Source: an uncultured Bacillota bacterium | GTDB taxonomy: Bacteria > Bacillota_I > Bacilli_A > RFN20 > CAG-288 | Direction: 5' to 3' | DNA: 64,000 bases | NCBI GenBank assembly: GCA_949290645.1 | Contig: CASESG010000001.1 | Coordinates: forward strand, 5,104 to 69,103 | Shown: positions 1-64,000 of the stretch, piece after piece | Layout of the letters: each line of letters opens with the position of its first letter | Numbering within the stretch: the first letter of the stretch is position 1 | The notes under the pieces: generated by a model | The model's input: the letters and a program-made list of their open reading frames with translations, nothing else | Told to the model about the DNA's origin: nothing | Database searches by the model: none | Position numbers and translations under genes: made by a program

Positions 1-2
1 AG

Positions 3-161
3 TTCGTTCCTCATGTCACGCTGTTTCGAAAAGCGCCTTCCGATTCTAGCCTGCCTTCGCTTGCGCTTTCGGAATTGAGAATCGCATTGGAGAAGTCCGT
101 CGTCTTGGAATCGATCCTGGGCGGACCCAATCCGGATTATCGGGAAGTCGCTCTTCCGTAA
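3..161 (+). CDS. 3' end of a 2H-phosphoesterase-like gene (ThpR/LigT-like RNA 2',3'-cyclic phosphodiesterase), truncated by the window edge
   Basis: Frame 3 is open from the window edge to TAA at 159-161. The translation FVPHVTLFRKAP...ESILGGPNPDYREVALP carries an H-x-T-x (HVTL) motif like the second motif of 2H phosphoesterases. Only 52 codons are visible. Confidence 0.4.
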   Translation, partial: FVPHVTLFRKAPSDSSLPSLALSELRIALEKSVVLESILGGPNPDYREVALP

Positions 162-174
162 ACCTCCTTCCAAG

Positions 175-1095
175 TCATTTCAGGCGAGACATCATCTTGT
201 CGATGCATTTTTTCTTCTGGCGATTGTCGGGATGGACATATAGGTTTAGCGTTGTTCCGATGTTGGCGTGTCCCAGGATGGCGCTGAGGGCTTTGTAATC
301 GCATCCGGCTTCCACGCAGCGCGTCGCAAAGCTGTGCCTCAGGCCATGGAAGCGGACTTGCGGCATGTCTAGTTTCTTGAGCAGTCGGGAATAATAGGCC
401 CGAAACGCCCTCGGTTCGAGAGGTTTCTTGCTGTTGGTGAGAACGTAATGGCTCGGCTCGGTGATTTTCCCGATGGACTTCAGCCTTCTCAGCAGAGAAT
501 GGGAAAGCGGGATCTCTCGTTCCGACGAGGAGGTCTTGGGCTTGTCGATGCGAATCTCGGATTTCTTGTTTTCGAAAGAGTAGACTCTCTGTATCGTTCT
601 CCGGATGGTGAGGATTCCCGCTTCCAGGTCGATGTCCTGAAAACGAAGAGAACAGACCTCACCGATTCGAAGGCCTTCTTCGAGGCAAAGGCTGATTCCA
701 AGATTGTGGAAGGAGAAATGGGTGTCCAGATAACGAAGAAGTTTCTTTTGTTCCTCCAACGTGAAAACCGGAAGGTTTCTTTTTTCCTCGAAGACCGGAT
801 ATTGAACGTCGACTTTTTGATAAGGCCAGTTCCCCTTTGAGCATCCGTAATAGTAGATGGATTGTGCCAAAGAGACACGACACTTGATGGTCTTTGCCTT
901 GAGGCCTCGCTTTTTCTGGGAAAGAGCGAAATCTTGCAATTGGCTTTTGAATGGGACTTTCATGGACTGGAAGTAATGGACGAAGACGTTTTCGATGCCC
1001 CATCGATAAAGGGCATATGTCGAGGGCTTGATGTAATCTTTCCGTTCCTCGAGAAAGTCATGGGCGATTTCCATAAATGATTTTTGCACGATCAT
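175..1095 (-). CDS. Tyrosine site-specific recombinase (integrase/invertase family)
   Basis: 306-aa ORF. The catalytic signature is readable: GLRIGE (Arg), HGLRHSFAT (H-x-x-R), LGHANIGTTLNLYVH (His/Tyr region). GGAGG abuts the ATG at 1095, so GTG at 1089 may be the true start. Confidence 0.9.
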   Translation of the reverse strand: MIVQKSFMEIAHDFLEERKDYIKPSTYALYRWGIENVFVHYFQSMKVPFKSQLQDFALSQKKRGLKAKTIKCRVSLAQSIYYYGCSKGNWPYQKVDVQYPVFEEKRNLPVFTLEEQKKLLRYLDTHFSFHNLGISLCLEEGLRIGEVCSLRFQDIDLEAGILTIRRTIQRVYSFENKKSEIRIDKPKTSSSEREIPLSHSLLRRLKSIGKITEPSHYVLTNSKKPLEPRAFRAYYSRLLKKLDMPQVRFHGLRHSFATRCVEAGCDYKALSAILGHANIGTTLNLYVHPDNRQKKKCIDKMMSRLK

Positions 1096-1111
1096 CCTCC
1101 GTCACTAATAT
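1084..1111 (+). promoter_or_regulatory. Candidate sigma-70-type promoter reading into the invertible cassette and methyltransferase operon
   Basis: TTGCAC (1084-1089), 16-nt spacer, TAATAT (1106-1111) on the + strand, just left of the left inverted repeat. Identified by eye only. Confidence 0.3.
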
Positions 1112-1157
1112 TGGCGTCCTGCCTCAATGACGTGCGGAGGCAAAAAGAAAAAGTGTA

Positions 1158-1544
1158 TTAAGCAGGATGCTTAAGGCTCAAAAGTTCCTTAAGTTGCCAC
1201 CAAAGGACGCCTTTTTTGCCCTCAATGCCTGTTTTCGAATGCGTTTTTCGCGCAACAGAATAATCTTGACAAGGAAAGCCAGCAGTCAAAAGGTTGAAAT
1301 CCGGAAGAAGGCTTTTGTCGACCTTGGCAATGTCAATGTTATCTAATCTTTCGGTATTGAAACCAAAACGTTTTTGATAGCAATCAAATGCATACTGCTT
1401 CTTTCTTCCAGGTTCCCATTGATTAGCGTAAACAAAATCAAAACGTTTCTTTTCTTTTGTCTTTCCATCGATGAGACGCACTTTGTTCAAACCGACACGG
1501 AATCCTCCGACTCCAGCAAAAAGTTCTATAGCCGTTGTTTTCAT
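1158..1544 (-). CDS. DNA (cytosine-5)-methyltransferase, N-terminal module (motifs I-IV), inverted relative to the rest of the gene
   Basis: 128-aa ORF MKTTAIELFAGVGGFRVGL...AGFPCQDYSVA...LKHPA. It has the AdoMet motif I (FAGxGG) and the catalytic motif IV (PCQ). It stops at TAA exactly at the IRL boundary. Confidence 0.85.
   Translation of the reverse strand: MKTTAIELFAGVGGFRVGLNKVRLIDGKTKEKKRFDFVYANQWEPGRKKQYAFDCYQKRFGFNTERLDNIDIAKVDKSLLPDFNLLTAGFPCQDYSVARKTHSKTGIEGKKGVLWWQLKELLSLKHPA
1159..1176. repeat. Left inverted repeat (IRL) of the intragenic invertible cassette
   Basis: TAAGCAGGATGCTTAAGG is the exact reverse complement of 1559-1576. The site itself has 7-bp palindromic arms TTAAGCA/TGCTTAA (1158-1164 and 1168-1174) around an asymmetric GGA centre. 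Confidence 0.9.
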
Positions 1545-1558
1545 AACTCAATTATAAT

Positions 1559-1576
1559 CCTTAAGCATCCTGCTTA
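1559..1576. repeat. Right inverted repeat (IRR) of the intragenic invertible cassette
   Basis: CCTTAAGCATCCTGCTTA is the exact reverse complement of 1159-1176. The central trinucleotide is TCC (inverted relative to IRL), which fits inverted rather than direct site orientation. Confidence 0.9.
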
Positions 1577-2432
1577 CGGAATATTGGAGAATGTCAATCG
1601 ACTGGTTCTTTCCCCTAAAAAACAACGGGGAAGAGACTTTGGAATCATCCTTCGATGTTTGGATGATTTGGGATACTCGGCATGCTGGAGAATATTGAAT
1701 GCTGCTGACTATGGATATCCTCAGCGAAGAAGAAGGACCTTCATTTTCATCTATAGAAACGATTTGAATTATTCGAAAGACATTTCAAAGCACGAGCCTG
1801 AGGATGTCCTTTTGAAGGAAAGCATTTTTGCGAAAGCGTTTCCTGTCGATTCTCTTTCCTCATCCCTTTCGACATACTCTTTGGTGGATGACTATCATGA
1901 CCTGGTCGAGGTCTCCGATCGCTTTCGTGCGCATTTCGATAATGCAGGCTGGATGCACAAGGGGATTGTTTACACAGCGAAAGTCAAATCAAAGGAAAAG
2001 CCGATGTGTCCGCTGTCGAACATTGTCCTTCCTTGCACGGACTCTTCTTTCTATCTGACGGACAAGCAGAGGGATCAGTTTTCCTATCTGCGGGGGAAGA
2101 AGAAAGTCCAGAGAAAAGCATCGACAGGGCTCTCCTATCAGTATTGCGAGGGAAGCATGTCTCCTTTTGATTCGCTGGACCTTCCCGGAAGAACGATGCT
2201 GACAAGCGAAGGCTCGGTCAATCGTTCGAGCCACATCATTCCCGATCCCAAGACAGGGCGTCTTCGTTTCCTTACGCCCGTGGAGTGTGAGAGGCTCAAT
2301 GGTTTTCCGGACGGATGGACCGATACGGGCATGCCACGATCCTCGCGCTATTTCATGATGGGAAATGCCCTTGTCTGTGGCATTGTCGAGAAGCTTGGCG
2401 ACCAACTTCTGAAAATCATGAAGGAGGATTGA
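1560..2432 (+). CDS. DNA (cytosine-5)-methyltransferase, C-terminal module (motifs VI-X plus target-recognition region), lacking its own N-terminus in this orientation
   Basis: Reads LKHPAYGILENVNRLV (motif VI ENV), YGYPQRRRRTFIFIY (motif VIII QRR), and FMMGNALVCGIVEKLG (motif X GNA). The track ORF 1374..2432 starts at a TTG, and its first ~62 codons are antisense to the N-terminal module. Confidence 0.85.
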   Translation, partial: LKHPAYGILENVNRLVLSPKKQRGRDFGIILRCLDDLGYSACWRILNAADYGYPQRRRRTFIFIYRNDLNYSKDISKHEPEDVLLKESIFAKAFPVDSLSSSLSTYSLVDDYHDLVEVSDRFRAHFDNAGWMHKGIVYTAKVKSKEKPMCPLSNIVLPCTDSSFYLTDKQRDQFSYLRGKKKVQRKASTGLSYQYCEGSMSPFDSLDLPGRTMLTSEGSVNRSSHIIPDPKTGRLRFLTPVECERLNGFPDGWTDTGMPRSSRYFMMGNALVCGIVEKLGDQLLKIMKED

Positions 2433-2434
2433 TA

Positions 2435-3151
2435 ATGTCCCTTGATGTCTCGTTTCTTCGTCAGTTTTCTTCTTTGATTCAGTCGGCCTATGCCATTCGT
2501 GGAAAGACGATCGAGGAGGTTCAGGCTTGGACTTCAACGGCGACGGTCTCCAAGGCGCAAAGTTATTTCGCAATCCGGAATTTCCTCAAGAAGGCCTGCC
2601 CCAACGATGGCTTGCAATCATTGCTGGATTATGCGGATATCGCTCTCAAGACGATCGCGTTGGACGAAAAAGGGAGGCTGACCGAGAGCATGTCTTTCTC
2701 TGCTTTCGAATTCTGCAAGGTGGCGACGGAATCCTGGGAATCATCGAGCGTTCAAGCGATGTTTTCGAAGAACTTTTGGTTCTTCGTGACCTATCAAAAA
2801 GGAGAAAAGAACGTTGTTCTCACGGACTTCTTCTGGCGACTTTCGAAAGAAGATTTGGCGTCTGTCCAGTGTTTGTACGAAAGCTACCAAAGAAAATTGT
2901 TGCAAGGAGAGGTCTATGCGAAAGACAAAAATAACGCTGTCGTTCCGGCCTTTCGTCTCGATGGATGCCGGGTGTCCCACATTCGCCCGCATGCCGCAAA
3001 CAGAGAAGATACCTTTCCCCTCCCTGTCGCCGATCGCCTGACGGGACGGAAAAGTGCGACGAAGCAATCCTTCTGGTTGGACAAAGCCTATCTTGAGGAG
3101 ATCGTGAGAATCAATCTTTCTCCCGTGGAAAAGGAGGTCATTGGAAAATGA
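2435..3151 (+). CDS. Putative MutH/Sau3AI-family restriction endonuclease or nickase (238 aa)
   Basis: ATG at 2435 lies 2 nt after the methyltransferase stop. The C-terminal SHIRPHAANREDTFPLP...TKQSFWLDKAYLEEIV resembles the MutH/Sau3AI tail (RPKAAN...FYLKK, recalled from memory). Its position directly behind an m5C methyltransferase fits an R-M pair. Confidence 0.45.
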   Translation: MSLDVSFLRQFSSLIQSAYAIRGKTIEEVQAWTSTATVSKAQSYFAIRNFLKKACPNDGLQSLLDYADIALKTIALDEKGRLTESMSFSAFEFCKVATESWESSSVQAMFSKNFWFFVTYQKGEKNVVLTDFFWRLSKEDLASVQCLYESYQRKLLQGEVYAKDKNNAVVPAFRLDGCRVSHIRPHAANREDTFPLPVADRLTGRKSATKQSFWLDKAYLEEIVRINLSPVEKEVIGK

Positions 3152-4374
3152 TGATCGACAAGGAAACTTTGGAGAAGAAAGCGACGAAGCCGCTCAGAAT
3201 TCACGATCAGCTTCAAACCTTCGACACCTATGCGATTCCTCTTGAGAAGCTCTTTTACAACGATCGAAACGGTCGTATCGCGACGTTCATCGATGAGGAA
3301 GAACTGCGCAAAGACCATTCCCGAGAGGAAATCAAGAGGCTGATGGAAGAGGACATCGCCAGGTACAACGACTTCATCGGCAAGGCCATCAAGGGGGCAG
3401 AAAAGCCGGACTCTTACGAAAAGACCCTGAAAGACATCGAGCACAAGGGACAGATGGTCGCGGGCGTCGTGCTGGATGACGGAAGGATCATCGACGGGAA
3501 TCGAAGGTTCACTGTCCTTCGGGAACTCTACCGGAAGAAGGCCGAGCAACGGTTCTCGACGTTCGAAGCGGTCATCCTTCCGGTGCCTGCCTCGGAAACG
3601 GAGCAGAAAGCCATCACCCTTCTGGAACTGGAGCTGCAGCACAACGTCGACAATCAAAGGGACTATTCCCCCATCGATCGACTGGTCGACTTCTACAAAA
3701 AATGCTGCGATGAAAGGACAAGGACGATCTCGGAAGAGGAATACCGATCCTATGCCAACGTTCCGGCGAAAGAGCTGGCAAGCCTCAAGAGACAGACGGA
3801 AATCATGTTGGAATACTTGGAATGGAGGGGACAGCCGAAAGCGTTCTATCTTCTCAAGGAAGAAGATCTCAACGGACCGCTTGTCGAACTTGCCAATGCG
3901 AAAACGAAATTCTCCGAACACAACTGGCTGGAATTCCGGGACTATTTCTTCGCCCAGATCACCTTAGTGTCCGGAGACAAGACAAGAAACATCCGCAACC
4001 TCATCAAGCTGGCCAAGGAATCCCCTGAGCATGTCCGCCAAATGGTGCAGGCGTTGGACAAAGAAGGAGCCTTTCTCGGAAAGGTCGATGACATTCTGAG
4101 GAAGGAAAAGGAAGGGGTGCAGACTCCGGAAGATACCCACGAAAGGCGGAAATTGGGAGAGGACTTCCTGTCCTTGCAAAAGGAGGCGATTTACCAAAAG
4201 GAGAAGGAGAAGAGCCAGAACAGTCCCCTGGAGAAGCTGCGAAAGGCGCAGACGCTTTGCGATGAAGTCCGTTGGCAGGACATCAAGGAGACGACCGGAG
4301 AAAACAGGAAAGAGATCCAGAAAATCCTTGCGGAGATCACTTGCGCCCTGGAGAAGATCAAGGGCTATTTCTAA
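3148..4374 (+). CDS. ParB/Srx-fold (ParB N-terminal nuclease-like) domain protein, 408 aa
   Basis: The ATGA overlap with the upstream gene suggests translational coupling. VVLDDGRIIDGNRRFTVLRELY resembles the ParB-box DGxxR region. The remainder is helical with no family I recognise. Confidence 0.6.
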   Translation: MMIDKETLEKKATKPLRIHDQLQTFDTYAIPLEKLFYNDRNGRIATFIDEEELRKDHSREEIKRLMEEDIARYNDFIGKAIKGAEKPDSYEKTLKDIEHKGQMVAGVVLDDGRIIDGNRRFTVLRELYRKKAEQRFSTFEAVILPVPASETEQKAITLLELELQHNVDNQRDYSPIDRLVDFYKKCCDERTRTISEEEYRSYANVPAKELASLKRQTEIMLEYLEWRGQPKAFYLLKEEDLNGPLVELANAKTKFSEHNWLEFRDYFFAQITLVSGDKTRNIRNLIKLAKESPEHVRQMVQALDKEGAFLGKVDDILRKEKEGVQTPEDTHERRKLGEDFLSLQKEAIYQKEKEKSQNSPLEKLRKAQTLCDEVRWQDIKETTGENRKEIQKILAEITCALEKIKGYF

Positions 4375-6972
4375 ATGGAAAGAAAGGCTTCCTTGGCGGA
4401 TCTGAGCTTTCAGGGGACCTACGATCCCGCGGTTCCCGGACATGATGCCATCGAGGAGCTTTACCTCCCCTGCCTTTCGCTGGCAAAACGATACGATCGC
4501 GTCTCCGCCTATTTTTCCTCCCGTTCCTTGCAGAGCTATGCCAAGGGCCTCCACGCCTTTGCGAGAAACGATGGTCGCATCCGTTTTGTCTTCTCCAATC
4601 AAATTTCGCCAAAGGAAATGGATGACATCGTAGAGGCCTACAAAAGACGTGAGGCACAGATGGTAGAAGACCTGAAGAAGCATTCCGATGAACTCAATGA
4701 CGACTTTGAAGTTGCCAATCTTTCTTATCTGATTCGGCATGGAATCGCAGAAGTGAAGATTGCCTTCATGACGAACGACCTGGATTCCCTGTTTCATCAA
4801 AAGTTCGGGATCTTCACGGATGAACAGGGCTGCTCGGTTGCCTTCAGCGGTTCCAGCAACGAGACCCTGGAGGGCCTGAATTACAATTCGGAACTTCTGG
4901 ATGTCTTCACCCCGAAGGACTCGATGTCGAAGATCGAGGATCGCAAGCAGCGCTTCGAGAAGATTTGGAACGGAACCTATAGTCCCAAGATGCGCGTCTT
5001 CTCGCCCAGCGAGTCCTTTTTCGAGGAACTGGTCGCCTATGATCGTGGGCGTGTCTTCTCCTCTTTGCAAGAGTACCTGGAATGTCGCAAGGAACGGCTT
5101 TCCCTGGACCATGTCCTTTTGGATGTCGATGAACGAGCCAACCATCTTCTCGTCGAGAACCTCCTCTGCCATCCTTCGTGCGACCGTGCCCTGTCGGGGC
5201 TGATGTCTCTCAAGAAAGGCCGGAAAGTCGGTTCCTGGAGCTATCGCTTCCCCGAGATTACCCTTTCCTTGGCACGGGAGATTCAGGAGGCTCTGCGCCG
5301 TCGATTGATTCCGTTCCGAATCTCATCCTCATTGCAATCGGTCCTCGACCAGCTCAACCGGAAGCTGGAGCGCCGGCTCCAATGGGCGCAGAAGATCAAG
5401 CGCGGGGAAGACGAGGATCTCTGGCATGATGACTATGAGGCTTTCCGAAGAGTCGTCGAAAAGAACACGATGGTCCCTCTGAAGGACTTCCAGATGCGTG
5501 CGGCATACTTCCATTATCGATTGATGTCTTCGGCCGATTATTCCGTTCCTGGCTCGGGAAAGACTTTCATCGCCTATGGCCTCTTTGCCTATCTGCGCGC
5601 GACCGGCCAGGCCCATCGCTTGGTCGTTCTCTCTCCGCTCAACGCTTTCATGGCCTGGGAGGAAGAGGGACGGAAGATCTTTGGCGCGGAAAAGCCCCTT
5701 CATTTCTTCAACAGGGAAAAGCAGGATGGCGATTGTGCGGAAACACTGCTCCGCGATCGATACGATGTCTACTTGTTCAATTATGAGTTTCTGAATTCCG
5801 AAGAGAAAGCGGAAGTCGTCCGAAGACTGCTGGATGACAAGACGATGATCGTCTTCGACGAAATTCATCGCATCAAGAATCCGGAAGGAATGCGCGCCGG
5901 ATGGGCCAAACGACTGTTTCGCACCTATCCCCGACCCCTCTTTCGCCTGGCGCTGACGGGAACGCCCTTGCCCAATTCCTTTCAGGACATCCAGAACACG
6001 ATTGAGATTCTCTACTCCGATGACAAGGACCTGTTTGACGCCTTCTGTTCGAAGAATCTTCGGGAGGCCGACCGAAACGAGGCCGTTGCCCAGGAGATTC
6101 GGCGTCAGTTGTATCCGACTTTCATCCGCGTGACCAAGAGCCAATTGCAGATTCCGGAAGCCGAGAAGGACGATCTCGAGACTCTTGCCGTCGAACCGGA
6201 CGAGGGGCAAAGACGGCTGCTTGGAGAGCTGTGGCGCAAGATTCAAAATCCGCTTCTCCTCTTTGTCCGCCTGATCCAGGCGTCCTCGCACCCGGCCTTG
6301 CTGGAAAAGGAAATCGATGACGGAACGTGGGAGGAACTGGACCTCTCGCTCGAGGGCAAGCCGACCGAAAGGTGGACCTTGTCCGCCGAAAGCCAGGAAT
6401 ACCTTCGTCTCCATCCGCTGTCCCGAAAGACTCTGACGGCCCTTTCTCATATCCAATCCGCCGCACAAGAAGGGAGGAAGGCCCTGCTCTGGTGCCTGTT
6501 CCTGGACACGATCGATTCTTGCCAAGGATGGCTGGAGAAGGAGGGTGTCCGCGTTCTCTCCGTGACGGGAAGGGATTCGGAGCGGCAAAGGGAGGAGAAG
6601 ATTCGTCTCTTTCGCGACGGTGATGTCTCGGTCCTTGTCACCAACCCCAACACGTTGGCGGAATCGGTGTCCTTGCACCAGACATGCCACGAAGCGGTCT
6701 ATCTCGAATATGGCTTCAACCTCACCTACCTGATCCAGTCCAAGGACCGCATCCATCGCGTCGGTCTGCCTCCGGGCACCAAGACCCGTTACCTCTTTGC
6801 CATCACGGAAGGCGATGAAGCGCGCGGTTCTTCGATCGATCGTCGGATTCTCGAACGGCTGGAAAGAAAGAACGAAAGGATGCGCAAGACGATCGAAAGC
6901 GACGACTTGGCTTTGGAAGTCGATCGTCAGACGCTCCTGGAAAGCATTCGGGATATTTTGGAAAATCCATAA
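4375..6972 (+). CDS. Fusion of an N-terminal PLD-family nuclease domain and an SNF2/SF2 helicase (865 aa)
   Basis: Starts directly after the upstream TAA. PLD HxK motif: LFHQKFGIFTD...FSGSSNET. Helicase motifs: VPGSGKTF (I), VFDEIHRIKN (II, DEIH), LTGTPLPNS (III), and C-lobe VLVTNPNTLAESVSLH...LIQSKDRIHRVGL (V-VI). Confidence 0.8.
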   Translation: MERKASLADLSFQGTYDPAVPGHDAIEELYLPCLSLAKRYDRVSAYFSSRSLQSYAKGLHAFARNDGRIRFVFSNQISPKEMDDIVEAYKRREAQMVEDLKKHSDELNDDFEVANLSYLIRHGIAEVKIAFMTNDLDSLFHQKFGIFTDEQGCSVAFSGSSNETLEGLNYNSELLDVFTPKDSMSKIEDRKQRFEKIWNGTYSPKMRVFSPSESFFEELVAYDRGRVFSSLQEYLECRKERLSLDHVLLDVDERANHLLVENLLCHPSCDRALSGLMSLKKGRKVGSWSYRFPEITLSLAREIQEALRRRLIPFRISSSLQSVLDQLNRKLERRLQWAQKIKRGEDEDLWHDDYEAFRRVVEKNTMVPLKDFQMRAAYFHYRLMSSADYSVPGSGKTFIAYGLFAYLRATGQAHRLVVLSPLNAFMAWEEEGRKIFGAEKPLHFFNREKQDGDCAETLLRDRYDVYLFNYEFLNSEEKAEVVRRLLDDKTMIVFDEIHRIKNPEGMRAGWAKRLFRTYPRPLFRLALTGTPLPNSFQDIQNTIEILYSDDKDLFDAFCSKNLREADRNEAVAQEIRRQLYPTFIRVTKSQLQIPEAEKDDLETLAVEPDEGQRRLLGELWRKIQNPLLLFVRLIQASSHPALLEKEIDDGTWEELDLSLEGKPTERWTLSAESQEYLRLHPLSRKTLTALSHIQSAAQEGRKALLWCLFLDTIDSCQGWLEKEGVRVLSVTGRDSERQREEKIRLFRDGDVSVLVTNPNTLAESVSLHQTCHEAVYLEYGFNLTYLIQSKDRIHRVGLPPGTKTRYLFAITEGDEARGSSIDRRILERLERKNERMRKTIESDDLALEVDRQTLLESIRDILENP

Positions 6973-7027
6973 GACAACCGCTTTTCCGTCCGATGTTTCG
7001 GCCATTGCCGTGTTCGCCTTTTGAGCG

Positions 7028-7036
7028 TGGTAAAAT
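7028..7036 (+). promoter_or_regulatory. Candidate extended -10 promoter element for the DUF2130-like gene
   Basis: TGgTAAAAT at 7028-7036, followed by GGGAGGA (7045-7051) and ATG at 7060. No convincing -35 was seen. Confidence 0.3.
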
Positions 7037-7059
7037 AATGTCATGGGAGGAAGGCAAAC

Positions 7060-8448
7060 ATGGAAATTCAGGTCTCCGTGAAGGACAAGGACACCCTTGT
7101 CTTGCAAACGGATGCACATGTCGGGGACATCATCTGCCTCAACAAGATCAGCAATGTCGATCTGTCGGCCATCCAGGACCTTTTGTCCAGGGAGATGGAG
7201 AGAGAAGTCCAGAAGAAGATCCAGGAAGCTCTTTCCCGCCAGCAGAGGGAACTGGAGGCGACACATGCTGCGGAACTCCAGAAGAGTCTCGCCGGACGGG
7301 ACGAACAGTGGAGAGTGAAGAACCAGGAATTGGAGAAGAGCCTTTCGGAAGTCCGACATCAGAAGGACATGGCGCTCAAGGAAAAGGAGGCCGAACTTCA
7401 ATCTCTACATGAAATTCAAAAGACGGCTCTTGAAAACAAGGAATTGGAAGTTCGCCAATCCCTTCAGAAAGAACTCAACGATCAGAAACTTTTGAATCAG
7501 AATCTTAACCTGCAGCTGGAGAATCAGCAGAAGATTCACGAGCAGGAGAAAGAAAACATCCGAAAGATGACGGCCCTGGAAACGGAGAACCGGTTCAACA
7601 AGGAAAAGGAAGAGATGAAGGATTCCTTTGTCCGGGAAAGGGAGGAACTGGAGCGCCAGATTGCCCAGCTCCAGAACACCAAGGCCTCCCTCAACGTGAA
7701 AAGGATCGGGGAGAACCTCGAGCAATGGTGTTCCAACGAAGTTCTGTCCTATATGCAGAACGGCTTTTCCAACTGCCTTTGGAAGAAGGACAACGCTGTC
7801 GTCCAGGAGGAAAACGAGGCGCACGGAAGCAAGGCCGACTATCTTTTCTGGATCTATGCCTCGGAAGAGAAAAAGGAGGAGGAGCTTCTGGCCGGGATCT
7901 GCTTGGACATGAAAGACGAAAACCCGGATTCCACCAATCGGAAGACCAACAGCGACTATTTCCGACAGCTGGACCGGAATCGCACGAAAAAGCATTGCAA
8001 ATACGCCGTCCTGGTCTCTAACCTGGAACTCGATCGTCCCAACGACATCCCGATCTATCGTGTCCAGGAATATCCCGACATGTACGTCGTTCGCCCGGCC
8101 TATCTCATGACCTTCCTCAACATGATTGTCTCCTTGACGACGTATTTCTCGAAGATGATTCTCAAGGATCGGGACAAGACCAACAAGGAAATCGCCTTCG
8201 ACGAATACCACAGGAAATTCGAGGAACTGAAGAATACCTATCTCGACAAGCCCTTGGCCTCGCTGTCGAAGTCGATCGAGGAGCTGTACAAGCAGAACGA
8301 GGCCATCAGCAAGGCCAGCGACCGGATTTCCGAGACGCTGGACGGCATCAAGAGAAGCTATCTCCAACAGATTGAGGAGAAGCTCGCACGCCTCTCCGAA
8401 AAGCTCGGTGCGGAAGAGCGGAAGTATCTTCGCAAAATCGGACAATGA
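7060..8448 (+). CDS. DUF2130-like coiled-coil protein with a C-terminal nuclease-like core (462 aa)
   Basis: A long E/K/Q-rich coiled coil is followed by GENLEQWC...KADYLFWIY...GICLDMKDE...DRNRTKKHCKYAVLVSNLE...YPDMYVVRP. This matches my recollection of the conserved DUF2130 core. Confidence 0.6.
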   Translation: MEIQVSVKDKDTLVLQTDAHVGDIICLNKISNVDLSAIQDLLSREMEREVQKKIQEALSRQQRELEATHAAELQKSLAGRDEQWRVKNQELEKSLSEVRHQKDMALKEKEAELQSLHEIQKTALENKELEVRQSLQKELNDQKLLNQNLNLQLENQQKIHEQEKENIRKMTALETENRFNKEKEEMKDSFVREREELERQIAQLQNTKASLNVKRIGENLEQWCSNEVLSYMQNGFSNCLWKKDNAVVQEENEAHGSKADYLFWIYASEEKKEEELLAGICLDMKDENPDSTNRKTNSDYFRQLDRNRTKKHCKYAVLVSNLELDRPNDIPIYRVQEYPDMYVVRPAYLMTFLNMIVSLTTYFSKMILKDRDKTNKEIAFDEYHRKFEELKNTYLDKPLASLSKSIEELYKQNEAISKASDRISETLDGIKRSYLQQIEEKLARLSEKLGAEERKYLRKIGQ

Positions 8449-8540
8449 CAAGAAAAAAGCGGAATCGGATAGGAATCTTGCCTCGAAGCGGAGTATAATT
8501 TCATCGAAAATTGTAAAGATTTCCCCGGAGAAAGAAACGT

Positions 8541-10526
8541 ATGAAAAGCAAACTCCGATTCTTGGCGCCGTTCTTCGCCTTGGCCTTGACGGCCTGTGAG
8601 AACTTTCCTCGACCGAGCTTTCCCCTCTTGAGCAGCGGTTCCTCCGTGCAAAACTCCTCGGAGGACACCTCCCTTTCCTCGGACGATCCGACTTCTTCGA
8701 CGACCTCTTCCTCCACTTCTTCTTCGGCGTCTTCTTCCTCTTCTAACTCATCGTCTTCGACGTCCACGGGTCCGATACAGGAAGAGAAGGCGACGGTACG
8801 GGTCTCTTCGGACATCGTCGGGGGAGCGGTCGTGCTGGAAGGATACGGGACGGAAGCCGAGGTTCCTCTCGGCACGGAAATCCATCTCCTCGCGACACCG
8901 GAGGAAGGATATTCCCTGACGGAACTGACGGTCAATTCGGTTTCGGTCCTTTCGACTTTGTCTTTCGTCGCCGAGGAAAAGACGACGTACCTGGTCGAGG
9001 CAGAGTTCACCGAGGAAGTCGTCACCGTGACGGAGGGGGCCATTCGCTTTGCGGGCCTCGATCAAGACGGCAGCCTCAGCTTGGACGAGTCGAATCTTGT
9101 CCTGGAGAATGTCGACGTCGCTTCCGTCTCTTCTTCGGGACTCTTCCATGACAGCGAGAACGATTCTTCGAATTTCCGCATGGCCACGGGAAAGAATGCC
9201 GGCATGGTCACCTTCTGCTTCTCCGAGGAAATCACGATCGAGGAAGTCGTCCTCCATTACGAGCCTTATCATAACGACACGCCGGAGGTCACGGTCTCCA
9301 CGGACTCGCAATCCTTGGCCCAAGGAGAATCCTCAAGAACATACGACTTTGGTGGAGAACTTACGAGTCTACTGAAAATTCAATGTCCAAGTGGAAAACG
9401 AATCATTCTTTCTGGAATTGACATTTTTTTCAAGGAAATCGAGGTTGTCCCAGTCCCTGCGACGATTTCCATCACCAATGAAGGAAACGGAGATGTTTCG
9501 ATCAGCCCGAGCTCGGAGTGGATGGTCGGAGATACGATCACGGTCACGGCAACTCCAGAGGAGGGGAACTATCTCTCGCGGCTGACTTTGAACGGTGCGA
9601 ATGGAAAATCCCTTGGCAACAGCCGCTATTCATTCGTCATCAAGGACGTGTCCAACACGTTGTCGGCAATCTTCCGCGAGCGCGGCGCGATCTCGGAGGA
9701 TTATTCCTACCTCTATGCGAACGAGTCGATCTTCCCCGATCGCGGAAATCAGTCCGTCGACATCGACGAATACTACGAACCGATCCGCGGGCTTTCGGGC
9801 CTGGCCCTGAAGGAAGGCCTTCACGACATCATCGACGATCACGAGGAGTTTTCCTATGATTCCGCCAACGATTCGCTCCCGGTGATCGACACCGATCCCT
9901 TTGACAGCGGAAAAGTCCACCTGATCTATCAAAGCCAATTGAAGAACCGGGGCGTTTCCTTCAACAAGGAGCACACCTGGGCCAAGAGCCATGGCGACTT
10001 CGGCACGAGAAAGCCGATGGGGTCGGATCTCCACAACCTCCGAATGTGCCACAACAACCTCAACTCGACAAGGAGCCACCTGGATTTCGCTGAAGTGAGT
10101 CATTCCTCTTCCACCAGCGTCGTCGACAAATACGACTGGGCCCAATCCGATATGGAAGGGAACTATCGCGGGAGCAACTACTTTGAGCCGCAGGACGAAT
10201 GGAAGGGCGATGTCGCACGCATCATCTTCTACATGGCGACAAGGTATGACGGAGGCTCGGGCGAGGTCGATCTGGAGGTCTCGGGCGATATCGACACCAC
10301 GCGCTTCTACGACTTCTCTTCCGGAGCGGACGGACTTCACGGAAACTTCGCCGACCTCTATGAGTGGGCGACGTCCGGAATCGATCCCGTCGACGACTAC
10401 GAGGTCAGCCGCAACAACGTCTGCGACCAGGAATATCAGCACAATCGCAATCCCTTCATCGACCATCCGGAGTTCATCATCATGATCTATGACAAGAACT
10501 ACGATGGCCCGGGTGCCTTGATGTAA
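8541..10526 (+). CDS. Surface lipoprotein with a C-terminal endonuclease I / extracellular (ribo)nuclease domain
   Basis: Signal peptide plus lipobox FFALALTAC. Ser-rich linker SSTTSSSTSSSASSSSSNSSSST. C-terminal FNKEHTWAKSHGDFG...GSDLHNLRMCHNNLNSTRS resembles the Endonuclease_1/Bsn family. Confidence 0.75.
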   Translation: MKSKLRFLAPFFALALTACENFPRPSFPLLSSGSSVQNSSEDTSLSSDDPTSSTTSSSTSSSASSSSSNSSSSTSTGPIQEEKATVRVSSDIVGGAVVLEGYGTEAEVPLGTEIHLLATPEEGYSLTELTVNSVSVLSTLSFVAEEKTTYLVEAEFTEEVVTVTEGAIRFAGLDQDGSLSLDESNLVLENVDVASVSSSGLFHDSENDSSNFRMATGKNAGMVTFCFSEEITIEEVVLHYEPYHNDTPEVTVSTDSQSLAQGESSRTYDFGGELTSLLKIQCPSGKRIILSGIDIFFKEIEVVPVPATISITNEGNGDVSISPSSEWMVGDTITVTATPEEGNYLSRLTLNGANGKSLGNSRYSFVIKDVSNTLSAIFRERGAISEDYSYLYANESIFPDRGNQSVDIDEYYEPIRGLSGLALKEGLHDIIDDHEEFSYDSANDSLPVIDTDPFDSGKVHLIYQSQLKNRGVSFNKEHTWAKSHGDFGTRKPMGSDLHNLRMCHNNLNSTRSHLDFAEVSHSSSTSVVDKYDWAQSDMEGNYRGSNYFEPQDEWKGDVARIIFYMATRYDGGSGEVDLEVSGDIDTTRFYDFSSGADGLHGNFADLYEWATSGIDPVDDYEVSRNNVCDQEYQHNRNPFIDHPEFIIMIYDKNYDGPGALM

Positions 10527-10534
10527 GATACAGG

Positions 10535-10587
10535 AAAAGCCGTGCTTTCTCTCCCTTCGATGGGGAAGGAAAACACGGCTTTTTTTA
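10535..10587. terminator. Bidirectional intrinsic terminator between convergent genes
   Basis: AAAAGCCGTG (10535-10544) pairs with CACGGCTTTT (10574-10583), with flanking A and T runs. Confidence 0.6.
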
Positions 10588-11232
10588 CTTCACGGTACCG
10601 AAGATTCGATCTCCGGCATCTCCAAGGCCCGGGCAGATGTAGGCGTTTTCGTTGAGGCATCGATCCAGGGCTCCGACGTAGAGGGGAACCTCGGGATAGT
10701 GCTCGTGGAAGTTCTTGACGCCTTCCGGAGCGGCGATGATGCAGATGAAGGTGATGTTCTTGCAGCCCTTCTCCTTCAGGAGCTTGACGGCATCGCAGGC
10801 CGAGCCACCGGTCGCCAGCATCGGATCGAGGACATAGATCTCGCGGTCGGCGATGCTGTAGGGAAGCTTGCAGTAGTATTCGTGTGGCTCATGGGTGACT
10901 TCGTCGCGGTAGAGTCCGATGTGGCCGACTTTGGCGGAGGGAACCAGTTCCAGCATGCCCTCGACCATGCCAAGTCCCGCTCTCAGGATGGGGACGAAGC
11001 AGAGCTTCTTTCCGGAGATCTTGGGCTCCTTGGCGTTTTCGATCGGGGTCTCGACATCGACCAGCTCGGTCTTGAGATGGCGCAGGGCTTCATAGCCTTC
11101 CAGGACGGCGACTTCCTTGACCAGACGGCGGAACTCGTTTGTTCCGGTCTTCTTGTCGCGCAAGATCGTGATCTTGTGCTGCAAGAGCGGGTGGTCGAGA
11201 TAGATGACGTTCTTCATCTTCTTTTCTTCCAT
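10585..11232 (-). CDS. upp: Uracil phosphoribosyltransferase
   Basis: [23 protein letters not shown]...[10 protein letters not shown]...[12 protein letters not shown] is the typical Upp pattern. Start chosen at ATG 11232 (MEEKK), preceded by AAAGGAG. Confidence 0.9.
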
Positions 11233-11464
11233 AAAAGAGTCTCCTTTCTTCAAGGGGTTCCTTCTTTCCTTTTGCCCAACCCTCATTCATTGTAATGCTT
11301 TTCTTCGCCAGAAGAAAGGACGCTTTCTTTCTGGGGAAGAAGGAGTGTTTCTTGAAGCACAGAGGATTTCCTTGTTTGACGGATGCGAAATTTCGTGCAA
11401 GAAGAAGGCCTTTGTTTGCTTGCAGAGGAAGAAAACTTTATAATCATTCCAGTCACGAAACAAC

Positions 11465-12727
11465 ATGGTCATTACTCTTGTCATTGACACTTTCGGTGCA
11501 ACCAACAACGGCACGACGGTCACCTGCATGCGGACGGCTTCCTTTCTCAAGAAGTATGGGCATGAGGTTCGAATCATCGCCTATGTTCCCGAGGAACACG
11601 ACGATCTTTCCGACTATCGGATTTTGAGTGTTCCGAGAATCCACATCCCGATTTTCGATAAGCTTATCCTGGACAACGGAATGGTCTTGGCCAAAGGCAA
11701 TCTGAAGGAGATTGCCGAGTTCATCCAGGGTTCGGATGTCGTCCATCTTCTTCTTCCTTTCCATCTGGAGAGCCAGGTTCGGAAAGTGGCCAAGGTGATG
11801 CAGATTCCGGTGACGTCTGCTTTTCACTGCCAGCCCGAGAATGTCTCTTATAACATCCACATGGGACATGTGAAACCCGTCTCTTCCCTGATCTATGCCC
11901 TGTTCCGCCGCTGGTGCTATCGCTATACCCGTCATGTCCACACGCCCAGTGAGATGATGGCCGACCAGATGCGCCTTCATCACTACAAGAACATCATCCA
12001 TCCGATCTCCAACGGAATCTCTCCGATCTTCCGGCCTCTTCCTGTCGAGAAGGAAGAGCGGTTCAAGGACAAGTTCGTCATCCTCATGGTCGGAAGGTTC
12101 TCCGGAGAGAAGAGACAGGACCTGCTCTTCAAGGCAATCGGCCACAGCAAGTACAACGACAAGATCCAGCTTGTCCTCTGCGGTCAGGGACCGCTAAGGA
12201 AGAAGTACGAGAAGCTCTCCAAGAAGTATCTGAAGAACCCCTGCTTCTTCGAATTCCACAGGCAGAAAGAGCTTCTGAAGCTGATCAACCAGTGCGATCT
12301 CTATGTCCATGCCTCTGATGCCGAGAGCGAAGCCATCTCCTGCATCGAAGCCTTTGCCTGCGGCATCGTCCCGGTCATCTCGGATTCCCCGATTTCGGCC
12401 ACCAATTCCTTCTCCTTGGACGACCGCTGTCTCTTCAAGGCCGGGAAATACCGCTCCCTGCAAGAGAGGATCGAATACTTCTATGAGCATCCCGAAGAGA
12501 AGAGGAAACTCTCCGAGAAATATGTCGAATACGGCAAGGGCTTTGCCTTGGACAAATGCGTCCATCTTCTGGAAGAGATGTTCGAGCAAGCCATCCTGGA
12601 CGACAAGGAAGACCGGAAGCTCCACCGTTCTTATTTCACGAACGCCAGCGAGCGAAGGAAGCTCAGGAAAGTCGCCAAGGAAATCGGAATCGAGAATCCC
12701 GACATCTACAAGGAAAGCGTCCGCTGA
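11465..12727 (+). CDS. GT4-family glycosyltransferase (diacylglycerol glucosyltransferase-like)
   Basis: N-terminal VIDTFGATNNGTTV and an E-x7-E region ASDAESEAISCIEAFACG, typical of GT4 lipid/sugar transferases. Confidence 0.7.
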   Translation: MVITLVIDTFGATNNGTTVTCMRTASFLKKYGHEVRIIAYVPEEHDDLSDYRILSVPRIHIPIFDKLILDNGMVLAKGNLKEIAEFIQGSDVVHLLLPFHLESQVRKVAKVMQIPVTSAFHCQPENVSYNIHMGHVKPVSSLIYALFRRWCYRYTRHVHTPSEMMADQMRLHHYKNIIHPISNGISPIFRPLPVEKEERFKDKFVILMVGRFSGEKRQDLLFKAIGHSKYNDKIQLVLCGQGPLRKKYEKLSKKYLKNPCFFEFHRQKELLKLINQCDLYVHASDAESEAISCIEAFACGIVPVISDSPISATNSFSLDDRCLFKAGKYRSLQERIEYFYEHPEEKRKLSEKYVEYGKGFALDKCVHLLEEMFEQAILDDKEDRKLHRSYFTNASERRKLRKVAKEIGIENPDIYKESVR

Positions 12728-13359
12728 CTTTTCTCTCTTGAGAGCTCGAGGCTTTTTCTGACCTTTTCCAGGACGAAGAAATCCGACAAGGTATCGTTCA
12801 AGACGAGGCTGACCCACGTCCTCTTGTTCATGTGATAAGCCGGCAGAACCCCGAGTGTCATGAAGGGGTCGATGTCGTCATTCCGGACATTCAGGAGGTC
12901 GATTCTCTCCTCTTCCCTGTGGATTTTTCTTCCTTCGATCTCGACGAGCAAGGCGAACCATTTCTTGCTTTCGTTTCTCAAGACGGCGAACTCGGGATAC
13001 TTCTCAAAGATGTGGGCAAAAGGAGAGCCCAATTCCTTTTCCAATATCGTATAAATCCGATTTGTTTGTTCAGAAGCATAACGATAGATTGCACATTTCG
13101 AAAGGATGTCTTTGAGCAACATCTCTTTTTCTTCCTTGAGAGGTGTCAGAAACTCTCCCGCTTGATCCAGGTTCACCAGCGGATATGGATCTCCGCTCGT
13201 CTTGTCGATCAAATGGAAGGAGAGGATGTTGTCCTGGACTCGGATCTGGGCCTGGAAAACACCTTTTCTGAAGTCCTTCTCCAAGAGAAAACCAGCCTTG
13301 CCCGGACGAAAGCCATAGTTGAGAAGAAGCTCTTTTGGAAAGACGTAGTTTCCTTTCAT
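12706..13359 (-). CDS. MmcQ/YjbR-family protein
   Basis: The C-terminal KKWFALLVEIEGR...LPAYHMNKRTWVSLVLNDTLSD resembles the YjbR/MmcQ fold signature. Confidence 0.55.
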   Translation of the reverse strand: MKGNYVFPKELLLNYGFRPGKAGFLLEKDFRKGVFQAQIRVQDNILSFHLIDKTSGDPYPLVNLDQAGEFLTPLKEEKEMLLKDILSKCAIYRYASEQTNRIYTILEKELGSPFAHIFEKYPEFAVLRNESKKWFALLVEIEGRKIHREEERIDLLNVRNDDIDPFMTLGVLPAYHMNKRTWVSLVLNDTLSDFFVLEKVRKSLELSREKSQRTLSL

Positions 13360-14744
13360 CTTCCCATCCTCGCTTTCATCGCGGAAAGGATTTCGTCGAC
13401 GTGCTTCTTGAGCTCTCTCTTTCCGAAATCGGTGTGGAGGATGAAGTCGAGCTGATGCCGGTTCTTGTCATAGGAATTGATCTTGTTGAAGGAGAGTCTC
13501 TCCTCGATGTCCTTCTCCTTCCTCTCCTTCAGGTGCTCGACTTGTCTTGTCGTCTCCACTCCGACGAGGAAGGTGAAGAGGTCTTCGAAATGGGCATCGA
13601 AGAGCAGAGGGACTTCCACCGCCTTGTCTTTGCCATCGTTGTCGTTGAGGAAAGACTCGACTCTTCTTCTCAGCTTGGGATAGAGGAAACGGTTGTAGCG
13701 AAGGCGGAAGGAAGGGTCTTCGGTCAAAAGCCGGCTCAGCTCTTTCTTGTCCAGTTTCGGAAGGAAGAGACGAGGGAATTTCTTTTTGGCTTCCTTGAGA
13801 AACTCCTCCTCGCCGTAGATCTTCCGGACTTCCTCGTCTAGGGAGAGAACCAAGAGTCCCCTCTCCTTCAGGTAATGGCAGACAAGGCTTTTTCCGGAGC
13901 CGATCTTTCCGGTCACGGCGACGGAGAAACCGGTCTTCTGGCAGGCCGGGCAGAAGTGTGTTCCTCGTCCCTTGAAGACTCTCTTCTGGATGGTGTTTTT
14001 CTGACATCTCAGGCATTTCTTTCCCTCTCGTCCATAGACTTTCAGGAAGGACTGCATCTCCCCATGGGTCGTGGGACTGGCCTTGTAGGTCCGGATGGTC
14101 GATCCGTTGTTTGCGATGGCTAAGCTGAGAATCCTTTTTGCCTCCTCGACGATTCTTTCGCATTGCCTCAATGTGATCTTGGAGGCCAAGTGGAAGGGAG
14201 AAATCTCGCTAGCGAAGAGGATCTCGTCGGCATAGATGTTTCCGATTCCGGAGATGATGTGCTGATCGAGGAGACATTCCTTGATGGATTTTCGACCGGT
14301 CGAGAGCTTGTCCTTCAATTCCTGGCCCTTGATCTCGAACGGTTCCCTCCCGAGCTTGGAAAGAGGGCCTTCCTCCTTCTCGGAGAGATAATGACAGGTT
14401 CCGAATTTCCGGACGTCATAGAAGGCAAGGCCCTTGTCGGAGGAACAAAAGGGGAGGAAGAGGGAGAGATGAGCGAGACTGTGCCTTTCCTTGTCGACGA
14501 CGAAAAGCTTTCCCTCCATCCGCAGGTGGAAGACAAGTTTCTTCTCGTCGCTGAGATGAACCAGGAGGAATTTTCCTCGTCGGCTCAGGGAGAGGATTCT
14601 TTTTCCCGGAATCTCCTTGAGGAAGGAAGAAAGAGGGGTCTGGAGAAGACGTTTGACAAAGAGGGTCGGCGTGTCGAGGACTTGTCCGACGATCTCCGGC
14701 TCCAGAGTCCTTTTCACGGTCTCGACTTCGGGCAGTTCCGGCAT
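13356..14744 (-). CDS. mutM: Fusion protein: formamidopyrimidine-DNA glycosylase (Fpg/MutM) plus dephospho-CoA kinase (CoaE)
   Basis: MPELPEVETV N-terminus (start chosen at 14744), zinc finger CLRCQ...FCPACQ, then immediately VAVTGKIGSGKS (the CoaE P-loop) in the same frame. Confidence 0.85.
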   Translation of the reverse strand: MPELPEVETVKRTLEPEIVGQVLDTPTLFVKRLLQTPLSSFLKEIPGKRILSLSRRGKFLLVHLSDEKKLVFHLRMEGKLFVVDKERHSLAHLSLFLPFCSSDKGLAFYDVRKFGTCHYLSEKEEGPLSKLGREPFEIKGQELKDKLSTGRKSIKECLLDQHIISGIGNIYADEILFASEISPFHLASKITLRQCERIVEEAKRILSLAIANNGSTIRTYKASPTTHGEMQSFLKVYGREGKKCLRCQKNTIQKRVFKGRGTHFCPACQKTGFSVAVTGKIGSGKSLVCHYLKERGLLVLSLDEEVRKIYGEEEFLKEAKKKFPRLFLPKLDKKELSRLLTEDPSFRLRYNRFLYPKLRRRVESFLNDNDGKDKAVEVPLLFDAHFEDLFTFLVGVETTRQVEHLKERKEKDIEERLSFNKINSYDKNRHQLDFILHTDFGKRELKKHVDEILSAMKARMGR

Positions 14745-14745
14745 C

Positions 14746-17394
14746 TCAGTGAACCTCGTACCAAGTCTTGGCGACATCGCCGTCGACCTTCAAGGGAACA
14801 TCGAGCTGGACGGCATTCTCCATCGTCTTCTTCAACAGCGGAACCAGTTCCTTCTCCTCGCTCTTGTCCAACTTGAAGATGAGTTCGTCGTGGATCTGGA
14901 GCAGGATCTTGGAGCGATAGTTCTTCAAGAGCTTGTCGACCTTGATCATGCTGATCTTCATCAAGTCCGCCGCCGATCCCTGGATGACGGTGTTGACTGC
15001 CGCTCTTTCCGAGAACTGGCGCAGGGCACGGTTAGTGGAGAGGATGTCCTTGAGATACCTGCGGCGGTGGAAGAGAGTCTCGACATAGCCTTTCTCCTTG
15101 GCCATCGCCTTGACCTTCTCCTCGAAGACCGGAATCTCCGGGAAGACTTCTAGGAAGGAGGCAATCAGCTCCTTGGCTTCTCCGTTTGGAATCGAGAGCT
15201 GCTCGGAAAGGCCGTGGGCGGAGATTCCGTAGACGATTCCGAAGTTGACGGCCTTGGCCCTTCTTCTCATCTCCGGGGTGACTTCCTCCAGAGGGACGCC
15301 GAAGACTTTTGCGGCCGTGGCCTTGTGGATGTCTTCCCCGAGGCGGAAGATCTCGACCAGGCTCTCGATCTTTCCGACATGGGCCAGGACTCTCAGCTCG
15401 ATCTGGGAATAGTCCAAAGAGAGCAGATCATAGGCGTAATCGGGATAGAAGAAGGCCTTGCGGATGGCTTTTCCTTCCTCGTTCCGGATGGAGATGTTCT
15501 GAAGGTTGGGCTCGCTCATCGAAAGTCTTCCGGTTGCGGTCAGTGCCTGGTTGAAGATGGCATGGATCTTTCCATCTTCGCTCGAGTGCTTGGGAAGGCT
15601 TGTCGTGTAGCTGGAGACAAGCTTGTTGTAGAGACGATACTGGATGATGAGAGGAACGACCGGATGATCGCCCATATGGGCGTTGAGGACATCGATTCCG
15701 CTTCCTTTTTCGCCCTTGTTCTTATGGAGTCCCAAGGTGGTGAAGAGGACTTCCTCGACCTTCTTGGGGGAGTTGAGGTTGAAATTCTCTCCGACATACT
15801 CGAAGATCTGTTTTCTCAGGACCTCGAGCTTCTCTTGATATTGTGCGTCGATTTCCTTGAGCACCTTCAGATCCATCGGCATGCCTTCGAATTCCATACG
15901 GGCAAGGACTTCCGAGAGCGGAAGCTCGATCTCGTAGAAGAGCTTCGACTCCCCGTTTGTCTCGATCTTGGAAAGGACTTCCTTCCTCAAATCGATGGCA
16001 AGGGAGAGCGTCTGCTCGTAGAGGGGGACATCCTTCTTCAGCTCCAGTCCATAGGAGAAGAAGAGCTCCTCGACTTTCTGCCCGCATTCCGTGTTGATGA
16101 GATAAGTCGCAAGAAGCAGGTCAAAGTCGACGTTCTTCACAAGCGGGAAGCCGTTTCTCAAAAGCAGGACATCCAAGCCTTTGAGGTCATAGACGGTCTT
16201 CTTTTTCTCATTTGTCAGGTACTCGAGGAACGTCTTGTCTTTTTTTGCATCCTCGAGCGGAAGGTGGTAGATGTTCTTCTCCCCGGCCAGGGCGAAGCCG
16301 AGGAGCTTTGCGACATTCTCGTTGCTCTGGTCGCTGTCATAGGTGATGCCGAGGATCTCTTCATGGACGTCGGAAAGGGCGGAGACGGGAAGAATGGTCC
16401 GGTGGATGACCTTGCTGTTCTTCATGGCGGCGTTCTGCTCGGCCTCCGCTTCCAAGAAAGCGTCCATGAGCGAGATCTGCTCTCCGTCCTGATAGGAAAT
16501 CATGTCTTGCATCTTGTCGATATGTGAGAGGAATTGCTTCAATTGGTATTTCAAATAGAAGGCAGAAAGCTTTTCCTTGACATAAGGTTTGAACTTTGAC
16601 TTCTCATAGTCATCCTCCATCGGCAGGGAGGTATCGATGGTTGCGAGCTTCTTGAAGAAGAGAGCCTTCTCTTCGCCAGCGAGGATCTTGGCGTTTGTCT
16701 TGTTCTCCGGATTCTCGTGGCAGGCTTTCAGGATGTTCTCGAGGTGTCCGTATTGGCTGAGAAGCTTCTTGGCGGTCTTCTCTCCGATTCCGGGGATTCC
16801 CTTGTAGTTGTCGCTGGGATCGCCGGCGATTCCTTTGAAGTCGGTCACCTGGTCGGGATCAAGGCCGTAGGAGGATTCCTTGAGGGTCTTCTTGGTCAGC
16901 TCCTCCGTCTTGCTCAGACCCTTCACGGGCAGGAGGATCTTGACATCCTCTCCGATGTCGAGCAGCTGGAGGAAATCGCGGTCGGAGGAGATCAGGATGA
17001 CCTCGTCCTTCTTCTCGTGGGCCAGTCTTGCCATCGATCCGCAGAGGTCGTCGGCCTCGTATCCTTCCATCTCCTGATGGTAGATGCTCATGCTGTCGAG
17101 CAGTTCCCGGGAGATGGGGATCTGGCAGGCGAGCTCTTCCGGGATCTTCTCCCTCTGGGCCTTGTAGTCCTCGAAGGCTTTCTTGCGCATGGTCGGCTTG
17201 TCGGTGTCGAAGGCCACGAAGACATGGTCTCCTTCCTGGGCCATGGCCTTGATCTTCTTCATCAGGTTGTGGAAGGCGAATATGGCGTTGGTCGGGACGT
17301 TGTCCTTGTTGACCATCAGGTTTCCGGTATAGGCGGTCGAATAGTAGGCGCGGAACAAAAGGGAGTTCCCGTCAACGATGAATGTCTTTGCCAT
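14746..17394 (-). CDS. polA: DNA polymerase I
   Basis: 882 aa with a 5' nuclease N-terminus (FIVDGNSLLFRAYY). Polymerase motifs LLSLDYSQIELRVLAH, RRRAKAVNFGIVYG and LQIHDELIF. Confidence 0.95.
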   Translation of the reverse strand: MAKTFIVDGNSLLFRAYYSTAYTGNLMVNKDNVPTNAIFAFHNLMKKIKAMAQEGDHVFVAFDTDKPTMRKKAFEDYKAQREKIPEELACQIPISRELLDSMSIYHQEMEGYEADDLCGSMARLAHEKKDEVILISSDRDFLQLLDIGEDVKILLPVKGLSKTEELTKKTLKESSYGLDPDQVTDFKGIAGDPSDNYKGIPGIGEKTAKKLLSQYGHLENILKACHENPENKTNAKILAGEEKALFFKKLATIDTSLPMEDDYEKSKFKPYVKEKLSAFYLKYQLKQFLSHIDKMQDMISYQDGEQISLMDAFLEAEAEQNAAMKNSKVIHRTILPVSALSDVHEEILGITYDSDQSNENVAKLLGFALAGEKNIYHLPLEDAKKDKTFLEYLTNEKKKTVYDLKGLDVLLLRNGFPLVKNVDFDLLLATYLINTECGQKVEELFFSYGLELKKDVPLYEQTLSLAIDLRKEVLSKIETNGESKLFYEIELPLSEVLARMEFEGMPMDLKVLKEIDAQYQEKLEVLRKQIFEYVGENFNLNSPKKVEEVLFTTLGLHKNKGEKGSGIDVLNAHMGDHPVVPLIIQYRLYNKLVSSYTTSLPKHSSEDGKIHAIFNQALTATGRLSMSEPNLQNISIRNEEGKAIRKAFFYPDYAYDLLSLDYSQIELRVLAHVGKIESLVEIFRLGEDIHKATAAKVFGVPLEEVTPEMRRRAKAVNFGIVYGISAHGLSEQLSIPNGEAKELIASFLEVFPEIPVFEEKVKAMAKEKGYVETLFHRRRYLKDILSTNRALRQFSERAAVNTVIQGSAADLMKISMIKVDKLLKNYRSKILLQIHDELIFKLDKSEEKELVPLLKKTMENAVQLDVPLKVDGDVAKTWYEVH

Positions 17395-20296
17395 AGTTTT
17401 CTTTTCGTCCTTTCTTGTTCACGATCTTCATGTCGAAGAGCACGCCGGTCTTCTTGAAATCTCCTTGGATCAGGAGGAAGTCGTTGTTCTCGATTCCCTC
17501 CACGAGAGTGTAGATCTTGTAGTCCTTGCGTCCGTCGGTCGCGGTGAAGACGTGGTCTCGTTCCACGTTCCCGTCATCCGTGACCAGCATCGTCTTGTAG
17601 CCTTCCATTGAGAGGACGCTTTTGAGGCTTCGTGAGAGAACCATGCCCAAGCTCTGCTTCTCCAGATAGAGTCTCTTTCCGAGATCTTCCTCTCCCACAA
17701 GCGGAGGGACCTGCTCTTCTGGGAAGGACATCCGCGCGAAGGCGAGATAGTCCTGGAAGAGGTCCTTCATCTTCTCCCGTGCTTTCGAGAGGGGATCGAA
17801 GGCTCCGGCATCGATCATCTTGTCGATGGTCCTCTCCTCCTTTCCTTGGAAGAGCGGCCCCATCCTCTGACAGAACTGATAGAAGGAGAGGAACGGACCT
17901 TTCTCCCTTTCCTTGACGATCTGCTCCAGGACCTGCTTGTCGACCTGGCTGATCCGGGACAGAGGGAGAAGGAAGGAAGAATCCCGGAAGAGGATCTCGT
18001 CCTTGTCGGAGAGGTTGATGTCGGGCCCTTTGAGGGTGACCTTGTGCCGATAGATTTCCTTCATCAGTTCATAGCATTCCTCGCTTCCCAGGGAGGTCTC
18101 GTTTAGGGCCGTGCTGTAGAACTCCTTGGGGTAGTTGGCCTTGAGATAGAGAAGCTCGTAGCTGATCAGTCCATAGGCATAGGCGTGGGACTTGTTGAAG
18201 CCATAACCGGCGAACTTCTCGATGTCCTCGTAGATCTTCTCGGCGGTCCCCAGAGGGATCTTGTTCTTCTGGCAGTTGGTGAGGAACCTTTCCTTGTCCT
18301 TCTCCATCTGCTCGACCTTCTTCTTGGAGATGGCCCTGCGGAAGAGGTCGGCCTGGGAGGCGCTGAAGGAGGCGAGGGTCTTGACGATCTCGATGACTTG
18401 CTCCTGGTAGACGATGATGCCGTAGGTCTCCTTCAGGATCGGTTCGAGCCTTTCGTCCAGGTACGTGATCTGTTCCTTCCCGTTCTTCCTCCGGGCAAAC
18501 TCGTCGATGTATTTCATCGGCCCCGGGCGGTAGAGAGCCAGGATCGAGCAGAGGTCGGGGAAGGATTCGGGATGAACCTGTTTTATGGTCTTTCTCATGC
18601 CTGGGCTTTCCAGCTGGAAGATATCGCACAGCTCCAGAGCGTTGAGACAGTCGAAGGTCTTCTTGTCGTCCAGGTGGTCAAGGAGGGAGATCTTGTCTTT
18701 GATCTTTTCCTCAACCTTGCGGATGAAAGTGAGGTTGGAAAGGGAGAGAATATCCATCTTCAAGTATCCCATTCTCTCCATATAGGGGTACTCGTAAAGG
18801 ACAGTCCCTGTCGAACCATTGGAAAGAGGGCACGACTGGGAGAGGTTTTCCTGGCTGACGATGACCCCAGCGGCATGGACGGAGGTGTTGACGGGAAGGC
18901 CAAGCAGAGGATTGATCTTGTCGACCAGGTCCTGATAGTAGGAATCCTGCAGCAGGTTCTCCAGTCTCTTTCCGTAGTAGGAATCGGTCAGGGCGGAGCG
19001 GAAATCCGTGCTGCTGTCCTTGATGACGGAGGTGAGCTTCTTGAGCCGATTCTGGGGATAGGAGAGAGAAGGGCCGATGAGATTGACGGCGCTTCTCGGC
19101 TTGAGCCTGACGAAGGTGACGATGTCGGAGACTCTCTTCTCTCCGTAGCGAACCTTGAGATAGCGGATGATCTCATCCCTGCGGTCGTCCTCAAAGTCGA
19201 TGTCGATATCCGGCATGTTCTTGCGCATCGGATTGAGGAAGCGCTCGAAGGAAAGACGGAAGAGAATGGGGTCGACATCGGTGATAAAGAGGGCGTAGGA
19301 GACAAGGGAACCGGCTGCCGATCCTCTTCCGGGGCCGATGCGGATGTTCTGCCGACGGGCGTACTGGACATAGTCGTGAACCAAGAGAAAGTAGGAGGAA
19401 TAGTCCATCTTCCGGATGACGGAGAGTTCGTATTCCAAGCGTTCGGCATATTCCTTGGGAACCTGGTTGGTGTTCAGCCTCTCGGAAAGGCCGTGCGAGC
19501 AGAGGTCGAAAAGCTCCTTGCTGTCGTTGTCGAAATGGATCAGGGTTCCTCTCTTCTGGAAGAAGACGAACTGACACTTGTCGGCGATCTCCTTCGTCCT
19601 TTCGAGATCTTCCGGACGGTAGATCTCCTGCAAGGATTTGAGGGAGAGAAGGAAATTGGGGCCTCCTTCCGGCAGGGATTCCGCCTTCTCCTTCTTGAGC
19701 GCCTTCTGAAGAAGGACAAGGCTGGCGCAATCCGACTTCTTCAGGTATCGAACCTTGGGGAAGGCCACGGTTTGATATTCCCTCTCCTTGGCGAAGTGAT
19801 AGAGGTCTTCCATCTCGTTCTGCTCCAGAAGGGAGGAGATCACGATTCCGATGTAGAAATCTTCCTTGAAGATCTTCTGAAGCTTGGCAATCTCCGGAGA
19901 GAGACGGGTGAGACCCTCCGGACTTCGCAAGGCGGGATCGTCGCTTTCCAGGACCAGGATCAGGCCTTGGCGGATGCAGGAGAGGAAATCCAGATCGATT
20001 TCCTCCTCCTTCCTGGCAAGAAGGACAAGGAGGTTTCGATAGCCGCTCTCGTCCTTGAGATAGACGACCGCCGAAAGCGGACGACCTAGGGAGGACTCCA
20101 GGGCAATCCGGCATCCGAAAATGGCCTTGGTCGAAGAGCAGGCATCCGCAAAAGAGGGGTAGGCATAGAGGTTGGGATCGGCGATGGCAACGCCTTTGTA
20201 TCCCAGATGCAGGCTTCTCTCCACATAGCTTTCCGGAAGGATGATCGATTCTCCGAAACGATAGGCAGTCAAGGTATTGAGCTGATAAAAATCCAT
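17372..20296 (-). CDS. dnaE: DNA polymerase III alpha subunit (DnaE type)
   Basis: 974 aa. PHP N-terminus, PDIDIDF, GYGFNKSHAYAY and other motifs characteristic of DnaE. Overlaps the polA start by 23 nt. Confidence 0.9.
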   Translation of the reverse strand: MDFYQLNTLTAYRFGESIILPESYVERSLHLGYKGVAIADPNLYAYPSFADACSSTKAIFGCRIALESSLGRPLSAVVYLKDESGYRNLLVLLARKEEEIDLDFLSCIRQGLILVLESDDPALRSPEGLTRLSPEIAKLQKIFKEDFYIGIVISSLLEQNEMEDLYHFAKEREYQTVAFPKVRYLKKSDCASLVLLQKALKKEKAESLPEGGPNFLLSLKSLQEIYRPEDLERTKEIADKCQFVFFQKRGTLIHFDNDSKELFDLCSHGLSERLNTNQVPKEYAERLEYELSVIRKMDYSSYFLLVHDYVQYARRQNIRIGPGRGSAAGSLVSYALFITDVDPILFRLSFERFLNPMRKNMPDIDIDFEDDRRDEIIRYLKVRYGEKRVSDIVTFVRLKPRSAVNLIGPSLSYPQNRLKKLTSVIKDSSTDFRSALTDSYYGKRLENLLQDSYYQDLVDKINPLLGLPVNTSVHAAGVIVSQENLSQSCPLSNGSTGTVLYEYPYMERMGYLKMDILSLSNLTFIRKVEEKIKDKISLLDHLDDKKTFDCLNALELCDIFQLESPGMRKTIKQVHPESFPDLCSILALYRPGPMKYIDEFARRKNGKEQITYLDERLEPILKETYGIIVYQEQVIEIVKTLASFSASQADLFRRAISKKKVEQMEKDKERFLTNCQKNKIPLGTAEKIYEDIEKFAGYGFNKSHAYAYGLISYELLYLKANYPKEFYSTALNETSLGSEECYELMKEIYRHKVTLKGPDINLSDKDEILFRDSSFLLPLSRISQVDKQVLEQIVKEREKGPFLSFYQFCQRMGPLFQGKEERTIDKMIDAGAFDPLSKAREKMKDLFQDYLAFARMSFPEEQVPPLVGEEDLGKRLYLEKQSLGMVLSRSLKSVLSMEGYKTMLVTDDGNVERDHVFTATDGRKDYKIYTLVEGIENNDFLLIQGDFKKTGVLFDMKIVNKKGRKENYGKDIHR

Positions 20297-20437
20297 GGAT
20301 CCCCTTCGGCCCTCTTCTCTGACGAGAAGGTCCTTTCAAAATTATAGGAAAAGGAAGGCATTCCGTCTAGGAAGGCTTTTCGAGGATAAGAAAAGATGGG
20401 CAAAAGCCCATCTCCTTCTCTCCGAAAGCCCTTCTTC

Positions 20438-20665
20438 TTACTTGGCGAGGATGAGATGCTTGAAGAGCAAGCACCAGATGAGGTCGACCCAGCCGAAGAC
20501 GAGTCCGAAGAAGGTGACGACGATGGCGAGGATCAGGGAGATGAGACCCTTCTTCTCCAAGAAGTTGCTCCAGCGGACACCAATCTCGACGATCCAGTTG
20601 ACGAACGGGATGAGGAGAAGGATGAGTTGGACAAGACGACTGCAGCTGTTGAACCATTTCTTCAT
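20438..20665 (-). CDS. Small membrane protein (75 aa, two predicted TM helices)
   Basis: GGAGG lies 8 nt upstream of the ATG. The protein is hydrophobic (LILLLIPFVNWIV...LILAIVVTFFGLVFGWV). No family recognised. Confidence 0.5.
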   Translation of the reverse strand: MKKWFNSCSRLVQLILLLIPFVNWIVEIGVRWSNFLEKKGLISLILAIVVTFFGLVFGWVDLIWCLLFKHLILAK

Positions 20666-20906
20666 GGAATGTACCTCCAGTATCTCTGCCGACTATTATA
20701 CAGGTTTTGAAAGCTATGTACTACCAGTGGAAGAAGTTGATCGAAGCGGAGAGAAACGTCCAAAAAGCCAATCCCGATTTCGTCCTCACTTTGTCCCTGG
20801 AAGTTTCGTTTGCCCTTCTTTTCGAGAATTGGCTCTCTTATTCCGCAAAGCTTTCTTTACAACGTCTTTTCCCTTGGGTATAGTCTAGTCCGAAGAGGTG
20901 ATCCAT

Positions 20907-21638
20907 ATGGAAAACATCATCTATGGGAAAATCCCTGTCAAGAACGCCATCGTCTCGCCCCGGAAACCCTTGCGCCTTTATCTTTCTGTCAGCCACACCG
21001 ACAAGGAGATCCAGTCCTTGGCTTCCAAAAACAGGATCCCCTATCGCCTGACGCCGGACTCGGAACTCGACCGCCTTTCCGGACAGGCCAACCACCAGGG
21101 AGTGATTGCCCAGATGCCTCGCTTTTCCTATGCCAGCCTCGACGATCTCCTTGAGGAGACGAAGGACAGGAAGGAATGCACCATCGTCTTGCTCGACGGC
21201 ATCGAGGATCCGGTCAACTTCGGATCCATCATCCGCACAAGCGGTGCCTTTGCCGTCGATGGCATCGTCGTCCTCGACCGCCGTCAGGCCCCTCTCTCTC
21301 CGACGGTCGCCAAGATTTCGACCGGTGCCGAGATGGTCGTCCCAATCGCCCAGGTCAACAACCTTTCCAAGGCCATCGAAGAACTCCAGAAGAACGGCTT
21401 CTGGGTCGTCTGTTCCGCCGGGGAAGGAAAGGATGTCTATGACGAGATCGACTATTCCGGAAAGATCGTTCTCGTCGTCGGCTCGGAGGGCTTTGGTGCC
21501 TCTCGCCTGGTCAAGGAGAAGTCCGACTTCGTCGCCTCGATTCCTCTTCCGGGAACGATAAAGGCCCTCAACGCCTCTATCGCCACCGCTGTCTTCTTGG
21601 CACAGATCGACTCCTATCGCCGGCATCACGACAAGTAA
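20907..21638 (+). CDS. rlmB: SpoU/TrmH-family 23S rRNA 2'-O-methyltransferase (RlmB-like)
   Basis: HQGVIA, LLDGIEDPVNFGSIIRT and GSEGFG...IPLPGTIKALNASIA motifs. ATG 20907 was chosen because of the upstream GAAGAGG. Confidence 0.85.
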   Translation: MENIIYGKIPVKNAIVSPRKPLRLYLSVSHTDKEIQSLASKNRIPYRLTPDSELDRLSGQANHQGVIAQMPRFSYASLDDLLEETKDRKECTIVLLDGIEDPVNFGSIIRTSGAFAVDGIVVLDRRQAPLSPTVAKISTGAEMVVPIAQVNNLSKAIEELQKNGFWVVCSAGEGKDVYDEIDYSGKIVLVVGSEGFGASRLVKEKSDFVASIPLPGTIKALNASIATAVFLAQIDSYRRHHDK

Positions 21639-21678
21639 CTTTTATCGAACGACTTGTCGGAGTCGGAAAGGAGTTTCC

Positions 21679-22353
21679 ATGGCATTTCATGTCCAAGAGT
21701 TTTATGTGTGTTCAATTCCCGCTTCCATTGCCGAAATCCACGAGACCATCAATGGAAAGACGATCTTTGACGACTATTATCTTTTCATCGGTTTCTCTGC
21801 CGAGGAGCTTGCCATGCTGGCAAAGAAGAACAAAGATGCGATGAAGGCTTTGGAGTCATTGCTGAGAGAGGACATCCAGGAGTTTGAGAACCGATACTGC
21901 AATCGCCTGGATTGCCCGAGTTTTGTCATCCACACCAAACTCGAGGAGTGTCTCGCATCTGCAGTCCGGAAGTTCGACCCTCGGAAGGGACCCTTCCTCC
22001 ATCTCTTCCGAGCCGTCTCGAAAAGAGGGATGGAGCATTTTTCCTCGACTTTTCTCATGCAGAAGAAAAAAGTCCTTCGCATCCTTCCGGAGGTTCATTC
22101 CCGACCGGAGGGAGTCGTCTATCTTCACGACAGCATCCGGTCGAAGGACAGGGAGAAGAGGTTCGAGCTCGACTTCCGGAAATACTTCGAGCAGCTCAGC
22201 CCCACCGAGAGGACAATTCTGAGGATGTACGGAAACCACTTCTCCTATCGGGAGATCGGGGAGCAGGTTCGACTTTCGACCTCCTCAGTCTGCAACAAGG
22301 TGCATCAGATGATCTCCGAGATTCGGAACCGGATGAAGAAGAAGTTGCTATGA
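21679..22353 (+). CDS. Sigma-70 family factor (SigH/ComX-like)
   Basis: The C-terminal region-4 HTH reads LSPTERTILRMYGNHFSYREIGEQVRLSTSSVCNKV. The gene follows rlmB, as sigH does in Bacillus (synteny recalled from memory). Confidence 0.55.
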   Translation: MAFHVQEFYVCSIPASIAEIHETINGKTIFDDYYLFIGFSAEELAMLAKKNKDAMKALESLLREDIQEFENRYCNRLDCPSFVIHTKLEECLASAVRKFDPRKGPFLHLFRAVSKRGMEHFSSTFLMQKKKVLRILPEVHSRPEGVVYLHDSIRSKDREKRFELDFRKYFEQLSPTERTILRMYGNHFSYREIGEQVRLSTSSVCNKVHQMISEIRNRMKKKLL

Positions 22354-22392
22354 AAAAAGGAGCCGGCTTTCGCCAGCTCCCGAGCATGTCGA

Positions 22393-24597
22393 TCAGTGCC
22401 TCTGGAATTTGCCGTGCGGACGAGGACGATCCGGACGTTCGGAGTAGCCTTCGGGCTTGGGGAGGAACTCCCTGTGGGAGACATCCACTCTTCCCTGAGC
22501 ATCGATGCCCGTGACGATGACCTTGAGGGTATCGCCGAGGTGGCAGACGTCTTCGACCTTCTCGACTCTCTTCCAATCCAGCTTGGAGACGTGGCAGAGG
22601 GCATCGGTGTTGCCGAAGAGGTTGACGAAGGCGCCGTAGCTTTCGATGCGGACGACCTTGGCGTCGAACACTTCCCCGACTTGCGGGACGCGAGCGATGG
22701 ACTGGATCATGTCATAGGCCTTCTCGATGGAGGCGGTGTGGACGGAGTAGATGATGACACGCCCGTCGTCGTTGATGTCGATCTTGACGTCGTTGTCGCA
22801 ATCCTTGATGATGCCGTTGATGACCTTGCCCTGGCTTCCGATGACTTCACGGATCTTGTCGGGCATGATGTTGAAACGCTTCATCTTGAGAGCGTATTCG
22901 GAGAGTTCCGTTCTCGGGGCAGGGATGGCGGCGAGCATGACATCGAGGATCTGCTTGCGGGCCGGCTTGCTTTGGGCGAGGGCTTCGCGCAGGACATCCT
23001 TGGTGATGCCACGGATCTTGATGTCCATCTGCAGGGCCGTGATTCCGTTGGGAGTACCGGCGACCTTGAAGTCCATGTCGCCGAGGTGATCCTCCATGCC
23101 TTGGATGTCGGTCAGGATCGTGTAGGGATGGTTGCCATCCAACGGGCCGGAAGTGATCAAGCCCATCGCGATTCCGGAGACCGGAGCCTTGATGGGAACG
23201 CCAGCGTCCATCAAAGCCATGCAGGAAGCGCAGATGGAAGCCTGAGAGGAGGAACCGTTGGATTCGCAGACGTCCGCGACGCATCGGATGGTATAGGGAA
23301 ACTCATCCTCGGAGGGAAGGACATAGGAGAGGGCTCTTTCGCCCAAGGTTCCGTGTCCGATCTCCCTTCTTCCCGGAGTGCCCATGCGGCCGAGCTCGCC
23401 GACCGAATAGGGCGGGAAGTTGTAGTGGTGCATCCATCTCTTGAGGGAATCCCCCGTGATGTCGTCGATGATCTGGGCATCCTCGAGAGGGCCGAGGGTG
23501 CAGGCGGAGAGAACCTGGGTCTGGCCGCGGGTGAACATGGCCGAGCCGTGGGCTCTGGGAAGGAGGTGAACCTGGGCATCGAGAGGACGGATCTCGTCGA
23601 CCTTGCGGCCATCGGGGCGAACCTTGTCGACCGTGATCAGACGGCGGACCTCGTCGCGGACGACCTGCTCCAGGACTTCCTTGGCCTCGTTGACGGCGAG
23701 GTCGTGAAGCTTCTCGTTCTTGTATTCACGGGCATCGATGATGTCGATGACTTCCTTCTCCAGGGCATCGATGGTGTTCTGTCGCTCGAGCTTGTCGAAG
23801 ATGGAGACGGCCTTGATCAGGCGTTGCTCCTGAGTCTCGCTCTGGCCAGGGGAGACATAATTGCGACAGAAGGAGGCGAATTCCTCGTCGATCTTGTAGA
23901 TGTTGAGAGGACGCTTCTCCTTTCCGACTTCCTTGGCGATTTCCTTCTGGAAGCGGCAGAGTTCCTTGATGGCTTCGTGTCCGAACATCAAGGCATCGAG
24001 CATGTCTTCCTCGGAGACTTCCGCCGCACCGGCCTCGACCATGTTGATGGCCTCTTCCGTGCCGGCGACAGCGAGATTGATATCGGATTTCTTCTCTTCC
24101 TCGACGCTCGGGTCGATGATGAACTTGCCATCGACACGGCCGACGCGAACGCCAGCGATCGGGCCTTCGAAGGGGATGTCCGAAATGCAGAGCGCAAGGG
24201 AGGAACCGAACATGGCGGTCATCTCAGGGGAGGCGTCGAGATCGGCGGACATGACCGTCGCCGTCACCTGGGTCTCGTTGACATAGCCCTCGGGGAACAT
24301 CGGACGGATTGGGCGGTCGATCAGACGGGAGAAGAGTGTTTCGCGGTAGCTCTGACGTCCTTCTCTTCTCAGGAAGGATCCCGGAATCTTACCGGCAGCA
24401 TACTGCCTTTCGAAATAGTTGACGGTGAGAGGGAAGAAGTCCTGACCCAATTTCGCTTCCTTGGCCCCGCAGACGGCGCACAGGACAGCGGTGTCATTGA
24501 ATCGGACGAAGCAGGACCCATCGGCCTGCTTGGCGATCTCTCCGGTCTCGACAGTGAGTGTCTTGCCGAAGAATTCGCGTGTGAAGACTCGTTTCAT
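22393..24597 (-). CDS. pnp: Polyribonucleotide nucleotidyltransferase (PNPase)
   Basis: 734 aa with two RNase PH-like domains plus KH and S1 (GEVFDAKVVRIESYGAFV). Confidence 0.95.
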   Translation of the reverse strand: MKRVFTREFFGKTLTVETGEIAKQADGSCFVRFNDTAVLCAVCGAKEAKLGQDFFPLTVNYFERQYAAGKIPGSFLRREGRQSYRETLFSRLIDRPIRPMFPEGYVNETQVTATVMSADLDASPEMTAMFGSSLALCISDIPFEGPIAGVRVGRVDGKFIIDPSVEEEKKSDINLAVAGTEEAINMVEAGAAEVSEEDMLDALMFGHEAIKELCRFQKEIAKEVGKEKRPLNIYKIDEEFASFCRNYVSPGQSETQEQRLIKAVSIFDKLERQNTIDALEKEVIDIIDAREYKNEKLHDLAVNEAKEVLEQVVRDEVRRLITVDKVRPDGRKVDEIRPLDAQVHLLPRAHGSAMFTRGQTQVLSACTLGPLEDAQIIDDITGDSLKRWMHHYNFPPYSVGELGRMGTPGRREIGHGTLGERALSYVLPSEDEFPYTIRCVADVCESNGSSSQASICASCMALMDAGVPIKAPVSGIAMGLITSGPLDGNHPYTILTDIQGMEDHLGDMDFKVAGTPNGITALQMDIKIRGITKDVLREALAQSKPARKQILDVMLAAIPAPRTELSEYALKMKRFNIMPDKIREVIGSQGKVINGIIKDCDNDVKIDINDDGRVIIYSVHTASIEKAYDMIQSIARVPQVGEVFDAKVVRIESYGAFVNLFGNTDALCHVSKLDWKRVEKVEDVCHLGDTLKVIVTGIDAQGRVDVSHREFLPKPEGYSERPDRPRPHGKFQRH

Positions 24598-24914
24598 TCT
24601 TTGACCTCTTTCTTTGTTATTAAACCGAGAAAGATTCTATCATAGATAAGCAATTGAGCGGAAACTATTTCGTTCCTCTTCTTTTCTCGGAGAAGAATGG
24701 CTCCTTTCTCTCACCCTTGGAAAGAGTGAAAAGGAGAGGCTTTCTCCATGGCAAGGAAAGGATAAAGAAAAGCGAAGGAATCCAGCGGGGCGCAAAGGTC
24801 TATCAAGTGATGAAGCAAACAAACAAGTTAAAACAGTAAATAAGAAGTTGTTTTTAGCAAATATTATTGAAAATGAATCAAAAATTCTAGTATTCTGTGA
24901 AATTGATAGAGGTT

Positions 24915-25958
24915 TTACTTATTTTTGTGATACTTGTCGAGGATTCGGAGATAGTATTCCTTCCATAGGCGATAGACATGAGGACGGCTATAGGTTTCCT
25001 TGACTTCTTTGGAGACGGAAAGGGCTTCTTGATAGAGAGTCCCTTTCTCCGACAATCTTTTAAGCAGAGTCGAGAATTCCTCGTTGTCCTTTCCGACAAG
25101 GCTCTTCTTGGGAAGAATTGGCTGATAGAGGGAGAGGCCTCGGATCAGATAGGGAAGGCCACAGGAACAGGCTTCCAGAAGGGACATCGGGAAGAGCTCG
25201 TTGTAGCTAGGAAGGAAGAAGAGATCGCTCAGCTGATAGTAACGGACCATCTCCTCTCGGGAAACAATTCCGGGGAAGAGGACGTTCTTTCTCTTCTTCT
25301 CCATCTCCTTCTTGAGGATGGGATAGCCATCCGTGATACCCTTGAAGGAGAAGCCGCCGAGCCACAGGAAGAAAAGATCCGGATTTCGATCGGCCACTTT
25401 CAAGAAATCCAGGACTCCCTTTCTTGTCTGGACCTGACCGACGGCGATGACGACAAAGCTTTTTTTTGGAATGCCAAGTTTCTCTCTCAGCTCTTCCTTC
25501 TCCTCTGGAGTCGCGGGGTGGAAGACTCTCTCGTCGACGAAGTTGGGAATGTAGGTGATTCTTTCCTTCTCGATTCCCAATCTGGTCAAGGGTTCGAGGA
25601 AGCTTGGGTTGACGACGACAATCTCCTTGGCCCGGCGATAGAAGGAGACGACATAACGGCAGAAGAGAGAAAAGATCGGTTTCGGCAGTCGAATCGAACC
25701 CTTGAGCGTCTCGGGCAGGAAGTGGACATAGCAGACGGAGAGGGTTTTCTTGTTCATCTTGAAGTAGAAGTCGGGATTGACGGAATGGACATGGACGATG
25801 TCGGCTTTACTGGGACTCTTGTTGTAGAGCAAGGTGAAATCCTCTTTTCCAAGCTCCTCCATCAGCCTTGTCTGCTCCAAAAAGGCCGAGCCGACTCCTT
25901 GGGCCGGAGCGGAGGTCGCATGGGAGAGGACATCGATGACGATCTTTTTCTCAGACAT
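24915..25958 (-). CDS. GT4-family glycosyltransferase (second diacylglycerol glycosyltransferase-like gene)
   Basis: Start chosen at MSEKKIVIDVLSH. The E-x7-E region is PSYNELFPMSLLEACSCG. Confidence 0.7.
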   Translation of the reverse strand: MSEKKIVIDVLSHATSAPAQGVGSAFLEQTRLMEELGKEDFTLLYNKSPSKADIVHVHSVNPDFYFKMNKKTLSVCYVHFLPETLKGSIRLPKPIFSLFCRYVVSFYRRAKEIVVVNPSFLEPLTRLGIEKERITYIPNFVDERVFHPATPEEKEELREKLGIPKKSFVVIAVGQVQTRKGVLDFLKVADRNPDLFFLWLGGFSFKGITDGYPILKKEMEKKRKNVLFPGIVSREEMVRYYQLSDLFFLPSYNELFPMSLLEACSCGLPYLIRGLSLYQPILPKKSLVGKDNEEFSTLLKRLSEKGTLYQEALSVSKEVKETYSRPHVYRLWKEYYLRILDKYHKNK

Positions 25959-26179
25959 GTTCTGGTTTCCTTTCGTTTTATGGCGATGTCGGAAGTGAGG
26001 AAAAGAAGGCGGAGTCAAGAAGGCCCTGAGAGAAAAGGGAAAAAGAGCCCAGCCTTCTTACCTCCGCAAAGTGAGGATTGATATTTAAGATAGCAGACTT
26101 CTTTCGAAAAATGGGGAGGAAATCGAGATGAGAGTTGCGATAGACTACTTCTTGCCGAAGAACATCGAAGGAGGAAATC

Positions 26180-27688
26180 ATGGACAACAGAGAAAAGTGG
26201 AACCGTCTTGGCAAGCTCATGGAAGAGATGGAGAATCTTCAGCACATCCGTGCTGTCCTGTCCTTTGACAGCGAGACGATCTGCCCCTTGGGAGGACAGG
26301 AAGAAGATTCCAGGGACATCGTCTATCTCTCCGACAAGATCTTTGCGATCCTCAAGAGCGAGGAATTCCAATCCCTGGTGAAAGAACTCTATGAGAGCAA
26401 CGATGGGGATGAATATTCCAGAAGACTTGTGACTCTTCTCTATCGCGACATGAAAAAGAACGAGAAAGTCACTCTCGAGCTCCAGAGCCAGTGGAACAAG
26501 GCACAGCAGGATGCCTTCCATCTCTGGGCAGAGGCTCGGGAGAAGAAGGACTACTCCCTCTTTGCCCCGGCCTTGGAGAGAATCTGCTCCCTCTCCCGGA
26601 CATTGGTCTCCCTGCGCGAGGACTATGACAAGGAGCATCCGTATCAATCCTTGATCGACGACTATGAGCCGGGCTTCACGGAGCAGGAACTTGACGAATT
26701 CTTTTCTGCCCTCCAGGAAGAAATCGTTCCTCTCCTGAAGAAGATTCGAAATTCGACCTATCGGCCGAGAGAGGATTTCCTCTCCCGCCCGATTCCTCTT
26801 TTCAAGCAGGAGGAATTCTCCCGTGCCTTGTTGAAACTCAACGGCTTCGACTTCCGCCGCGGTGCCTTGACCACGACCATTCATCCCTTCACCAGCCAGA
26901 TCGGGAAGGATGATGTCCGAGTCACGACCCACTACGACGAGACCTCCTTCGCCTCGAACCTGTATACCATCGTCCATGAGGGCGGACACGCCCTCTTCGG
27001 GCAGAACATTCCGACAGAGGTCTTCACCTCTCATCTTGGGGAGGGAAGCCTGACCATGGCCAAACACGAGTCGGTCTCCCGCTTCTACGAGAACCTTATT
27101 GGCAGAAGCCGGGATTACATCCACCTCATCTACCCGCTGTTCCGAAAGATCTTCGCCGTTGAGATGTCGGACGTCACGGAAGAGGAACTCTATGAGGCGG
27201 TCAACGCCGTCCACCTCGACAATCCAATCCGGATGGAGGCCGATGAGCTGACCTATTCGCTCCACATCCTGATCCGCTATCTTTTGGAGAAGGAGTTGAT
27301 GTCCGGAAAGTCAGACCTTTCCTCTCTCAACAAGAAGTGGAACGAACTCTATTTCGAGATTCTGGGAGTCACAGTGAAAGATGACCTCGAAGGAATCCTC
27401 CAGGATGTCCACTGGACTTCTGGCTTTGGCTATTTCCCGACCTATGCGATGGGCAATGCCTTAGGTGCGATGTATTTTTACAAGATGCAGAAAGACATCG
27501 GCTCGGATGAGTTGATCAGACAAGGAAAGATGGTGGACATCCTCGATTGGATAAGACAAAATGTCTTTGCGAGAGCCAGTCTTATGGACACCAAGGAATG
27601 GATTGGGCAGATCACTGGGGAAAAGTTCTCTCCGAGAAGATATCTCGACTATCTGAAGGAGAAGTTCAGCCGTCTCTATCGCCTATAG
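26180..27688 (+). CDS. M32 carboxypeptidase (carboxypeptidase Taq family)
   Basis: HPF motif (TIHPFTS) and zinc site HEGGHALF (HExxH). The length of about 500 aa is typical of the family. Confidence 0.85.
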   Translation: MDNREKWNRLGKLMEEMENLQHIRAVLSFDSETICPLGGQEEDSRDIVYLSDKIFAILKSEEFQSLVKELYESNDGDEYSRRLVTLLYRDMKKNEKVTLELQSQWNKAQQDAFHLWAEAREKKDYSLFAPALERICSLSRTLVSLREDYDKEHPYQSLIDDYEPGFTEQELDEFFSALQEEIVPLLKKIRNSTYRPREDFLSRPIPLFKQEEFSRALLKLNGFDFRRGALTTTIHPFTSQIGKDDVRVTTHYDETSFASNLYTIVHEGGHALFGQNIPTEVFTSHLGEGSLTMAKHESVSRFYENLIGRSRDYIHLIYPLFRKIFAVEMSDVTEEELYEAVNAVHLDNPIRMEADELTYSLHILIRYLLEKELMSGKSDLSSLNKKWNELYFEILGVTVKDDLEGILQDVHWTSGFGYFPTYAMGNALGAMYFYKMQKDIGSDELIRQGKMVDILDWIRQNVFARASLMDTKEWIGQITGEKFSPRRYLDYLKEKFSRLYRL

Positions 27689-28563
27689 GAGAGAAGGTTC
27701 TTGAGATAGGGAAGAATGCTTTCGACATCCGACAAGGCACCTGGGAAGTCTTTTTCGCTCTCCTTGGCGGCTTGATGGAAGACCTCGCTGGCAAAGCAGG
27801 TCAAATCGAAGAGAGAGAAAGTTTTCGTCCCATAGGAGAGAAGGCCCGCCAGGAAACCGGCCAAGGCATCGCCTGAGCCGGCTTTTCCGAGGGCACAAGC
27901 CGGCTCTTCCTCGAGACATTCGGCCTTCTCCTTGTCGACGACGATCGAGCTGTAGGACTTCAGCAGCAAAGTCACATCGTATCTCTTGGCATATTCCTGA
28001 GCCAGGGGGACGTAATCTTTGGGATTCCGGCCGAGATTGTCACACCGGAAGAGTCTCTTCGCCTCCCCGAGGTGGGGTGTCAAAAGAATGCAGGAATTGG
28101 GATTCTTCTTTTGCAGGGGTAGGCTGTCCTTCTCCGCAAGGAGGGCGAGTGCGGTGGCATCGAGGATGAGATTTCCGGGGTAGAAGGAGATCAGCTTTTC
28201 CAAGAAGGTGGCGTTCTTTTCGGTCCGTGCGATTCCGTTTCCAATCAGGACGGAAGTCGCCTTGCTCAGGATCTTTTCGGCTTTCTCATCGAATAGGAAG
28301 GACTCTTCTTCCTGATGGAAGTTGCTGGCGATGGCTGTCTTGGTGATGCGAGAGAAGACGATCTCATAGATGCTTCTTGGGACGGCGACTTCCTGGAAGG
28401 CGGTTCCGGAGAGGGAGCAGTAACTGGAGGAGATGGCAATCGCTCCGGGATAGTCCAGGCATCCTCCAATGAGCAAGGTCATGCCGAAATCGCTCTTGAT
28501 TCCCTGTTCGTCGCGCCGGAGGTAGAGAAGTTCGTGGATTTCCTTCTTACGTTCATGATTCAT
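27676..28563 (-). CDS. nnrD: ADP-dependent NAD(P)H-hydrate dehydratase (YjeF C-terminal type)
   Basis: Start chosen at MNHERKK (28563). GKAGSGDALAGFLAGLL is the typical carbohydrate-kinase-like NnrD motif. Confidence 0.75.
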   Translation of the reverse strand: MNHERKKEIHELLYLRRDEQGIKSDFGMTLLIGGCLDYPGAIAISSSYCSLSGTAFQEVAVPRSIYEIVFSRITKTAIASNFHQEEESFLFDEKAEKILSKATSVLIGNGIARTEKNATFLEKLISFYPGNLILDATALALLAEKDSLPLQKKNPNSCILLTPHLGEAKRLFRCDNLGRNPKDYVPLAQEYAKRYDVTLLLKSYSSIVVDKEKAECLEEEPACALGKAGSGDALAGFLAGLLSYGTKTFSLFDLTCFASEVFHQAAKESEKDFPGALSDVESILPYLKNLLSYRR

Positions 28564-28568
28564 CTTTC

Positions 28569-29459
28569 TTACTTCCCGAAGAGGTCTTTTGTGGTCTCTT
28601 GATATTCCTTCTTGCTCTCTCTCTTGTCCTTTCCGTTCTTGATGTCCTGCCAGGAATCGAAACGAAGCTGGAGCAGGAGGGCGAGTCTCTTCTTTCGGAA
28701 GACTTTCCTTGCGAGAACGGGACATTCCTTCTCGAGGATGGACTTTCCGAGAAGGAAAGCTTCCTCGTGTTTTAGGAGAGTGTCTCTTCTGGGCCTTGCC
28801 ATCAGGGAACCTTTCCATTGGCGATAGAGATAGAGAGGTCTCTTGATGGAGACGACCTTCGGGGCCAAGGAGAGGGCGTGGTAGAGGAAGGGAAGGTCTT
28901 CATAGGTATCCAGAGAAGGGAAGAGAATGTGGTTCTTCAAGAGAAAATCCCGGCGATAGATCCTTCCCCAGACGAATGTCCTCTGCTTCAGGAAGGGACT
29001 GGTCAGAAGGTGGAAGAGGAAATTCTTTCCGTCTCCTTCCTTCCTCAGGCGCGAATAGCCTCTCTTCACTTTCTTTCCCATCAAGAGGGAATAACCTCCG
29101 CTTGCAATCGTGGCGTTCTTCTTTTCCGCCAAGGGGACAAGGACGGAGAGGAAATCCTTCTTGAGGACATCGTCGGAATCGACGAATGCCAGATACTTCC
29201 CTCGTGCGCAGAGAATGCCGGCGTTCCTGGTGGCGGAGACTCCGTCGTTTTTCGCCCGCCGGTAATAACGATACAGGTTCGGCTTCTCTCGTTCCCTCTT
29301 CTGGCAGAGCTTGTGGACTTCCTCCCCGCCTCCGAAGTTCAGGAGCAGGATCTCATAGCGAAAGGAAATCTCTTCCTGTCGCTCCAGGGAATCCAAGCAG
29401 GCCTCGAGATATGGGTGATTGGGAAAGATGGGGACGATAAGGGAGACAAGGACCTCCAT
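28569..29459 (-). CDS. GT2-family glycosyltransferase
   Basis: VSLIVPIFPNHPYLEACLDSL...ATRNAGILCARGKYLAFVDSDD shows the GT-A fold DxD motifs. Confidence 0.8.
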   Translation of the reverse strand: MEVLVSLIVPIFPNHPYLEACLDSLERQEEISFRYEILLLNFGGGEEVHKLCQKREREKPNLYRYYRRAKNDGVSATRNAGILCARGKYLAFVDSDDVLKKDFLSVLVPLAEKKNATIASGGYSLLMGKKVKRGYSRLRKEGDGKNFLFHLLTSPFLKQRTFVWGRIYRRDFLLKNHILFPSLDTYEDLPFLYHALSLAPKVVSIKRPLYLYRQWKGSLMARPRRDTLLKHEEAFLLGKSILEKECPVLARKVFRKKRLALLLQLRFDSWQDIKNGKDKRESKKEYQETTKDLFGK

Positions 29460-29462
29460 CTC

Positions 29463-30419
29463 TTACTCCTTGGGGATGTAGACGGAACGATCGAAGTCGG
29501 CCAGGCGGATGTTTCTTTTCTGAAATTCCTTGTAGAAGGTTCTCTGCGCTTCGGAACGGACGTCCCAGTAATCCTCGTTCTTCATGTAGAAGACGACCTT
29601 GATCTTGATACAGTTGGGCCGGCTCTGGCTGAAGTCCTCGATGGCGGTCGCTGTCTTCTGGTCTTGTGGCAGGTTGATGACGCCGGGGACGCTGTTTGCG
29701 ATCTCTTCCAACAGGGCACAGGTCTTGTCGACGTCGATGCCGTTCAGGAAGGTGAAATACAAGGCGATGCGCCGATATTTCAGAGTGGAATGATCGACGA
29801 CGATATCCGCACTCATCTTCGTGTTCGGTATCAGGATTGTCTTTCCGTCGACCGTTGACAAAGATGTCCGCATCATCGAAATCTTCGTGATTGTTCCTTC
29901 TTCGCCATCGACGCTGATATAATCTCCGGTCTTGAGGTTTCCCTCCGAGAGGATGATGATTCCGTTGGCGAAGTTGGTGATGACATCCTGAAGGCCCAAG
30001 CCGATGGCAAGGAAGGCCGAGGAGATGATCGAGGCAAAGCCCGCAAGAGGGATGCCGAGGACGAAGATGACAAGCAGTGCCAGAAGGATTGCCAGGAAGA
30101 ATTTCAGGGACGTGACGATGAAGTTGATGACCGAGGGGTCGAGGGCACGGACTCTCTGCCCGTCTTTGTGCGCTCTCTTCTTGACCTTGGTCAGGGACTT
30201 TCGAAGCAGGTGGCAGAAGAGCTTGATGAGATAGATGCCCGCGATCAGGATGACGATGGCCAGCGTGATGCGGATGGCAAGGACGACCCCGTCGACGGTG
30301 AAGAAGTGGACGATCTGGTCGCTCAGGTCCTGCCAAAAGTTTCCTCCGCCAGTCGTGGAGGAAGAGGAACTCTCTGCCGCTTGCGCTGTCTGGGAAGAAT
30401 CCACAAGGAATGGGAACAT
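29463..30419 (-). CDS. MscS-family mechanosensitive channel
   Basis: TM helices followed by FANGIIILSEGNLKTGDYISVDGEEGTITKISMMRTSLSTVDGKTILIPN. Confidence 0.85.
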   Translation of the reverse strand: MFPFLVDSSQTAQAAESSSSSTTGGGNFWQDLSDQIVHFFTVDGVVLAIRITLAIVILIAGIYLIKLFCHLLRKSLTKVKKRAHKDGQRVRALDPSVINFIVTSLKFFLAILLALLVIFVLGIPLAGFASIISSAFLAIGLGLQDVITNFANGIIILSEGNLKTGDYISVDGEEGTITKISMMRTSLSTVDGKTILIPNTKMSADIVVDHSTLKYRRIALYFTFLNGIDVDKTCALLEEIANSVPGVINLPQDQKTATAIEDFSQSRPNCIKIKVVFYMKNEDYWDVRSEAQRTFYKEFQKRNIRLADFDRSVYIPKE

Positions 30420-30539
30420 ACTTCAATTATAGCTTTCGAAGGCCTTTGTTTAGTAGGAAAATGTGTTTCTTGCCCTTGAAAGTCGGGCGCTTGTGGAAAC
30501 GGGATTTCTCCCCCTTCCTTGTCGAGGATTGCGGTTTCT

Positions 30540-30557
30540 TCTAGAATATATTCTAGA
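30540..30557. promoter_or_regulatory. Perfect 18-bp palindrome, candidate operator in a divergent intergenic region
   Basis: TCTAGAATATATTCTAGA equals its own reverse complement. It lies between the mscS start (30419) and the lipoprotein start (30618). Confidence 0.35.
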
Positions 30558-30617
30558 TACTATCGTTTTATCCTTCCGAATGTTGTAAAATACCTGTGTT
30601 TTTGGGAGTGATTTGCG

Positions 30618-32696
30618 ATGAAAAGAAAAGTGCCCGTGCTTCTGCTGACAACCTTCCTGAGCCTGCTTCTGCCCTCTTGCGACCAATACGTCGAGGGGAC
30701 GATTCTCTTCGACTTGAACGGTGGCTCCTTTCCGGAGAGCTTTCATTTCGATTCCTTGAGCGGCGAGGGAGGACAGAGAGTCGAGACGGATATTCCCGAT
30801 CCCATCCGCGAAGGCTATTACTTCGTCGGCTGGCGCCTTTTGGAAAAGGACGGGACCTATTCGGAAATCACCACCTATCTCGATCAGAAGACCGGCGAAT
30901 CCTACTATCGCTTCCCTTATGGAGACGTGACGATGGTGGCGTATTTCGAGCCGCTGATGGAGATTTCTTTCGACCTGACGGAAGGAAAGGAGCGCTCTGG
31001 CGCTTTGGTCGCTCCGGAGAATCCCTCTCTCTATGACGCGGACACTTCCACCTTGGACGGATATACGACGATGCGCATTCCCTCCAACGTCTATCTTCCC
31101 ACGGCGACGGCCGAGCATCTTAATTTCGAATACTGGTATACGAAATATCCTCTGGTCGAGACCGAAGATGAGACGGGAACTTCCCGCTTCGTCCTGGACA
31201 CGACAAAGCCGGAAGGGGAATATCGTTTCGACACGGGTTTCGAAAGCGAGGACGGAGCCAGCCGGCCGATGGCCTTCCCCGAGAGCGAGGACGGAAAGCT
31301 GACTCTCTATGCCTCCTGGACGGAAGACCCCAAGGTGACGATCCATTTCGGCTTGGAAGAATATGGAGTCAAGGTGGCTCCTCTCACGTTCCTGCTCGGC
31401 GTCGGCGAGGACATCTCCGCCCCCTTGATCAGCGAAGTCAAGAACACCCTCGGAATCGACCTTTCCCAGGCGGGATACAAGTACTATCGCGAGGAGGGGA
31501 TCGACCTCCGCTTTGCCGGGGCCTATCTCGACGAAGAATGCACCAAGCCTTTCCCCTTCCCCTCCTTGGAGGCGGATGGCGGAAGAGAGGATGTTCCGAT
31601 TTCCACGCAGGATGTCGAGATCTATCTGAACTGGAGCGAGAAGATCGACCTCACTTTGGACTATGGCGAAGGAAAGGTCGGGGAGGAATCCTCCTTCCAC
31701 AGCCAAGACTATTATGTCGGCGATATCCTCGGCTCGGACTTTGCCTCTTTGCATCGTCCTTCCAAGGAAAATGCCGAATTCCAGGGCTTCACCTTCAACG
31801 GCGAGAGCTTCGACCTCTCCTTCGATCCGCTCCCGAAGACGGATGACGGAAAGGTGACCCTGGTCGCCACCTATGCGGACTATCCGCAGCTGACCGTCGT
31901 CGTCGACTATCCCGATTCCGCTCTCAACGTCACCCTTGACCCGAAGCGATTCCTGGCCGGGGAGGATGTCTCCTCCTATGTGGGCTTTGTCGTGAACGAA
32001 GAAAAAGCTGACGACTATGCGGTCTATGACATCGTCTATCAGCAGAAGGGAGATGACGGAAGCTATGGCGAGAAAGCGCCTTTCTCGAACATGATCATGC
32101 CGATGGAAGACACGATTGTCACGATCGAGATGGGATACAAGGCCATCGTGAACATCCATCCCATGGTCGGTGTCTACGGAGAGACGTATTCGGAATTCGA
32201 TCTCTCCTCTGCCCTTCCCGATTATGAGACGACAAGACGCTACGGAAAGACCTATGATGCCACGGAAGGGACGTTCCTTCCGGAGACCTATGGCCCAGAG
32301 GAGCTTGACCCCGGAGTGGAATCCCTTCCGGGACTGATCGATTCGAAGAGGCAATACTTCTACGAAGGAATCTATGCCGATTCGGAGCTGACAAGAGAGC
32401 TTCTTCCTTCGGGTGTCGAGATCTTCCGCGACCAGCCCCAGGTGATCGACGTCTATCTCAAGTTCACCCAGTCGATCGATGTCACTCTCGTCTATGAGGA
32501 TGGCTCGAAGAGCGAGGAGACCTACACCGTCCTTCCGGCGATGCGGAGCGAGGATTTCTTCGCCCAAATCTATGGAGCGGATTTCGATCTCTCGAAGTGG
32601 GACATCTTCACGGCTCTGCCGGATGGCACCACGGCGATGATCGACGGATGGATTCCCTCGACCGACTGCACGCTGACTCTTCGTGCGAGGAACTGA
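30618..32696 (+). CDS. Surface lipoprotein with repeated beta-rich (Listeria-Bacteroides/InlB-B-like) modules
   Basis: Signal peptide plus lipobox LLLPSC. Recurrent G(Y/F)xFxGW-type modules (GYYFVGWRL, FEYWYT, FQGFTFNG). Confidence 0.65.
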   Translation: MKRKVPVLLLTTFLSLLLPSCDQYVEGTILFDLNGGSFPESFHFDSLSGEGGQRVETDIPDPIREGYYFVGWRLLEKDGTYSEITTYLDQKTGESYYRFPYGDVTMVAYFEPLMEISFDLTEGKERSGALVAPENPSLYDADTSTLDGYTTMRIPSNVYLPTATAEHLNFEYWYTKYPLVETEDETGTSRFVLDTTKPEGEYRFDTGFESEDGASRPMAFPESEDGKLTLYASWTEDPKVTIHFGLEEYGVKVAPLTFLLGVGEDISAPLISEVKNTLGIDLSQAGYKYYREEGIDLRFAGAYLDEECTKPFPFPSLEADGGREDVPISTQDVEIYLNWSEKIDLTLDYGEGKVGEESSFHSQDYYVGDILGSDFASLHRPSKENAEFQGFTFNGESFDLSFDPLPKTDDGKVTLVATYADYPQLTVVVDYPDSALNVTLDPKRFLAGEDVSSYVGFVVNEEKADDYAVYDIVYQQKGDDGSYGEKAPFSNMIMPMEDTIVTIEMGYKAIVNIHPMVGVYGETYSEFDLSSALPDYETTRRYGKTYDATEGTFLPETYGPEELDPGVESLPGLIDSKRQYFYEGIYADSELTRELLPSGVEIFRDQPQVIDVYLKFTQSIDVTLVYEDGSKSEETYTVLPAMRSEDFFAQIYGADFDLSKWDIFTALPDGTTAMIDGWIPSTDCTLTLRARN

Positions 32697-32738
32697 ACGT
32701 TTCTTTGATTTTCATTGTGAGGAAAGGATCACTTTTTC

Positions 32739-33854
32739 ATGAGCTTAACCGCAGGTATCGTCGGCTTGCCCAACGTCGGCAAGTCCACTCTCTTCAACGC
32801 CATCACCAACAGCAATGTCCTTGCTGAGAACTATCCGTTTGCGACGATTCAGCCAAACACCGGTGTCGTGGAGGTCAAAGATCCGCGCTTCGACCGGCTT
32901 GTCGAGATCTTCCAACCCGCTCGCCAGGTTCGGGCGACGTTCGAATTCACGGATATCGCCGGATTGGTCAAGGGAGCGAGCAAGGGAGAAGGCCTGGGAA
33001 ACCAATTCCTCGGAAACATCCGAAACACGAATTGCATCATCCATGTCATCCGCTGCTTCGAGAACAGCGACATCATCTCTTACAACGGCCGTCCGGTCGA
33101 TCCGGTCAGCGACGCGATGGAAGTCGACCTGGAATTGATCCTGTCCGACATCGACGTCCTGCAAAAGCGCCTGGAGAAGGTCGAGCGCAAGGCCATCACC
33201 ACCAAGGACAAGGACGGTCTTGTCGAGGTCTCGGCGATCCACAAGCTCCTGGATGCCCTGCAGCACGAGAAGATGGCTCGGGATGTCGAGCTCTCCTTCG
33301 AGGAGAAGGAGAAGGTCCAGGACTTCGCCCTCATCACGTTGAAACCGGTCATCTATGTCGGAAACGTCGATGAGGAAAGCTACGCCGACCCGATGAAGAA
33401 CGAGCATTTCAAGGCCCTTTCGGAATTCGCCAAGAAGGAGAATGCCGAGTGCATCCCGGTCTCGGCCTTGATCGAAGAGGAATTGACCAAGGTCTCTCCG
33501 GAAGACCGCAAGGAATACCTGGAATCTTTGGGCACTTCCCAGACGGGTCTCGACAAGATCACGATGGCGGCTTATCACATCCTGGGCCTGAGGACGTTCT
33601 TCACGGGCGGAAAGGACGAAGTCCGTGCCTGGACCTTCCGCGAAGGAATGACGGCTCCGGAATGTGCGGGTGTCATCCACTCCGACTTCCAGAAGTTCTT
33701 CCTCAAGACGGAGGTCTACACCTATGACGACCTGATTGCCTACGGTTCGGAAGAGAAGGTCAAGCAGGCGGGAAAGATGATGACGGTCGGTAAGGACTAC
33801 AAGGTCCAGGATGGCGACATCCTCTACATTCGCTCCGCCGCGGCGAGGAAATGA
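32739..33854 (+). CDS. ychF: Redox-regulated ATPase YchF
   Basis: GIVGLPNVGKSTLFNAIT P-loop, TGS-like C-terminus, 371 aa. Confidence 0.95.
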   Translation: MSLTAGIVGLPNVGKSTLFNAITNSNVLAENYPFATIQPNTGVVEVKDPRFDRLVEIFQPARQVRATFEFTDIAGLVKGASKGEGLGNQFLGNIRNTNCIIHVIRCFENSDIISYNGRPVDPVSDAMEVDLELILSDIDVLQKRLEKVERKAITTKDKDGLVEVSAIHKLLDALQHEKMARDVELSFEEKEKVQDFALITLKPVIYVGNVDEESYADPMKNEHFKALSEFAKKENAECIPVSALIEEELTKVSPEDRKEYLESLGTSQTGLDKITMAAYHILGLRTFFTGGKDEVRAWTFREGMTAPECAGVIHSDFQKFFLKTEVYTYDDLIAYGSEEKVKQAGKMMTVGKDYKVQDGDILYIRSAAARK

Positions 33855-34339
33855 AGATGGACATCCGCACCGGTTTCGGCTATGACATCCATCGTCTGGT
33901 GGAAGGGGAATACCTGCTCCTAGGCAGGATCCGCGTTCCTTCCTCCTGCATGATCGATGCCCATTCCGACGGGGACATCGTCCTCCATGCCGTCAGCCAG
34001 GCTCTCTACTCCGCCATCGGGGAAGAGGACATCGGAACCCACTTCCCGGACACGGTCAACGAGACGAAGGGGATGGATTCCGCTCAGCTTCTGATCTCTG
34101 CCGTCCACGATGTCGAGAAGGCCGGCTTCCAGCTCTCCAATCTCGTCGTCACCATCGTCCTGGAGAAGCCAAAGCTCAAGGACTACAAGGAACAGATCAA
34201 GAAATCCTTGTCCCATCTTCTGGGAATGGAGAGTTCCCGCATCGCCGTTCATGCCAACACTTCCGAGCGCCTGGGAGCGGTCGGAGAGGGAAAAGCCATC
34301 GAGTGCTATTCCCTCGTCACCCTGATCAAGGAGAATTGA
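33851..34339 (+). CDS. ispF: 2-C-methyl-D-erythritol 2,4-cyclodiphosphate synthase
   Basis: GFGYDIHRL and AHSDGDIVLHAV motifs. Confidence 0.9.
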   Translation: MKMDIRTGFGYDIHRLVEGEYLLLGRIRVPSSCMIDAHSDGDIVLHAVSQALYSAIGEEDIGTHFPDTVNETKGMDSAQLLISAVHDVEKAGFQLSNLVVTIVLEKPKLKDYKEQIKKSLSHLLGMESSRIAVHANTSERLGAVGEGKAIECYSLVTLIKEN

Positions 34340-34343
34340 ACAT

Positions 34344-36002
34344 ATGGACATCCAAAGCAGCATTCGTCAGGAATTGCAGAGAATTGCCAACGAACTTGGA
34401 ATCGAAGTCAGCCTCGAGCAGATCCAGCTCAGCAAGAGCGACAATCGGGAACACGGCGACTATGCCAGCAACATCGCCTTCCAGAAGGCCAAGAGCATGG
34501 GAAAGAAACCCATCGACCTGGCCCAGGAATTCGCTTCCCGCTTCCAGTGCGAAGGCATCGAGAAGGTCGAGGCGGTCTTCCCCGGCTTCCTCAACTTCTT
34601 CCTGAAGTCGGACGAGATGGGAGCGGTCATCGAGGAGATTCTCGAGAAGAAGGAACACTACGGCGATCTCGAGTTCGGAAAGAACGTCCGGGTCGACATC
34701 GAGTATGTCTCCGCCAATCCCACCGGAACCCTCCATCTTGGCCATGCCAGAGGCGCGGCCTTGGGAGACAGCATCAGCCGTATCTTCAAGAAGGCGGGGT
34801 ACGATGTCACAAGGGAATATTACATCAACGATGCCGGAAACCAGATTGACCATCTCGGTGAGTCCTTGATTGCTCGTTATCTCGAGCTCTTCGGCATCCG
34901 GAGAGAGGTTCCCGAGGATGGCTACCATGGCGAGGAAATCATCGAAGTCGCCAAGAAGATGAAGGAGGAATACGGAGACAAGTTCGTTCAGGATCCCGAT
35001 TCCCATCTTGCCTTCTTCAAGGAATATGGTTCCAAGATGCTCCTGGAATTCATCAAGAGGGACTTGGCGGAGTTCCGCGTCAAGCAGGATGTCTACACCT
35101 CCGAGAAGGCCATCCGGGCCAGGGGCGGGGTGGAGAAGACCTTGGAGAAGCTCAAGCCCTATCTCTACGAGAAGGACGGAGCCCTGTTCTTGAACACGAC
35201 CAAGGACGGAGATGACAAGGACCGCGTCCTGGTCAAGTCGGATGGCTCCTATACCTACCTTCTTCCCGACATCGCCTATCACGTCGACAAGTTCGAGCGT
35301 CACTTCGACTTGCTGATCGATCTCTTCGGCGCCGATCACCACGGCTACGTCACCCGCTTGAAGTCGGCCCTTTCCGACCTCGGCTATGACAGCAAGAGAT
35401 TGATCGTCTCCCTGGTCCAGATGGTCCGTCTCTTCAAGAACGGCGAGGAGTTCAAGATGAGCAAGAGGACCGGAAACGCGATCTCGATGAAGGAACTGGT
35501 CGAGGAGTGCTCGGTCGATGCCATCCGCTACTTCTTCGTCTCGAGAAGCGGAAACTCGCATCTCGACTTCGATATCGACCTGGCCAAGACCCTCGGAAGC
35601 GAGAACCCGGTCTACTACGCCCAATACACCCACGCCCGTCTCTGCGGCATCCTGACAAACGGTGCCTCCTTCCTGCCCTATGACAAGAAGGGAGACAAGC
35701 TCGTGAGCAAAAGCGAGAAGAACCTCCTTCTGCTTCTGAAGGAATATCCCAAGGCCATCACCTCGGCCTGCCAGGAGATCGAGCCCTACAAGATCACCAA
35801 CTACGTCCATTCCCTTGCGGTCAGCATCAACGACTTCTACACCAAGTGCCGTGTCCTGGATGATGCCGATGTCGCTTTGTCCAAGCAGCGTCTGGCCCTG
35901 GTGGATGCCTGCCGGATCGTCCTCAAGGATGCCTTGTCCCTGATCGGTGTCTCGGCTCCGGAGCGGATGATGTCCAAGGAGAAGGAAGTGTCTTCCCTTT
36001 GA
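34344..36002 (+). CDS. argS: Arginine--tRNA ligase
   Basis: SANPTGTLHLGHARG (HIGH) and a FKMSKRTG (KMSK-like) motif. 552 aa. Confidence 0.95.
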   Translation: MDIQSSIRQELQRIANELGIEVSLEQIQLSKSDNREHGDYASNIAFQKAKSMGKKPIDLAQEFASRFQCEGIEKVEAVFPGFLNFFLKSDEMGAVIEEILEKKEHYGDLEFGKNVRVDIEYVSANPTGTLHLGHARGAALGDSISRIFKKAGYDVTREYYINDAGNQIDHLGESLIARYLELFGIRREVPEDGYHGEEIIEVAKKMKEEYGDKFVQDPDSHLAFFKEYGSKMLLEFIKRDLAEFRVKQDVYTSEKAIRARGGVEKTLEKLKPYLYEKDGALFLNTTKDGDDKDRVLVKSDGSYTYLLPDIAYHVDKFERHFDLLIDLFGADHHGYVTRLKSALSDLGYDSKRLIVSLVQMVRLFKNGEEFKMSKRTGNAISMKELVEECSVDAIRYFFVSRSGNSHLDFDIDLAKTLGSENPVYYAQYTHARLCGILTNGASFLPYDKKGDKLVSKSEKNLLLLLKEYPKAITSACQEIEPYKITNYVHSLAVSINDFYTKCRVLDDADVALSKQRLALVDACRIVLKDALSLIGVSAPERMMSKEKEVSSL

Positions 36003-36070
36003 AACCGAAGTCGATTATTGTATAGTTCTATGTTGCTGTATATTGAGAATGCCTGAAAGGAGAGAAAGAT

Positions 36071-36499
36071 ATGCCTGTGAACAAACTGTCCTTGGTGGAT
36101 GCCGCCTATCAAGTCCTGACCCGTCGCTATGAGGATCGCAAGGAAAGCGATCCGATGCCGTTCAACGAACTGCTTCTGGCGGTCGGGGAACTGGTCGGGA
36201 TCGAAGACCAGAACGACCTGCTCAACCTCGCCTCGGCCTTCTACACGTCCCTGACGCTCGACGGAAGGTTCGTCATCAAGGAGAACAATACCTGGGTCCT
36301 TCGCGACCACGAGCTCTTCGCCAACATCCACATCGACATGAACGCCGTCTATGCCGAGGATGAGGATGAGGACGAGGAAGACGAGGACGAAGAGAAGGAT
36401 GACGAGGACGAGGATGGCATCGACCGAGACGAGGAGGACGATCTCGACTTGGGAGACAAGACCATCATCGATCCGGACGACGAAGATTCCGACGACTGA
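36071..36499 (+). CDS. rpoE: RNA polymerase delta subunit
   Basis: HARE-HTH-like N-terminus (LSLVDAAYQVL...PFNELL) and a long Asp/Glu tail (DEDEDEEDEDEEKDDEDED). Confidence 0.85.
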   Translation: MPVNKLSLVDAAYQVLTRRYEDRKESDPMPFNELLLAVGELVGIEDQNDLLNLASAFYTSLTLDGRFVIKENNTWVLRDHELFANIHIDMNAVYAEDEDEDEEDEDEEKDDEDEDGIDRDEEDDLDLGDKTIIDPDDEDSDD

Positions 36500-36554
36500 T
36501 TCCTCAAGGCCCTTCGGGGCCTTTTCCTTCCTATCGAAAACAAGGAGAACGAAC

Positions 36555-37511
36555 ATGAACGAACGTCAAGAATTGTTGGATGCGATCTTCGGCAAAATCG
36601 AGAAGGCCGATTCCATCGTCATCTTTGGCCATGTCAATCCCGACGGGGATTGCGTCGGCTCTGTCCTGGGGCTCAAGCACGCCCTTATGGAGCTATTCCC
36701 GGAGAAGAAGGTCTACGGAGTCGGAACCCATCCTTCCTACCTCCCTTCCTTCCTCGAGGAGAGCGATGTCGTTTCCGACGAGGTCGTCTCTTCCTCCCTT
36801 GCGATTTTGGTCGACCTCTCCGACCTTGCCCGGGTCGAGGACCAGAGGATCCAGACGGCCAAGGAGATCGTCTGCTTCGACCACCACGTGGCGGACAAGG
36901 ACTCCTATCCCTTCTTGGTCTATCGGGACGTGACCGCTCCCTCGGCCACCTTCATCCTCAGCCAGCTTCTTCTCGAGCGCTACGGAAAGATTCCCCAGAG
37001 TGCCGCCAAGGAGCTCTTCTTGGGCCTTGTGACCGACACGGGGCGCTTCCAGTATGACTGCGAGCCGAAGACGCTCGAGATGGCGGCAAAGCTCGTTTCC
37101 TGTGGGGTCGATTACCATCCGATCTATCGGGAGCTCTATCGCCAGAACAGCAAGGACCTCCACTATCGGGCCTTTGTCTACGATCACTTCCATTTCGAAG
37201 GCAAGGTCACCTATTGCTTCGTCAGCAAGGCCGATTGGTCTCGTCTTGGCCTGACCCAGCAGGAGGCCGGAGGAAAGGTGAATCTCCTCTCCCTCTTGGA
37301 CAACCATCCCCTCTGGGCCTTCTTCACGGAGCAGGACGACGGAATCATCCGCTGCGAGCTGAGAAGCGACGGAACCTACAACGTCCAGGAAATCGCCAAG
37401 TCCTTCGGTGGTGGAGGACATGTCCCGGCCGCCGGCTGCAAGGTCGAGTCCTTCCAGAAGGCCATGGAAGTCGTGAAGGCTTTGGACAACGCCCGAAAGG
37501 TGGAAGGATGA
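36555..37511 (+). CDS. nrnA: DHH-family phosphoesterase (NrnA-like oligoribonuclease/pAp phosphatase)
   Basis: Start chosen at MNERQELL. GHVNPDGDCVGS (DHH motif I-II), DHH (FDHHV), GGGH near the C-terminus. Confidence 0.8.
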   Translation: MNERQELLDAIFGKIEKADSIVIFGHVNPDGDCVGSVLGLKHALMELFPEKKVYGVGTHPSYLPSFLEESDVVSDEVVSSSLAILVDLSDLARVEDQRIQTAKEIVCFDHHVADKDSYPFLVYRDVTAPSATFILSQLLLERYGKIPQSAAKELFLGLVTDTGRFQYDCEPKTLEMAAKLVSCGVDYHPIYRELYRQNSKDLHYRAFVYDHFHFEGKVTYCFVSKADWSRLGLTQQEAGGKVNLLSLLDNHPLWAFFTEQDDGIIRCELRSDGTYNVQEIAKSFGGGGHVPAAGCKVESFQKAMEVVKALDNARKVEG

Positions 37512-38293
37512 GAGACCTCTCGAAAATCCTTTCCGGGATGATCGAGGCGGGGAAGAAAGCCAGCCTTGCCATCCAGGAAGTCGCCCATCGCCCCTTCTCG
37601 GTCAAGATCAAGGAAGACCACTCCCCGGTGACGGAAGCCGACCTCGCCTCCGACAAGATCCTGAGGAAGATGCTTCCCCTTGACGACGAGATCTTCTATC
37701 TCTCCGAGGAGGAAGACGACGACAAGAGCAGACTCTCCTATGACGAGCTCTTCATCGTCGATCCTCTGGATGGGACGCAGGACTTCGTCGAGAAGGACGG
37801 CTCCTATTCCATCAACATCGCCTATGTCCAGAACAGAAAGCCCGTCCTGGCCCTGATCTTCCTTCCGACCAGTGGCAGCTATTGCTATGCCATCAAAGGA
37901 AAGGGATCCTACTATGTCGAAGAGGGAAGAGAGGAGCGCATCTTCGTCTCCGATCGCCTCGACCATCTCGTCTATGCCAGAAGCAAGACGCACGAGAACG
38001 AAAGGGAGAGAGAAGTCTATCTCCGTCACAAGGACAAGATCGCGAAGGTTCTCGCCCTGGGCGCTTCCCTCAAGGGAGTCTCTCTTGCCCGAGGCATCGT
38101 CGACTGCTCCGTCCGCTACACGCAGATGACCAAGGAATGGGACACCTGTGCGATGGACCTGATCGTCCGGGAAGCGGGCGGAATCTTTGTCGACACCTTG
38201 AGAAGGGAATTCGTCTACAACCGAGAAGATGTTTACAACAGAGATGGCTATGCGATGTTCAATCGCAAGGAAAACTTCTTCTTGTTCGACTAA
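37508..38293 (+). CDS. Inositol monophosphatase/CysQ-family phosphatase
   Basis: ATGA overlap with nrnA. Motifs SPVTEADLASD, FIVDPLDGT and WDTCAMDLIVREAGG. Confidence 0.8.
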   Translation: MRDLSKILSGMIEAGKKASLAIQEVAHRPFSVKIKEDHSPVTEADLASDKILRKMLPLDDEIFYLSEEEDDDKSRLSYDELFIVDPLDGTQDFVEKDGSYSINIAYVQNRKPVLALIFLPTSGSYCYAIKGKGSYYVEEGREERIFVSDRLDHLVYARSKTHENEREREVYLRHKDKIAKVLALGASLKGVSLARGIVDCSVRYTQMTKEWDTCAMDLIVREAGGIFVDTLRREFVYNREDVYNRDGYAMFNRKENFFLFD

Positions 38294-38567
38294 AAATAGC
38301 GTAATAGAATCTGCGTTCTTTGAATCGGAATCGATGCCGGATATCTTCTTTATCGAATGGAGAAGAACAAGGGAGAGCAGTGCCAAAGCGTGTGTCCTTG
38401 TAACGATTGCGCTTCTTCCACGGTCGAGTATGGGGATGAGAAGAAGATATCGATGAGCTTGGTTGCTGATTCGAGGATAATTCCAAATCATTAAGAAAAA
38501 AGCGGACCGCCAACTTGTATTCAAGAGGGCAATCCGCTTTTTTGATGCTCGGTTGTTCTGCTGTCGA

Positions 38568-39218
38568 TCAGACGTTCTTCGTCTTCGCCGAATCCTTCTC
38601 GAAGGCCACAAGGCCGCTGTCGGTCAAGGGGTGGCTGATCAGCTTCTTGAGGACCTTGTAGGGGACGGTTGCGATGTCCGCACCAAGAAGGGCGCAGGTC
38701 TCGACATGGCTCACGGAGCGGATCGAGGCGCAGATGATCTTCGTCTCGTATCCGTAGTTCTTCTTGACCTTCACGATCTCCTCGATCAGCTTGGCGCTGT
38801 CCCAGCCGTTGTCGTCCAGCCTTCCCAAGAAGGGAGAGACGTAGGTGGCATGGCTTTCGAAGGCGAGAAGGGCTTGGCTGAGGGAGAAGCAGAGAGTGAC
38901 GTTGGTCGGGATGTGTTCGTCGTGAAGCTTCTTGCAGACGGAGAGGCCGGCGGTGGTCATGGGGAGCTTGATGACGATGTTTTCCGGCTTGATCTGGTGG
39001 AGCTTCCGGGCCTGGAGAAGCATTCCTTCCTCGTCTTCGGCGGTGACTTCCGCAGAGATCGGACCGTCGATGAGCGTGCTGATCGTCTCGATGATCTCGC
39101 TTTGGCTCTTTCCTTCCTTGGCGATGAGGGAGGGGTTGGTGGTGACGCCCTTGATGAAGGGTGTCTTGCTGAATTCCTCAATCTCCTTGAGATTGGCGGT
39201 GTCGATGAACAGTTCCAT
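38568..39218 (-). CDS. tal: Transaldolase-family enzyme (fructose-6-phosphate aldolase/short transaldolase)
   Basis: MELFIDTANLKEIEE...GVTTNPSL...IKLP pattern. 216 aa. Confidence 0.85.
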   Translation of the reverse strand: MELFIDTANLKEIEEFSKTPFIKGVTTNPSLIAKEGKSQSEIIETISTLIDGPISAEVTAEDEEGMLLQARKLHQIKPENIVIKLPMTTAGLSVCKKLHDEHIPTNVTLCFSLSQALLAFESHATYVSPFLGRLDDNGWDSAKLIEEIVKVKKNYGYETKIICASIRSVSHVETCALLGADIATVPYKVLKKLISHPLTDSGLVAFEKDSAKTKNV

Positions 39219-39238
39219 GTTCGGTCCTCCTTGCTCTT

Positions 39239-39826
39239 TCAGATGCGACGCGGATTGCGGTCGTCGGGATCGACGATTGGTTCGTAGGAATGGAATTTTC
39301 CTTCCATGTATTCCTTGTAGGCCTTAAGGTCTTTCTCGATGACTTCGATGGCGGCTTTCCTTCCTTCGATGGAGGTGACGGAAGTCTCCTTGCCCTCGAG
39401 GGACTTGTAGACGCGGAAGAAGTGACGGATTTCGTTTCCGACATAGTCGGGAAGGTCGGACATCTCGTTGTATCCGGAATAGAAGGGATCGGAGGTGCAG
39501 ACGGCGATGATCTTCTCGTCGATGAATCCCTGGTCGACCATCCGGATGATGCCGATGGGCTTGGACTCGACCAAGGTCAAAGGAACAAGGCTTTCTTGGC
39601 AGAGAACCAGGACGTCGAGAGGATCGTTGTCTTCGGCGTAGGTCAAAGGGATGAAGCCATAGTTGGCCGGATAGTAGGTCGCCGTGTAGAGGACGCGGTC
39701 GAGCTTGATCAGGCCGGTGGATTTGTCGAGCTCGTATTTGCAGTGACTTCCGCGCGGGATCTCGATTACGGAAGTGAATTTTTCAGTGCTGACTCTTTTG
39801 GGGTCGATGTCGTGCCAGATGTTCAT
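39239..39826 (-). CDS. ppa: Family I inorganic pyrophosphatase
   Basis: VIEIPRGSHCKYELD...YPANYGFIP...DNDPLDVLV motifs. Confidence 0.9.
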   Translation of the reverse strand: MNIWHDIDPKRVSTEKFTSVIEIPRGSHCKYELDKSTGLIKLDRVLYTATYYPANYGFIPLTYAEDNDPLDVLVLCQESLVPLTLVESKPIGIIRMVDQGFIDEKIIAVCTSDPFYSGYNEMSDLPDYVGNEIRHFFRVYKSLEGKETSVTSIEGRKAAIEVIEKDLKAYKEYMEGKFHSYEPIVDPDDRNPRRI

Positions 39827-39847
39827 GTCTGATTCTCCTTCAAAATC

Positions 39848-40375
39848 TTAGAGGATGGGGGCGTTTTGATATTTGCGGCGGACAAACGGAGCCAGGATGA
39901 CAAGGCCGAGGTAGGAATTGTAGCGGAAGGCGAGCTTGTCGTATTTCCCGTAGGGGGAATTCTTCAGCTCGTCCTTGAGGTGCAGTTCCGCGAGCATCTT
40001 GTCGTAGATTTCCTTGTATTCCGGTTTCTTTTGAATCAGCTTCTTCTCCTTGAGGAACTTCATGTAGTACATCAGCAGGAAGTCGGTCTGGTTCTTGACC
40101 TTGCTGACGTCGACAGGCGTCTCCTTGAGAAGCTTCAGGTTGTTCTCGGTGGCTTCGCACATCTCGTCGGAGAGATGATAGTTGTCGTTGAGAAGCTTTT
40201 CTTTCGTGCTCGAAACGAGCTTCATCCTCTCGTCCTCATAGGGGAGCAAGTCCATCAGGGCATCATAGGCCCTTTTCATGGCTCGTTTCATGAGGAGGAA
40301 CAGGATGAAGGCCGAAAAAAGATAGACAAGGATGAGGGCAAGGATGACGATGATGACAATAACCCAGCTTTCCAT
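39848..40375 (-). CDS. N-terminally membrane-anchored hypothetical protein
   Basis: Start chosen at MESWVIVIIVILALILVYLF (TM helix). No family recognised. Confidence 0.45.
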   Translation of the reverse strand: MESWVIVIIVILALILVYLFSAFILFLLMKRAMKRAYDALMDLLPYEDERMKLVSSTKEKLLNDNYHLSDEMCEATENNLKLLKETPVDVSKVKNQTDFLLMYYMKFLKEKKLIQKKPEYKEIYDKMLAELHLKDELKNSPYGKYDKLAFRYNSYLGLVILAPFVRRKYQNAPIL

Positions 40376-40457
40376 TTTCTTCGTCCTCGATTCGTTCTCC
40401 TTTACGATAGTAAAAACGAAGAGACAAAACAAGTCTTGACTATGCTAAAATCAGCGT

Positions 40458-41177
40458 ATGAATGCGCAAAACAAGCTGAAAAGGAAAGATGTCGCCGTCC
40501 TGCTCCTGGCCGGGAAGGGAGAGCGTCTATATGATGCCTTGAAAGTGAAGAAGCAGTTCTTGGAATTCGACGGAAAAGCCCTCTTTCTCTACCCTCTGAC
40601 AAGCCTTGTCCTTTCCAAAAGGTTTTCGAAGATCCTTCTCGTCCATGCCGAAGAAGACCGCAAAAAGGTTCAGGATTGCCTTTTGAAAGACCCGATTCTC
40701 CGCAAGGAAAAATTTGAATTTATCATCGGCGGAAAGACAAGAAACGAATCGGTGAGAAACGCTTTGAAAGCAATCAAAGGAAAGAAAGGCAATTTCTCTG
40801 TTCTCATCCATGATGCCGCTCGTCCCTTCCTTACCGTGAAACAAGTCTCCTTTATTATGGACAAGACGTATCGGGCGGAGGCTTTGACCTATTGTATCCC
40901 GCTTGCGGATTCGCTCTTCCGCCAGGACGGAAAGGGAATCGCCTATCTCGACCGGAAGAATCTCTACCTTGTGCAGACACCGCAGGTCTTCGATTTCGAC
41001 AAGCTGGTTGAGCTCTATCAAAATCCGGATTATGAGGACACGACCGACGATTTCTCAAAGGCGGTCCGAGCTGGAATGAAAACTCTTCCACTTCCGGGCG
41101 ATTCCTCGCTTTTCAAGATCACGGGCAAGGACGATCTGGCCCTCCTCTCGATGCTTTCTGTCCTTCCTTCCGATTGA
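40458..41177 (+). CDS. ispD: 2-C-methyl-D-erythritol 4-phosphate cytidylyltransferase
   Basis: VAVLLLAGKGERL, IHDAARPF and QTPQVF motifs. Confidence 0.85.
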   Translation: MNAQNKLKRKDVAVLLLAGKGERLYDALKVKKQFLEFDGKALFLYPLTSLVLSKRFSKILLVHAEEDRKKVQDCLLKDPILRKEKFEFIIGGKTRNESVRNALKAIKGKKGNFSVLIHDAARPFLTVKQVSFIMDKTYRAEALTYCIPLADSLFRQDGKGIAYLDRKNLYLVQTPQVFDFDKLVELYQNPDYEDTTDDFSKAVRAGMKTLPLPGDSSLFKITGKDDLALLSMLSVLPSD

Positions 41178-41243
41178 TAAACGTCTTTTCTTTGACTATA
41201 GTATTCGGGATTACCTTTTTGGTATCGATTAGGAGGGACCAAG

Positions 41244-42530
41244 ATGGTTGAATTTTCAAGACACGGTGCGGTTTTCCAGAACATGGACTATTCGGAGATT
41301 GACAGCCGTGGCGAGGCGATTGCCAAGATGATTGACGAGAAGACGGGAGAGGGAAACGACTTCCTGGGATGGTTGGATTATGCCAGCCGTCTTCCGGAAG
41401 AGGAGATTGCCCGCATCGAGAAGACGGCCAAGCGCATCCGCGAGAACTACGATGCCCTTGTCGTCATCGGTATCGGCGGCTCTTATCTGGGAGCCCGGGC
41501 GATGATCGAGGCGGTCAACGGCTTCTTCCCGGAGGACAAGCTGGAGATCATCTACCTCGGAAACACGCTCTCGAGCACCTATACTGCTCAGGTCATCCGT
41601 CATCTGAGGAACAAGAAGTTCGCGATCAACGTCATCTCCAAGAGCGGAACCACGACCGAACCGGCCGTCGCTTTCCGCCTTCTCAAGGAGATGCTCATCC
41701 AGCGCTTCGGCAAAGCCTATCTCAAGGATGCGGTCATCGCCACGACCGACCGCGCCAAGGGCGCTCTCAAGATGGAAGCGGACAAGGAAGGATACGAGTG
41801 CTTCGTCATCCCCGATGACATCGGCGGACGTTTTTCGGTCATCACTCCGGTTGGCCTTCTTCCGGTCGCTTGCGCTAACATCGACATCCGCGCCTTCCTT
41901 CAGGGCGTCAAGGATGCCGAGAAGGACTACTCCGGCCACGACTACAAGAAGAATCCGGCCTATTTCTATGCCGCGACTCGCTATCTCCTTCACGTCCAGA
42001 AGAAGTTCACCTCGGAGATGTTCGTCTCCTATGAGCTTCAGAACAAGATGATCGAGGAGTGGCTCAAGCAGCTCTTCGACGAATCCGAAGGCAAGGAGGG
42101 AAAGGCCCTCTTGTGCTCCTCGGGTGTCTTCACCACCGATCTTCACTCGATGGGACAGTTCATTCAGCAGGGATCCCCGGTACTCTTCGAGACCATCATC
42201 AAGGAGAAAAACCCGAACTTGGATGTCGAAGTTCCTTCCGACGAGCGGAACCTCGACAACCTTAACTACCTCGCCGGCAAGAATCTCTCCTACATCAACG
42301 ACAAGGCCTATCAGGCGACCTTGGAGGCCCATACGGAAGGACATTCTCCGGCCATGGTGATCTCCATCGACAGGATGGACGCCTACAACATCGGAAACCT
42401 CTTCTACTTCTTCTTCCGCGCCACGGCCTTCTCCGCCTACCTGCTTGGCGTCAACCCCTTCAACCAGCCGGGTGTCGAGATCTACAAGCACAACATGTTC
42501 AAGCTCCTCGGAAAGCCGGGAGTGAAGTAA
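41244..42530 (+). CDS. pgi: Glucose-6-phosphate isomerase
   Basis: VVIGIGGSYLGARA, ISKSGTTTEP and DESEGK motifs. 428 aa. Confidence 0.95.
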   Translation: MVEFSRHGAVFQNMDYSEIDSRGEAIAKMIDEKTGEGNDFLGWLDYASRLPEEEIARIEKTAKRIRENYDALVVIGIGGSYLGARAMIEAVNGFFPEDKLEIIYLGNTLSSTYTAQVIRHLRNKKFAINVISKSGTTTEPAVAFRLLKEMLIQRFGKAYLKDAVIATTDRAKGALKMEADKEGYECFVIPDDIGGRFSVITPVGLLPVACANIDIRAFLQGVKDAEKDYSGHDYKKNPAYFYAATRYLLHVQKKFTSEMFVSYELQNKMIEEWLKQLFDESEGKEGKALLCSSGVFTTDLHSMGQFIQQGSPVLFETIIKEKNPNLDVEVPSDERNLDNLNYLAGKNLSYINDKAYQATLEAHTEGHSPAMVISIDRMDAYNIGNLFYFFFRATAFSAYLLGVNPFNQPGVEIYKHNMFKLLGKPGVK

Positions 42531-42545
42531 TCGTTTCGCAAAAAG

Positions 42546-42573
42546 CCGCCTGGAATCATCCGGGCGGTTTTTT
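42546..42573 (+). terminator. Intrinsic terminator after pgi
   Basis: CCGCCTGG-aatcat-CCGGGCGG hairpin followed by TTTTTT. Confidence 0.7.
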
Positions 42574-42710
42574 GATGGCCTGTCGAAACATTGCAAAATC
42601 AAAATGAGACCCTACTGCAATGCCATGGAAGGAAGATTCCTGTGTCACGAGCCCCATTCAAAAATGAGGCTTAAGGAGCGCTGTGATGAAATAGGGAAAC
42701 CGTCTTTTGA

Positions 42711-43217
42711 TTGGCGGATAGGTCTTCGGAAATGCAATGCCTGAACACAAGAGGAATCATCTGCGTGAGGGATTTCCTTCATATCGAATATCGAGTCTGT
42801 GTCATTGAACCTCTTCTGTGGGAAGACGAGCCCTTTGAGTATCGTTTCTATCCCGACTATGGAATGATCGCTCTCCTTGATTCGGATACTTTCCAGGGAA
42901 TCCACGAAATCAATCTCTCCTTGAAGAAAGAAGTTTATTTCCAGAAAAGCTTTGTTCCGACGTTCATTTCGAAACGAGTCCTGTCGAAGAATCAGGAGGA
43001 TTATTTCGAATTGCCGGATGGGGCGGACCTTGAGGTGATGAATCCGATTCAATACCTGATCGGGACAAAGATGAAGTATTCAAGGGATTCCTTCTATGTC
43101 ATCGCCTTTGAGGAACCCAAGGAATCCGGATTCCGGATATCAAAGGCAAGAGGAATGCCTCAGAACTCACGAAGAAAATTCTTGACTATTTTGCTGCCCG
43201 AAATCGAGCTCTTCTAG
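42711..43217 (+). CDS. Hypothetical ORF, possibly a decayed remnant of a mobile-element gene
   Basis: 168-aa ORF with no convincing start or RBS. The tail RRKFLTILLPEIELF looks like the pre-E-helix segment of serine recombinases. A 135-aa ORF overlaps on the opposite strand. Confidence 0.25.
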   Translation: MADRSSEMQCLNTRGIICVRDFLHIEYRVCVIEPLLWEDEPFEYRFYPDYGMIALLDSDTFQGIHEINLSLKKEVYFQKSFVPTFISKRVLSKNQEDYFELPDGADLEVMNPIQYLIGTKMKYSRDSFYVIAFEEPKESGFRISKARGMPQNSRRKFLTILLPEIELF

Positions 43218-43282
43218 AAGACGGAACGGCGATCGACGCTCCCGGCGTCTTCAAAACACTTCGTTTTCGGTACGAAAAGGAA

Positions 43283-43510
43283 TTGTGCGGGAGAAAGCAG
43301 AGGCAGAAGGAAGGAATTGCGAAAGCGAGGAGGGAAGGGAAATACGTCGGAAGAAAGCCAATCGTCGTCGAAGAGTTCCTCCTTCAGGAAGCGGAAGAGA
43401 GGATCGCTCAAAAGGAAATCACGAAGAGGAAAGCCTCGAGATCGCTCGGGATCAGCATCGACATATTCTATCGGCTCGAAAAGGAATTAAAAAAACAGAA
43501 GGACGTCCTT
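43283..43510 (+). pseudogene. Serine recombinase (resolvase/invertase) C-terminal fragment; catalytic domain missing
   Basis: RQKEGIAKARREGKYVGRKP...ITKRKASRSLGISIDIFYRLEKEL matches the E-helix end plus HTH of resolvases. No intact N-terminal Ser catalytic domain lies upstream, and the frame runs on into tRNA-Val. Confidence 0.55.
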
Positions 43511-43658
43511 TGCGATGTTTGTTTGAGATCCTCTCAGGCAGAGGGAGCCTTTATCCAGGACAACATGGCAATGACAGGAAACTTTTGCCACAGGAAATCC
43601 TCTTCTTTTTCTTGCAACCTGTCGGCCAGTTTGATAAAATATGCAAGCGCCGAATTTC

Positions 43659-43734
43659 GGATGCTTAGCTCAGCTGGAAGAGCATCGCCTTTACACGGCG
43701 GAGGTCAGGAGTTCGAGACTCTTAGCATCCACCA
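43659..43734 (+). tRNA. tRNA-Val (anticodon TAC)
   Basis: Cloverleaf folded by hand: acceptor GGATGCT/AGCATCC, anticodon loop TTTACAC, T-loop GGAGTTCGAGACTCT, encoded CCA. Confidence 0.9.
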
Positions 43735-43761
43735 CTGAAAGAAGCGCAGAAATCGATTTGT

Positions 43762-43845
43762 GGGCGAGTAGCGAAGTGGCCAAACGCGGCAGACTGTAAA
43801 TCTGTTCCTTCGGGTTCGGTGGTTCGAATCCACCCCCGCCCACCA
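43762..43845 (+). tRNA. tRNA-Tyr (anticodon GTA), long variable arm
   Basis: The loop CAGACTGTAAATCTG carries GTA. T-arm GGTGGTTCGAATCCACC, encoded CCA. One A-C mismatch in the acceptor stem. Confidence 0.85.
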
Positions 43846-43890
43846 TCCCTTCGGTAGCAACGCATCTGCGTTCTATATCCGTGCCTTACT

Positions 43891-43964
43891 TGGGGTATAG
43901 CCAAGGGGTAAGGCAACAGACTTTGACTCTGTCAGCGGTGGTTCGAATCCACCTACCCCAGCCA
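43891..43964 (+). tRNA. tRNA-Gln (anticodon TTG)
   Basis: Acceptor TGGGGTA/TACCCCA, anticodon arm CAGACTTTGACTCTG, T-arm GGTGGTTCGAATCCACC, CCA. Confidence 0.9.
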
Positions 43965-43992
43965 TCCTTCTAGCCCGAGGAAGCCCCGAACC

Positions 43993-44068
43993 GTCTCGTT
44001 AGCTCAGTTGGTAGAGCACGTGACTTTTAATCACGGGGCCATGGGTTCGAGTCCCATACGAGACACCA
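43993..44068 (+). tRNA. tRNA-Lys (anticodon TTT)
   Basis: Acceptor GTCTCGT/ACGAGAC, anticodon arm GTGACTTTTAATCAC, T-arm ATGGGTTCGAGTCCCAT, CCA. Confidence 0.9.
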
Positions 44069-44080
44069 CTCCTCTGTTCC

Positions 44081-44168
44081 GCCCAGGTGGCGAAACTGGT
44101 AGACGCACAGGACTTAAAATCCTGCGGGCTTATCACCCATACCGGTCCGATTCCGGTCCTGGGCACCA
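44081..44168 (+). tRNA. tRNA-Leu (anticodon TAA), long variable arm
   Basis: Acceptor GCCCAGG/CCTGGGC, anticodon arm AGGACTTAAAATCCT, CCA. Confidence 0.9.
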
Positions 44169-44702
44169 AGAGATCATTCCTGTCTGTCATCCCCAAAGGG
44201 GGTGGCAGACATTTTTTTGTTTCGGAAAGGTCAGGAAGCTCTCCTCGACGGATGGAAAGCTTCGATTCAGAATCGGTGAGGAAGAAACGTAACCACAAAA
44301 CTTCAATTCATTTTACTTTTGCGGTTTTGGGGATGTGATGCAACACGGAAGGCTTCCTTATTGTCAGCGCCGTTCCTGAATTTGGAGGAGCTGTTGAGGC
44401 AAAATCCACAGGGATACTTTCTGCGGTTGCGCTTCTGTATTTATTAAGGAAAGAAGACCTTATATTCTCGTGTCAAGAAGAAGGAAAAAGGGGAGAGGTG
44501 CCGATTTCCCTTTCTGAAAGCGATTTTGACACAACGGGATCTTCGTTTTTGACAGGTGGGGAAAAGCGGGGATTTGATGTTTGATTTCTGTGTTCATTTT
44601 CTAATGAAAACACTTTGAATTTTCAATAATGTTTAGTTTTAATGAACAGAATTACGATTACTTGATAAATTTCGGATAAAATATCGGACTTTTTTTAATT
44701 TC

Positions 44703-44731
44703 TTGACAAAAGCGGGGGGGGGTGTTAGGTT
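44703..44731 (+). promoter_or_regulatory. Candidate promoter of the GH2/surface-protein operon with a homopolymer in the spacer
   Basis: TTGACA (44703-44708), a 17-nt spacer AAAGCGGGGGGGGGTGT, then extended -10 TGtTAGGTT (44723-44731). ATG at 44771 is preceded by AAAGGA. Confidence 0.45.
44714..44722. repeat. G9 homopolymeric tract
   Basis: Nine consecutive G residues, counted directly in the sequence, inside the promoter spacer. Confidence 0.95.
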
Positions 44732-44770
44732 TTGATTTGAAAGGGCTTACCTTTCAGAAAGGATCACTAC

Positions 44771-47704
44771 ATGAGACGGAAAAAGAATTTGCGCTTGGTA
44801 CTCATGCTCTCCTCCCTGGTCAGCATCGGTGCCTTCGCCCCACTCCAATCCGAATCTTCCGACTCCACTCAGGCAACCTCTCCGATCGTGCTTCCCAATG
44901 ACAAGAAGACGAATGGAGAGAACATCCTGCCGGAAGGCGTCCGCGAGGTCGATTTCAACTACGGATGGACCTTCAAGAAGGGAAACCTGCTCGCCGACAA
45001 GCCTTACGAAGCCTATTACGACGACTCCAACTGGAAGAAAGTCAATCTTCCGTATGACTGGTCCATCTATGAGGACTTCTCGGCGGAAATCTCCTCGGAA
45101 ATCGGACATCTCCCGGGCGGAACGGGCTGGTATCGAAAGGTCTTCACCGTTCCTGCCTCGATGAAGGGAAAGAGGATCACCATCAACTTCGATGGAGTCT
45201 ACATGGAATCCACGGTCTATGTCAACGGACAGAAGGTCGGATTCTATCCTTCGGGCTATGTCCCCTTCCACTATGACATCACCGATTACATCCACTTTGG
45301 TGAAGAGAACGTCATCGCAGTCTCGGCCACGAACCTGGATGGCTTCAACCAGGCCACCTCTCGTTGGTATTCGGGCTCTGGCATCTACCGTGACGTCTTC
45401 CTGACGATTCAGGACTCTCTCCATGTCGGACAGGACGGAACCTCGATCACCTATCCAGACCTCAAGGTCAACCACATGGCCAATCCGGACAACTTCACGG
45501 CCAATGCCGCAATCACCAACACCATCGTCAACGATACGGACGATCAGGCCAAGTTCAAGGTCCGCACGACTCTTCTGGATTACGAGACTTTGGCTCCGAT
45601 CGAGAACGGAGAGCCGGTCACTTCCGAGGAAGTCACCCTCGAGAAGGGAAAGTCCATCGATGTCCAGAACAACATCACGGTCAAGAACCCCAAGCTCTGG
45701 TCGATTGAGTCTCCCAATCTCTACTATGTCCAGACCGAGCTTCTCGACGAGGAAGGAAAGGTCATCGAGACCAAGAAGGACCGGATCGGGTTCCGCTATT
45801 TTGACTGGTACACGATGAACGATGCCGAGGCCGGCGCTCCGGCGGAAGGCTTCTTCCTCAACAACAAGTTCTTGAAGTTCAACGGCGTCTGCATGCACCA
45901 CGATCAGGGAGCCCTGGGTGCCGAGGCCAACTACAACGCCATCCGCCGTCAGATGGAGACGATGAAGGAGATGGGTGTCAACGCCATCCGCATTACGCAC
46001 AACGCCGCCGACTCCGCTCTGCTCCAGGCCTGCGACGAACTGGGGCTTCTCGTCATCGAGGAGAGCTTCGACTCCTGGTATTCCGCCAAGGCCAGCCAGG
46101 ACTTCCATCGCTTCTTCGAGCAGGTCGCAACCCATCCGGAAGCCAACGGAACGGAGACCTGGCCGGAATTCGACCTCCATCACATGATCCAGAAGCATCG
46201 CAACTTCCCTTCCATCATCATGTGGTCGGTCGGTAACGAGATCTGGGACACGCACCATCTGGCGACGGACGCGGCAAAGTCCAAGGCCCTCCAGACCATG
46301 AGGAACCTGGTCCAGTGGTGCCATGAAGCCGACATCGACGGCGATGACGACTCCCGTGCCTCGGGACAGAGAAGGTTTGTCACCATCGGTCAGAACCAGT
46401 GGGACGAATCCTGCATGCCCTTGATGCGGGAACTCGATGCGGTCGGATACAACTACTGGTGGAACTTCCAGGGACAGGACGTCAAGGACTTCCGCTTCTA
46501 TGGATCGGAGACATCCTCGGCCGTCAAGTCCAGAGGCTTCTATTCTGACAGGAACGACATGAGCTCTGTCGTCCTCCAGATGGAAGGCGTCGGCGATCAG
46601 CTCTCCTCCTTCGACAACTCTTCCGTCTCCTGGGGTGCGACCGCTTCTGTCGCCCTGAAGAAGATGCAGGACAGCTACAGCGACGGCACGGCCAACCTCA
46701 TCCATGCCGGCGAATTCGTCTGGACGGGCTTCGACTACGGCGGAGAGCCGACTCCCTGGAACCAAGTCCAGGGCCGCAATCCGCACAACTCCTTCTTCGG
46801 CATCGTCGACACGGCGGGCTTTGCCAAGGATGACTACTTCCTCTATCAGTCCCAGTGGCTGCCTAGGGATGAGACCTTCGTCCACATCGTCGGTCATTAC
46901 AACTGGGAGAACCCAGTTTTGGCCAACCAGATGCTCGACGAGAACGGAAACCTTCCGGTCAAGGTCTACTCCAACGCCGATGCGGTCGAGCTCTTCCTCC
47001 AGAAGCCGGGACAGGAACCGAAGTCTCTGGGAAAGAAATCCTTCACCCCCAAGTCGAAGGAAAACCACACCATCACCGAGACCTACTATCGCTCGAGCGA
47101 AGACAGCAACAGCCTCAACCTCGAGTGGAGCGTCGACTGGGAATACGAAGTCGGAACCAAGCTCTTCGCCAAGGCCTATGACGCCGATGGAGAGGAGATC
47201 ACCCTCGACGAGTACGATCCCTTGGTCCGCAACGCTCCGCAGAGCGAGATCGTCACGGCCGGAGAACCGGCGAGTGTCGTCCTGACTCCGGAGAAGACGA
47301 CCATGACCTCCGACGGCTATGACCTCGTCTACATCGATGCCCAGATCGTCGACAAGGACGGCAATCCCTGCCCCAACGCCATGAACAACATCAACTTCCA
47401 GTTCATCGGCGACACCGAAGCGGCGGAGATCGTCGGTGTCGACAACGGAAATGCGGACTCTTGGGAACGCTTCAAGGACTACGACGGAGAATGGAGACGT
47501 TCCGCCTTCAACGGAAAGGCGCTTGTCATCGTCCGTTCCAAGGGCAAGGATGGTCTCTTCTCCATCCAGGCGACTTCCACCGGACTCAAGGGCTCCACGG
47601 TCAGCTTCGTTTCCCAAGGGGAAAAGGAAGAGACTTCCGAGCAGCTTCTCGACGTCACCGTCGACCCGAAGAGAATCCGTCCCCTCGACGTTGTGAAGAA
47701 GTGA
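44771..47704 (+). CDS. Secreted GH2-family glycoside hydrolase (beta-galactosidase/beta-glucuronidase-like)
   Basis: Signal peptide MRRKKNLRLVLMLSSLVSIGAFA. GH2 hallmarks YRKVF, NGVCMHHDQGALG, NAIRITHN and MWSVGNEI. C-terminal Ig-like extensions. Confidence 0.85.
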   Translation: MRRKKNLRLVLMLSSLVSIGAFAPLQSESSDSTQATSPIVLPNDKKTNGENILPEGVREVDFNYGWTFKKGNLLADKPYEAYYDDSNWKKVNLPYDWSIYEDFSAEISSEIGHLPGGTGWYRKVFTVPASMKGKRITINFDGVYMESTVYVNGQKVGFYPSGYVPFHYDITDYIHFGEENVIAVSATNLDGFNQATSRWYSGSGIYRDVFLTIQDSLHVGQDGTSITYPDLKVNHMANPDNFTANAAITNTIVNDTDDQAKFKVRTTLLDYETLAPIENGEPVTSEEVTLEKGKSIDVQNNITVKNPKLWSIESPNLYYVQTELLDEEGKVIETKKDRIGFRYFDWYTMNDAEAGAPAEGFFLNNKFLKFNGVCMHHDQGALGAEANYNAIRRQMETMKEMGVNAIRITHNAADSALLQACDELGLLVIEESFDSWYSAKASQDFHRFFEQVATHPEANGTETWPEFDLHHMIQKHRNFPSIIMWSVGNEIWDTHHLATDAAKSKALQTMRNLVQWCHEADIDGDDDSRASGQRRFVTIGQNQWDESCMPLMRELDAVGYNYWWNFQGQDVKDFRFYGSETSSAVKSRGFYSDRNDMSSVVLQMEGVGDQLSSFDNSSVSWGATASVALKKMQDSYSDGTANLIHAGEFVWTGFDYGGEPTPWNQVQGRNPHNSFFGIVDTAGFAKDDYFLYQSQWLPRDETFVHIVGHYNWENPVLANQMLDENGNLPVKVYSNADAVELFLQKPGQEPKSLGKKSFTPKSKENHTITETYYRSSEDSNSLNLEWSVDWEYEVGTKLFAKAYDADGEEITLDEYDPLVRNAPQSEIVTAGEPASVVLTPEKTTMTSDGYDLVYIDAQIVDKDGNPCPNAMNNINFQFIGDTEAAEIVGVDNGNADSWERFKDYDGEWRRSAFNGKALVIVRSKGKDGLFSIQATSTGLKGSTVSFVSQGEKEETSEQLLDVTVDPKRIRPLDVVKK

Positions 47705-47720
47705 GAGAGGAGCGAAAACA

Positions 47721-50700
47721 ATGAAACAGAAAAAAGCGATTCGTCTTTCCCTGCTCTTCCTGACGGGCCTGACTTCCGTCGGAATGGCCATGGGAAGTTC
47801 CAATGCGACTCCAGTCGTCGACGGAATGGTCAAGACGGCCAAGCGCGCCGCCTCGACCTTCCTGGGCTTGGCTCCCCTCGATCCGATCACGGTCCAGGCC
47901 CTCTCTGCCCCTAGCGAACTGACTTCCTACCTCCCGACCACGGTCCTGGGATACTATTCCGATGGCTCTTCCCAGACCTTCACCATCACTTGGGACAGCG
48001 CGACCGAGGAACAGGTGAAGACGGCCGGAACCTTCGCCCTCAACGGCAAGGCGACCTATGGCGAGGAGACGCATGACGTCACCATCGCCGTCACTGTCGT
48101 CGTCATCGAGCACATCGTCACGCCGCGCGTCCTCGTCTACATCGAGGATCCGGACAACTACGAGCTTCCCAGAGAGACCCTTGTCATCTACACGGATGGC
48201 TCGACGGCGATGAAGAAGCTCGACTTCACGGGTGTCGAAAAGCCGACCGTCACCGAGCTTGGCGAGAAGAAGGTCACCGGAAAGCTCGAGACAGGAGAGA
48301 GCGTCGAATGCATCATCGAAGGCGTCGGTGCCGATGCCCTGACCAACGTCAACGCCGCCAAGGGCGCGACGGGCAAATTTGACTTCGTCAACTCCTACGA
48401 CAATCCGGATTCGATGTACAACGGCAACCACACCGAGAAGGGCATCTCCAACTGGGAGACGAGAGACCAGTCGACTCCGGAAACTTCGGGACCACAGGAT
48501 GGCTTCTATCACGTCACTGGTTCGATGACCTCGGCGGTCGAGGCCAGCTCGATCATCGTCTACTGGTGGACGGGCGAAACCAACTGCGAGCTTCCTTCCG
48601 CCTATCAGCTGGAGATCGACGACGGCTCCGGCACGTACCAGAAAGTCGACATCGAGGCCGTGGTCGGGGAATACGATGCCCAGAATTACATCACTCCCTA
48701 TCACTTCAACTTCGGCACGAAGAGAATGGTCAAGGCCTGGCGTCTTGGCTGGAAGAATCCGGGACTTGGCAAGTGGTGCAACATCTCCGAGATCGAGGTC
48801 ATGCACCCGACGGGCGAGCTGACGCTCTCCAGCGAGGCCGATTTGACGGACGTCAAGGTCAACGGTGTCTCGATCGAGAACTTCGACGGCTTCCAGAACA
48901 GCCATACCACCAAGGTCGCCTACGATGCCGAGGATGTCGAGATCGTCGCCACGGCGAGCAGCTCGGCCGCGATGGTCTACGTCCAGGAAGGCGAGATCGG
49001 CGGGGAACCCTACCGCATCCACGTCCTGAGCCAGGACTTCTCCCAGCAGAGGACGTACGAAATCTTTGTCCGTCGCGAGAACGCCCCCATCAAGGAGGTC
49101 ACGGTTTCTTTCGGCGGCGATGTCGAGAACTTCCGTCCGGGCGATTCGCTTCCGGTCACGGTCACAGGAACCACGGCCACAGGCGAGACCATCACTTCGG
49201 CCAATGCCGACGACTTCCGCTATGTTGTCGAGAACCTCTCCGGCTCGGCCGAGATGAGGGGAAGCAACCTGGTCGCCCTGACCTCCGGCTATGTCGAGCT
49301 CTCCGCCCAGATGACCTATGGCGGTGCCACGGTGACTTCCAAAGAGATCCGCGTCGCCATCCAGAGAGAGGACACCACCCTCCGTGCCCTCTATGTCGAG
49401 AAGCAGGAAATCACGATCGATCCTCTGGTCGGATACGAGCTTCCGACCACGGTGAAGGTCCACTACGAGGGCGATATCGTCCGCGAGCAGAGCGTCGCGT
49501 GGAATCCGATTCCGGCGAAATATCTCGAATCGGCCAACACCTTCACCATCCAGGGCTATGTCGTCGGAACGACCATGATCGCCGAGCTGGAAGTCTCCGT
49601 CATCACCACCGATGACGTTCGCGACCACATGACGGCGACCTTCTACGGACAGGTCGGCACCGTTCCTACGCTTCCTTCCTCCTTCCCGGCGACCCAGAAG
49701 AGCGACGGAACCTACACCAACGAAGGCGTCACCTGGGACAGCGGCCGCTTCGCGGAAGAATTCCCTGCCCTTGAGGTCGGCCAGTCGGTCCAGGCCTGGT
49801 ACTACTTCAACTCCCAGTCCAACAACTGGAAGTACGTCAACTACGTCGCGACGGAAGGCGAAGCCTCGATGGACTACGCCGACCGCCAGAATGGATACAT
49901 GATTCCGGCTTCCTTCACCTCCACGGCCTCGACGGGCGAAAGCTCGATGGCCTTCTCCGATGCCAAGGGCACGACCTGGTCGCCTGCGGCAGAAGACGAG
50001 AATCCCTACTTCGGCTTCATCTTCGGAAATGCCGGAAACATCCAGACGAAGACCGTCTCGGACATCTCCCTCCACTTCAGCTCTGAGGCCCTTCCTGCGG
50101 GACTGACGGTCCAGTACTTCACAGGAAGCTTGGCCAATGCCGACCTCGACACGACCAACTTCTCCGGCGTCGCCACGGGCGAGACCTGGGAGAGCAGCGC
50201 CCTGACCAACGAGGCTAACTGGAAGAACGTCACCGCACAGAGCGGAACGATTGCCGAGACGACGACGCTCAGCTTCGAGAAGGTCGAGACTTCCGCCATT
50301 CGCGTCCTCATCGACAAGGGAGAAGTTGCCGCAAACGAAATCGGCATCGATGACCTGACGGCGACCGAGAAGGTCTATTCCGTCTCTTCCGAGGCTCCGG
50401 AACTTTCCGCGATCAACGTCACGACCAGCACGGAGGAAGCCGGTTCCCGAGCGACGACCAACATCTATGAGGCGGGCAAGGACGAGTACACCATCGAATA
50501 TGATGGAGCGGGTACCCCGACCATCGAGGCCGTCCTGGCTGACGGAGAGCGAGGCATGATCTTGACTCTTCCGGAACAGGGCAACAACAAGGTCCTCATC
50601 ACCCTGATCTCTGAGGACGGAAAAGGCTCCCGCATCATCACAGTCAACATCAAGCGTCCGGCCAGCGAGATCAAGAGCATCTCCTCCATCCAGGCTCTCG

Positions 50701-51152
50701 AGAAGGTCACGGTCGACTCCGCCAAGGATGCGGCTGCCCTGAACCTTCCCACGAAGGTGACGGTCAACTATTCGGACGGAACGACGGGCGAAGTGGACGT
50801 TTCCTTCGACACCTCGAGTTTCGTCGGAAAGAAAGGAACCTACCTCTTCAACGGAACCCTCGAGCTTCCTCTGGAAGTCATGAACGATCTCAACCTCATC
50901 CCTCAGATCCAGGTCGAGGTCCTCAACGACTACGTCGACACGACCACTCCGGAAGATCCCGACGACAAGCCCAACGATCCGGGAGATGACAACAACCCGA
51001 GCGATCCGGGCGACAACGAGCCGACGGCTCCCGAGGACAAGGGCGGACTTCAGGGCGGCGACATTGCGGCCATCATCCTGGGCGTCCTGCTCGGCCTGAC
51101 CATCGTCGGTGGCCTCGTCTACTACTTCCTCGTCCTTCGCAAGAAGAAGTAA
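47721..51152 (+). CDS. Large cell-surface protein (1143 aa) with Ig-like/Big_4-type and carbohydrate-binding-like modules and a C-terminal TM anchor
   Basis: Signal peptide. Repeated LPTTV..YSDGS....V.W modules. Pro/Asp-rich stalk, then hydrophobic IAAIILGVLLGLTIVGGLVYYFLVLRKKK. Confidence 0.7.
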   Translation: MKQKKAIRLSLLFLTGLTSVGMAMGSSNATPVVDGMVKTAKRAASTFLGLAPLDPITVQALSAPSELTSYLPTTVLGYYSDGSSQTFTITWDSATEEQVKTAGTFALNGKATYGEETHDVTIAVTVVVIEHIVTPRVLVYIEDPDNYELPRETLVIYTDGSTAMKKLDFTGVEKPTVTELGEKKVTGKLETGESVECIIEGVGADALTNVNAAKGATGKFDFVNSYDNPDSMYNGNHTEKGISNWETRDQSTPETSGPQDGFYHVTGSMTSAVEASSIIVYWWTGETNCELPSAYQLEIDDGSGTYQKVDIEAVVGEYDAQNYITPYHFNFGTKRMVKAWRLGWKNPGLGKWCNISEIEVMHPTGELTLSSEADLTDVKVNGVSIENFDGFQNSHTTKVAYDAEDVEIVATASSSAAMVYVQEGEIGGEPYRIHVLSQDFSQQRTYEIFVRRENAPIKEVTVSFGGDVENFRPGDSLPVTVTGTTATGETITSANADDFRYVVENLSGSAEMRGSNLVALTSGYVELSAQMTYGGATVTSKEIRVAIQREDTTLRALYVEKQEITIDPLVGYELPTTVKVHYEGDIVREQSVAWNPIPAKYLESANTFTIQGYVVGTTMIAELEVSVITTDDVRDHMTATFYGQVGTVPTLPSSFPATQKSDGTYTNEGVTWDSGRFAEEFPALEVGQSVQAWYYFNSQSNNWKYVNYVATEGEASMDYADRQNGYMIPASFTSTASTGESSMAFSDAKGTTWSPAAEDENPYFGFIFGNAGNIQTKTVSDISLHFSSEALPAGLTVQYFTGSLANADLDTTNFSGVATGETWESSALTNEANWKNVTAQSGTIAETTTLSFEKVETSAIRVLIDKGEVAANEIGIDDLTATEKVYSVSSEAPELSAINVTTSTEEAGSRATTNIYEAGKDEYTIEYDGAGTPTIEAVLADGERGMILTLPEQGNNKVLITLISEDGKGSRIITVNIKRPASEIKSISSIQALEKVTVDSAKDAAALNLPTKVTVNYSDGTTGEVDVSFDTSSFVGKKGTYLFNGTLELPLEVMNDLNLIPQIQVEVLNDYVDTTTPEDPDDKPNDPGDDNNPSDPGDNEPTAPEDKGGLQGGDIAAIILGVLLGLTIVGGLVYYFLVLRKKK

Positions 51153-51173
51153 TCCATCCTCGCTGAAACCCTT

Positions 51174-51200
51174 GGGGCTGGCCTTCGGCCGGCCCCTTTT
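51174..51200 (+). terminator. Intrinsic terminator after the surface-protein gene
   Basis: GGGGCTGGCC-ttcg-GCCGGCCCC hairpin (near-perfect) followed by TTTT. Confidence 0.7.
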
Positions 51201-51206
51201 CCATCG

Positions 51207-51230
51207 GAAAAACTGGCTTTCTCGGCCAGC
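51207..51230 (-). terminator. Intrinsic terminator after the UvrA-paralogue gene
   Basis: On the minus strand, GCTGGCC-gagaaa-GCCAG is followed by TTTTT. Confidence 0.5.
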
Positions 51231-51255
51231 TTTTCTCCTTATCGATATCTTTCGT

Positions 51256-53733
51256 TTAGAGATACCTTCCGGTCTTGCTTTCCTTGCAGTTGCGGATTTC
51301 GTCCACGGTTCCGCTGCAGACGACTTCTCCGCCTTCCTCTCCTCCACCAGGCCCCATGTCGATGACGTAGTCGGCATTCGTGATGACATCGAGGTCGTGT
51401 TCGATGACGATCAAAGTCGCTCCCTTTTCGATCAGGGTCTGGAAGACAGAGAGGAGGACTTTCACGTCCAGAGGGTGGAGGCCGATTGTCGGCTCGTCGA
51501 AGACGAACAGAGAATCTTCCTGTCCTCTTGCCATCTCGAAGGCGAGCTTGAGACGTTGGGCCTCTCCTCCGGAAAGAGAAGGGGTCTCCTCTCCGAGGGT
51601 CAGATAGCCAAGGCCGAGGTCCTCCAGGACTTGGAGCCTCTGCTGGACCAGTTTCATCTCCTTGGTCTTCGCAAGCGCAGTATGGACGTCCATGGCCATC
51701 AGTTCCGGAAGGGAGAAGGACAATCCGTCCTTGCTCCGATAGAGGATGTCGTCGGCTTCCTTCCGATAGCGGGTGCCGTGGCATTCCGGACAGGGGATGG
51801 TGACGTCGGGAAGGAACTGGACATCGAGGTTGACGATTCCCGTGCCGTCGCAAATCGGACAGCGGAGCTTTCCGGTGTTGTAGGAGAAGTCGCTGGCCTT
51901 GCAGTGCTTTTCCTTGCTGTCCTTCTGGCGGGCGAAGATCTTTCTCAGCTCGTCATGGACATCGGCGTAGGTCGCCACCGTCGAGCGGACGTTGATTCCG
52001 ATCGGCGTGGCATCGATGAGCTTGCATTGGTGGATTCCGCATTCGTCCAATCTCTTGACATGGGAAGGAAGTTTTTGTCCTTTGATCTTTGACATCAATG
52101 CGGGAATCAGACTCTCCAGAATCAGGGTCGTCTTTCCGGAGCCGGAGACTCCAGTGACGGCGATGAGCCTTCCCTTCGGGAAATCGACGGAGAGCGGATG
52201 GACGGTGTGGAGAGAGGATGTCTCGAGATGGATTCTTCCCTTCCGGAAGAGTTCCTCCTTGTTCAGAAGCGATCTTGTCCTTCTTCTTTTTTCCTCCTTG
52301 AGGAAGGGGGCGATGAGGGATGAGGGATTGTTTTCGATTTCCTCAAGCGTTCCTTGAGCGAGGACTTCTCCTCCCTCTTTTCCGGCTCCCTTTCCCATTT
52401 CGATGATGTGATCGGAATGCTTGAGGACGTCGACGTCATGGTCGACAAGGAGGATGGAGTTTCCATCCGAAATCAGGTCGTCCATCACGCCGACAAGGCC
52501 CTTTAGGTTCTCGGGATGAAGGCCGATCGAGGGCTCGTCCAGGACATAGAGCACGCCGGTAGTCCGGTTTCTTACGGCCCTGGCCAGTTGCATCCTCTGT
52601 CTCTCTCCCGTGGAGAGAGTGGCAGCGGAGCGGTCGAGGGTCAGATAACCAAGGCCCAGATCCAGAAGCCTTCTTGCACAATCGAGGAAGGACTCGACGA
52701 TTCTCTTTGCCATGGTCTGCATCTCTTCGGGCAAAGTCGAGGGAACATTCTTGACCCACAAGACCAGTTTCGAGAGGGGCATCTGGCAGCAATCGGCCAG
52801 GGAGAGCCCGTCTATTTTCGGGGCACGGGCTTTTTCGGAGAGCCGAGTCCCGTGGCAAGAAGGACACTCTTCCTGCTTGAGGAATTTCTCCACCCTTTTC
52901 ATTCCGCTCTCGTCCTTGACCTTGCTAAGGGCGTTCTCGACCGTATAGACGGCGTTGTAATACGTGAAATCCAGCTCGGCGAAGTCGTTGGAATTCTTGG
53001 CCTTGTAGAGGATGTGCTTCTTGACGGCAGGACCATGGTAGACGATGTCCTTCTCCTTCGGGGTCAAGTCGCGGAAAGGAACGTCTGTCCTCACGCCCAT
53101 CGCCCGACAGACATCGACCATCAAGGACCACATCAGGGAATTCCAGGGAGCGACCGCTCCCTCCTCGATGGTTTTGGATTCGTCGGGGACGAGAGTGGAG
53201 AGATCGACACTCCGCACGATGCCGGTTCCTTGGCACTTCTCGCACGCTCCTTGGCTGTTGAAGGAGAGCTCCTCCGCCGACGGGGCATAGAAAGAGGCAT
53301 GGCAGATCGGACAGACCAGTTCCTTTCCGGAGGCGACGGCAAGGCTTGGCTTCACGTAATGTCCGTTGGGACAGAGATGGCTGGCAAGGCGGGAGAACAT
53401 CAGTCGCAGGCTGTTGAGAAGCTCCGTCCCTGTTCCGAAGGTGGAACGGATGCCCGGAACGCCGGGCCTCTGCCGAAGAGCCAAGGCTGCTGGGACGTAA
53501 AGGACATCATCGACCTCGGCACGGCTGGCTTCCGTCATTCGCCTTCTTGTGTAAGTCGAAAGGGATTCCAGATATCTTCGGGAACCCTCGGCATAGATGA
53601 TCCCGAGGGCCAGGGAAGACTTTCCGGAACCGGAAACGCCGGCGATCGAAACGATTTTGTTCAGGGGAATGTCGACGTCGATGTTCTTCAGGTTGTGGAC
53701 TCTTGCTCCACGGACTTCGATATGGTCTCGCAT
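51256..53733 (-). CDS. UvrA-family ABC ATPase paralogue (825 aa, shorter than canonical UvrA)
   Basis: IEVRGARVHNLKNIDVDIPLNKIVSIAGVSGSGKSSL. Two ABC modules with zinc-finger cysteines (CPICHASF, CEKCQGTG, CPICDGTG, CPECHGTR). Confidence 0.85.
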   Translation of the reverse strand: MRDHIEVRGARVHNLKNIDVDIPLNKIVSIAGVSGSGKSSLALGIIYAEGSRRYLESLSTYTRRRMTEASRAEVDDVLYVPAALALRQRPGVPGIRSTFGTGTELLNSLRLMFSRLASHLCPNGHYVKPSLAVASGKELVCPICHASFYAPSAEELSFNSQGACEKCQGTGIVRSVDLSTLVPDESKTIEEGAVAPWNSLMWSLMVDVCRAMGVRTDVPFRDLTPKEKDIVYHGPAVKKHILYKAKNSNDFAELDFTYYNAVYTVENALSKVKDESGMKRVEKFLKQEECPSCHGTRLSEKARAPKIDGLSLADCCQMPLSKLVLWVKNVPSTLPEEMQTMAKRIVESFLDCARRLLDLGLGYLTLDRSAATLSTGERQRMQLARAVRNRTTGVLYVLDEPSIGLHPENLKGLVGVMDDLISDGNSILLVDHDVDVLKHSDHIIEMGKGAGKEGGEVLAQGTLEEIENNPSSLIAPFLKEEKRRRTRSLLNKEELFRKGRIHLETSSLHTVHPLSVDFPKGRLIAVTGVSGSGKTTLILESLIPALMSKIKGQKLPSHVKRLDECGIHQCKLIDATPIGINVRSTVATYADVHDELRKIFARQKDSKEKHCKASDFSYNTGKLRCPICDGTGIVNLDVQFLPDVTIPCPECHGTRYRKEADDILYRSKDGLSFSLPELMAMDVHTALAKTKEMKLVQQRLQVLEDLGLGYLTLGEETPSLSGGEAQRLKLAFEMARGQEDSLFVFDEPTIGLHPLDVKVLLSVFQTLIEKGATLIVIEHDLDVITNADYVIDMGPGGGEEGGEVVCSGTVDEIRNCKESKTGRYL

Positions 53734-53830
53734 GTTTTTTCCCTCCAGGATTCATGGCAATCGAAACACGTCGATTTGAAGGAAAAGGTCATTCGATCGC
53801 CTGAGTCATGATCTTGACGTTTTTGCCGGT

Positions 53831-54461
53831 GTAGAAGACGAATCTGAAATCACAATACTACCAAACTCGACGACTATCAGTTCGAGCGGGTCTACCGTAG
53901 AAGACGAATCTGAAATCACAATACTACCAAACCGGGGATGACGGGAACTATCAGGGCGACATGTAGAAGACGAATCTGAAATCACAATACTACCAAACTT
54001 TCTGATACCAGTATTCGAGAACGATTTTGTAGAAGACGAATCTGAAATCACAATACTACCAAACAAATGCCGACTGAAAGACTTAGCAATCAAGGTAGAA
54101 GACGAATCTGAAATCACAATACTACCAAACCCAAGCCGTTGTCAAATGTTGGCCCTATGGGTAGAAGACGAATCTGAAATCACAATACTACCAAACTCTC
54201 TCCAATAGTTTTAGGAAGGTCCGTATGTAGAAGACGAATCTGAAATCACAATACTACCAAACTATTTCCGCAAATTGAATCCGCTCTCGTCTGTAGAAGA
54301 CGAATCTGAAATCACAATACTACCAAACATATAGAGTTCCGTTCACTGTCGTGTTCTTGTAGAAGACGAATCTGAAATCACAATACTACCAAACATGTCT
54401 TCACCGTTGTAACTTTTAGGCATGAGTAGAAGACGAATCTGAAATCACAATACTACCAAAC
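53831..54461 (-). CRISPR. CRISPR array: 10 identical 36-bp repeats and 9 spacers (eight of 30 bp, one of 31 bp)
   Basis: The + strand repeat is GTAGAAGACGAATCTGAAATCACAATACTACCAAAC, at 53831, 53897, 53963, 54029, 54095, 54161, 54227, 54293, 54359 and 54426. Its reverse complement GTTTGGTAG...CTAC has the GTTT...AC polarity of type II-A repeats, so transcription is inferred on the minus strand from the csn2-proximal end. Confidence 0.97.
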
Positions 54462-54509
54462 CTCAATTGATGAGATTTTCAGTGGTTTTTTGCGATTTCC
54501 TATATTATT

Positions 54510-55208
54510 TTAGTTTTCCTTGTCATTGATTGCAATGTGTTGTTCATACAGATCTTCATCGATTCGGATGACTCTTTCACTTGTCGAATTGATGTCTTTT
54601 ATATGACTGGACAGAAGGAGAAAAGAGATTTCTGCACGCCTCATCTCCTGTTGGAAGAGATGAAATTCTTCTTTGTCCAGAAAATCGTGAAGGTTGTAGA
54701 AGAGAAAGACTTCCTTTTTATAGACATGTCGGATGAGACGGATTTTCATGACCAGGTTTTCGAGCCAATTCTCTTCTTGAAGAAGAGGGGCAAGGGCAAA
54801 GGCCTTGAGAATGGTAGTGAGGGAGGTTTCGTTGTCGATGGTTAGAGGGACGGGATAGTCATAGAGAGTCTCATGCAGGAATTCCTGAAGCCTGTTCGTG
54901 ATATCCTGGAAGGAATCCTTTTGTTCGTCGCTCAAGCGGGAAGGGATGTCTTTCTGAAGAAAGGTTCCGATCTTCTTGTCATCCAAAGGACAGTGGAAGA
55001 CATCGAAGAGAAAGAAACCGACTTTCGAGAAGTCCTTTTCCTTGCCGTTATCAAAGTAGTGGAAGAATTCCTCTCCTTCTTCCAGCTGTGTCTCGATTCC
55101 GTGAAGAAAATAGCGAAGCAAGGAAGTGTTTTCGATGACGAGATGTGTCGTTTTCTCTCCATCGAGTGTCAGTTCGGCCTCGATTCTGTGATGCTTCAGC
55201 GTTTTCAT
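54510..55208 (-). CDS. csn2: Csn2 (type II-A adaptation protein)
   Basis: 232-aa ORF immediately downstream of cas2 (4-nt overlap) and 48 bp from the array. Size and position fit Csn2. Sequence similarity was judged only loosely by eye. Confidence 0.75.
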   Translation of the reverse strand: MKTLKHHRIEAELTLDGEKTTHLVIENTSLLRYFLHGIETQLEEGEEFFHYFDNGKEKDFSKVGFFLFDVFHCPLDDKKIGTFLQKDIPSRLSDEQKDSFQDITNRLQEFLHETLYDYPVPLTIDNETSLTTILKAFALAPLLQEENWLENLVMKIRLIRHVYKKEVFLFYNLHDFLDKEEFHLFQQEMRRAEISFLLLSSHIKDINSTSERVIRIDEDLYEQHIAINDKEN

Positions 55209-55543
55209 AATTCGACGACTTTCTTGTCCGTGTGGACGATGTCGGTCGTGAATTCGCCCAAGAGGTTTTCGATCCCGGCGAACTGCTTCTCCGTGACGGT
55301 CAGAAGGGAGACCATTCCCTTGGGAGGAAGGTGGGCATCGATGGCCTTTCTCATCCGGTCGATCGCCGCATCGTTGACGGAGAGTTTGACATAGACGGAT
55401 TCCTGAAACATGATGAAACCGATGCTCTTGAGAAACTTCACGAACTGGCGGTAATGCCTTCGGTTTGCTGCGGTCAACGTCGGAAGGTCGAACATCAGGA
55501 TGGATCGCATATATCTATAGGTGCTCATCTGCGAATGTGACAT
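55205..55543 (-). CDS. cas2: Cas2
   Basis: STYRYMRSILMFDLPT...FQESVYVK is the typical Cas2 N-terminus. The true start is possibly ATG 55528. Confidence 0.9.
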   Translation of the reverse strand: MSHSQMSTYRYMRSILMFDLPTLTAANRRHYRQFVKFLKSIGFIMFQESVYVKLSVNDAAIDRMRKAIDAHLPPKGMVSLLTVTEKQFAGIENLLGEFTTDIVHTDKKVVEL

Positions 55544-56390
55544 TCAATAGAAGCTCAGGACGTTCTTCATTGATGGCATTGATGGCCGAGCAGACGAAAC
55601 CATGGATGGCATTGTCCAGGAGCATCTTTCTTTCTCCGCAGCGAACCATTGTCGAGAGGACATCCAACATCTGGGAGTTGAATTCTTCTTTTTTGAAATC
55701 AGGTTCCAAGGCTTTCGCATCGACAAAAGGTCGCAAAGGTTCCATCAAGTCACAGCCGAAGTTGAATGGGTTGCTCTCGCCGATGTGATGGATTCCGAAT
55801 TGGGGAAGGTATCCCAGCGCAGCGATTTCCCGATTTACGGCGCTTAGAATGATGGAATATCCGTAGTCGAGATAGACATTCTCTTCGCAGGAAAAGTCTC
55901 TTCGGTCGAAGGCTGGTCCGAACAGCATAGGGAAATAGACTTTCGCTGCCAATCCTTCCCGGTTCTCCTTGTCTCCCTCTTGGACCTCTTGCTCATAGGT
56001 GTCCAGAAACGACGAGTCCTTTCCACGCTTTCTCAGAAGTCCTGCTTGGTTATGAATCTTCTGTTGTACGATCCCTTTCCAGACCTTGTCCTTGATTTCC
56101 TGAGACCATTCGATCTGCTTCTTGATCTTCTTGTAGGAATCCTTCGATCCGGCATAGGGTTGGATTTCTCCAGAGGGATTGTGCTTGGAATCGCAGAAGA
56201 TGACGCGGATGTGATGATTCAGGAGTTCGGAAATCAATGCGGTCGTCACGCAGACCTGCTGACTTTCGACGATGAGGATGGAAATCTCATCGAGAAGGAT
56301 CTTGGTCTCGGCATCTTTCATGCACACGAGATAGTTGAGTCGTGTCTCAAGCTTGCAGCGGCTGTTGATCTTCACGATGCGAAAAGCCAT
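55515..56390 (-). CDS. cas1: Cas1
   Basis: 291 aa with a type II Cas1-like sequence (FRIVKINSRCKLETRLNYL...GIHHIGESNPFNFGCDLMEPLRPFVD). Confidence 0.9.
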   Translation of the reverse strand: MAFRIVKINSRCKLETRLNYLVCMKDAETKILLDEISILIVESQQVCVTTALISELLNHHIRVIFCDSKHNPSGEIQPYAGSKDSYKKIKKQIEWSQEIKDKVWKGIVQQKIHNQAGLLRKRGKDSSFLDTYEQEVQEGDKENREGLAAKVYFPMLFGPAFDRRDFSCEENVYLDYGYSIILSAVNREIAALGYLPQFGIHHIGESNPFNFGCDLMEPLRPFVDAKALEPDFKKEEFNSQMLDVLSTMVRCGERKMLLDNAIHGFVCSAINAINEERPELLLNVTFADEHL

Positions 56391-56394
56391 GGCG

Positions 56395-59300
56395 TCAATC
56401 CTCTGGAACCTGGAAGAGGACCTTCTCGTAGAAGCCTGTCACGGATTGGGCGATGAACAAAGTGTTTGCTGGAATTGATTTTCCAAGAACGATTTTTCCT
56501 GAATTTGGCACTAATTGTCGGGAAAGGTAAGTTAAATTCGCACCACTATTGTTTTTCTGAAGAATTTTCACGAGTTCATTAAGAAACTGCTCTTGTTGGA
56601 TTGTTGGTAAATCGTCAAACAAGGAACGATTGGTTTTGACGTCACAAATCGTTGTTTTGATTCCTGAAAGAAGCGCAAAGCAGGGACGTTTGAAGACATC
56701 ATCGCAGAGATAGTCGAAGAATTTATTGTTTTCTTCTCTTGTCAGTTTGAATCCTTTGAAAGTTATAGGACCATAGGAGTTGGCGTATTTGGAAAGATCG
56801 GCGCATTCTCCTTTCGGAAGGCCATTTCCAAGCAGAACGGATATTGCTTTGACATATTTTATCATTTCTTCGGGCAACCAAAGTTGCGAGAGATTACAGG
56901 CTACGAAACTAGGGCCCGTCTTTCCGTTGATTGCGATACGGACGGCCTTGCTCTTGTCGTTTTCGTCAGGATGGAGTTCGATCACGGACTTGATCAAGAC
57001 TTTCGGAAGGATGATGACAGGGTTCTTCAGCTTCGGTCCGATTTCGTTCTTTGTGAGATAGTCCGTGACGAATTTTTCATCGGATGCTTTCTCTTGGAAG
57101 ACGGCGGGTATGTTCTCGAGAGAGTAGATGTGCTTTCCTTTCTTTCCTTCGGATTTCACGAGCATGAAGAAGGGAGCGGTAAGGTCGTTGTAACCACCAT
57201 ATTTGCTTGCGAAATCCTTCTGTGACAAGACGCCATTTTGCTTCAGAGGAAGAACGGCTTTTTCCTGAGTAGAATTGATGCTGACTTTTCGGAAGAGCCC
57301 AGGCTGTTTGTGTGGCAGGATGGTGACAAGAGGATCGTGGAGCTGAAGATTGGCACGGACAAGGTCGATCGTTCCTTCGGAGTTCGGGTCTTCCGTCTTG
57401 TAGGTGGCATCAAGATAACGTTTTGCTTTCCAGACTTTGGCACCGGTTTGATGACCATAACCGATGATGTGATACTTGTCTTTCTTGAAGAAGTGCTCAG
57501 GATCGATCTTGGTCCCTTCGTAGTATTCTTTTTGCTTGCGAAGCTTTTTGACGTCGAAGGAACCGGAGAAGACCTTGTCGTAGACGTTCCCGACCACGAT
57601 GTTGAGATAGGCATCGTGGGCATGGTGGAAGTCGTTGACGTCCCGGCATTTGACAAGGTCGAAGGCTTTTCGGAATTCGCTGACGGTGCTGGCCTTGGAG
57701 TAGACGATGCGGCTTTCCGGGTCGATCTGCTTGAGGATGTCGCACGTCGCCTTGACGCTCTGGCTTGTGATGACGAGCTGGCGATTGACGAAGCCGACGA
57801 GTTCTTCCTCGGTCAGTGGCTTCGATTCCGGGCGCATCAGACGTTCATATTTTGTCTTTGACATCAAAAGATGCTTGTGGCTCTTGTCCATCTTGGAATA
57901 AAGGAACTTGATATGCTCTCTTCCTTTATTTGTCAAGACTCCATTTGGTATTGGGTATTGATCGGATTTTTTGTTGTTTCTTTCCTTTCTGACCAGGACG
58001 CGGTTGTCCAGGCTGTCGTCTTTGACCTTGGCCCGGGGAATGATGTGATCGATGTCGTAGTCCTTCAGTTCGTTGAGATCGATTCTCTCGCCGGTATAGA
58101 CGTCCTTTCCGCACTGGAGGAAGTAGAGGAAGAGTTTGTCGCTTCTTAGTTCGCTCTCCTCCTTTCCCTCCAAAAGGGAATAAAGGTCGGCCTCTTCCTT
58201 GACGAAGTGACAGGCCTTGTAGAGGGCCTCAAGCTGTTTCTTTCGGGACGTGGTCCGTTTCTTCTTGGATGCATCCTTGCGCTTCTGGTCGTCTCTTGTG
58301 CATTCGATGAAATAGGTGTCGAAATGATCTATGCCGAGAATCCTTTTCAGCTCGGCCACGATCTTCGTGGTCTGTCGCAGGGCTCTCTTCATGGCCGGGG
58401 AGCAGTATTGGGCGTCGATGATGTCTTTTTCTCCATCCTCTCCCAAGGTCTCCTTGTTCCTATCCTCGACTTGTTCCTTGAAGCTGAAGGCCTCCTTCGT
58501 CTCATAGATTTCCTGGAAGGACAGGGGGAACTCCCTCATCAGTTCCAGGATCGTCATGTCTTTCTCTTCTCCGGTGTTCTCGTCGACGACAGGGGATTTC
58601 AATCCGTCCAGAAGGAACTTGGACATCCTTCCCCAGCCCTTGTAGCGGAGGGAAGAGAAGTAACGGACTTGCGAGGCGGAAAGACCGAGGCTTTGGAGCT
58701 GTTCTTCTCTCATCTTCCGATCTTCGAAGACGGTCAGGGCTTCGATGACCTCCTCGGCTTTCTCGAATGTTTCCTGATTCGTCCAGAATCTTTCGCCAAA
58801 GCCCCTGGGATTCTCCATGTCGATGAAGGGGGCAAGATTGGCATGCATGTCTTCCTCGAGCAATTCCTTCCCAGTCCTTGTCGTAAGGTCGATCTCGTCT
58901 TCGCTCTTGGCGTTGTATTTTTGGCGTAGGGCCTTGATGAGAGAGCTCCGCTTCGGATTTTTCGTCGTGAGGTAGACATTCTCGATGAGATATTCCTTGT
59001 CTTCCTTGGAAAGTTTCTTTCCGTTGAGCAGCCAGTTGTTCATCTCGTTGTAGAGGACGAAGAGGGAATAGCGAAGGGAAAATCGAGGCAGGGTCGGCTC
59101 ACCGTAAAGGTAGGTGCAGGTGTTGGTCATCCTCTTGATGAATTCTTGCGAGCTTCGATTCTCGTCCACGACCTCGTGGAAGTTCCAAGGAGTGATCTTC
59201 ACGTCCTCTTGTTTTCTCATCATCCATGCGGTCTTGGCTTCTTTAGAAAGAGGCCCGACATAGTAAGGGATTTTGTAGGAAAGCAGGGACAGGATCTTGT

Positions 59301-60798
59301 AGCACCTTTCGTTCGGATGGAGGAAGTCGACATCTTCCTCCCCGAGGAAGGGATAGTACCTCTTCTGGTTGTCGAGGATGGTTTTCATCTCGTTGTAGTT
59401 CAGCTGATAGGGAAGGACGGAATTGTTCTTGCTGTTCTGCTTCGGGAGGAATTCATTGGCTTCCAGAATGGGCTTGATCTCCGACCAGGTCTTCTGATCG
59501 GCCTCGTCGAAGAGATTTTCCTTCGCACTGAGCTCTTTGAGAATTTCCTTGCAGAGATCTTCCTGGCTGACCAGATGCTGAAGCGCGATTTCCTTCTTTC
59601 CGTTGTTCCTCCGGTTGTAGGCGACATAGTTGACGTAGTTCTTCAGACATTTCTTCTTGTCCTGGACAGGTCCGGAAGTCTTGAAGAATTCCTTGTATTT
59701 CTCCGGAAGATAGGTGCGATAGAAGCGCTTGAGAATGCCCAAGTGCTTTCTGTGCGTGTCATAGATGTCGACCATCGCATCGGTCAGGGAAGGCTTTCCC
59801 TTCAGGATGTGGCTGAGGATCCGGAAATCCCGGCTTTCCTTGGCCTTGAGAATCAACCGGCCCTGGACTTCGTTGAGGAGATCGAGCTTGACGTCGATGG
59901 TTTCGTCGAAATCCGCATCCTCGAAGTTGATTTTCTGCTCCTTCCGTTCCTCGTCTTCCTTGTATTCCGGGAAGAGGTCGCCAAGACCTTTCTTGGAACC
60001 ATTAATCAGTTCCAGAAGCGGCTGACGGATGTCGTATTCCTCCCCAGAATTCTTGTAGACGATGCCTCTTTCCGCTTCCTTCTCCTTGAGCATCTTGATT
60101 CCGGACTCCTCTTGGAAAAGCTTGCAGAGCTCCTCAGCCTGCTCTTTGGTCATATGGAAAAGGGCTGGGGAAGACTCCTCCAAGGGAAGCTCTTTCAGGA
60201 TTGCATCGATTTCGTCAAAGTCTGCCTTCAATTTCTCTGCGCTTGTCGAGGAGCCGGAGATCTCGCCCTCTGTCAGGAAGTTCCCGCGATACTTGATCAT
60301 GTGGGCCAGGACAAGATAGATTTCCCTCAGATCGAATTTTTGGTTTGGATTCTGGATCATCCTCTGGCGCAGATGGTAGATGGTCGGATATTCCGTTCGA
60401 AATTTCTTCTCCTTTTCGTGGTCTGCGAAAAGGAGCGACATCGACCGGATGTCTTCGTTCTTGTCTTCCCGATGGAAGAAGGAGGAATTCAAACGCTCGA
60501 AGAAGTGCGGATCGACCTTGTCCATTTCGGGATGGAAGATCTCTTGCAAAAGCAGGAGACGCATCCTTCTTCGTTGAAGCCTTCTCCGGGCGGCACGATG
60601 CGACCTTCTTTCCTTTGCCGTCTGGGCCTCGTCAAAGAGCCGTGCTCCCCAGAGATGCTTCTTTGTGGAATATTTCTTGTTGTCCAGGCCGTATCGAACG
60701 GCTCTTTTCGTGATGATGCTGTAGTCTTGATCCGTGACACAAAAGCCGACAGAGTCGGTCCCGATATCCAGGCCCAGATAGTATTTTTTGCTTTCCAT
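56395..60798 (-). CDS. cas9: Cas9 (type II-A), about 1467 aa
   Basis: RuvC-I YYLGLDIGTDSVGF, HNH DYDIDHIIPRAKVKDDSLDNRVLV...NNKKSD, RuvC-III DVNDFHHAHDAYLN. Start chosen at ATG 60798 (MESKKYYLGLD); the track start at 60825 is a TTG. Confidence 0.95.
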   Translation of the reverse strand: MESKKYYLGLDIGTDSVGFCVTDQDYSIITKRAVRYGLDNKKYSTKKHLWGARLFDEAQTAKERRSHRAARRRLQRRRMRLLLLQEIFHPEMDKVDPHFFERLNSSFFHREDKNEDIRSMSLLFADHEKEKKFRTEYPTIYHLRQRMIQNPNQKFDLREIYLVLAHMIKYRGNFLTEGEISGSSTSAEKLKADFDEIDAILKELPLEESSPALFHMTKEQAEELCKLFQEESGIKMLKEKEAERGIVYKNSGEEYDIRQPLLELINGSKKGLGDLFPEYKEDEERKEQKINFEDADFDETIDVKLDLLNEVQGRLILKAKESRDFRILSHILKGKPSLTDAMVDIYDTHRKHLGILKRFYRTYLPEKYKEFFKTSGPVQDKKKCLKNYVNYVAYNRRNNGKKEIALQHLVSQEDLCKEILKELSAKENLFDEADQKTWSEIKPILEANEFLPKQNSKNNSVLPYQLNYNEMKTILDNQKRYYPFLGEEDVDFLHPNERCYKILSLLSYKIPYYVGPLSKEAKTAWMMRKQEDVKITPWNFHEVVDENRSSQEFIKRMTNTCTYLYGEPTLPRFSLRYSLFVLYNEMNNWLLNGKKLSKEDKEYLIENVYLTTKNPKRSSLIKALRQKYNAKSEDEIDLTTRTGKELLEEDMHANLAPFIDMENPRGFGERFWTNQETFEKAEEVIEALTVFEDRKMREEQLQSLGLSASQVRYFSSLRYKGWGRMSKFLLDGLKSPVVDENTGEEKDMTILELMREFPLSFQEIYETKEAFSFKEQVEDRNKETLGEDGEKDIIDAQYCSPAMKRALRQTTKIVAELKRILGIDHFDTYFIECTRDDQKRKDASKKKRTTSRKKQLEALYKACHFVKEEADLYSLLEGKEESELRSDKLFLYFLQCGKDVYTGERIDLNELKDYDIDHIIPRAKVKDDSLDNRVLVRKERNNKKSDQYPIPNGVLTNKGREHIKFLYSKMDKSHKHLLMSKTKYERLMRPESKPLTEEELVGFVNRQLVITSQSVKATCDILKQIDPESRIVYSKASTVSEFRKAFDLVKCRDVNDFHHAHDAYLNIVVGNVYDKVFSGSFDVKKLRKQKEYYEGTKIDPEHFFKKDKYHIIGYGHQTGAKVWKAKRYLDATYKTEDPNSEGTIDLVRANLQLHDPLVTILPHKQPGLFRKVSINSTQEKAVLPLKQNGVLSQKDFASKYGGYNDLTAPFFMLVKSEGKKGKHIYSLENIPAVFQEKASDEKFVTDYLTKNEIGPKLKNPVIILPKVLIKSVIELHPDENDKSKAVRIAINGKTGPSFVACNLSQLWLPEEMIKYVKAISVLLGNGLPKGECADLSKYANSYGPITFKGFKLTREENNKFFDYLCDDVFKRPCFALLSGIKTTICDVKTNRSLFDDLPTIQQEQFLNELVKILQKNNSGANLTYLSRQLVPNSGKIVLGKSIPANTLFIAQSVTGFYEKVLFQVPED

Positions 60799-60806
60799 GA
60801 GGTGAT

Positions 60807-60835
60807 TTGACTCCTTTTCGTGCAACTGGTATCAT
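60807..60835 (+). promoter_or_regulatory. Candidate promoter of the tracrRNA
   Basis: TTGACT (60807-60812), 17-nt spacer, TATCAT (60830-60835). Divergent from cas9. Confidence 0.5.
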
Positions 60836-60840
60836 TATAA

Positions 60841-60924
60841 GCGTAATCACAATACAAGTCCAAATAAGCAGAAATGCCAAAACTCGAGCCTGTTGTCAGG
60901 CACATGCCCTTCGGGGCATTTTTT
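60841..60924 (+). ncRNA. Predicted tracrRNA (about 84 nt)
   Basis: Anti-repeat AATCACAATAC (60845-60855) is perfectly complementary to crRNA repeat nt 9-19, and CCAAAT pairs with repeat nt 1-6 across an internal loop. This is followed by CAAGTCCAAATAAGCAGAAATGCC (nexus-like, compare Spy CAAGUUAAAAUAAGGCUAGUCCG) and the terminator ATGCCC-ttcg-GGGCAT plus a T-run (60904-60924). The 5' end is inferred from the promoter. Confidence 0.75.
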
Positions 60925-61184
60925 GATTTTGATGGGGAATTCCGAAAATCATCCTTTTGCATCGAGGCACCGATTTTTGGTGGATAATCAGCAATGGAGT
61001 GTCATTTCTTTGGAAGGAGAGGACGAGGAATTCTGTTCACAAAAGCAGAGCCTGAAAGATCTTCCGCACTTCAGCAAAAGACAAAACATATGTTTTTCCG
61101 AAGCTGAGGCCATATACTACGTACGACTTGCGAATCGCCTCAAAGAGTGGAACATTCTCCGCCGAAGGAGTTTTCAAGGAGGAT

Positions 61185-61493
61185 ATGTCAGGAGTGTCTC
61201 AAACGATGAACGGGAATCGGACAGAAAGCGAAAGAATCAGCTGGATTGTGGCTGAGGTCTCTTCGATGATCGCAAAGGAGACAGGAATGTCGCAAATGGA
61301 TTCCTTCTTCTTGTTCAGCCATTCGAAGACGCACGCGATGCTTCTCGACAACTCGATGGAGATGTGGTTTTCCAGCCCCAAGCGATTCTTGAGATCTATC
61401 ATTCCGAGGTTGATACCGGAGATCCGAGGAATTCTCCATACATTTCGGAGGCATGAAACATGGATCGTCCATTCGTATTTTTCGTCTATCTGA
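61185..61493 (+). CDS. Possible DUF3791-like small protein (start uncertain)
   Basis: ...SMIAKETGMSQMDSFFLFSHSKTHAMLLDNSMEMWFSSPKRF loosely resembles DUF3791-type proteins as I recall them. A competing 160-aa ORF lies on the minus strand. Confidence 0.3.
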   Translation: MSGVSQTMNGNRTESERISWIVAEVSSMIAKETGMSQMDSFFLFSHSKTHAMLLDNSMEMWFSSPKRFLRSIIPRLIPEIRGILHTFRRHETWIVHSYFSSI

Positions 61494-61678
61494 TCGAGAG
61501 CTATTCCGAGCATCGAGGAAGAGAGCCCTCCTCCGTCTTGGAAGAACTCAAGCAGAAGAACCTCACTTCCTTCGTCTTTGACATATACGAAATGTATCAC
61601 ACCGAATCCCTCGAAAATGCGTTTCGGGATATCGACTCGTTGTTGAAGACCGGACATCCTCTTTCGGATAATTCTTGA
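61460..61678 (+). CDS. DUF3791-like small protein (72 aa)
   Basis: FFVYLIESYSEHRGREPSSVLEELKQKNLTSFVFDIYEMYHTESLENAFRDIDSLL fits the F.VYCIE.Y....g.S..EV..LF.....YI...YE.LHT......DID pattern recalled for DUF3791. Confidence 0.5.
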   Translation: MDRPFVFFVYLIESYSEHRGREPSSVLEELKQKNLTSFVFDIYEMYHTESLENAFRDIDSLLKTGHPLSDNS

Positions 61679-61955
61679 CAATCACTTCCGTCCCCTTCCT
61701 TGTCCGATTTTGATTTTGGCTGTGGTTCTTTTGCGACATAAACTTTCCTAAAAAGGAGGGAAATTGCAAGTTCCTTGCCATAAGTGCTGCATGGTGCCAA
61801 CTTATTTCTCTTCCCAGTCGATAAGCAGTTCTTTCGCGGAGAATGGACACGATCGAACTCAGGCGTTGGTTTGAGATCATGTCCCAATGCCTTTCTTGTG
61901 TGCCGAAACGAAAAAGAGGCTGCCTGGATTTTTCCAAGCAGCCCGTTTGTCTTTT

Positions 61956-63593
61956 TTACATCATCAGTTCGTAATTGGCCATGTCCATGAAGATGAGGGT
62001 GAAGATTCCGTCATAGTCGAGAATCTCGACATAGAGGGTGATTCCGTTATCGAGTTCCTTGGTGTAGGCCAAGCCTCCGTTGAGACTTCCCTCGAAGCTT
62101 TGGTAGCCCAGTCCTTCCAGGACTTCTCCGTAGGCCAAAAGATCTTCTTGAGTGGGCACGGTGACCTCGTCGTAATAGAGGAAGAAGAGGAACAGGCTGG
62201 GATCTTCGGTGAAGTCTACCCAATAGGGTTGGGTGTAGTTGGTCGGAGCGGGGAGGGTGTTGGCTTCCTCTCCCATCAGGGCAAGGAGGTTGTCGGCACT
62301 CTCTTCCTCGAGCAGGTCGATGAAGTCGGCCGAGGTGCTGGGATCTTTGATGTCGCTTTCCGAGATGCCGTGGTCGGTCGTTCCGAAAGCGGTGAAGGTG
62401 AGCTCGGTCTTGCTCTCTCCGCTGACGTTGGTGGCGAGGATCTGATCGTCGGTGATGGTGATGGTGAAGTCGGCAAGCTCGCTGGCGACGGCTTCGAAGA
62501 TGGTCATCGTCATCAGGTCTCCCTCGACGTCTTCCTTCATGGTATAGACGTCCTCTTCCTTGTCCATCGTGGCGGCGGAGAGACGGAAGGAAGGCATCAG
62601 CTCCTTGAGGCTTCCTTCCTCGGGCTCGCCCTGACGGACATAGAAACCGTCGAGCTTCTCGCAGATCTGGATTCTTCCGTCATCGGTCACGTAGTAGTAC
62701 ATGTCGTATCCGTTTGTCTGATAGGACACGCCCTTCTCGTTGATCTTGTAGTTTGAGGTGGAGAGAAGCTCGTCTCCTTCGTAGTCCTTCTGGACAAGGG
62801 TGTAGTTTCCTGCCGTGAGCTTCTCTATGGCTTCTTCGAAGGTGGCGTCGGAGACTTCGGGATAGGGGACGGCCCTCTCGAGGATCGTCTCTCCTTCCTC
62901 AAGGGCGACAAACGTTCCTTCGTAATGATAGGTATAACTGGTCTGGAAGGAGAAGTCGGCCTCGAAGGCGATGGTCTTTGTTCCTTCGACTTCGAAGGCG
63001 AGACTCCGGAGGTCGAATCCCGGATTTCCGTAGAGCTGGGTGACGATGGCGTTCTCCAGGGTGGCCTTGTCTGTCTCGAGGAGGTATTTCGTTCCTTCCT
63101 TCCGGAAATCGTCGATGGTCAAGGCCGTGAAGAAGTTCCGGAAGCCGTCCTGCTCGAAGCGATAGTATTCATAGGTGACGGGGTTGTAGAGAGGATAGAA
63201 GCTCAGGGTGTTGCTGATGTCCAGACGGGTGGATTCCAGCTGGTCGTCCTTCTTCTGGTAATACGTCTCGAAGAAGAGCGTCTTTCCGCTCTCGTCTGTG
63301 CTGCGGAAGGTGATCTTCTCGTTCTGGCTCTCGGTCTCGGCGGTGGTGGTTGTGGTCTTTCCTCCTGTCGTCTCTTCGGCCTTGGCGTTCATCTTGTATC
63401 CGTTCTGGAAGAGAGGAAGGATGTCCTTCAGCTCCGGAAGGACGGCGGAACTCGGGGAGGAAGAGCTCTCCTGGGTGGCGCTGGAGGTGCTCTCCTGGGT
63501 CGATGAGTCGCTGGAGGATGAGGAATCATCCTTTGGGCCGCAGGCGGTCAGAAGGAGGGGAAGAAGGAAGAGGAAGAAGATATTCTTTTTCAT
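61956..63593 (-). CDS. Lipoprotein of unknown function (545 aa)
   Basis: Start chosen at MKKNIFFLFLLPLLLTACG (lipobox LTAC), followed by a Ser-rich linker. No family recognised. Confidence 0.7.
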   Translation of the reverse strand: MKKNIFFLFLLPLLLTACGPKDDSSSSSDSSTQESTSSATQESSSSPSSAVLPELKDILPLFQNGYKMNAKAEETTGGKTTTTTAETESQNEKITFRSTDESGKTLFFETYYQKKDDQLESTRLDISNTLSFYPLYNPVTYEYYRFEQDGFRNFFTALTIDDFRKEGTKYLLETDKATLENAIVTQLYGNPGFDLRSLAFEVEGTKTIAFEADFSFQTSYTYHYEGTFVALEEGETILERAVPYPEVSDATFEEAIEKLTAGNYTLVQKDYEGDELLSTSNYKINEKGVSYQTNGYDMYYYVTDDGRIQICEKLDGFYVRQGEPEEGSLKELMPSFRLSAATMDKEEDVYTMKEDVEGDLMTMTIFEAVASELADFTITITDDQILATNVSGESKTELTFTAFGTTDHGISESDIKDPSTSADFIDLLEEESADNLLALMGEEANTLPAPTNYTQPYWVDFTEDPSLFLFFLYYDEVTVPTQEDLLAYGEVLEGLGYQSFEGSLNGGLAYTKELDNGITLYVEILDYDGIFTLIFMDMANYELMM

Positions 63594-63833
63594 GTCATTT
63601 ACCTCGCTTGATGAAAGGGAGAAAAGAATAACAGATCTTCGAAGGAGACTGTGATCGGAAAGGGGGAGGGAGAAAGGGGAAGGAAAGTTGTCGGAATATC
63701 GGGGAAAATTCATGAAAAGCGAAAGGAAAGTCCGGAAAAGGAGGTTTTCTCCTCAGCTCGAGAGAGGGCCTCAAATCCTTTGCGGAATCAAGAAAGCGCT
63801 TTTCCTTTTTGACAGAGAAGAATGAAATGAAAA

Positions 63834-63867
63834 ATCCTCCTTCTTTTGAAGACTTCCGAAGGAGGAT
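63834..63867 (-). terminator. Hairpin terminator downstream of the partial gene at the window edge
   Basis: ATCCTCCTTC (63834-63843) pairs with GAAGGAGGAT (63858-63867), with T-runs on both sides. Confidence 0.5.
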
Positions 63868-63879
63868 CTTTTTCTTTGG

Positions 63880-63999
63880 CTAGGGAAGGAATTTCCTTCT
63901 TCCGCTCTGGTATTGCTCGAGGTAGGGCGGGATCTTCCGCTCCGGATTTTCCTTCTTGAAGTAGGGGACAAGGGTGCGGAGGAAGTCCTGGGCGTCGAC
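63880..63999 (-). CDS. 3' end of an unidentified gene continuing beyond the window
   Basis: The minus-strand frame is open from the window edge to TAG (complement 63880-63882), reading ...DAQDFLRTLVPYFKKENPERKIPPYLEQYQSGRRKFLP. It is followed by the hairpin. Too short to assign. Confidence 0.3.
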   Translation of the reverse strand, partial: VDAQDFLRTLVPYFKKENPERKIPPYLEQYQSGRRKFLP

Positions 64000-64000
64000 A

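What the first reader, a model, noticed from the sequence alone, without database searches (positions are those of the whole stretch)
1084..8448. Candidate undescribed composite defence system: switchable m5C methyltransferase, MutH-like nuclease, ParB-like protein, PLD-SNF2 fusion, DUF2130
Seen in the sequence:
- Five same-strand genes have junctions of +2 nt, a 4-nt ATGA overlap, and 0 nt. Only an 87-bp gap precedes the last gene.
- Readable domains include a PLD HxK motif fused to a complete SF2/SNF2 helicase motif set, a ParB-box-like IDGNRR, and a MutH/Sau3AI-like C-terminus.

Established knowledge, recalled from memory:
- C5 methyltransferases combined with PLD nucleases and SF2 ATPases occur in ATP-dependent R-M systems of the NgoAVII/CglI type and in class 2 DISARM.
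- ParB-like proteins combined with SNF2-like helicases and a PLD protein occur in Dpd clusters.
- This locus lacks the defining partners of each: no DUF1998/DrmB, no B3-like R subunit, no TGT/DpdA.

Inference: this gene combination, gated by a recombinase-driven switch, is not a system I can name. It may act by methylation-dependent self/non-self nicking followed by helicase-nuclease processing.
Basis: partly seen in the sequence, partly recalled or inferred. Interest (0 to 1): 0.9.

Follow-up and report, generated by a model that had tools for sequence, protein, structure and literature searches.

The report
Switchable AbiR-like methylation-gated defence cassette
This is a four-gene anti-phage cassette: a cytosine methylase, a catalytically dead Sau3AI-type GATC reader, a ParB-like protein and a nuclease-motor fusion. 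It is related to the known but mechanistically unsolved lactococcal AbiR system, and a neighbouring recombinase flips its methylase gene on and off.

Summary
All gene junctions are exact. An 18-bp perfect inverted repeat (1159-1176 / 1559-1576) encloses the first 128 codons of an m5C methylase, and in-silico inversion restores a 413-aa enzyme. Near-identical contigs break at the repeat, and one carries an ON-type junction.

- The "MutH-like nuclease" is a homologue of the non-catalytic C-terminal domain of Sau3AI. It lacks both catalytic acidic residues, so it is probably a GATC reader.
- DUF2130 is not conserved with the cassette.
- The system can be named. ParB-like + PLD-SNF2 is a pair conserved in about 80 genomes, usually preceded by a sigma70/alpha-CTD-like protein. 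This triad matches published lactococcal AbiR (AbiRa/b/c). AbiR needs the methylase of the Sau3AI-isoschizomer LlaKR2I system and is toxic without it.

The window carries an undescribed AbiR variant. AbiRa is replaced by an in-operon Sau3AI-type methylase plus the standalone reader, in at least 10 independent loci. A tyrosine-recombinase inverton is added in three lineages.

The likely mechanism is ATP-dependent restriction of DNA lacking GAT(m5C) methylation, phase-varied as a unit. I rate it a new variant of a known kind, with interest 0.6.

The parts
175..1095 (-). Tyrosine recombinase (306 aa), the presumed invertase of the adjacent switch
   Evidence: Pfam Phage_integrase 4.6e-30 and NCBIfam Xer/invertase-type hits. 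A homologue sits in the same position in L002 (2e-115). Another lies downstream of the operon in L006 (2e-75), next to an independent inverton. dN/dS against L002 is 0.15.
1159..1183 (.). Left inverted-repeat arm (perfect core 1159-1176, TAAGCAGGATGCTTAAGG)
   Evidence: The core is identical in L002 and in 8 further contigs of the same species.
1158..1544 (-). Methylase N-terminal 128 codons (motifs I FxGxG and IV PCQ), in the inverted (OFF) orientation. A TATAAT lies 6 nt upstream of its ATG, inside the invertible DNA.
   Evidence: dN/dS against L002 is 0.125, so the piece is under purifying selection although inverted.
1552..1576 (.). Right inverted-repeat arm (core 1559-1576). It encodes LKHPA(Y), just upstream of methylase motif VI (ENV).
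   Evidence: Contigs L001, L091 and L092 begin exactly at this arm, and L090 begins 12 nt before it.
1578..2432 (+). Methylase C-terminal part (motif VI onward, target-recognition domain, motifs IX/X). Together with the inverted piece it forms a 413-aa Sau3AI/LlaKR2I-type m5C methyltransferase.
   Evidence: Pfam DNA_methylase 3.5e-59 and PADLOC MTase_II 1.8e-149. It is 54-56% identical (TRD about 42%) to methylases next to bona fide Sau3AI-family endonucleases. dN/dS is 0.10.
2435..3151 (+). Standalone homologue of the Sau3AI C-terminal (allosteric, non-catalytic) domain, 238 aa. Presumed reader of unmethylated GATC.
   Evidence: NCBIfam restrict_Sau3AI matches model positions 298-474 of 475 only (1.4e-26). 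PDB 2reu/4pxg C-domain at 2e-7. The MutH D70 and E77 equivalents are Leu and Ala, and no orthologue has the Glu. dN/dS is 0.14.
3148..4374 (+). ParB/Srx-fold protein (408 aa, invariant DGNRR), AbiRb-like
   Evidence: No Pfam or PADLOC hit. AF2 model pLDDT 90. Top Foldseek hits are pNOB8 ParB-N 5k5d, Noc 7nfu and sulfiredoxin 6ky4. 5K5D is also the entry reported for AbiRii. More than 1386 homologues, and a SNF2 gene is its immediate downstream neighbour in 71 of 79 loci.
4375..6972 (+). PLD(HKD) nuclease fused to a SNF2-family ATPase (865 aa), AbiRc-like effector
   Evidence: Pfam PLDc_2, SNF2-rel_dom, ResIII and Helicase_C. The N-terminal 225 aa hit PADLOC PbeA at 4.7e-65. The best PDB sequence matches are CHD1L, Sso Rad54-like and ISWI. 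The single HKD and the helicase motifs are intact and conserved.
7060..8448 (+). Coiled-coil + DUF2130 protein (PD-(D/E)XK superfamily). A neighbour, probably not part of the system.
   Evidence: Pfam DUF2130 5e-34, listed in the PD-(D/E)XK superfamily (PMC3424549). It follows the cassette only in the window species and L002, and is absent after the cassette in L004, L006, L108, L109, L111 and L114.

Best explanation
The locus is a compact, phase-variable member of the AbiR family of anti-phage systems.

**Shown**
- Four translationally coupled genes encode:
  1. a Sau3AI/LlaKR2I-type C5-cytosine methylase;
  2. a standalone copy of the Sau3AI C-terminal DNA-binding domain that lacks the catalytic residues;
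  3. a ParB/Srx-fold protein (AbiRb-like);
  4. a single-HKD PLD nuclease fused to a SNF2 ATPase (AbiRc-like).
- A tyrosine recombinase sits next to an 18-bp inverted repeat that flips the first 128 codons of the methylase gene.

**Inferred mechanism**
- The methylase marks host GATC as GAT(m5C).
- The dead Sau3AI domain takes the place of the usual sigma70-like AbiRa subunit. It finds unmethylated GATC on incoming DNA.
- The ParB-like NTP-binding protein couples this recognition to the SNF2 motor.
- The motor translocates on DNA. Two single-HKD domains must pair to form one active site, which then cuts the DNA or blocks replication.
- The published toxicity of AbiR without its methylase makes an effector-ON, methylase-OFF state untenable. 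The inversion therefore most likely carries the operon's start signals (TATAAT 6 nt before the ATG, a leaderless geometry) and silences the whole cassette.
- The result is a population that is mostly OFF with an armed minority.
For: **Architecture and motifs:**

**Reader, not nuclease:**

**The ParB-like/SNF2 pair is conserved**
- SNF2 directly follows the ParB-like gene in 71 of 79 loci.
- The gene before it is usually a large protein of 800-1100 aa. It has RpoA-alphaCTD-like repeats, a sigma70 region-4 HTH and a conserved C-terminal domain.

**Match to AbiR**
- The review PMC13064643 describes AbiRa as sigma70-like. It describes AbiRb as ParB-like (best PDB 5K5D). It describes AbiRc as a SauUSI-like endonuclease N-terminus plus a Snf2 C-terminus.
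- AbiR function requires the LlaKR2I methylase, and AbiR is toxic without it.
- My independent Foldseek top hit is the same entry, 5k5d.

**Link to Sau3AI-type modules**
- The methylase lies within about 6 genes in 20 of 37 PLD+ loci, against 1 of 35 PLD-less loci (Fisher p = 9e-7, not corrected for phylogeny).
- In 8 Bacillus/Planococcus-type loci the dead Sau3AI domain is fused to the C-terminal domain of the AbiRa-like protein (BLASTP 4e-34). This is a Rosetta-stone link.

**The same four parts recur**
- They appear in the same order in L002-L006, L108, L109/110 and L111. They appear in a different order on a L. plantarum conjugative plasmid, L114.
- In L004 the genes after the cassette are unrelated: a MerR regulator and a dehydrogenase.

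**The switch works in nature**
- Inversion restores the ORF.
- Both halves of the methylase are under purifying selection between the window and L002, with dN/dS 0.125 and 0.10.
- Contigs L001, L091 (a 333-kb scaffold) and L092 end exactly at the 25-nt repeat, and L090 ends 12 nt from it. The repeat is shorter than common assembly k-mers (my assumption).
- The chimeric contig L089 carries an ON-type left junction.
- L006 has an independent 39-bp inverton. It encloses about 250 bp of upstream DNA plus about 220 codons, is in the ON orientation, and has a homologous recombinase.
Against: - No sequence of the pKR223 AbiR proteins was available. The AbiR assignment rests on published domain descriptions, a shared PDB match and the methylase link.
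- AbiRa is absent here.
- GATC is abundant and not specially avoided in the window (6.8 per kb, O/E 0.76).
- No sigma70-type promoter was found beyond what shuffled sequence gives. Silencing of the effectors in the OFF state is therefore an inference.
- Every full contig of this species, and L002, is in the OFF orientation. No full-length methylase at 90% identity or above exists among 5.8 billion proteins. The ON state has never been assembled cleanly.
- PbeA-type systems were reported not to cleave DNA (PMC6459918).
Confidence: 0.6

Rival explanations
1. There are two unrelated modules side by side. One is a decayed Sau3AI-type R-M system: an orphan, phase-variable methylase acting as an epigenetic regulator (phasevarion), plus a leftover fragment of the endonuclease. 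The other is an independent ParB-like/PLD-SNF2 defence pair.
For: Invertons in methylase genes are a known means of epigenetic phase variation (PMC11741434, PMC9881135). About half of the ParB-like/SNF2 loci have no methylase nearby. The pair also follows type III R-M genes in lactobacilli and in a Lactococcus plasmid.
Against: - The +2, -4 and 0 nt junctions couple the genes tightly.
- The 238-aa protein is under purifying selection (dN/dS 0.14). It is conserved at full length in at least 10 loci.
- Its domain is fused to the AbiRa C-terminal domain in 8 loci.
- The four parts stay together when reordered.
- AbiR is published to depend on this type of methylase.
Confidence: 0.12
2. The mechanism is Pbe/Ssp-like. 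Methylation of host DNA is needed to license or activate the effector, which halts phage replication without cutting. An OFF cell is then simply inert.
For: The PLD domain scores 4.7e-65 against PADLOC PbeA. PbeABCD needs the host modification for activity, shows no DNA cleavage, and is not toxic without modification (PMC6459918). AbiR reduces phage DNA replication. The OFF orientation is the majority state without evident harm.
Against: AbiR is reported to be toxic when its methylase is absent. That is the behaviour of a restriction-type system, not of Pbe. The HKD catalytic residues are invariant. The reader domain derives from an enzyme whose cleavage is blocked by m5C at GATC (my recall of Sau3AI properties).
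Confidence: 0.15
3. The MutH-like protein is an active nickase that cuts the unmethylated strand, and the helicase-nuclease then processes the nick.
For: Pfam MutH and NCBIfam MutH hits. The Lys of the MutH E-x-K motif is kept as K72, which is invariant.
Against: The match covers only the Sau3AI C-terminal domain, which is the effector domain. The MutH D70 and E77 positions are Leu and Ala here. In orthologues the E77 position is A, S, N, W, H, Q, K or V, and never Glu.
Confidence: 0.05
4. The inversion is a fixed rearrangement or an assembly artefact. The methylase is then a dead gene and the cassette a decaying remnant.
For: All complete contigs of the species, and L002, show the same OFF orientation. 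No clean ON contig exists. L084 shows small deletions next to both repeats.
Against: - dN/dS is 0.10-0.125 on both halves, at dS about 0.9-1.9, with no stop codons or frameshifts.
- The repeat core is perfectly conserved while the flanks diverge by about 20%.
- Three contigs end exactly at the repeat and a fourth ends 12 nt away. L089 carries an ON-type junction.
- The recombinase gene is intact and adjacent.
- L006 has an independent ON-state inverton.
Confidence: 0.06

Closest known systems
AbiR of Lactococcus lactis plasmid pKR223 (AbiRa/b/c plus the LlaKR2I methylase)
   Same: ParB-like protein followed by a fusion of an endonuclease N-terminus and a Snf2 C-terminus. Genetic link to a Sau3AI-isoschizomer m5C methylase. 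The published toxicity without the methylase fits a restriction-type logic (PMC13064643). The same best PDB match, 5K5D, for the ParB-like subunit.
   Different: No sigma70-like AbiRa. Instead there is a standalone dead Sau3AI C-domain. The methylase is the first gene of the operon rather than belonging to a neighbouring R-M system. There is no full-length endonuclease. A recombinase inverton is added. Sequence-level orthology to pKR223 could not be tested.
Sau3AI / LlaKR2I type II restriction-modification
   Same: The methylase is 54-56% identical to methylases paired with bona fide Sau3AI-family enzymes. The 238-aa protein is homologous to the Sau3AI C-terminal domain.
   Different: The catalytic N-terminal MutH-like domain is missing entirely. 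The nuclease function would come from the PLD-SNF2 protein.
CglI / NgoAVII ATP-dependent restriction enzymes
   Same: An m5C methylase, a PLD-family nuclease and an SF2 motor. Cleavage needs NTP-driven translocation (PMC4267653, PMC5737866).
   Different: In those systems the PLD domain is fused to the B3-like DNA reader and the DEAD-Z1 motor is separate. They have no ParB-like subunit.
SauUSI (type IV) and PbeA (PbeABCD / CxC-ABC-DndE systems)
   Same: An N-terminal single-HKD PLD nuclease fused to an SF2 ATPase. The PLD domain scores 4.7e-65 against PbeA models. AbiRc is reported to resemble SauUSI 7CLG.
   Different: SauUSI carries its own 5mC-reading domain and attacks modified DNA. Pbe works with a CxC ABC ATPase, DndE and phosphorothioation (PMC10853773). 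None of these partners is present here.
Inverton-controlled R-M and methylase genes (epigenetic phase variation)
   Same: A site-specific recombinase and short inverted repeats rearrange a methylase gene (PMC7672463, PMC9881135, PMC11741434).
   Different: The classical cases shuffle type I hsdS or flip promoters. Here the 5' third of a type II-like m5C methylase heading an AbiR-type operon is flipped, between motifs IV and VI.

Membership tests
AbiR (lactococcal three-gene system) | AbiRb: ParB-fold protein | tested here: met
   AF2 model pLDDT 90. Top Foldseek hit is 5k5d (pNOB8 ParB-N), the entry reported for AbiRii.
AbiR (lactococcal three-gene system) | AbiRc: N-terminal restriction-endonuclease-like (SauUSI-type PLD) domain plus a C-terminal Snf2 ATPase, encoded directly after AbiRb | tested here: met
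   Pfam PLDc_2 + SNF2-rel_dom + Helicase_C, intact HKD, 0-nt junction after the ParB-like gene. Direct similarity to 7CLG was not detectable by sequence.
AbiR (lactococcal three-gene system) | AbiRa: sigma70-like protein encoded upstream | tested here: not met
   Absent from the window and from L001-L006, L108-L111 and L114. Present at position -1 in 46 other loci of the family.
AbiR (lactococcal three-gene system) | Functional dependence on a Sau3AI-isoschizomer (LlaKR2I) m5C methylase | tested here: inconclusive
   A methylase of that type is the first gene of the operon. It is associated with PLD+ family members (20/37 against 1/35). Dependence itself needs genetics.
AbiR (lactococcal three-gene system) | Sequence homology to the pKR223 AbiR proteins | not testable with these tools
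   Twomey 2000 and Yang 2006 are not held. pKR223 was not found in the plasmid collection. PADLOC v2.0.0 gave no AbiR hit.
Sau3AI-family type II endonuclease / MutH | Catalytic D-(x)n-E-x-K site in an N-terminal MutH-like domain; NCBIfam restrict_Sau3AI score of at least 300 bits | tested here: not met
   93.5 bits, covering model positions 298-474 only. The D70 and E77 equivalents are Leu and Ala.
PbeABCD / CxC-ABC ATPase-DndE system | HKD-SF2 protein together with a CxC-type ABC ATPase, a DndE cognate and a small disordered protein | tested here: not met
   Only the HKD domain matches PbeA. There is no ABC ATPase or DndE in the operon.
CglI / NgoAVII-type R-M | R protein made of PLD + a B3-like DNA-binding domain, with a separate DEAD-Z1 H/N protein | tested here: not met
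   PLD is fused to SNF2. No B3-like or Z1 domain was found.
DISARM class 2 | DrmA (helicase) and DrmB (DUF1998) together with DrmMII and DrmD | tested here: not met
   Only weak DrmD-type and DrmMII-type hits to the generic SNF2 and methylase domains. No DrmA or DrmB.
Dpd (7-deazaguanine) system | DpdA (TGT), DpdB (ParB-like) and DpdC with the restriction genes DpdD-K | tested here: not met
   No PADLOC DpdB hit for the ParB-like protein. No TGT or DUF328 gene. Only weak DpdE hits to the SNF2 core.

The most novel reading that the evidence does not exclude
AbiR-type systems are a distinct, widespread class of NTP-dependent restriction enzymes. In this class a ParB-like clamp couples an exchangeable DNA-reader subunit to a SNF2-PLD motor nuclease. 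The window shows the minimal form: self/non-self reading has been handed to a domesticated fragment of a type II restriction enzyme, and the whole unit is bet-hedged by an intragenic inverton.
Probability: 0.35. Interest if true: 0.75.

Novelty: new variant of a known kind. Interest (0 to 1): 0.6.

Why it matters
AbiR has been known since 2000. According to a 2026 review, it remains unclear how its three proteins act together.

The compact variant found here suggests a concrete and testable answer to why AbiR needs a Sau3AI-type methylase. A catalytically dead copy of the Sau3AI GATC-binding domain serves as the methylation reader for a ParB-like/SNF2-PLD motor nuclease. In the window it stands alone. 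In Bacillus-type loci it is fused to the AbiRa C-terminal domain.

The finding also shows three further things:
- a type II restriction enzyme fragment re-used as a specificity subunit;
- the ParB-like/SNF2 pair as a cassette found in many phyla and on enterococcal and lactobacillal plasmids;
- a defence system that is toxic without its methylase being placed under an invertible switch.

Tried and rejected
- **PADLOC and NCBIfam.** Neither classifies the ParB-like protein or the AbiRa-like protein.
- **Literature searches.** Searches combining ParB, SNF2, PLD and Sau3AI found nothing directly relevant until the lactococcal Abi review. The primary AbiR papers are not held and the review has no held supplements.
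- **JGI metagenome scans.** The scan for the repeat plus flank gave no hits. The scan for the repeat core gave 15 hits, all unrelated.
- **Looking for a clean ON-state methylase.** A search of 5.8 billion proteins found only truncated products.
- **Word-indexed search with the 238-aa protein.** It found only its own cluster. The exhaustive HMMER search worked.
- **Structure prediction of the 238-aa protein.** The single-sequence model was useless, with pLDDT 37.
- **Promoter and terminator scans.** Hits did not exceed shuffled controls.
- **GATC avoidance.** Observed/expected is 0.76, similar to other palindromes, so this is uninformative.
- **PLD domain against PDB by sequence.** No hit.
- **Viral contigs.** Only 7 relatives in 2.9 million contigs, so this is not a phage function.
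- **Neighbour survey of 130 flanking genes.** R-M and mobile-element families lead the list, but contexts are very diverse.
- **DUF2130 as a system member.** Rejected on synteny.

Full report
**1. Observation**

The ORF list and raw sequence confirm five same-strand genes with the stated junctions.
- The methylase ends at 2432.
- The 238-aa gene runs 2435-3151 (+2 nt junction).
- The 408-aa gene runs 3148-4374 (ATGA overlap).
- The 865-aa gene runs 4375-6972 (0 nt junction).
- The DUF2130 gene runs 7060-8448 (87-nt gap).
- A tyrosine recombinase lies divergently at 175-1095.

Domain scans give DNA_methylase, MutH (weak), no family for the 408-aa protein, PLDc_2 + SNF2 + Helicase_C, DUF2130 and Phage_integrase. 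The HKD motif and the SNF2 motifs are intact and conserved across relatives.

**2. The switch**

An inverted repeat lies at 1159-1183 / 1552-1576, with an 18-bp perfect core. It encloses the methylase N-terminal 128 codons, which sit on the minus strand. Inverting 1159-1576 in silico restores one 413-aa ORF with motifs I, IV, VI and VIII in order.

Evidence that the switch operates:
- L002, whose proteins are 52-58% identical, has the same layout, an identical repeat core and the same 368-nt spacing.
- An exact-protein look-up found 23 contigs of the window's species.
  - Five are in the OFF orientation like the window.
  - L084 is OFF-like, with small deletions next to both repeats.
  - L091 (a 333-kb scaffold) and L092 begin exactly at the right repeat arm, as does L001 (found). 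L090 begins 12 nt before it.
  - L089 is a chimeric contig with an ON-type left junction that flips back mid-segment.
- A 25-nt repeat is shorter than common assembly k-mers (my assumption). Breaks at that point therefore suggest two alternative continuations in the reads.
- Both methylase halves are under purifying selection between the window and L002, with dN/dS 0.125 and 0.10.
- L006 (Bacillales MAG) has an independent 39-bp perfect inverton. It encloses about 250 bp of upstream DNA plus about 220 methylase codons. It is in the ON orientation, and a homologous recombinase (2e-75) lies downstream.

No clean ON-state methylase of this species exists among 5.8 billion proteins. OFF is therefore the majority state in the samples assembled so far.

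**3. The "MutH-like" protein**

- It matches only positions 298-474 of the 475-position Sau3AI model.
- It matches only the C-terminal domain of Sau3AI crystal structures.
- Orthologues from L004 and L006 behave the same way. Full-length neighbours in other loci pass the Sau3AI cut-off at 450-572 bits.
- Alignment with E. coli MutH (sequence recalled from memory) and with both Sau3AI domains puts Leu and Ala at the D70 and E77 positions. No orthologue has the Glu.

It is thus a copy of the non-catalytic effector domain. I infer that it reads GATC.

An exhaustive HMMER search found 714 representative clusters. They are a mix of standalone proteins of about 220-260 aa and C-terminal halves of full-length enzymes.

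**4. The ParB-like protein and its family**

- The protein has more than 1386 homologues and no Pfam family.
- Its AF2 model (pLDDT 90) matches the pNOB8 ParB N-domain, Noc and sulfiredoxin.
- A genome scan returned 80 loci across Bacillota, Treponema, Collinsella, Bacteroidota, Leptotrichia, Endomicrobia and one archaeon.

My ORF-level phmmer survey shows the following.
- The gene is directly followed by a SNF2 gene in 71 of 79 loci.
- About half of these SNF2 proteins carry the N-terminal PLD domain.
- In 46 loci the preceding gene encodes a large protein, called X here, usually of 800-1100 aa. X has RpoA-alphaCTD-like repeats, a sigma70 region-4 HTH and a conserved C-terminal domain.
- The Sau3AI-type methylase lies nearby in 20 of 37 PLD+ loci and in 1 of 35 PLD-less loci (p = 9e-7, not corrected for phylogeny).

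The Sau3AI-type module takes three forms:
- a full Sau3AI R-M system next door;
- the dead domain fused to the X C-terminal domain (8 loci; BLASTP 4e-34);
- the standalone dead domain with no X, as in the window.

The four-gene form recurs in L002-L006, L108, L109/110 (next to Hachiman) and L111 (next to an MvaI/BcnI R-M). It recurs in a different order on a L. plantarum conjugative plasmid.

DUF2130 follows the cassette only in the window species and in L002. L002 has a collagen-like gene upstream of the recombinase, as do the window-species contigs, so at least that flank looks syntenic. I therefore do not count DUF2130 as a member.

**5. Identity**

The last literature lead was a 2026 review of lactococcal Abi systems (PMC13064643). 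It describes AbiR of pKR223 as three genes:
- a sigma70-like protein;
- a ParB-like protein (best PDB 5K5D);
- a protein with a SauUSI-like endonuclease N-terminus and a Snf2 C-terminus.

According to the review, the AbiR loci flank the LlaKR2I R-M system, which I recall to be a Sau3AI isoschizomer. AbiR function requires the LlaKR2I methylase, and AbiR is toxic without it. AbiR lowers phage DNA replication. How its components work together is stated to be unclear.

This matches the X / ParB-like / PLD-SNF2 triad and its methylase link point for point. The window is therefore an AbiR-family variant. Sequence-level confirmation was not possible.

**6. Mechanism**

The best-supported reading is a restriction-type system.
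- The methylase protects host GATC.
- The dead Sau3AI domain finds unmethylated GATC.
- The ParB-like NTP-binding protein couples recognition to the SNF2 motor.
- Single-HKD domains must pair to cut. This follows from established knowledge of Nuc, BfiI, NgoAVII and SauUSI.

AbiR without its methylase is toxic, yet the OFF orientation dominates in nature. The inversion must therefore silence the effectors too. Two observations are consistent with this. A TATAAT lies exactly 6 nt upstream of the methylase ATG inside the invertible DNA, and it is conserved in L002. The L006 inverton carries the whole upstream region. This step is inferred, because promoter scans were uninformative.

Rivals are listed with their evidence in the rival-explanations section: separate modules, Pbe-like licensing, an active nickase, and a dead gene.

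**7. Verdict**

The system is not categorically new. It is an undescribed, compact and phase-variable variant of AbiR, and its anatomy offers a testable explanation for AbiR's methylase dependence.

Noticed in passing
window 53817-60825: A complete type II-A CRISPR-Cas locus on the minus strand: cas9 (1476 aa, 56395-60825), cas1, cas2 and csn2 (54510-55208). At least 10 copies of the 36-nt repeat GTAGAAGACGAATCTGAAATCACAATACTACCAAAC lie at 66-nt spacing (about 53831-54461).
   Followed up: partly
L006 7728-8684 and 13939-14877: An independent inverton in a Bacillales MAG. A 39-bp perfect inverted repeat encloses about 250 bp of upstream DNA and the first ~220 codons of the orthologous methylase. 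It is in the ON orientation, and a homologous recombinase lies downstream of the operon.
   Followed up: partly
L056, L064, L070, L079 and L112 (Lactococcus plasmid pIBB109_AgSa_3, 4008-12022): In lactobacilli and in a Lactococcus conjugative plasmid, the ParB-like/SNF2 pair (without PLD) directly follows type III Mod and Res genes. The pair may therefore serve as an add-on to several R-M types.
   Followed up: partly
L113 (E. faecalis pQZ076-2, 5402-11077) and 51 other Enterococcus plasmids: The PLD-less triad is common on enterococcal plasmids. It is annotated as sigma factor-like HTH protein, hypothetical protein and DEAD/DEAH helicase.
   Followed up: no
window 1096-1146 (- strand RNA): The recombinase leader can fold into a hairpin (-21.6 kcal/mol, z = -2.5) that pairs CCUCCG with the GGAGG ribosome-binding site. 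The pairing partner is not conserved in L002, so its significance is doubtful.
   Followed up: partly
L084 3066-3460: One contig of the same species has a 42-bp deletion just inside the left repeat and a 12-bp deletion just outside the right repeat. This may be a locked or mis-assembled variant of the switch.
   Followed up: no
window 8541-10526: A lipoprotein with InlB B-repeat-like domains and a C-terminal Endonuclease I domain lies directly downstream of DUF2130. It looks like a secreted or surface nuclease unrelated to the cassette.
   Followed up: no
window 43659-44165: A cluster of five tRNA genes.
   Followed up: no
L114 13369-13806 (L. plantarum plasmid): A Vsr (very short patch repair) endonuclease gene sits next to the reordered four-part cassette. 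This fits a cassette that creates 5-methylcytosine.
   Followed up: no

What the first reader, a model, noticed from the sequence alone, without database searches (positions are those of the whole stretch)
1158..1577. Intragenic inverton: the 5' third of a C5-cytosine methyltransferase gene is flipped between 18-bp perfect inverted repeats beside a tyrosine recombinase
Seen directly in the sequence:
- Motifs I (FAGVGG) and IV (FPCQ) are encoded on the minus strand (1158-1544). Motifs VI (ENV), VIII (QRRRR) and X (GNAL) are encoded on the plus strand (1560-2432).
- The two parts are separated by TAAGCAGGATGCTTAAGG (1159-1176) and its exact reverse complement (1559-1576).
- Both halves translate the repeat as LKHPA. 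Flipping 1177-1558 would therefore fuse ...WWQLKELLSLKHPA to YGILENVNRLV... in frame, giving a complete methyltransferase of about 413 aa with canonical motif order.
- Each repeat is a near-palindrome (arms TTAAGCA/TGCTTAA) around an asymmetric 3-bp centre, GGA versus TCC. This is the architecture expected of a tyrosine-recombinase core site and defines inverted orientation.
- The recombinase gene (175-1095) lies 63 bp away.

Inference: this is a programmed ON/OFF switch (a phase-variable methylome), captured here in the OFF state, rather than a random rearrangement.
Basis: partly seen in the sequence, partly recalled or inferred. Interest (0 to 1): 0.85.

Follow-up and report, generated by a model that had tools for sequence, protein, structure and literature searches.

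The report
Invertible on/off switch in methyltransferase gene
A 382-bp DNA segment carrying the start and first third of a cytosine DNA-methyltransferase gene sits backwards between two perfect 18-bp inverted repeats next to a recombinase gene, and other metagenome assemblies hold the same segment flipped the other way, so it is very probably a real flip-flop switch for DNA methylation, caught here in the off position.

Summary

- **In-silico flip.** Flipping 1177-1558 gives an intact 413-aa C5 methyltransferase that matches PF00145 end to end.
- **ON state exists in nature.** L146 (99.9% identical flanks) carries exactly this inversion, with breakpoints inside the repeats. L147 and L148 show the same inversion in a sister lineage. 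Two scaffolds (L018, L149) mix ON-type and OFF-type junctions.
- **Four diverged lineages keep the module.** All four (dS >1) retain the recombinase, the split gene and perfect 17-19-nt repeats. Every repeat substitution is mirrored in the partner repeat. Both gene halves are under purifying selection (dN/dS about 0.1).
- **Recombinase family.** Its nearest relatives outside these lineages (47-53% identity) sit beside Type I hsdS shufflons.

- The element is not strictly intragenic. In ON, the left repeat lies 14 nt upstream of the start codon, so this is a "partial intergenic" inverton that carries the start codon and a conserved ATTATAAT box.
- The downstream 238-aa "Sau3AI-like" protein resembles only the non-catalytic C-terminal domain of Sau3AI.
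- OFF is the majority state in the assemblies seen.

I rate it a new variant of a known kind: recombinase-driven ON/OFF switching of a Type II-style 5mC methyltransferase.

The parts
175..1095 (-). Tyrosine recombinase (306 aa), the presumed invertase
   Evidence: PF00589 E=4.6e-30. The catalytic R, K, H-x-x-R, H and Y all align with Tn1549 Int (6EMY). It is adjacent to the split gene in all four lineages. Relatives at 47-53% identity lie beside Type I hsdS shufflons.
1096..1158 (.). 63-nt spacer between the recombinase start and the left repeat. It is the 5' region of the recombinase gene and, in ON, the sequence upstream of the methyltransferase gene.
   Evidence: Sequence. The predicted fold pairs CCUCCG with the recombinase Shine-Dalgarno CGGAGG, but this is not significant (z=-1.5). 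No consensus promoter was called here.
1159..1176 (+). Left inverted repeat (IR_L), TAAGCAGGATGCTTAAGG
   Evidence: Exact reverse complement of 1559-1576. It is the breakpoint of the natural inversion seen in L146.
1177..1558 (-). Invertible segment (382 bp), here in OFF orientation. It carries the palindromic ATTATAAT (1551-1558), the start codon (1544-1542) and codons 1-122 of the methyltransferase (motifs I and IV).
   Evidence: The ORF 1158-1544 (-) is 128 aa. This segment is reversed in L146 relative to the window (window 1159-1576 matches L146 5357-4940). ATTATAAT is conserved in all four lineages, 6-8 nt from the start codon, with no Shine-Dalgarno sequence.
1559..1576 (-). Right inverted repeat (IR_R); it encodes LKHPA of the methyltransferase
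   Evidence: It is the second breakpoint of the inversion in L146.
1560..2432 (+). Fixed 3' two-thirds of the methyltransferase gene (motifs VI, VIII, target-recognition region, X)
   Evidence: In frame from LKHPAYGILENV to the stop. No conserved start codon or ribosome-binding site of its own in the four lineages. It forms the full 413-aa protein P0246 in the ON contig L146.
2435..3151 (+). 238-aa homologue of the Sau3AI C-terminal (effector) domain, first gene downstream of the methyltransferase
   Evidence: NF040973 positions 298-474 of 475 only. It aligns to Sau3AI residues 317-503 (PDB 2REU, 4PXG). Its sequence I-A-L-K-T aligns with Sau3AI's own C-terminal-domain I-V-V-K-T, so Ala sits at the position I take to be the catalytic Glu of the E-x-K motif, by comparison with the N-terminal domain. 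Homologues follow the methyltransferase gene in L139 and L142.
3148..4374 (+). 408-aa protein with faint ParB-like similarity; its start overlaps the stop of the previous gene
   Evidence: TIGR03764 E=0.007 only. 35% identical to the 417-aa protein in the same position in L142.
4375..6972 (+). 865-aa PLD-nuclease plus SNF2-helicase protein (N-terminus PbeA-like), last gene of the abutting series
   Evidence: PF13091, PF00176 and PF00271. PADLOC PbeA E=4.7e-65 over residues 6-224. The block 2459-7043 is missing from the L011 lineage.

Best explanation
This is a site-specific invertible DNA switch that turns a Type II-style cytosine-5 DNA methyltransferase gene on and off.

The 382-bp cassette between the two 18-bp inverted repeats carries a conserved ATTATAAT box, the start codon and the first ~122 codons (S-adenosylmethionine-binding motif I and catalytic Cys motif IV). 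The rest of the gene (motifs VI-X and the target-recognition region) is fixed.

The adjacent tyrosine recombinase belongs to the group that inverts Type I hsdS cassettes. It most likely exchanges strands inside the repeats.
- **ON orientation:** the cassette is joined in frame, through the repeat that encodes LKHPA, to the fixed part. This gives a 413-aa enzyme of the M.Sau3AI-related family, probably GATC-specific.
- **OFF orientation (this window):** the cassette points toward the recombinase gene. Only a 128-aa fragment and a start-less C-terminal part remain.

In this lineage three further genes abut the methyltransferase gene: a Sau3AI-C-domain-like protein, a ParB-like protein and a PLD-SNF2 protein. 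They are probably co-transcribed with it, so the switch may gate a whole methylation-linked defence module. In a sister lineage the methyltransferase is solitary.

**Shown:** the repeats, the reconstituted gene, both orientations in nature, co-varying repeats, and selection on both halves.
**Inferred:** that this recombinase does the inversion, that switching is reversible within clones, where the promoter lies, the GATC specificity, and the downstream consequences.
For: 1. **Geometry.** The perfect 18-nt repeats are unique in the window. The flipped ORF matches PF00145 and TIGR00675 end to end.
2. **Natural ON state, window lineage.** L146 (ERZ16268243) matches window 1-1176 forward, 1159-1576 reversed and 1559-2442 forward, with flanks 99.9% identical. 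Both junctions are base-for-base as in the in-silico flip. It encodes P0246, 413 aa, which differs from the predicted protein by one residue.
3. **Natural ON state, second lineage.** L147 and L148, from two different samples, compared with L011 show the same repeat-bounded inversion.
4. **Mixed junctions in one scaffold.**
   - L018 carries the right flank (reverse-complemented) + repeat + cassette left end, which is an ON junction, together with an OFF right junction.
   - L149 carries an ON left junction together with an OFF right junction.
5. **Four lineages keep perfect repeats with mirrored changes.** The window, L004, L011-017 and L139 have 17-19-nt perfect repeats. G>A in the left repeat is matched by C>T in the right repeat in L011. 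AAGG>TGTGAT occurs in both arms in L139.
6. **Purifying selection.** All four flipped ORFs are intact at 413-415 aa. dN/dS is 0.07-0.12 for both halves, with dS>1.
7. **Recombinase.** The catalytic residues are intact. It is linked to the split gene in every lineage, including L139, whose genomic context is different. Relatives at 53% and 47% identity flank hsdS shufflons.
8. **No independent C-terminal half.** There is no conserved start codon or ribosome-binding site for it.
Against: - **OFF dominates.** OFF is the consensus in most assemblies: about 12 OFF contigs, 3 ON and 2 mixed. The full-length homology search listed no ON-state protein; the ON forms surfaced only as non-representative cluster members.
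- **No read-level data.** ON and OFF contigs could be different fixed strains. The two mixed scaffolds also contain clear assembly artefacts: a duplicated repeat in L018 and a non-repeat strand switch in L149.
- **No promoter called.** The consensus scan found no promoter at the cassette in either orientation.
- **Palindrome not conserved.** The internal palindrome of the repeat is not kept in the L011 lineage, so the core-site model is unproven.
- **Cassette patch in L146.** The L146 cassette differs from the window at 8 clustered positions, all of which match the L011 lineage. This shows strain mixing or recombination in these samples.
Confidence: 0.85

Rival explanations
1. Strain-level inversion polymorphism without programmed switching. 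A rare inversion between the short repeats became fixed in some strains, and ON and OFF contigs simply come from different strains.
For: - ON and OFF contigs come from different samples or assemblies.
- L147 and L148 differ from L011 by 1-3% outside the cassette.
- No read-level heterogeneity could be examined.
- OFF dominates.
Against: - The same repeat-bounded inversion occurs independently in two lineages.
- The repeats stay perfect, with mirrored substitutions, across lineages with dS>1, although the left copy is non-coding in ON.
- Both gene halves remain under strong purifying selection in lineages whose consensus is OFF.
- A dedicated recombinase of the hsdS-invertase group travels with the locus.
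- Two scaffolds mix junction types within one sample.
Confidence: 0.08
2. Functional split enzyme. The arrangement seen here is the working state, and the 128-aa N-terminal fragment and the C-terminal part are made separately and assemble into an active methyltransferase.
For: - Both halves are under purifying selection.
- OFF is the commonest assembled state.
- From my own knowledge, not tested here: two-subunit C5 methyltransferases exist (M.AquI).
Against: - The C-terminal half has no ATG, no conserved alternative start and no ribosome-binding site before motif VI in any lineage. In L139 the frame is open for only 11 codons upstream, and the first start codon lies after ENV.
- This reading does not explain the conserved perfect repeats, the recombinase, or the existence of fused ON genes.
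Confidence: 0.05
3. Assembly artefact. The inverted segment is a mis-assembly at a short inverted repeat.
For: Two related scaffolds (L018, L149) are visibly mis-joined around the repeats.
Against: - The OFF arrangement is reproduced in more than 10 independent assemblies from ENA, Logan and NCBI, across four diverged lineages.
- The ON arrangement is reproduced in three assemblies.
- An 18-nt repeat is shorter than the usual assembly k-mers, so junction k-mers must come from reads (inference).
Confidence: 0.02

Closest known systems
Type I hsdS 'epigenetic invertons' (e.g. S. pneumoniae SpnD39III/ivr with PsrA/CreX; the B. fragilis system; survey in PMC7672463)
   Same: - A tyrosine recombinase next to a DNA-methylation gene inverts a segment between short inverted repeats and changes the methylome.
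- The recombinase here is 47-53% identical to recombinases that sit beside hsdS shufflons.
   Different: - The target is a single-chain C5 (PF00145) methyltransferase, not hsdS.
- There are no alternative target-recognition cassettes. The outcome is ON/OFF, through separation of catalytic motifs I-IV from VI-X, not a change of specificity.
- The repeat sequences are unrelated.
Gene-altering programmed inversions in Type IIG/IIL, BREX PglX and DISARM DrmMI methyltransferases (Milman et al. 2023, PMC9881135)
   Same: - Inversions with one repeat inside a Type II-class methyltransferase gene.
- Some of those loci also neighbour a PLD plus SNF2 helicase gene, as this one does.
   Different: - Those swap a gene segment with a silent pseudogene cassette to alter N6-adenine enzyme specificity.
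- Here there is no partner cassette, and the enzyme is a C5 cytosine methyltransferase that is simply broken or restored.
Intragenic and 'partial intergenic' invertons (Chanin et al. 2023/2024, PMC10028968)
   Same: - An inversion that changes what a single gene encodes.
- It fits their 'partial intergenic' class, with one repeat in the coding sequence and one outside.
   Different: - Not entirely within the gene, so it is not an intragenic inverton in the strict sense.
- That text does not mention methyltransferases (0 occurrences).
Promoter invertons such as E. coli fimS (FimB/FimE) and the C. difficile RecV switches
   Same: A small cassette (about 300-400 bp) between short inverted repeats, flipped by a tyrosine recombinase, giving ON/OFF expression.
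   Different: - Those cassettes are non-coding promoter or leader elements.
- This one carries the start codon and a third of the coding sequence, so OFF physically splits the gene.
Phasevarions: simple-sequence-repeat ON/OFF switching of Type III mod (and some Type I/IIG) methyltransferases
   Same: ON/OFF switching of a DNA methyltransferase that could reset genome-wide methylation.
   Different: - The mechanism here is recombinase-mediated inversion, not slipped-strand frameshifting.
- The modification is 5mC rather than 6mA.
- The regulon effect is untested.

Membership tests
C5 cytosine DNA methyltransferase (Pfam PF00145 / TIGR00675 dcm) | Full-length match to the family profile | tested here: met
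   After flipping, PF00145 positions 3-323 of 324 (E=3.5e-59) and TIGR00675 positions 2-329 of 329 (E=4.6e-64, above cut-off).
C5 cytosine DNA methyltransferase (Pfam PF00145 / TIGR00675 dcm) | Canonical motif order I (FxGxGG), IV (PCQ), VI (ENV), VIII (QRR), X (GNA) | tested here: met
   The order is met only in the flipped sequence. It is also present in the natural ON protein P0246.
C5 cytosine DNA methyltransferase (Pfam PF00145 / TIGR00675 dcm) | 5mC-forming activity and recognition sequence | not testable with these tools
   GATC is inferred only because homologues at 57-61% identity sit beside Sau3AI-family endonuclease genes.
Tyrosine recombinase (PF00589) | Catalytic domain with R, K, H-x-x-R, H/W, Y | tested here: met
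   PF00589 E=4.6e-30. GLRIGE, PKTSSS, HGLRHSF, GHANI and LYVH align to the same positions of Tn1549 Int, 6EMY.
Tyrosine recombinase (PF00589) | Catalyses inversion at these repeats | not testable with these tools
   Supported only by conserved linkage in four lineages.
Inverton (invertible phase-variation element) | Segment bounded by inverted repeats | tested here: met
   18-nt perfect repeats, with 0 expected by chance.
Inverton (invertible phase-variation element) | Both orientations exist, with breakpoints in the repeats | tested here: met
   L146 against the window, and L147/L148 against L011.
Inverton (invertible phase-variation element) | Both orientations within one population or clone (reversibility) | tested here: inconclusive
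   The mixed-junction scaffolds L018 and L149 suggest it. They are partly mis-assembled, and no reads were available.
Intragenic inverton in the strict sense (both repeats inside one coding sequence) | Both repeats lie within the coding sequence | tested here: not met
   In ON, the left repeat ends 14 nt upstream of the start codon. The element therefore falls in the 'partial intergenic' class of PMC10028968.
Type I hsdS shufflon / epigenetic inverton | Target is hsdS, with alternative target-recognition half-genes | tested here: not met
   No Methylase_S domain at the locus. Only the recombinase is related.
Canonical Sau3AI-type Type II restriction-modification system | Cognate catalytic endonuclease gene | tested here: not met
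   The 238-aa protein matches only the C-terminal effector domain of Sau3AI. It has Ala at the position inferred to be the catalytic Glu, where Sau3AI's own C-terminal domain has Val. Full-length enzymes of about 500 aa are present in non-inverting relatives.
Phasevarion | Methyltransferase switching changes expression of a regulon | not testable with these tools
   Needs methylome and transcriptome data from locked ON and OFF strains.

The most novel reading that the evidence does not exclude
A recombinase of the hsdS-invertase group has been recruited to a classical single-chain C5 methyltransferase. This would create a previously undescribed kind of 5mC phase switch in uncultured gut-type Firmicutes.

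In the window lineage the switch would gate a whole, unnamed methylation-linked defence operon: the methyltransferase, a non-catalytic Sau3AI-C-like GATC sensor, a ParB-like protein and a PLD-SNF2 nuclease-helicase. In a sister lineage it would toggle an orphan methyltransferase, that is, a 5mC phasevarion.

Because the cassette carries its own leaderless promoter and start, OFF may redirect transcription into the recombinase gene, giving orientation-dependent feedback on switching.
Probability: 0.3. Interest if true: 0.75.

Novelty: new variant of a known kind. Interest (0 to 1): 0.6.

Why it matters
- **A new route to methylome switching.** Known phase-variable DNA methylation works through simple-sequence repeats (Type III mod) or through specificity shuffling (Type I hsdS, Type IIG, BREX, DISARM). 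A clean ON/OFF inversion that splits the catalytic core of a Type II-style C5 methyltransferase adds another route, this time for 5-methylcytosine.
- **A testable model.** The switch is small (418 bp plus one recombinase). Its ON and OFF sequences are both known from nature, so it is directly testable and could be used as a compact genetic toggle.
- **An annotation lesson.** Gene callers report such loci as two methyltransferase fragments or pseudogenes. Similar switches are therefore probably overlooked in genome annotation and in restriction-modification surveys.
- **A possible defence-cost mechanism.** If the downstream PLD-SNF2 module depends on the methyltransferase, the switch would also show how bacteria turn a costly defence system on and off.

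Tried and rejected
- **Metagenome scan with the repeat pattern.** The 17-nt degenerate pattern was too unspecific: 120 single chance hits, none related by BLAST.
- **Genome scan with the 18-mer.** It gave one true relative (L004) and nine chance hits.
- **Full-length homology search.** It listed no ON-state protein, because the cluster representatives were fragments. The ON forms only appeared when cluster members were listed.
- **Plasmid and phage collections.** Nothing related, so there is no sign that the module is plasmid- or phage-borne.
- **Promoter and terminator scans.** No consensus promoter at the cassette in either orientation, and no terminator between the methyltransferase gene and the next three genes above shuffle expectation. 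The ATTATAAT / leaderless reading therefore stays an inference.
- **Split-enzyme idea.** Rejected for lack of any conserved start for the C-terminal half.
- **The 352-aa ORF 1374-2432.** It runs antisense through the cassette and is not conserved; in L139 the frame closes 11 codons upstream. I treat it as a by-product of the reading frame.
- **Hairpin / anti-Shine-Dalgarno pairing upstream of the recombinase.** Not significant (z=-1.5) and not conserved in L004 by eye.
- **Repeats of related hsdS shufflons (L150, L152, L153).** They share no sequence with this repeat.
- **Organism name.** None could be obtained. The only labelled relative is an "uncultured Firmicutes bacterium" MAG.
Full report
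**1. Observation**

- TAAGCAGGATGCTTAAGG lies at 1159-1176 and its exact reverse complement at 1559-1576.
- It is the only 18-nt inverted repeat within 3 kb anywhere in the 64-kb window. A shuffle test expects 0.00 matches even at two mismatches.
- The minus-strand ORF 1158-1544 (128 aa) carries FAGVGG and FPCQ and ends SLKHPA-stop.
- The plus-strand frame from 1560 reads LKHPAYGILENV..QRRRR..GNAL and runs to the stop at 2432.
- Reversing 1177-1558 in silico gives a 413-aa ORF starting at flipped position 1191. It matches PF00145 over positions 3-323 of 324 and TIGR00675 over 2-329 of 329.
- The ORF at 175-1095 (-) is a tyrosine recombinase (PF00589). Its catalytic residues all align with those of Tn1549 Int. 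It starts 63 nt from the left repeat.

**2. Both orientations exist in nature**

A full-length homology search showed only fragments at high identity: a 352-aa and a 245-aa C-terminal product, with the best full-length hits at 61%. Listing the members of those 90% clusters revealed full-length proteins hidden behind fragment representatives: P0246 (413 aa), P0247 (411 aa) and P0248 (412 aa).
- **L146.** P0246 differs from my in-silico protein by one residue. Its contig L146 (ERZ16268243) aligns to the window as 1-1176 forward, 1159-1576 reversed and 1559-2442 forward, with flanks 99.9% identical. Both junctions equal the in-silico flip base for base.
- **L147 and L148.** P0248 lies on two contigs from two other samples. 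Compared with the OFF contig L011, they show the same repeat-bounded inversion in a second lineage.
- **Hybrid scaffolds.** L018 joins the reverse-complemented right flank, through the repeat, to the left end of the cassette (an ON junction), and also has the OFF right junction. L149 has an ON left junction and an OFF right junction.
- **Caveat.** Both hybrids contain obvious mis-joins: a duplicated repeat in L018 and a strand switch at a non-repeat position in L149. I read them as signs of mixed orientations in those samples, not as real molecules.

**3. Evolutionary evidence that the repeats are functional**

Four lineages carry the recombinase plus the split gene:
- the window lineage;
- L004, an "uncultured Firmicutes" MAG, about 72% nucleotide identity;
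- L011-L017, about 77%;
- L139, whose N-terminal fragment is 69% identical and which sits in a different genomic neighbourhood.

| Lineage | Repeat sequence | Length (nt) |
|---|---|---|
| Window | TAAGCAGGATGCTTAAGG | 18 |
| L004 | TAAGCAGGATGCTTAAGGA | 19 |
| L011 | AAGCAGGATACTTAAGG | 17 |
| L139 | AAGCAGGATGCTTTGTGAT | 19 |

- The repeats are perfect in every lineage. Each difference between lineages is present in both copies.
- In ON, the left copy is non-coding, so protein constraint cannot explain this.
- All four in-silico flipped genes are intact at 413-415 aa. dN/dS is 0.07-0.12 for both the cassette part and the fixed part, while synonymous sites are saturated.
- In L011 the G>A change breaks the internal palindrome TAAGCA-GGA-TGCTTA but keeps the two copies identical. 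This suggests that identity between the copies (the crossover region) matters more than the palindrome. That is an inference.

**4. The recombinase**

Beyond the four lineages (100, 78, 66 and 47% identity), the nearest relatives are a 53% homologue and a very large group at 46-48%. The two I looked up lie next to Type I systems with several oppositely oriented hsdS genes and long inverted repeats, which are classical hsdS shufflons. So the invertase belongs to the hsdS-inverting group and has a new target here. The hsdS repeats share no sequence with this one.

**5. What the cassette carries**

- Between the right repeat and the start codon lies ATTATAAT (1551-1558). It is its own reverse complement and is conserved in all four lineages, while the few bases next to the start codon vary.
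- It ends 6 nt (8 nt in L139) before the start codon, and there is no Shine-Dalgarno sequence. By contrast, the recombinase gene and the 238-aa gene have GGAGG.
- The simplest reading is a -10 box giving a leaderless mRNA, so the cassette would carry the expression signals as well as the coding sequence.
- The consensus scan did not call a promoter in either orientation, because no -35 is present. This step is therefore inferred.
- In OFF, the cassette reads toward the recombinase gene on the same strand. Whether this feeds back on recombinase expression is unknown.
- Because the left repeat is upstream of the start codon in ON, the element is a "partial intergenic" rather than a strictly intragenic inverton in the terms of PMC10028968.

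**6. What is switched**

- Homologues of the methyltransferase at 57-61% identity lie divergently from ~500-aa Sau3AI-family endonuclease genes and have no recombinase. The enzyme therefore belongs to the M.Sau3AI-related group and probably methylates GATC. This is an inference.
- In the window, the gene is followed with abutting or overlapping stops and starts by three genes:
  - a 238-aa protein;
  - a 408-aa weakly ParB-like protein;
  - an 865-aa PLD-SNF2 protein whose N-terminus matches PADLOC PbeA.
- The 238-aa protein matches only the C-terminal effector domain of Sau3AI. Its I-A-L-K-T aligns with Sau3AI's C-terminal I-V-V-K-T, so it has Ala at the position I take to be the catalytic Glu. 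It is probably a DNA-binding protein and not a nuclease.
- Homologous 236-241-aa genes follow the methyltransferase gene in L139 and in L142. In L142 a full Sau3AI-like enzyme is also present.
- The L011 lineage lacks this 4.6-kb block altogether. There the switch controls a solitary methyltransferase.

**7. Rivals**

- **Fixed strain polymorphism.** Not excluded without reads. It fits poorly with co-varying repeats, selection on both halves, recurrence in two lineages and the linked invertase.
- **Split but active enzyme.** Unlikely, because the C-terminal half has no conserved start codon or ribosome-binding site.
- **Assembly artefact.** Excluded by reproduction in more than ten independent assemblies.

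**8. Comparison with what is known**

Already described:
- inversions driven by tyrosine recombinases at Type I hsdS (PMC7672463);
- inversions in Type IIG, BREX and DISARM N6-adenine methyltransferases (PMC9881135);
- invertons near restriction-modification genes of Types I-III in gut metagenomes (PMC11741434).

All of those swap specificity segments. I found no paper in the held library that combines cytosine-5 methyltransferases with invertible switches. The intragenic-inverton paper does not mention methyltransferases. I therefore rate this a new variant of a known kind.

**9. Context**

The window is chromosomal. It holds argS, ychF, polA, dnaE and a type II CRISPR-Cas locus. Its source is a 340-kb contig present in NCBI, ENA and Logan, without a usable name.

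Noticed in passing
window 53830-54462 and 54510-60825: CRISPR array of about 9.6 units with the 36-nt repeat GTAGAAGACGAATCTGAAATCACAATACTACCAAAC. It lies next to a 1476-aa Cas9 (56395-60825, minus strand), with two smaller ORFs in between. This is a type II CRISPR-Cas locus.
   Followed up: partly
window 2435-6972: Three abutting genes follow the methyltransferase gene: a non-catalytic Sau3AI-C-domain-like protein (Ala at the inferred catalytic Glu position), a 408-aa weakly ParB-like protein, and a PLD-SNF2 protein with a PbeA-like N-terminus. They look like an unnamed methylation-linked defence module. A similar methyltransferase + 236-aa + 417-aa series occurs in L142.
   Followed up: partly
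window 2459-7043 versus L011 5080-5127: A 4585-nt presence/absence difference. The sister lineage has 48 nt where the window has the three downstream genes, so the methyltransferase there is solitary.
   Followed up: partly
window 1209-1249 versus L146: The ON contig L146 differs from the window by 8 clustered substitutions inside the cassette, against 2 in about 2060 nt of flanks. All 8 equal the bases of the L011 lineage. This is either a recombination or gene-conversion patch between co-occurring lineages, or a mixed-strain consensus.
   Followed up: partly
L149 about 2040-2045 (outer edge of the left repeat): An extra TAA directly outside the left repeat (gtattaaTAAGCAGG, against gtattaagcagg in the window and L146). 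It may be real variation at the recombination site or an assembly quirk.
   Followed up: no
window 35510-35540 and 36398-36428: A 17-nt perfect inverted repeat (31 nt at 81%) between the 3' end of argS and the acidic-repeat start of a DHH/DHHA1 gene. It is unexpected by chance but lies in essential genes. It is probably a by-product of GAGGAC-type coding repeats.
   Followed up: partly
window 1096-1150 (minus strand): In the recombinase 5' region, CCUCCG can pair with the Shine-Dalgarno CGGAGG (MFE -23.8 kcal/mol, z=-1.5, not significant). A different small hairpin occupies the same place in L011 and L004.
   Followed up: partly
proteins P0150 and P0191 (homologues): Other M.Sau3AI-family genes, on 8.8- and 16-kb contigs, end in a frameshifted tail (..KKTSIYFIRKCR....KKTTIYFIRECR) at the same motif V/VI boundary where the repeat sits here. 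This may reflect homopolymer slippage at the KKP codons, which could be another way of switching this gene family.
   Followed up: no

What the first reader, a model, noticed from the sequence alone, without database searches (positions are those of the whole stretch)
3148..6972. Translationally coupled ParB-like protein and PLD-nuclease/SNF2-helicase fusion as the likely effector core
Seen in the sequence:
- The ParB-like ORF starts in an ATGA overlap with the preceding gene, and its TAA is immediately followed by the ATG of the 865-aa PLD-SNF2 ORF. This implies stoichiometric co-expression.
- The fusion places a nuclease-type PLD domain (LFHQKFGIF...GSSNET) N-terminal to helicase motifs I, II (DEIH), III and V-VI.

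Inference: ParB-fold proteins can be NTP-dependent DNA clamps or nucleases, so a DNA-loading or sensing ParB partner for a translocating nuclease would be an unusual pairing. I could not tie the roughly 280 C-terminal residues of the ParB-like protein to any family.
Basis: partly seen in the sequence, partly recalled or inferred. Interest (0 to 1): 0.7.

Follow-up and report, generated by a model that had tools for sequence, protein, structure and literature searches.

The report
AbiR-like ParB plus nuclease-motor defence pair
The two genes are real and are an almost invariably linked pair: a ParB-fold protein and a nuclease fused to a DNA motor, which most likely form the cutting core of an AbiR-type, methylation-gated anti-phage system, here in an unusual version that uses a dead copy of a restriction-enzyme domain as its DNA reader.

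Summary
In detail: ATGA overlap at 3148-3151, TAA|ATG abutment at 4372-4377, an intact HKD motif and all SNF2 motifs.

The 408-aa protein has a ParB/Srx-CTPase fold (AF2 pLDDT 92.7; best PDB matches pNOB8 ParB-N, ParB-CDP, Noc, KorB). It belongs to a large family (1,920 clusters at 50% identity) with no Pfam, NCBIfam or PADLOC model.

An SNF2 helicase follows the ParB-like gene in 75 of 77 genome loci with enough sequence, and 58 of those helicases carry the N-terminal HKD nuclease.

A third gene usually sits upstream. It is either a roughly 900-aa sigma70-like multi-winged-helix protein or a catalytically dead Sau3AI C-terminal domain. A Sau3AI-type C5 methylase lies nearby in 38 of 80 loci.

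This matches, domain for domain, AbiRa/b/c of Lactococcus lactis pKR223. That phage-resistance system is toxic without the GATC methylase M.LlaKR2I, and its mechanism is unknown. I could not obtain AbiR sequences, so the match rests on architecture only.

The window holds a variant: no AbiRa, a stand-alone dead Sau3AI-C reader, and an in-operon methylase whose 5' end lies on an invertible segment, OFF here.

It is not a partition ParB or a type III Res. The pairing is not unprecedented.

The parts
175..1095 (-). Tyrosine recombinase, the candidate invertase for the dcm 5' switch.
   Evidence: Pfam Phage_integrase E=4.6e-30; NCBIfam XerA/XerC/XerD-like and DNA invertase hits. A homologous recombinase is present in L001, L007 and L009, which also carry the switch.
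1159..1183 (.). Left arm of the 25-nt inverted repeat (18-nt perfect core TAAGCAGGATGCTTAAGG).
   Evidence: pair I3. The same repeat lies at the same place in L001.
1161..1544 (-). 5' segment of the C5 cytosine methylase gene: 128 codons carrying motif I FAGVGGF and motif IV GFPCQ. It is inverted relative to the rest of the gene, so the gene is OFF.
   Evidence: Pfam DNA_methylase positions 2-103 on the minus strand. The repeat encodes LKHPA in both frames. Inversion gives an in-frame 413-aa Dcm with all motifs, the same length as Dcm in related loci.
1552..1576 (.). Right arm of the inverted repeat.
1575..2432 (+). 3' part of the dcm gene (ENV, QRRRR, TRD and GNA motifs). It is M.Sau3AI/LlaKR2I-type by association.
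   Evidence: Pfam DNA_methylase positions 97-323, E=3.6e-31; PADLOC MTase_II E=4.9e-102. It falls in the same BLAST cluster as the Dcm genes that sit beside catalytic Sau3AI-like enzymes in other loci.
2435..3151 (+). Stand-alone homologue of the non-catalytic C-terminal effector domain of Sau3AI (238 aa). Proposed GATC reader.
   Evidence: PDB sequence hits to Sau3AI residues 317-503 and to Sau3AI-C (2reu), E=2e-7. NCBIfam restrict_Sau3AI positions 298-474 of 475. DIALK replaces the catalytic G[IV]ELK, and the TESMSF motif of the C-domain is present. A 31%-identical protein sits next to the same pair on an L. plantarum plasmid.
3148..4374 (+). ParB/Srx-CTPase-fold protein, AbiRb-like (408 aa). 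Box I-like YNDRNGRIAT at 3256-3285, box II-like DGNRRF at 3493-3510, box III-like LELELQ at 3622-3639, GDKTRNIR at 3973-3996.
   Evidence: AF2 pLDDT 92.7, pTM 0.83. Foldseek top hits 5k5d, 7bnk, 7nfu, 8qa9 and 6ky4. 45 of 76 family members weakly hit Pfam ddrB-ParB. Invariant N38, N41, R43, G117, N118, R119, R120, E160, Q164, D277, R280, R283.
4375..6972 (+). HKD (PLD-type) nuclease fused to an SNF2 translocase, AbiRc-like and PbeA-like (865 aa). HKD at 4795-4866, Walker A at 5542-5565, DEIH at 5857-5868, motif III at 5953-5967, motif V at 6643-6675, motif VI at 6736-6765.
   Evidence: Pfam. PADLOC PbeA N-terminal 222 residues, E=4.7e-65. Profile against PDB: SNF2/Rad54 1z63 E=9e-29; PLD6/Zucchini-type hit at aa 128-207. 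Invariant motif residues.
7060..8448 (+). DUF2130 protein with a coiled-coil N-terminus. Membership uncertain; probably accessory or unrelated.
   Evidence: Pfam DUF2130 E=5e-34. It is present downstream only in the closest relative L001 (54% identity), and not in the other window-type loci. No PADLOC hit.

Best explanation
ORFs 3148-4374 and 4375-6972 are the two constant subunits of an AbiR-family defence system. One is a ParB/Srx-CTPase-fold protein (AbiRb-like). The other is a single-HKD nuclease fused to an SNF2 double-strand DNA translocase (AbiRc-like, PbeA-like).

In this window they form one tightly packed operon with two other genes:
- a Sau3AI/LlaKR2I-type C5 cytosine methylase, which marks the host's own DNA;
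- a stand-alone, catalytically dead copy of the Sau3AI C-terminal effector domain, which takes the place of the sigma70-like AbiRa subunit.

Proposed mechanism:
1. The dead Sau3AI-C protein binds GATC sites that lack the 5mC mark (inferred).
2. The ParB-fold protein, whose nucleotide pocket is conserved, acts as an NTP-gated adaptor or clamp between the site-bound reader and the motor (inferred).
3. The SNF2 motor translocates on duplex DNA using ATP (inferred from the family).
4. Each chain has only one HKD motif, so two motor-nucleases must come together to form an active site and cut (inferred from Nuc/BfiI-type HKD nucleases, own knowledge).
5. Methylation by the operon's Dcm protects the host.

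The methylase is switched by recombinase-driven inversion of its 5' coding segment.

Shown here: Taken from the literature on AbiR: phage resistance, and toxicity without the methylase. Inferred: the order of events and the role of the ParB-fold protein.
For: Linkage:
- The helicase follows the ParB-like gene in 75 of 77 loci with downstream sequence. Starts overlap or abut in 70 of 71.
- The same pair occurs on 66 plasmids with no ParA directly beside it in the four annotated regions inspected.

ParB fold and pocket:
- AF2 pLDDT 92.7. Best PDB matches are ParB-N, ParB-CDP, Noc, KorB and sulfiredoxin.
- Invariant DGNRR and N-x-x-N-x-R. Weak ddrB-ParB Pfam hits in 45 of 76 members.

Nuclease-motor:
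- HKD and SNF2 motifs are invariant. The PbeA HKD module hits at E=5e-65. PbeA is an HKD endoDNase fused to an SF2 helicase (PMC10853773).

Link to Sau3AI-type methylation:
- One Dcm family is present in 38 of 80 loci.
- L024 is a fusion of full Sau3AI to the sigma70-like protein. The roughly 515-aa proteins join a dead Sau3AI-C domain to the C-terminal 260 aa of the sigma70-like protein.
- None of the 12 window-type loci has a catalytic Sau3AI.
- The same four genes occur in a different order on L. plantarum plasmid NZ_CP110243.

Role of the Sau3AI C-domain:
- It is a non-catalytic effector that binds GATC (bioRxiv 10.64898/2026.04.21.719898).

AbiR:
- AbiRa is sigma70-like. AbiRb is ParB-like, with best PDB hit 5K5D as here. 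AbiRc has a restriction-endonuclease-like N-domain plus Snf2.
- A complex of the three is predicted. Function needs M.LlaKR2I, the system is toxic without it, and phage DNA replication is impaired (PMC13064643).
- LlaKR2I and Sau3AI both cut GATC (PMC4471560).

Conflict-system signature:
- Some family members carry an N-terminal Swt1-like HEPN domain.
Against: - Homology to the pKR223 AbiR proteins could not be tested by sequence. The records and the two primary papers are not held here. PADLOC 2.0 gave no hit for the ParB-like or sigma70-like proteins.
- 17 of 75 helicases lack the HKD domain, so the family does not always need this nuclease.
- About half the loci have no methylase within 8 kb, so methylation gating may not be general.
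- The methylase is OFF in this assembly and in L001, while the downstream genes are intact and have their own ribosome-binding sites. This is hard to reconcile with toxicity in the absence of methylation.
- No direct evidence exists for NTP binding or for a complex in this variant.
Confidence: 0.65

Rival explanations
1. Abortive-infection (toxin/antitoxin-like) mode. The pair does not restrict incoming DNA. Instead it degrades the host's own (and phage) DNA when methylation or the sensor subunit is perturbed by phage, killing or arresting the cell. The methylase acts as an antitoxin.
For: - AbiR was classified as an Abi system. It is toxic without the methylase and lowers phage DNA replication (PMC13064643; PMC3985639 lists AbiRa-c among toxic Abis).
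- HEPN fusions in the family are typical of suicide systems.
- The Aravind-group reappraisal proposes the same alternative for PbeA-containing systems.
Against: - The gene content is that of a restriction-modification system: a site reader derived from a restriction enzyme, a cognate methylase and a motor-nuclease.
- Toxicity without the methylase is also what any R-M system shows.
- The Dcm-OFF state seen in two MAGs would be lethal under this model as well.
Confidence: 0.15
2. The ParB-fold protein is itself the effector (a nuclease or NTP-depleting enzyme, as proposed for some ParB/Srx proteins). The SNF2 protein serves as sensor or remodeller, and the HKD domain is an optional extra.
For: - 17 of 75 helicases have no HKD domain, yet they keep the ParB-like partner.
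- ParB/Srx proteins with nicking and NTPase activity are cited in PMC12839542.
- The DGNRR motif resembles the DGQQR/DGQHR of GmrSD and DndB (own knowledge; a weak GmrSD_N hit).
Against:
- Nothing in the model or the matches suggests a nuclease metal site in the ParB-like protein.
Confidence: 0.1
3. The ParB-like protein assists DNA modification rather than restriction, as DpdB does in the Dpd system or DndB in the Dnd system.
For: - DpdB and DndB are ParB-superfamily proteins in modification modules.
- The gene lies in an operon with a methylase here.
Against: - About half the loci have the pair but no methylase within 8 kb.
- Linkage is to the helicase, not to the methylase, and the methylase often lies on the other strand or on the far side.
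Confidence: 0.03
4. An ordinary partition ParB next to a standard type III Res (or another canonical R-M helicase) by coincidence.
For: - NCBI names some members 'ParB/RepB/Spo0J family partition protein'.
- Pfam ResIII hits the helicase.
- On one L. lactis plasmid the pair follows a type III Mod-Res pair.
Against: - No ParBc Pfam hit.
- No ParA adjacent in any of the four annotated plasmid regions; the nearest, in L085, is about 8 kb away.
- The window is chromosomal, between housekeeping genes.
- The helicase is SNF2-family with an N-terminal HKD domain, no C-terminal PD-(D/E)xK domain and no adjacent Mod gene.
- Where a type III Res is present (L085), it is an additional gene, not this one.
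Confidence: 0.02

Closest known systems
AbiR (AbiRa/AbiRb/AbiRc) of Lactococcus lactis plasmid pKR223, with the LlaKR2I methylase
   Same: - A ParB-like subunit whose best PDB match is 5K5D.
- A subunit with a restriction-endonuclease-like N-domain plus a Snf2 ATPase.
- Genetic and functional coupling to a GATC-specific, Sau3AI-type R-M methylase.
- The sigma70-like third subunit is present in most related loci.
(PMC13064643.)
   Different: - The window has no AbiRa. A 238-aa dead Sau3AI-C protein sits in its place.
- The methylase is inside the operon and phase-variable.
- No catalytic Sau3AI/LlaKR2I enzyme is present.
- Sequence homology to the pKR223 proteins was not testable here.
PbeA of the PbeABCD (CxC ABC-ATPase/DndE) system
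   Same: An N-terminal HKD endoDNase fused to an SF2 helicase. The HKD module is the best PADLOC match (E=4.7e-65; PMC10853773).
   Different: - The partners differ: PbeB (small protein), PbeC (CxC ABC ATPase) and PbeD (DndE-like) are absent here.
- The helicase here is SNF2-family.
- The self mark is cytosine methylation, not phosphorothioate.
Sau3AI (type IIE restriction enzyme) and MutH
   Same: The methylase belongs to the family found beside Sau3AI-like enzymes.
   Different: - The catalytic N-domain is missing.
- The catalytic glutamate is replaced (DIALK, against G[IV]ELK).
- Cleavage is presumably handed over to a separate motor-nuclease.
SauUSI and CglI/NgoAVII-type ATP-dependent PLD restriction enzymes
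   Same: A PLD-family nuclease working with an SF2 ATPase in NTP-dependent restriction (CglI/NgoAVII are cited in PMC6459918). SauUSI-like genes occur in the same islands (cluster c6).
   Different: - SauUSI is a single chain with a DUF3427 reader and is modification-dependent.
- In CglI/NgoAVII the PLD domain sits on the DNA-binding R protein, not on the helicase.
- None of these has a ParB-fold subunit.
ParB-CTPase clamps (ParB, Noc, KorB) and ParB-fold proteins in defence (GmrSD/BrxU DUF262, DndB, DpdB)
   Same: The fold and the conserved arginine pair of the P-motif. The fold can bind CTP, ATP or GTP, and specificity cannot be predicted from sequence (PMC12704722).
   Different: - A separate family with no ParBc, GmrSD_N or DndB Pfam assignment.
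- It is not fused to HNH.
- No ParA or parS context.
- Its constant partner is an SNF2 motor.

Membership tests
AbiR (L. lactis pKR223) | AbiRb: ParB-like subunit | tested here: met
   The AF2 model's best PDB hit is 5k5d, the same entry reported for AbiRii. This is an architectural match only.
AbiR (L. lactis pKR223) | AbiRc: restriction-endonuclease-like N-domain plus Snf2 ATPase | tested here: met
   HKD plus SNF2, against the description in PMC13064643.
AbiR (L. lactis pKR223) | AbiRa: sigma70-like subunit of about 820 aa in the same operon | tested here: not met
   Absent from the window. The upstream gene is a 238-aa Sau3AI-C homologue. The sigma70-like subunit is present in most other loci of the family.
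AbiR (L. lactis pKR223) | Coupling to a Sau3AI/LlaKR2I-type (GATC) methylase that prevents toxicity | tested here: inconclusive
   Genetic linkage to a Dcm of the Sau3AI-associated family is clear. Functional dependence and GATC specificity are not testable with these tools.
AbiR (L. lactis pKR223) | Sequence homology to the pKR223 AbiRa-c proteins | not testable with these tools
   The record and the primary papers are not held.
Partition ParB (ParABS) | ParBc/HTH domains recognised by Pfam, and an adjacent ParA | tested here: not met
   No Pfam or NCBIfam ParB assignment; the best is E=0.007, far below the cut-off. No ParA directly beside the pair in four annotated plasmid loci; the nearest, in L085, is about 8 kb away.
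ParB/Srx-CTPase fold (superfamily) | The fold, plus the conserved G-x-R-R P-motif | tested here: met
   Nucleotide binding itself was not tested.
Type III restriction Res subunit | SF2 helicase with a C-terminal PD-(D/E)xK nuclease and an adjacent Mod methylase | tested here: not met
   The nuclease is an N-terminal HKD domain. Only about 70 residues follow motif VI. The neighbouring methylase is a C5 enzyme.
PbeABCD | PbeC (CxC ABC ATPase) and PbeD (DndE-like) alongside PbeA | tested here: not met
   A PADLOC scan of all six operon-region proteins found only PbeA-type hits, and only on the HKD-helicase.
DISARM | DrmA helicase plus DrmB (DUF1998), with DrmC (PLD) and DrmD or DrmE | tested here: not met
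   Only weak DrmD hits to the generic helicase C-domain (E=7.6e-10). No DrmA or DrmB among the neighbours.
Sau3AI-family type II restriction endonuclease | A catalytic MutH-like domain with D...E-x-K (G[IV]ELK) | tested here: not met

The most novel reading that the evidence does not exclude
The ParB-fold subunit is a true NTP-gated DNA clamp. It is loaded at unmethylated GATC sites by a domesticated, catalytically dead restriction-enzyme domain, and it then licenses or tethers a dimerising HKD-SNF2 motor-nuclease. That would be the first ParB-CTPase-type clamp working inside a restriction system. It would also explain how the 25-year-old AbiR system works.
Probability: 0.25. Interest if true: 0.8.

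Novelty: new variant of a known kind. Interest (0 to 1): 0.55.

Why it matters
AbiR has been known as a phage-resistance determinant since 2000, but a 2026 review still states that it is unclear how its components act.

What this window and its relatives show:
- The ParB-like/SNF2 pair is a widespread module: 1,920 clusters at 50% identity, 353 species-representative genomes, and common on Enterococcus faecalis plasmids.
- The module is plugged into different readers and R-M systems.
- A stand-alone dead Sau3AI effector domain, Sau3AI-AbiRa fusions and the cognate C5 methylase together point to a concrete, testable model: a GATC-methylation-gated, ATP-dependent restriction machine with a ParB-fold switch.

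The work also supplies tractable versions for experiments on L. plantarum and E. faecalis plasmids. It adds an example of phase variation of a methylase by inversion of its 5' coding segment.

Tried and rejected
Family scans and identification attempts:
- Pfam, NCBIfam and PADLOC scans of the ParB-like protein gave nothing usable.
- The A2 profile of the ParB-like family against PDB sequences gave nothing.
- phmmer of the HKD domain alone against PDB gave nothing, so the review's 7CLG match for AbiRiii could not be reproduced by sequence.
- Both structure-prediction jobs went to the ParB-like and sigma70-like proteins, so no model of the HKD-SNF2 protein was made.

Known systems considered and rejected, because their defining partners are absent:
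- PbeABCD, DISARM, Dpd, GmrSD and type III R-M.

Literature:
- Searches for ParB+SNF2+PLD/HKD combinations found no description of the triad.
- The lactococcal Abi review then supplied the AbiR match.
- pKR223 GenBank record AF216814 (accession from memory) and the primary papers PMC110594 and PMC1426540 are not held.

Other leads:
- The third homology search, on the sigma70-like protein, was swamped by near-identical E. faecalis sequences and yielded only about 12 diverse homologues.
- The resulting AF2 model (pLDDT 85, pTM 0.41) matches only tandem winged-helix proteins, weakly, and shows no nuclease domain.
- The reconstructed ON-state Dcm (413 aa) is not present as an exact sequence in the 15-billion-protein collection, so I have no direct evidence of the ON state in this species.
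- The promoter and terminator scan of 1000-8700 was at background level.
- GATC is only mildly under-represented in the window (observed/expected 0.76), which is uninformative.

Full report
**1. Observation**

The coordinates and features are as described.
- The upstream ORF ends with TGA at 3149-3151 and the 408-aa ORF starts with ATG at 3148, giving an ATGA overlap. A second in-frame ATG follows at 3151. A strong AAAGGAGGT lies 8 nt upstream.
- The TAA at 4372-4374 abuts the ATG at 4375 of the 865-aa ORF.
- The gene before is equally tight: dcm TGA at 2430-2432 and reader ATG at 2435, behind GAAGGAGGA.
- The 865-aa protein has Pfam PLDc_2, SNF2-rel_dom, ResIII and Helicase_C.
- In an alignment of 30 homologues, H141, K143, G159, S160, N162 (HKD motif), S390-T397 (Walker A), D495/E496/H498, G529/T530/P531, motif V and Q788...R792...R795/G797 are invariant (coordinates).
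- A profile of this family hits SNF2/Rad54 structures at up to E=9e-29, and hits the Zucchini/PLD6-type nuclease over aa 128-207.

**2. The ParB-like protein**

No Pfam, NCBIfam or PADLOC model reaches significance. The protein nevertheless heads a large family.
- There are more than 1,386 clusters at 90% identity.
- A profile search finds 1,920 representatives at 50% identity, 420 of them at E≤1e-30.
- AlphaFold2 with 76 sequences gives pLDDT 92.7 and pTM 0.83.
- The best PDB matches are the pNOB8 ParB N-domain (5k5d), M. xanthus ParB-CDP (7bnk), Noc (7nfu), KorB (8qa9) and sulfiredoxin (6ky4). The next hits are noise.
- TM-scores of about 0.6, normalised on targets of 220-250 residues, mean that both the N-terminal nucleotide-binding domain and the following helical DNA-binding module superpose.
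- The remainder (about aa 270-408) consists of long helices, including a 46-residue helix.
- Invariant residues lie where I recall ParB boxes I, II and III to be (own knowledge of the B. subtilis Spo0J sequence): N38/N41/R43 in YNDxNGR, G117/N118/R119/R120 in DGNRR, and E160/Q164 in LELxLQ.
- 45 of 76 members give weak hits to Pfam ddrB-ParB.
- A published survey shows that this fold can bind CTP, ATP or GTP, and that specificity cannot be read from sequence (PMC12704722).

**3. Conservation of the pair**

A scan of one genome per species found 353 relatives, of which 80 loci were fetched.
- tblastn with the window proteins and all-against-all clustering of the neighbours show an SNF2 helicase immediately downstream in 75 loci.
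- Three of the other five are cut by a contig end. Only L066 and L067 truly lack the helicase.
- A helicase start codon lies within -17 to +18 nt of the ParB-like stop in 70 of 71 loci.
- 58 helicases carry the HKD motif. 17 are short forms, fifteen of about 620-640 aa and two of 758 aa, without it.
- The pair is also on 66 plasmids, 52 of them from Enterococcus. It is annotated 'hypothetical protein' plus 'DEAD/DEAH box helicase', has no adjacent ParA, and in E. lactis lies next to a type I R-M system.
- The window itself is chromosomal, with PolA, DnaE, PNPase, UvrA and Cas9 nearby.

**4. The third component and the link to Sau3AI**

The gene upstream of the ParB-like gene takes one of three forms.

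(a) An 800-1,000-aa protein.
- It often has two RNA-polymerase-alpha-CTD-like HhH domains at the N-terminus, and usually a sigma70 region-4 HTH.
- It has about 550 further residues. In an AF2 model (pLDDT 85) these form an array of winged helices with no nuclease match.
- NCBI names it 'sigma factor-like helix-turn-helix DNA-binding protein'.

(b) A protein of about 515 aa. It joins a Sau3AI C-domain-like module to the last roughly 260 residues of form (a).

(c) A protein of about 230 aa that is the Sau3AI C-domain alone. This is the window's form.

Further links to Sau3AI:
- L024 fuses a complete Sau3AI to form (a).
- Genuine catalytic Sau3AI-like enzymes (PD...G[IV]ELK...KERLVLN) and one family of C5 methylases are further neighbours. 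Dcm is present in 38 of 80 loci, for example L050/L052: Sau3AI - Dcm - (b) - (a) - ParB-like - HKD-SNF2.

The window protein (2435-3151):
- It matches Sau3AI residues 317-503 and the isolated C-domain structure 2reu at E=2e-7.
- It has DIALK where the catalytic domain has G[IV]ELK, and it carries the C-domain signature TESMSF.
- The Sau3AI C-domain is a non-catalytic effector that binds a GATC site (bioRxiv 10.64898/2026.04.21.719898).
- In the 12 window-type loci no catalytic Sau3AI is present, so the HKD domain is the only recognisable nuclease.
- The same four genes occur in another order on L. plantarum plasmid NZ_CP110243: dcm, ParB-like, HKD-SNF2, then a 247-aa MutH-like protein with IKLK...KESMSF, plus vsr.
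- On an L. lactis plasmid a more distant pair follows a type III Mod-Res pair.
- Some family members carry an N-terminal Swt1-like HEPN domain.

**5. What it is**

A 2026 review of lactococcal Abi systems describes AbiR of pKR223 (PMC13064643).
- AbiRa is sigma70-like, about 820 aa.
- AbiRb is ParB-like, with best structural match 5K5D.
- AbiRc has an ATP-dependent restriction-endonuclease-like N-domain plus a Snf2 ATPase.
- A complex of the three is confidently predicted.
- AbiR requires the LlaKR2I methylase, is toxic without it, and impairs phage DNA replication. Its mechanism is unknown.
- LlaKR2I is related to Sau3AI and cuts GATC (PMC4471560).

This is the same triad and the same R-M partner as found here. 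I therefore assign the pair to the AbiR family with about 85% confidence. PADLOC 2.0 has no model that hits the ParB-like or sigma70-like proteins. The HKD module is closest to PbeA (E=4.7e-65), an HKD endoDNase fused to an SF2 helicase (PMC10853773). The PbeB, PbeC and PbeD partners are absent.

**6. Mechanism**

Best-supported model:
- Dcm marks the host's own GATC sites.
- The dead Sau3AI-C protein reads unmarked GATC.
- The ParB-fold protein acts as an NTP-gated adaptor or clamp.
- The SNF2 motor translocates.
- Two single-HKD chains must pair to cut.

Shown here: Taken from the AbiR literature: phage resistance and methylase-dependent protection. Inferred: everything about the order of events and the function of the ParB-fold protein.

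Points against generality:
- HKD-less helicases make up 17 of 75.
- About half the loci have no methylase within 8 kb.

Rivals are abortive-infection self-targeting (0.15), the ParB-fold protein as the effector (0.10), a modification helper (0.03), and partition ParB or type III Res (0.02).

**7. Regulation (seen in passing but relevant)**

The methylase gene is split.
- Codons 1-128 (motifs I and IV) lie on the minus strand at 1161-1544. The remainder lies on the plus strand from 1575.
- A 25-nt inverted repeat (1159-1183 and 1552-1576, with an 18-nt perfect core) flanks the inverted piece and encodes LKHPA in both arms.
- Inversion restores an in-frame 413-aa Dcm with all motifs.
- A tyrosine recombinase lies next door (175-1095).
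- L001 has the same repeat and is also OFF.
- L007 (OFF) and L009 (ON) have a different perfect repeat of 25-39 nt in opposite orientations.
- One public contig of this species breaks near the expected switch position (L084).

It is unexplained how cells tolerate the OFF state if the downstream genes, each with its own ribosome-binding site, remain expressed.

**8. Verdict**

- This is a new variant of a known but mechanistically unsolved system.
- Interest is moderate to good. The comparative data turn AbiR into a testable methylation-gated motor-nuclease model with a ParB-fold switch.

Noticed in passing
window 175-2432 (inverted repeats 1159-1183 and 1552-1576); also L001:6030-6447, L007:5729-6667, L009:5728-6684: The C5 methylase gene is interrupted by inversion of its first 128 codons. 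Inverted repeats flank the segment and a tyrosine recombinase lies next to it. The gene is OFF here and in L001. L007 is OFF and L009 is ON. Inversion would restore a 413-aa enzyme. This is a phase-variable methylase heading the defence operon. It is unclear how the OFF state avoids self-restriction.
   Followed up: partly
L024:4055-7990; L031:4023-5576 and similar loci (L035, L041, L050, L052, L057, L075, L079): Fusion proteins link Sau3AI to the sigma70-like AbiRa-type protein. L024 is a full Sau3AI fused to it (1,311 aa). A set of proteins of about 515 aa joins a dead Sau3AI-C domain to its last 260 or so residues.
   Followed up: partly
L085 (L. lactis plasmid NZ_CP087603.1) 4008-12022: A more distant ParB-like/helicase pair overlaps the end of a type III Mod-Res operon. 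The pair can therefore be attached to R-M systems other than the Sau3AI type.
   Followed up: no
P0289, P0309, P0326, P0352 (family members): Some ParB-like family members carry an N-terminal Swt1-like HEPN (RNase) domain. Others have an unassigned C-terminal extension of about 160 aa.
   Followed up: no
L081 (E. faecalis pQZ076-2) 4402-10077; P0368: The HKD-less triad (sigma factor-like protein of 864 aa, ParB-like of 405 aa, helicase of 620 aa) is very common in E. faecalis. The sigma-like protein is seen on 778 contigs. No nuclease domain is recognisable in any of the three proteins.
   Followed up: partly
window 7060-8448: A DUF2130 protein with a long coiled-coil N-terminus lies directly downstream of the helicase. 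It is conserved there only in the closest relative, L001. Its role is unknown.
   Followed up: no
window 8541-10526: A predicted lipoprotein with a serine-rich linker, InlB B-repeat-like domains and a C-terminal Endonuclease I domain. It is probably a surface or secreted nuclease.
   Followed up: no
window 56395-60825 (-): A full-length Cas9 (REC, HNH, RuvC and PI domains) is present, so the same 64-kb stretch also carries a type II CRISPR-Cas locus. I did not look for the array.
   Followed up: no
window 13356-14777 (-): A single ORF combines Fpg (formamidopyrimidine-DNA glycosylase: N-terminal domain, H2TH and zinc finger) with dephospho-CoA kinase (CoaE).
   Followed up: no
whole window: The tetranucleotide CTAG is strongly avoided (19 observed against 96 expected). 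GATC is only mildly low (438 against 578).
   Followed up: no
L017 (Spiroplasma sp.): The cassette appears fragmented when read with genetic code 11. This is probably because Spiroplasma reads UGA as Trp, not because the genes are decayed.
   Followed up: no
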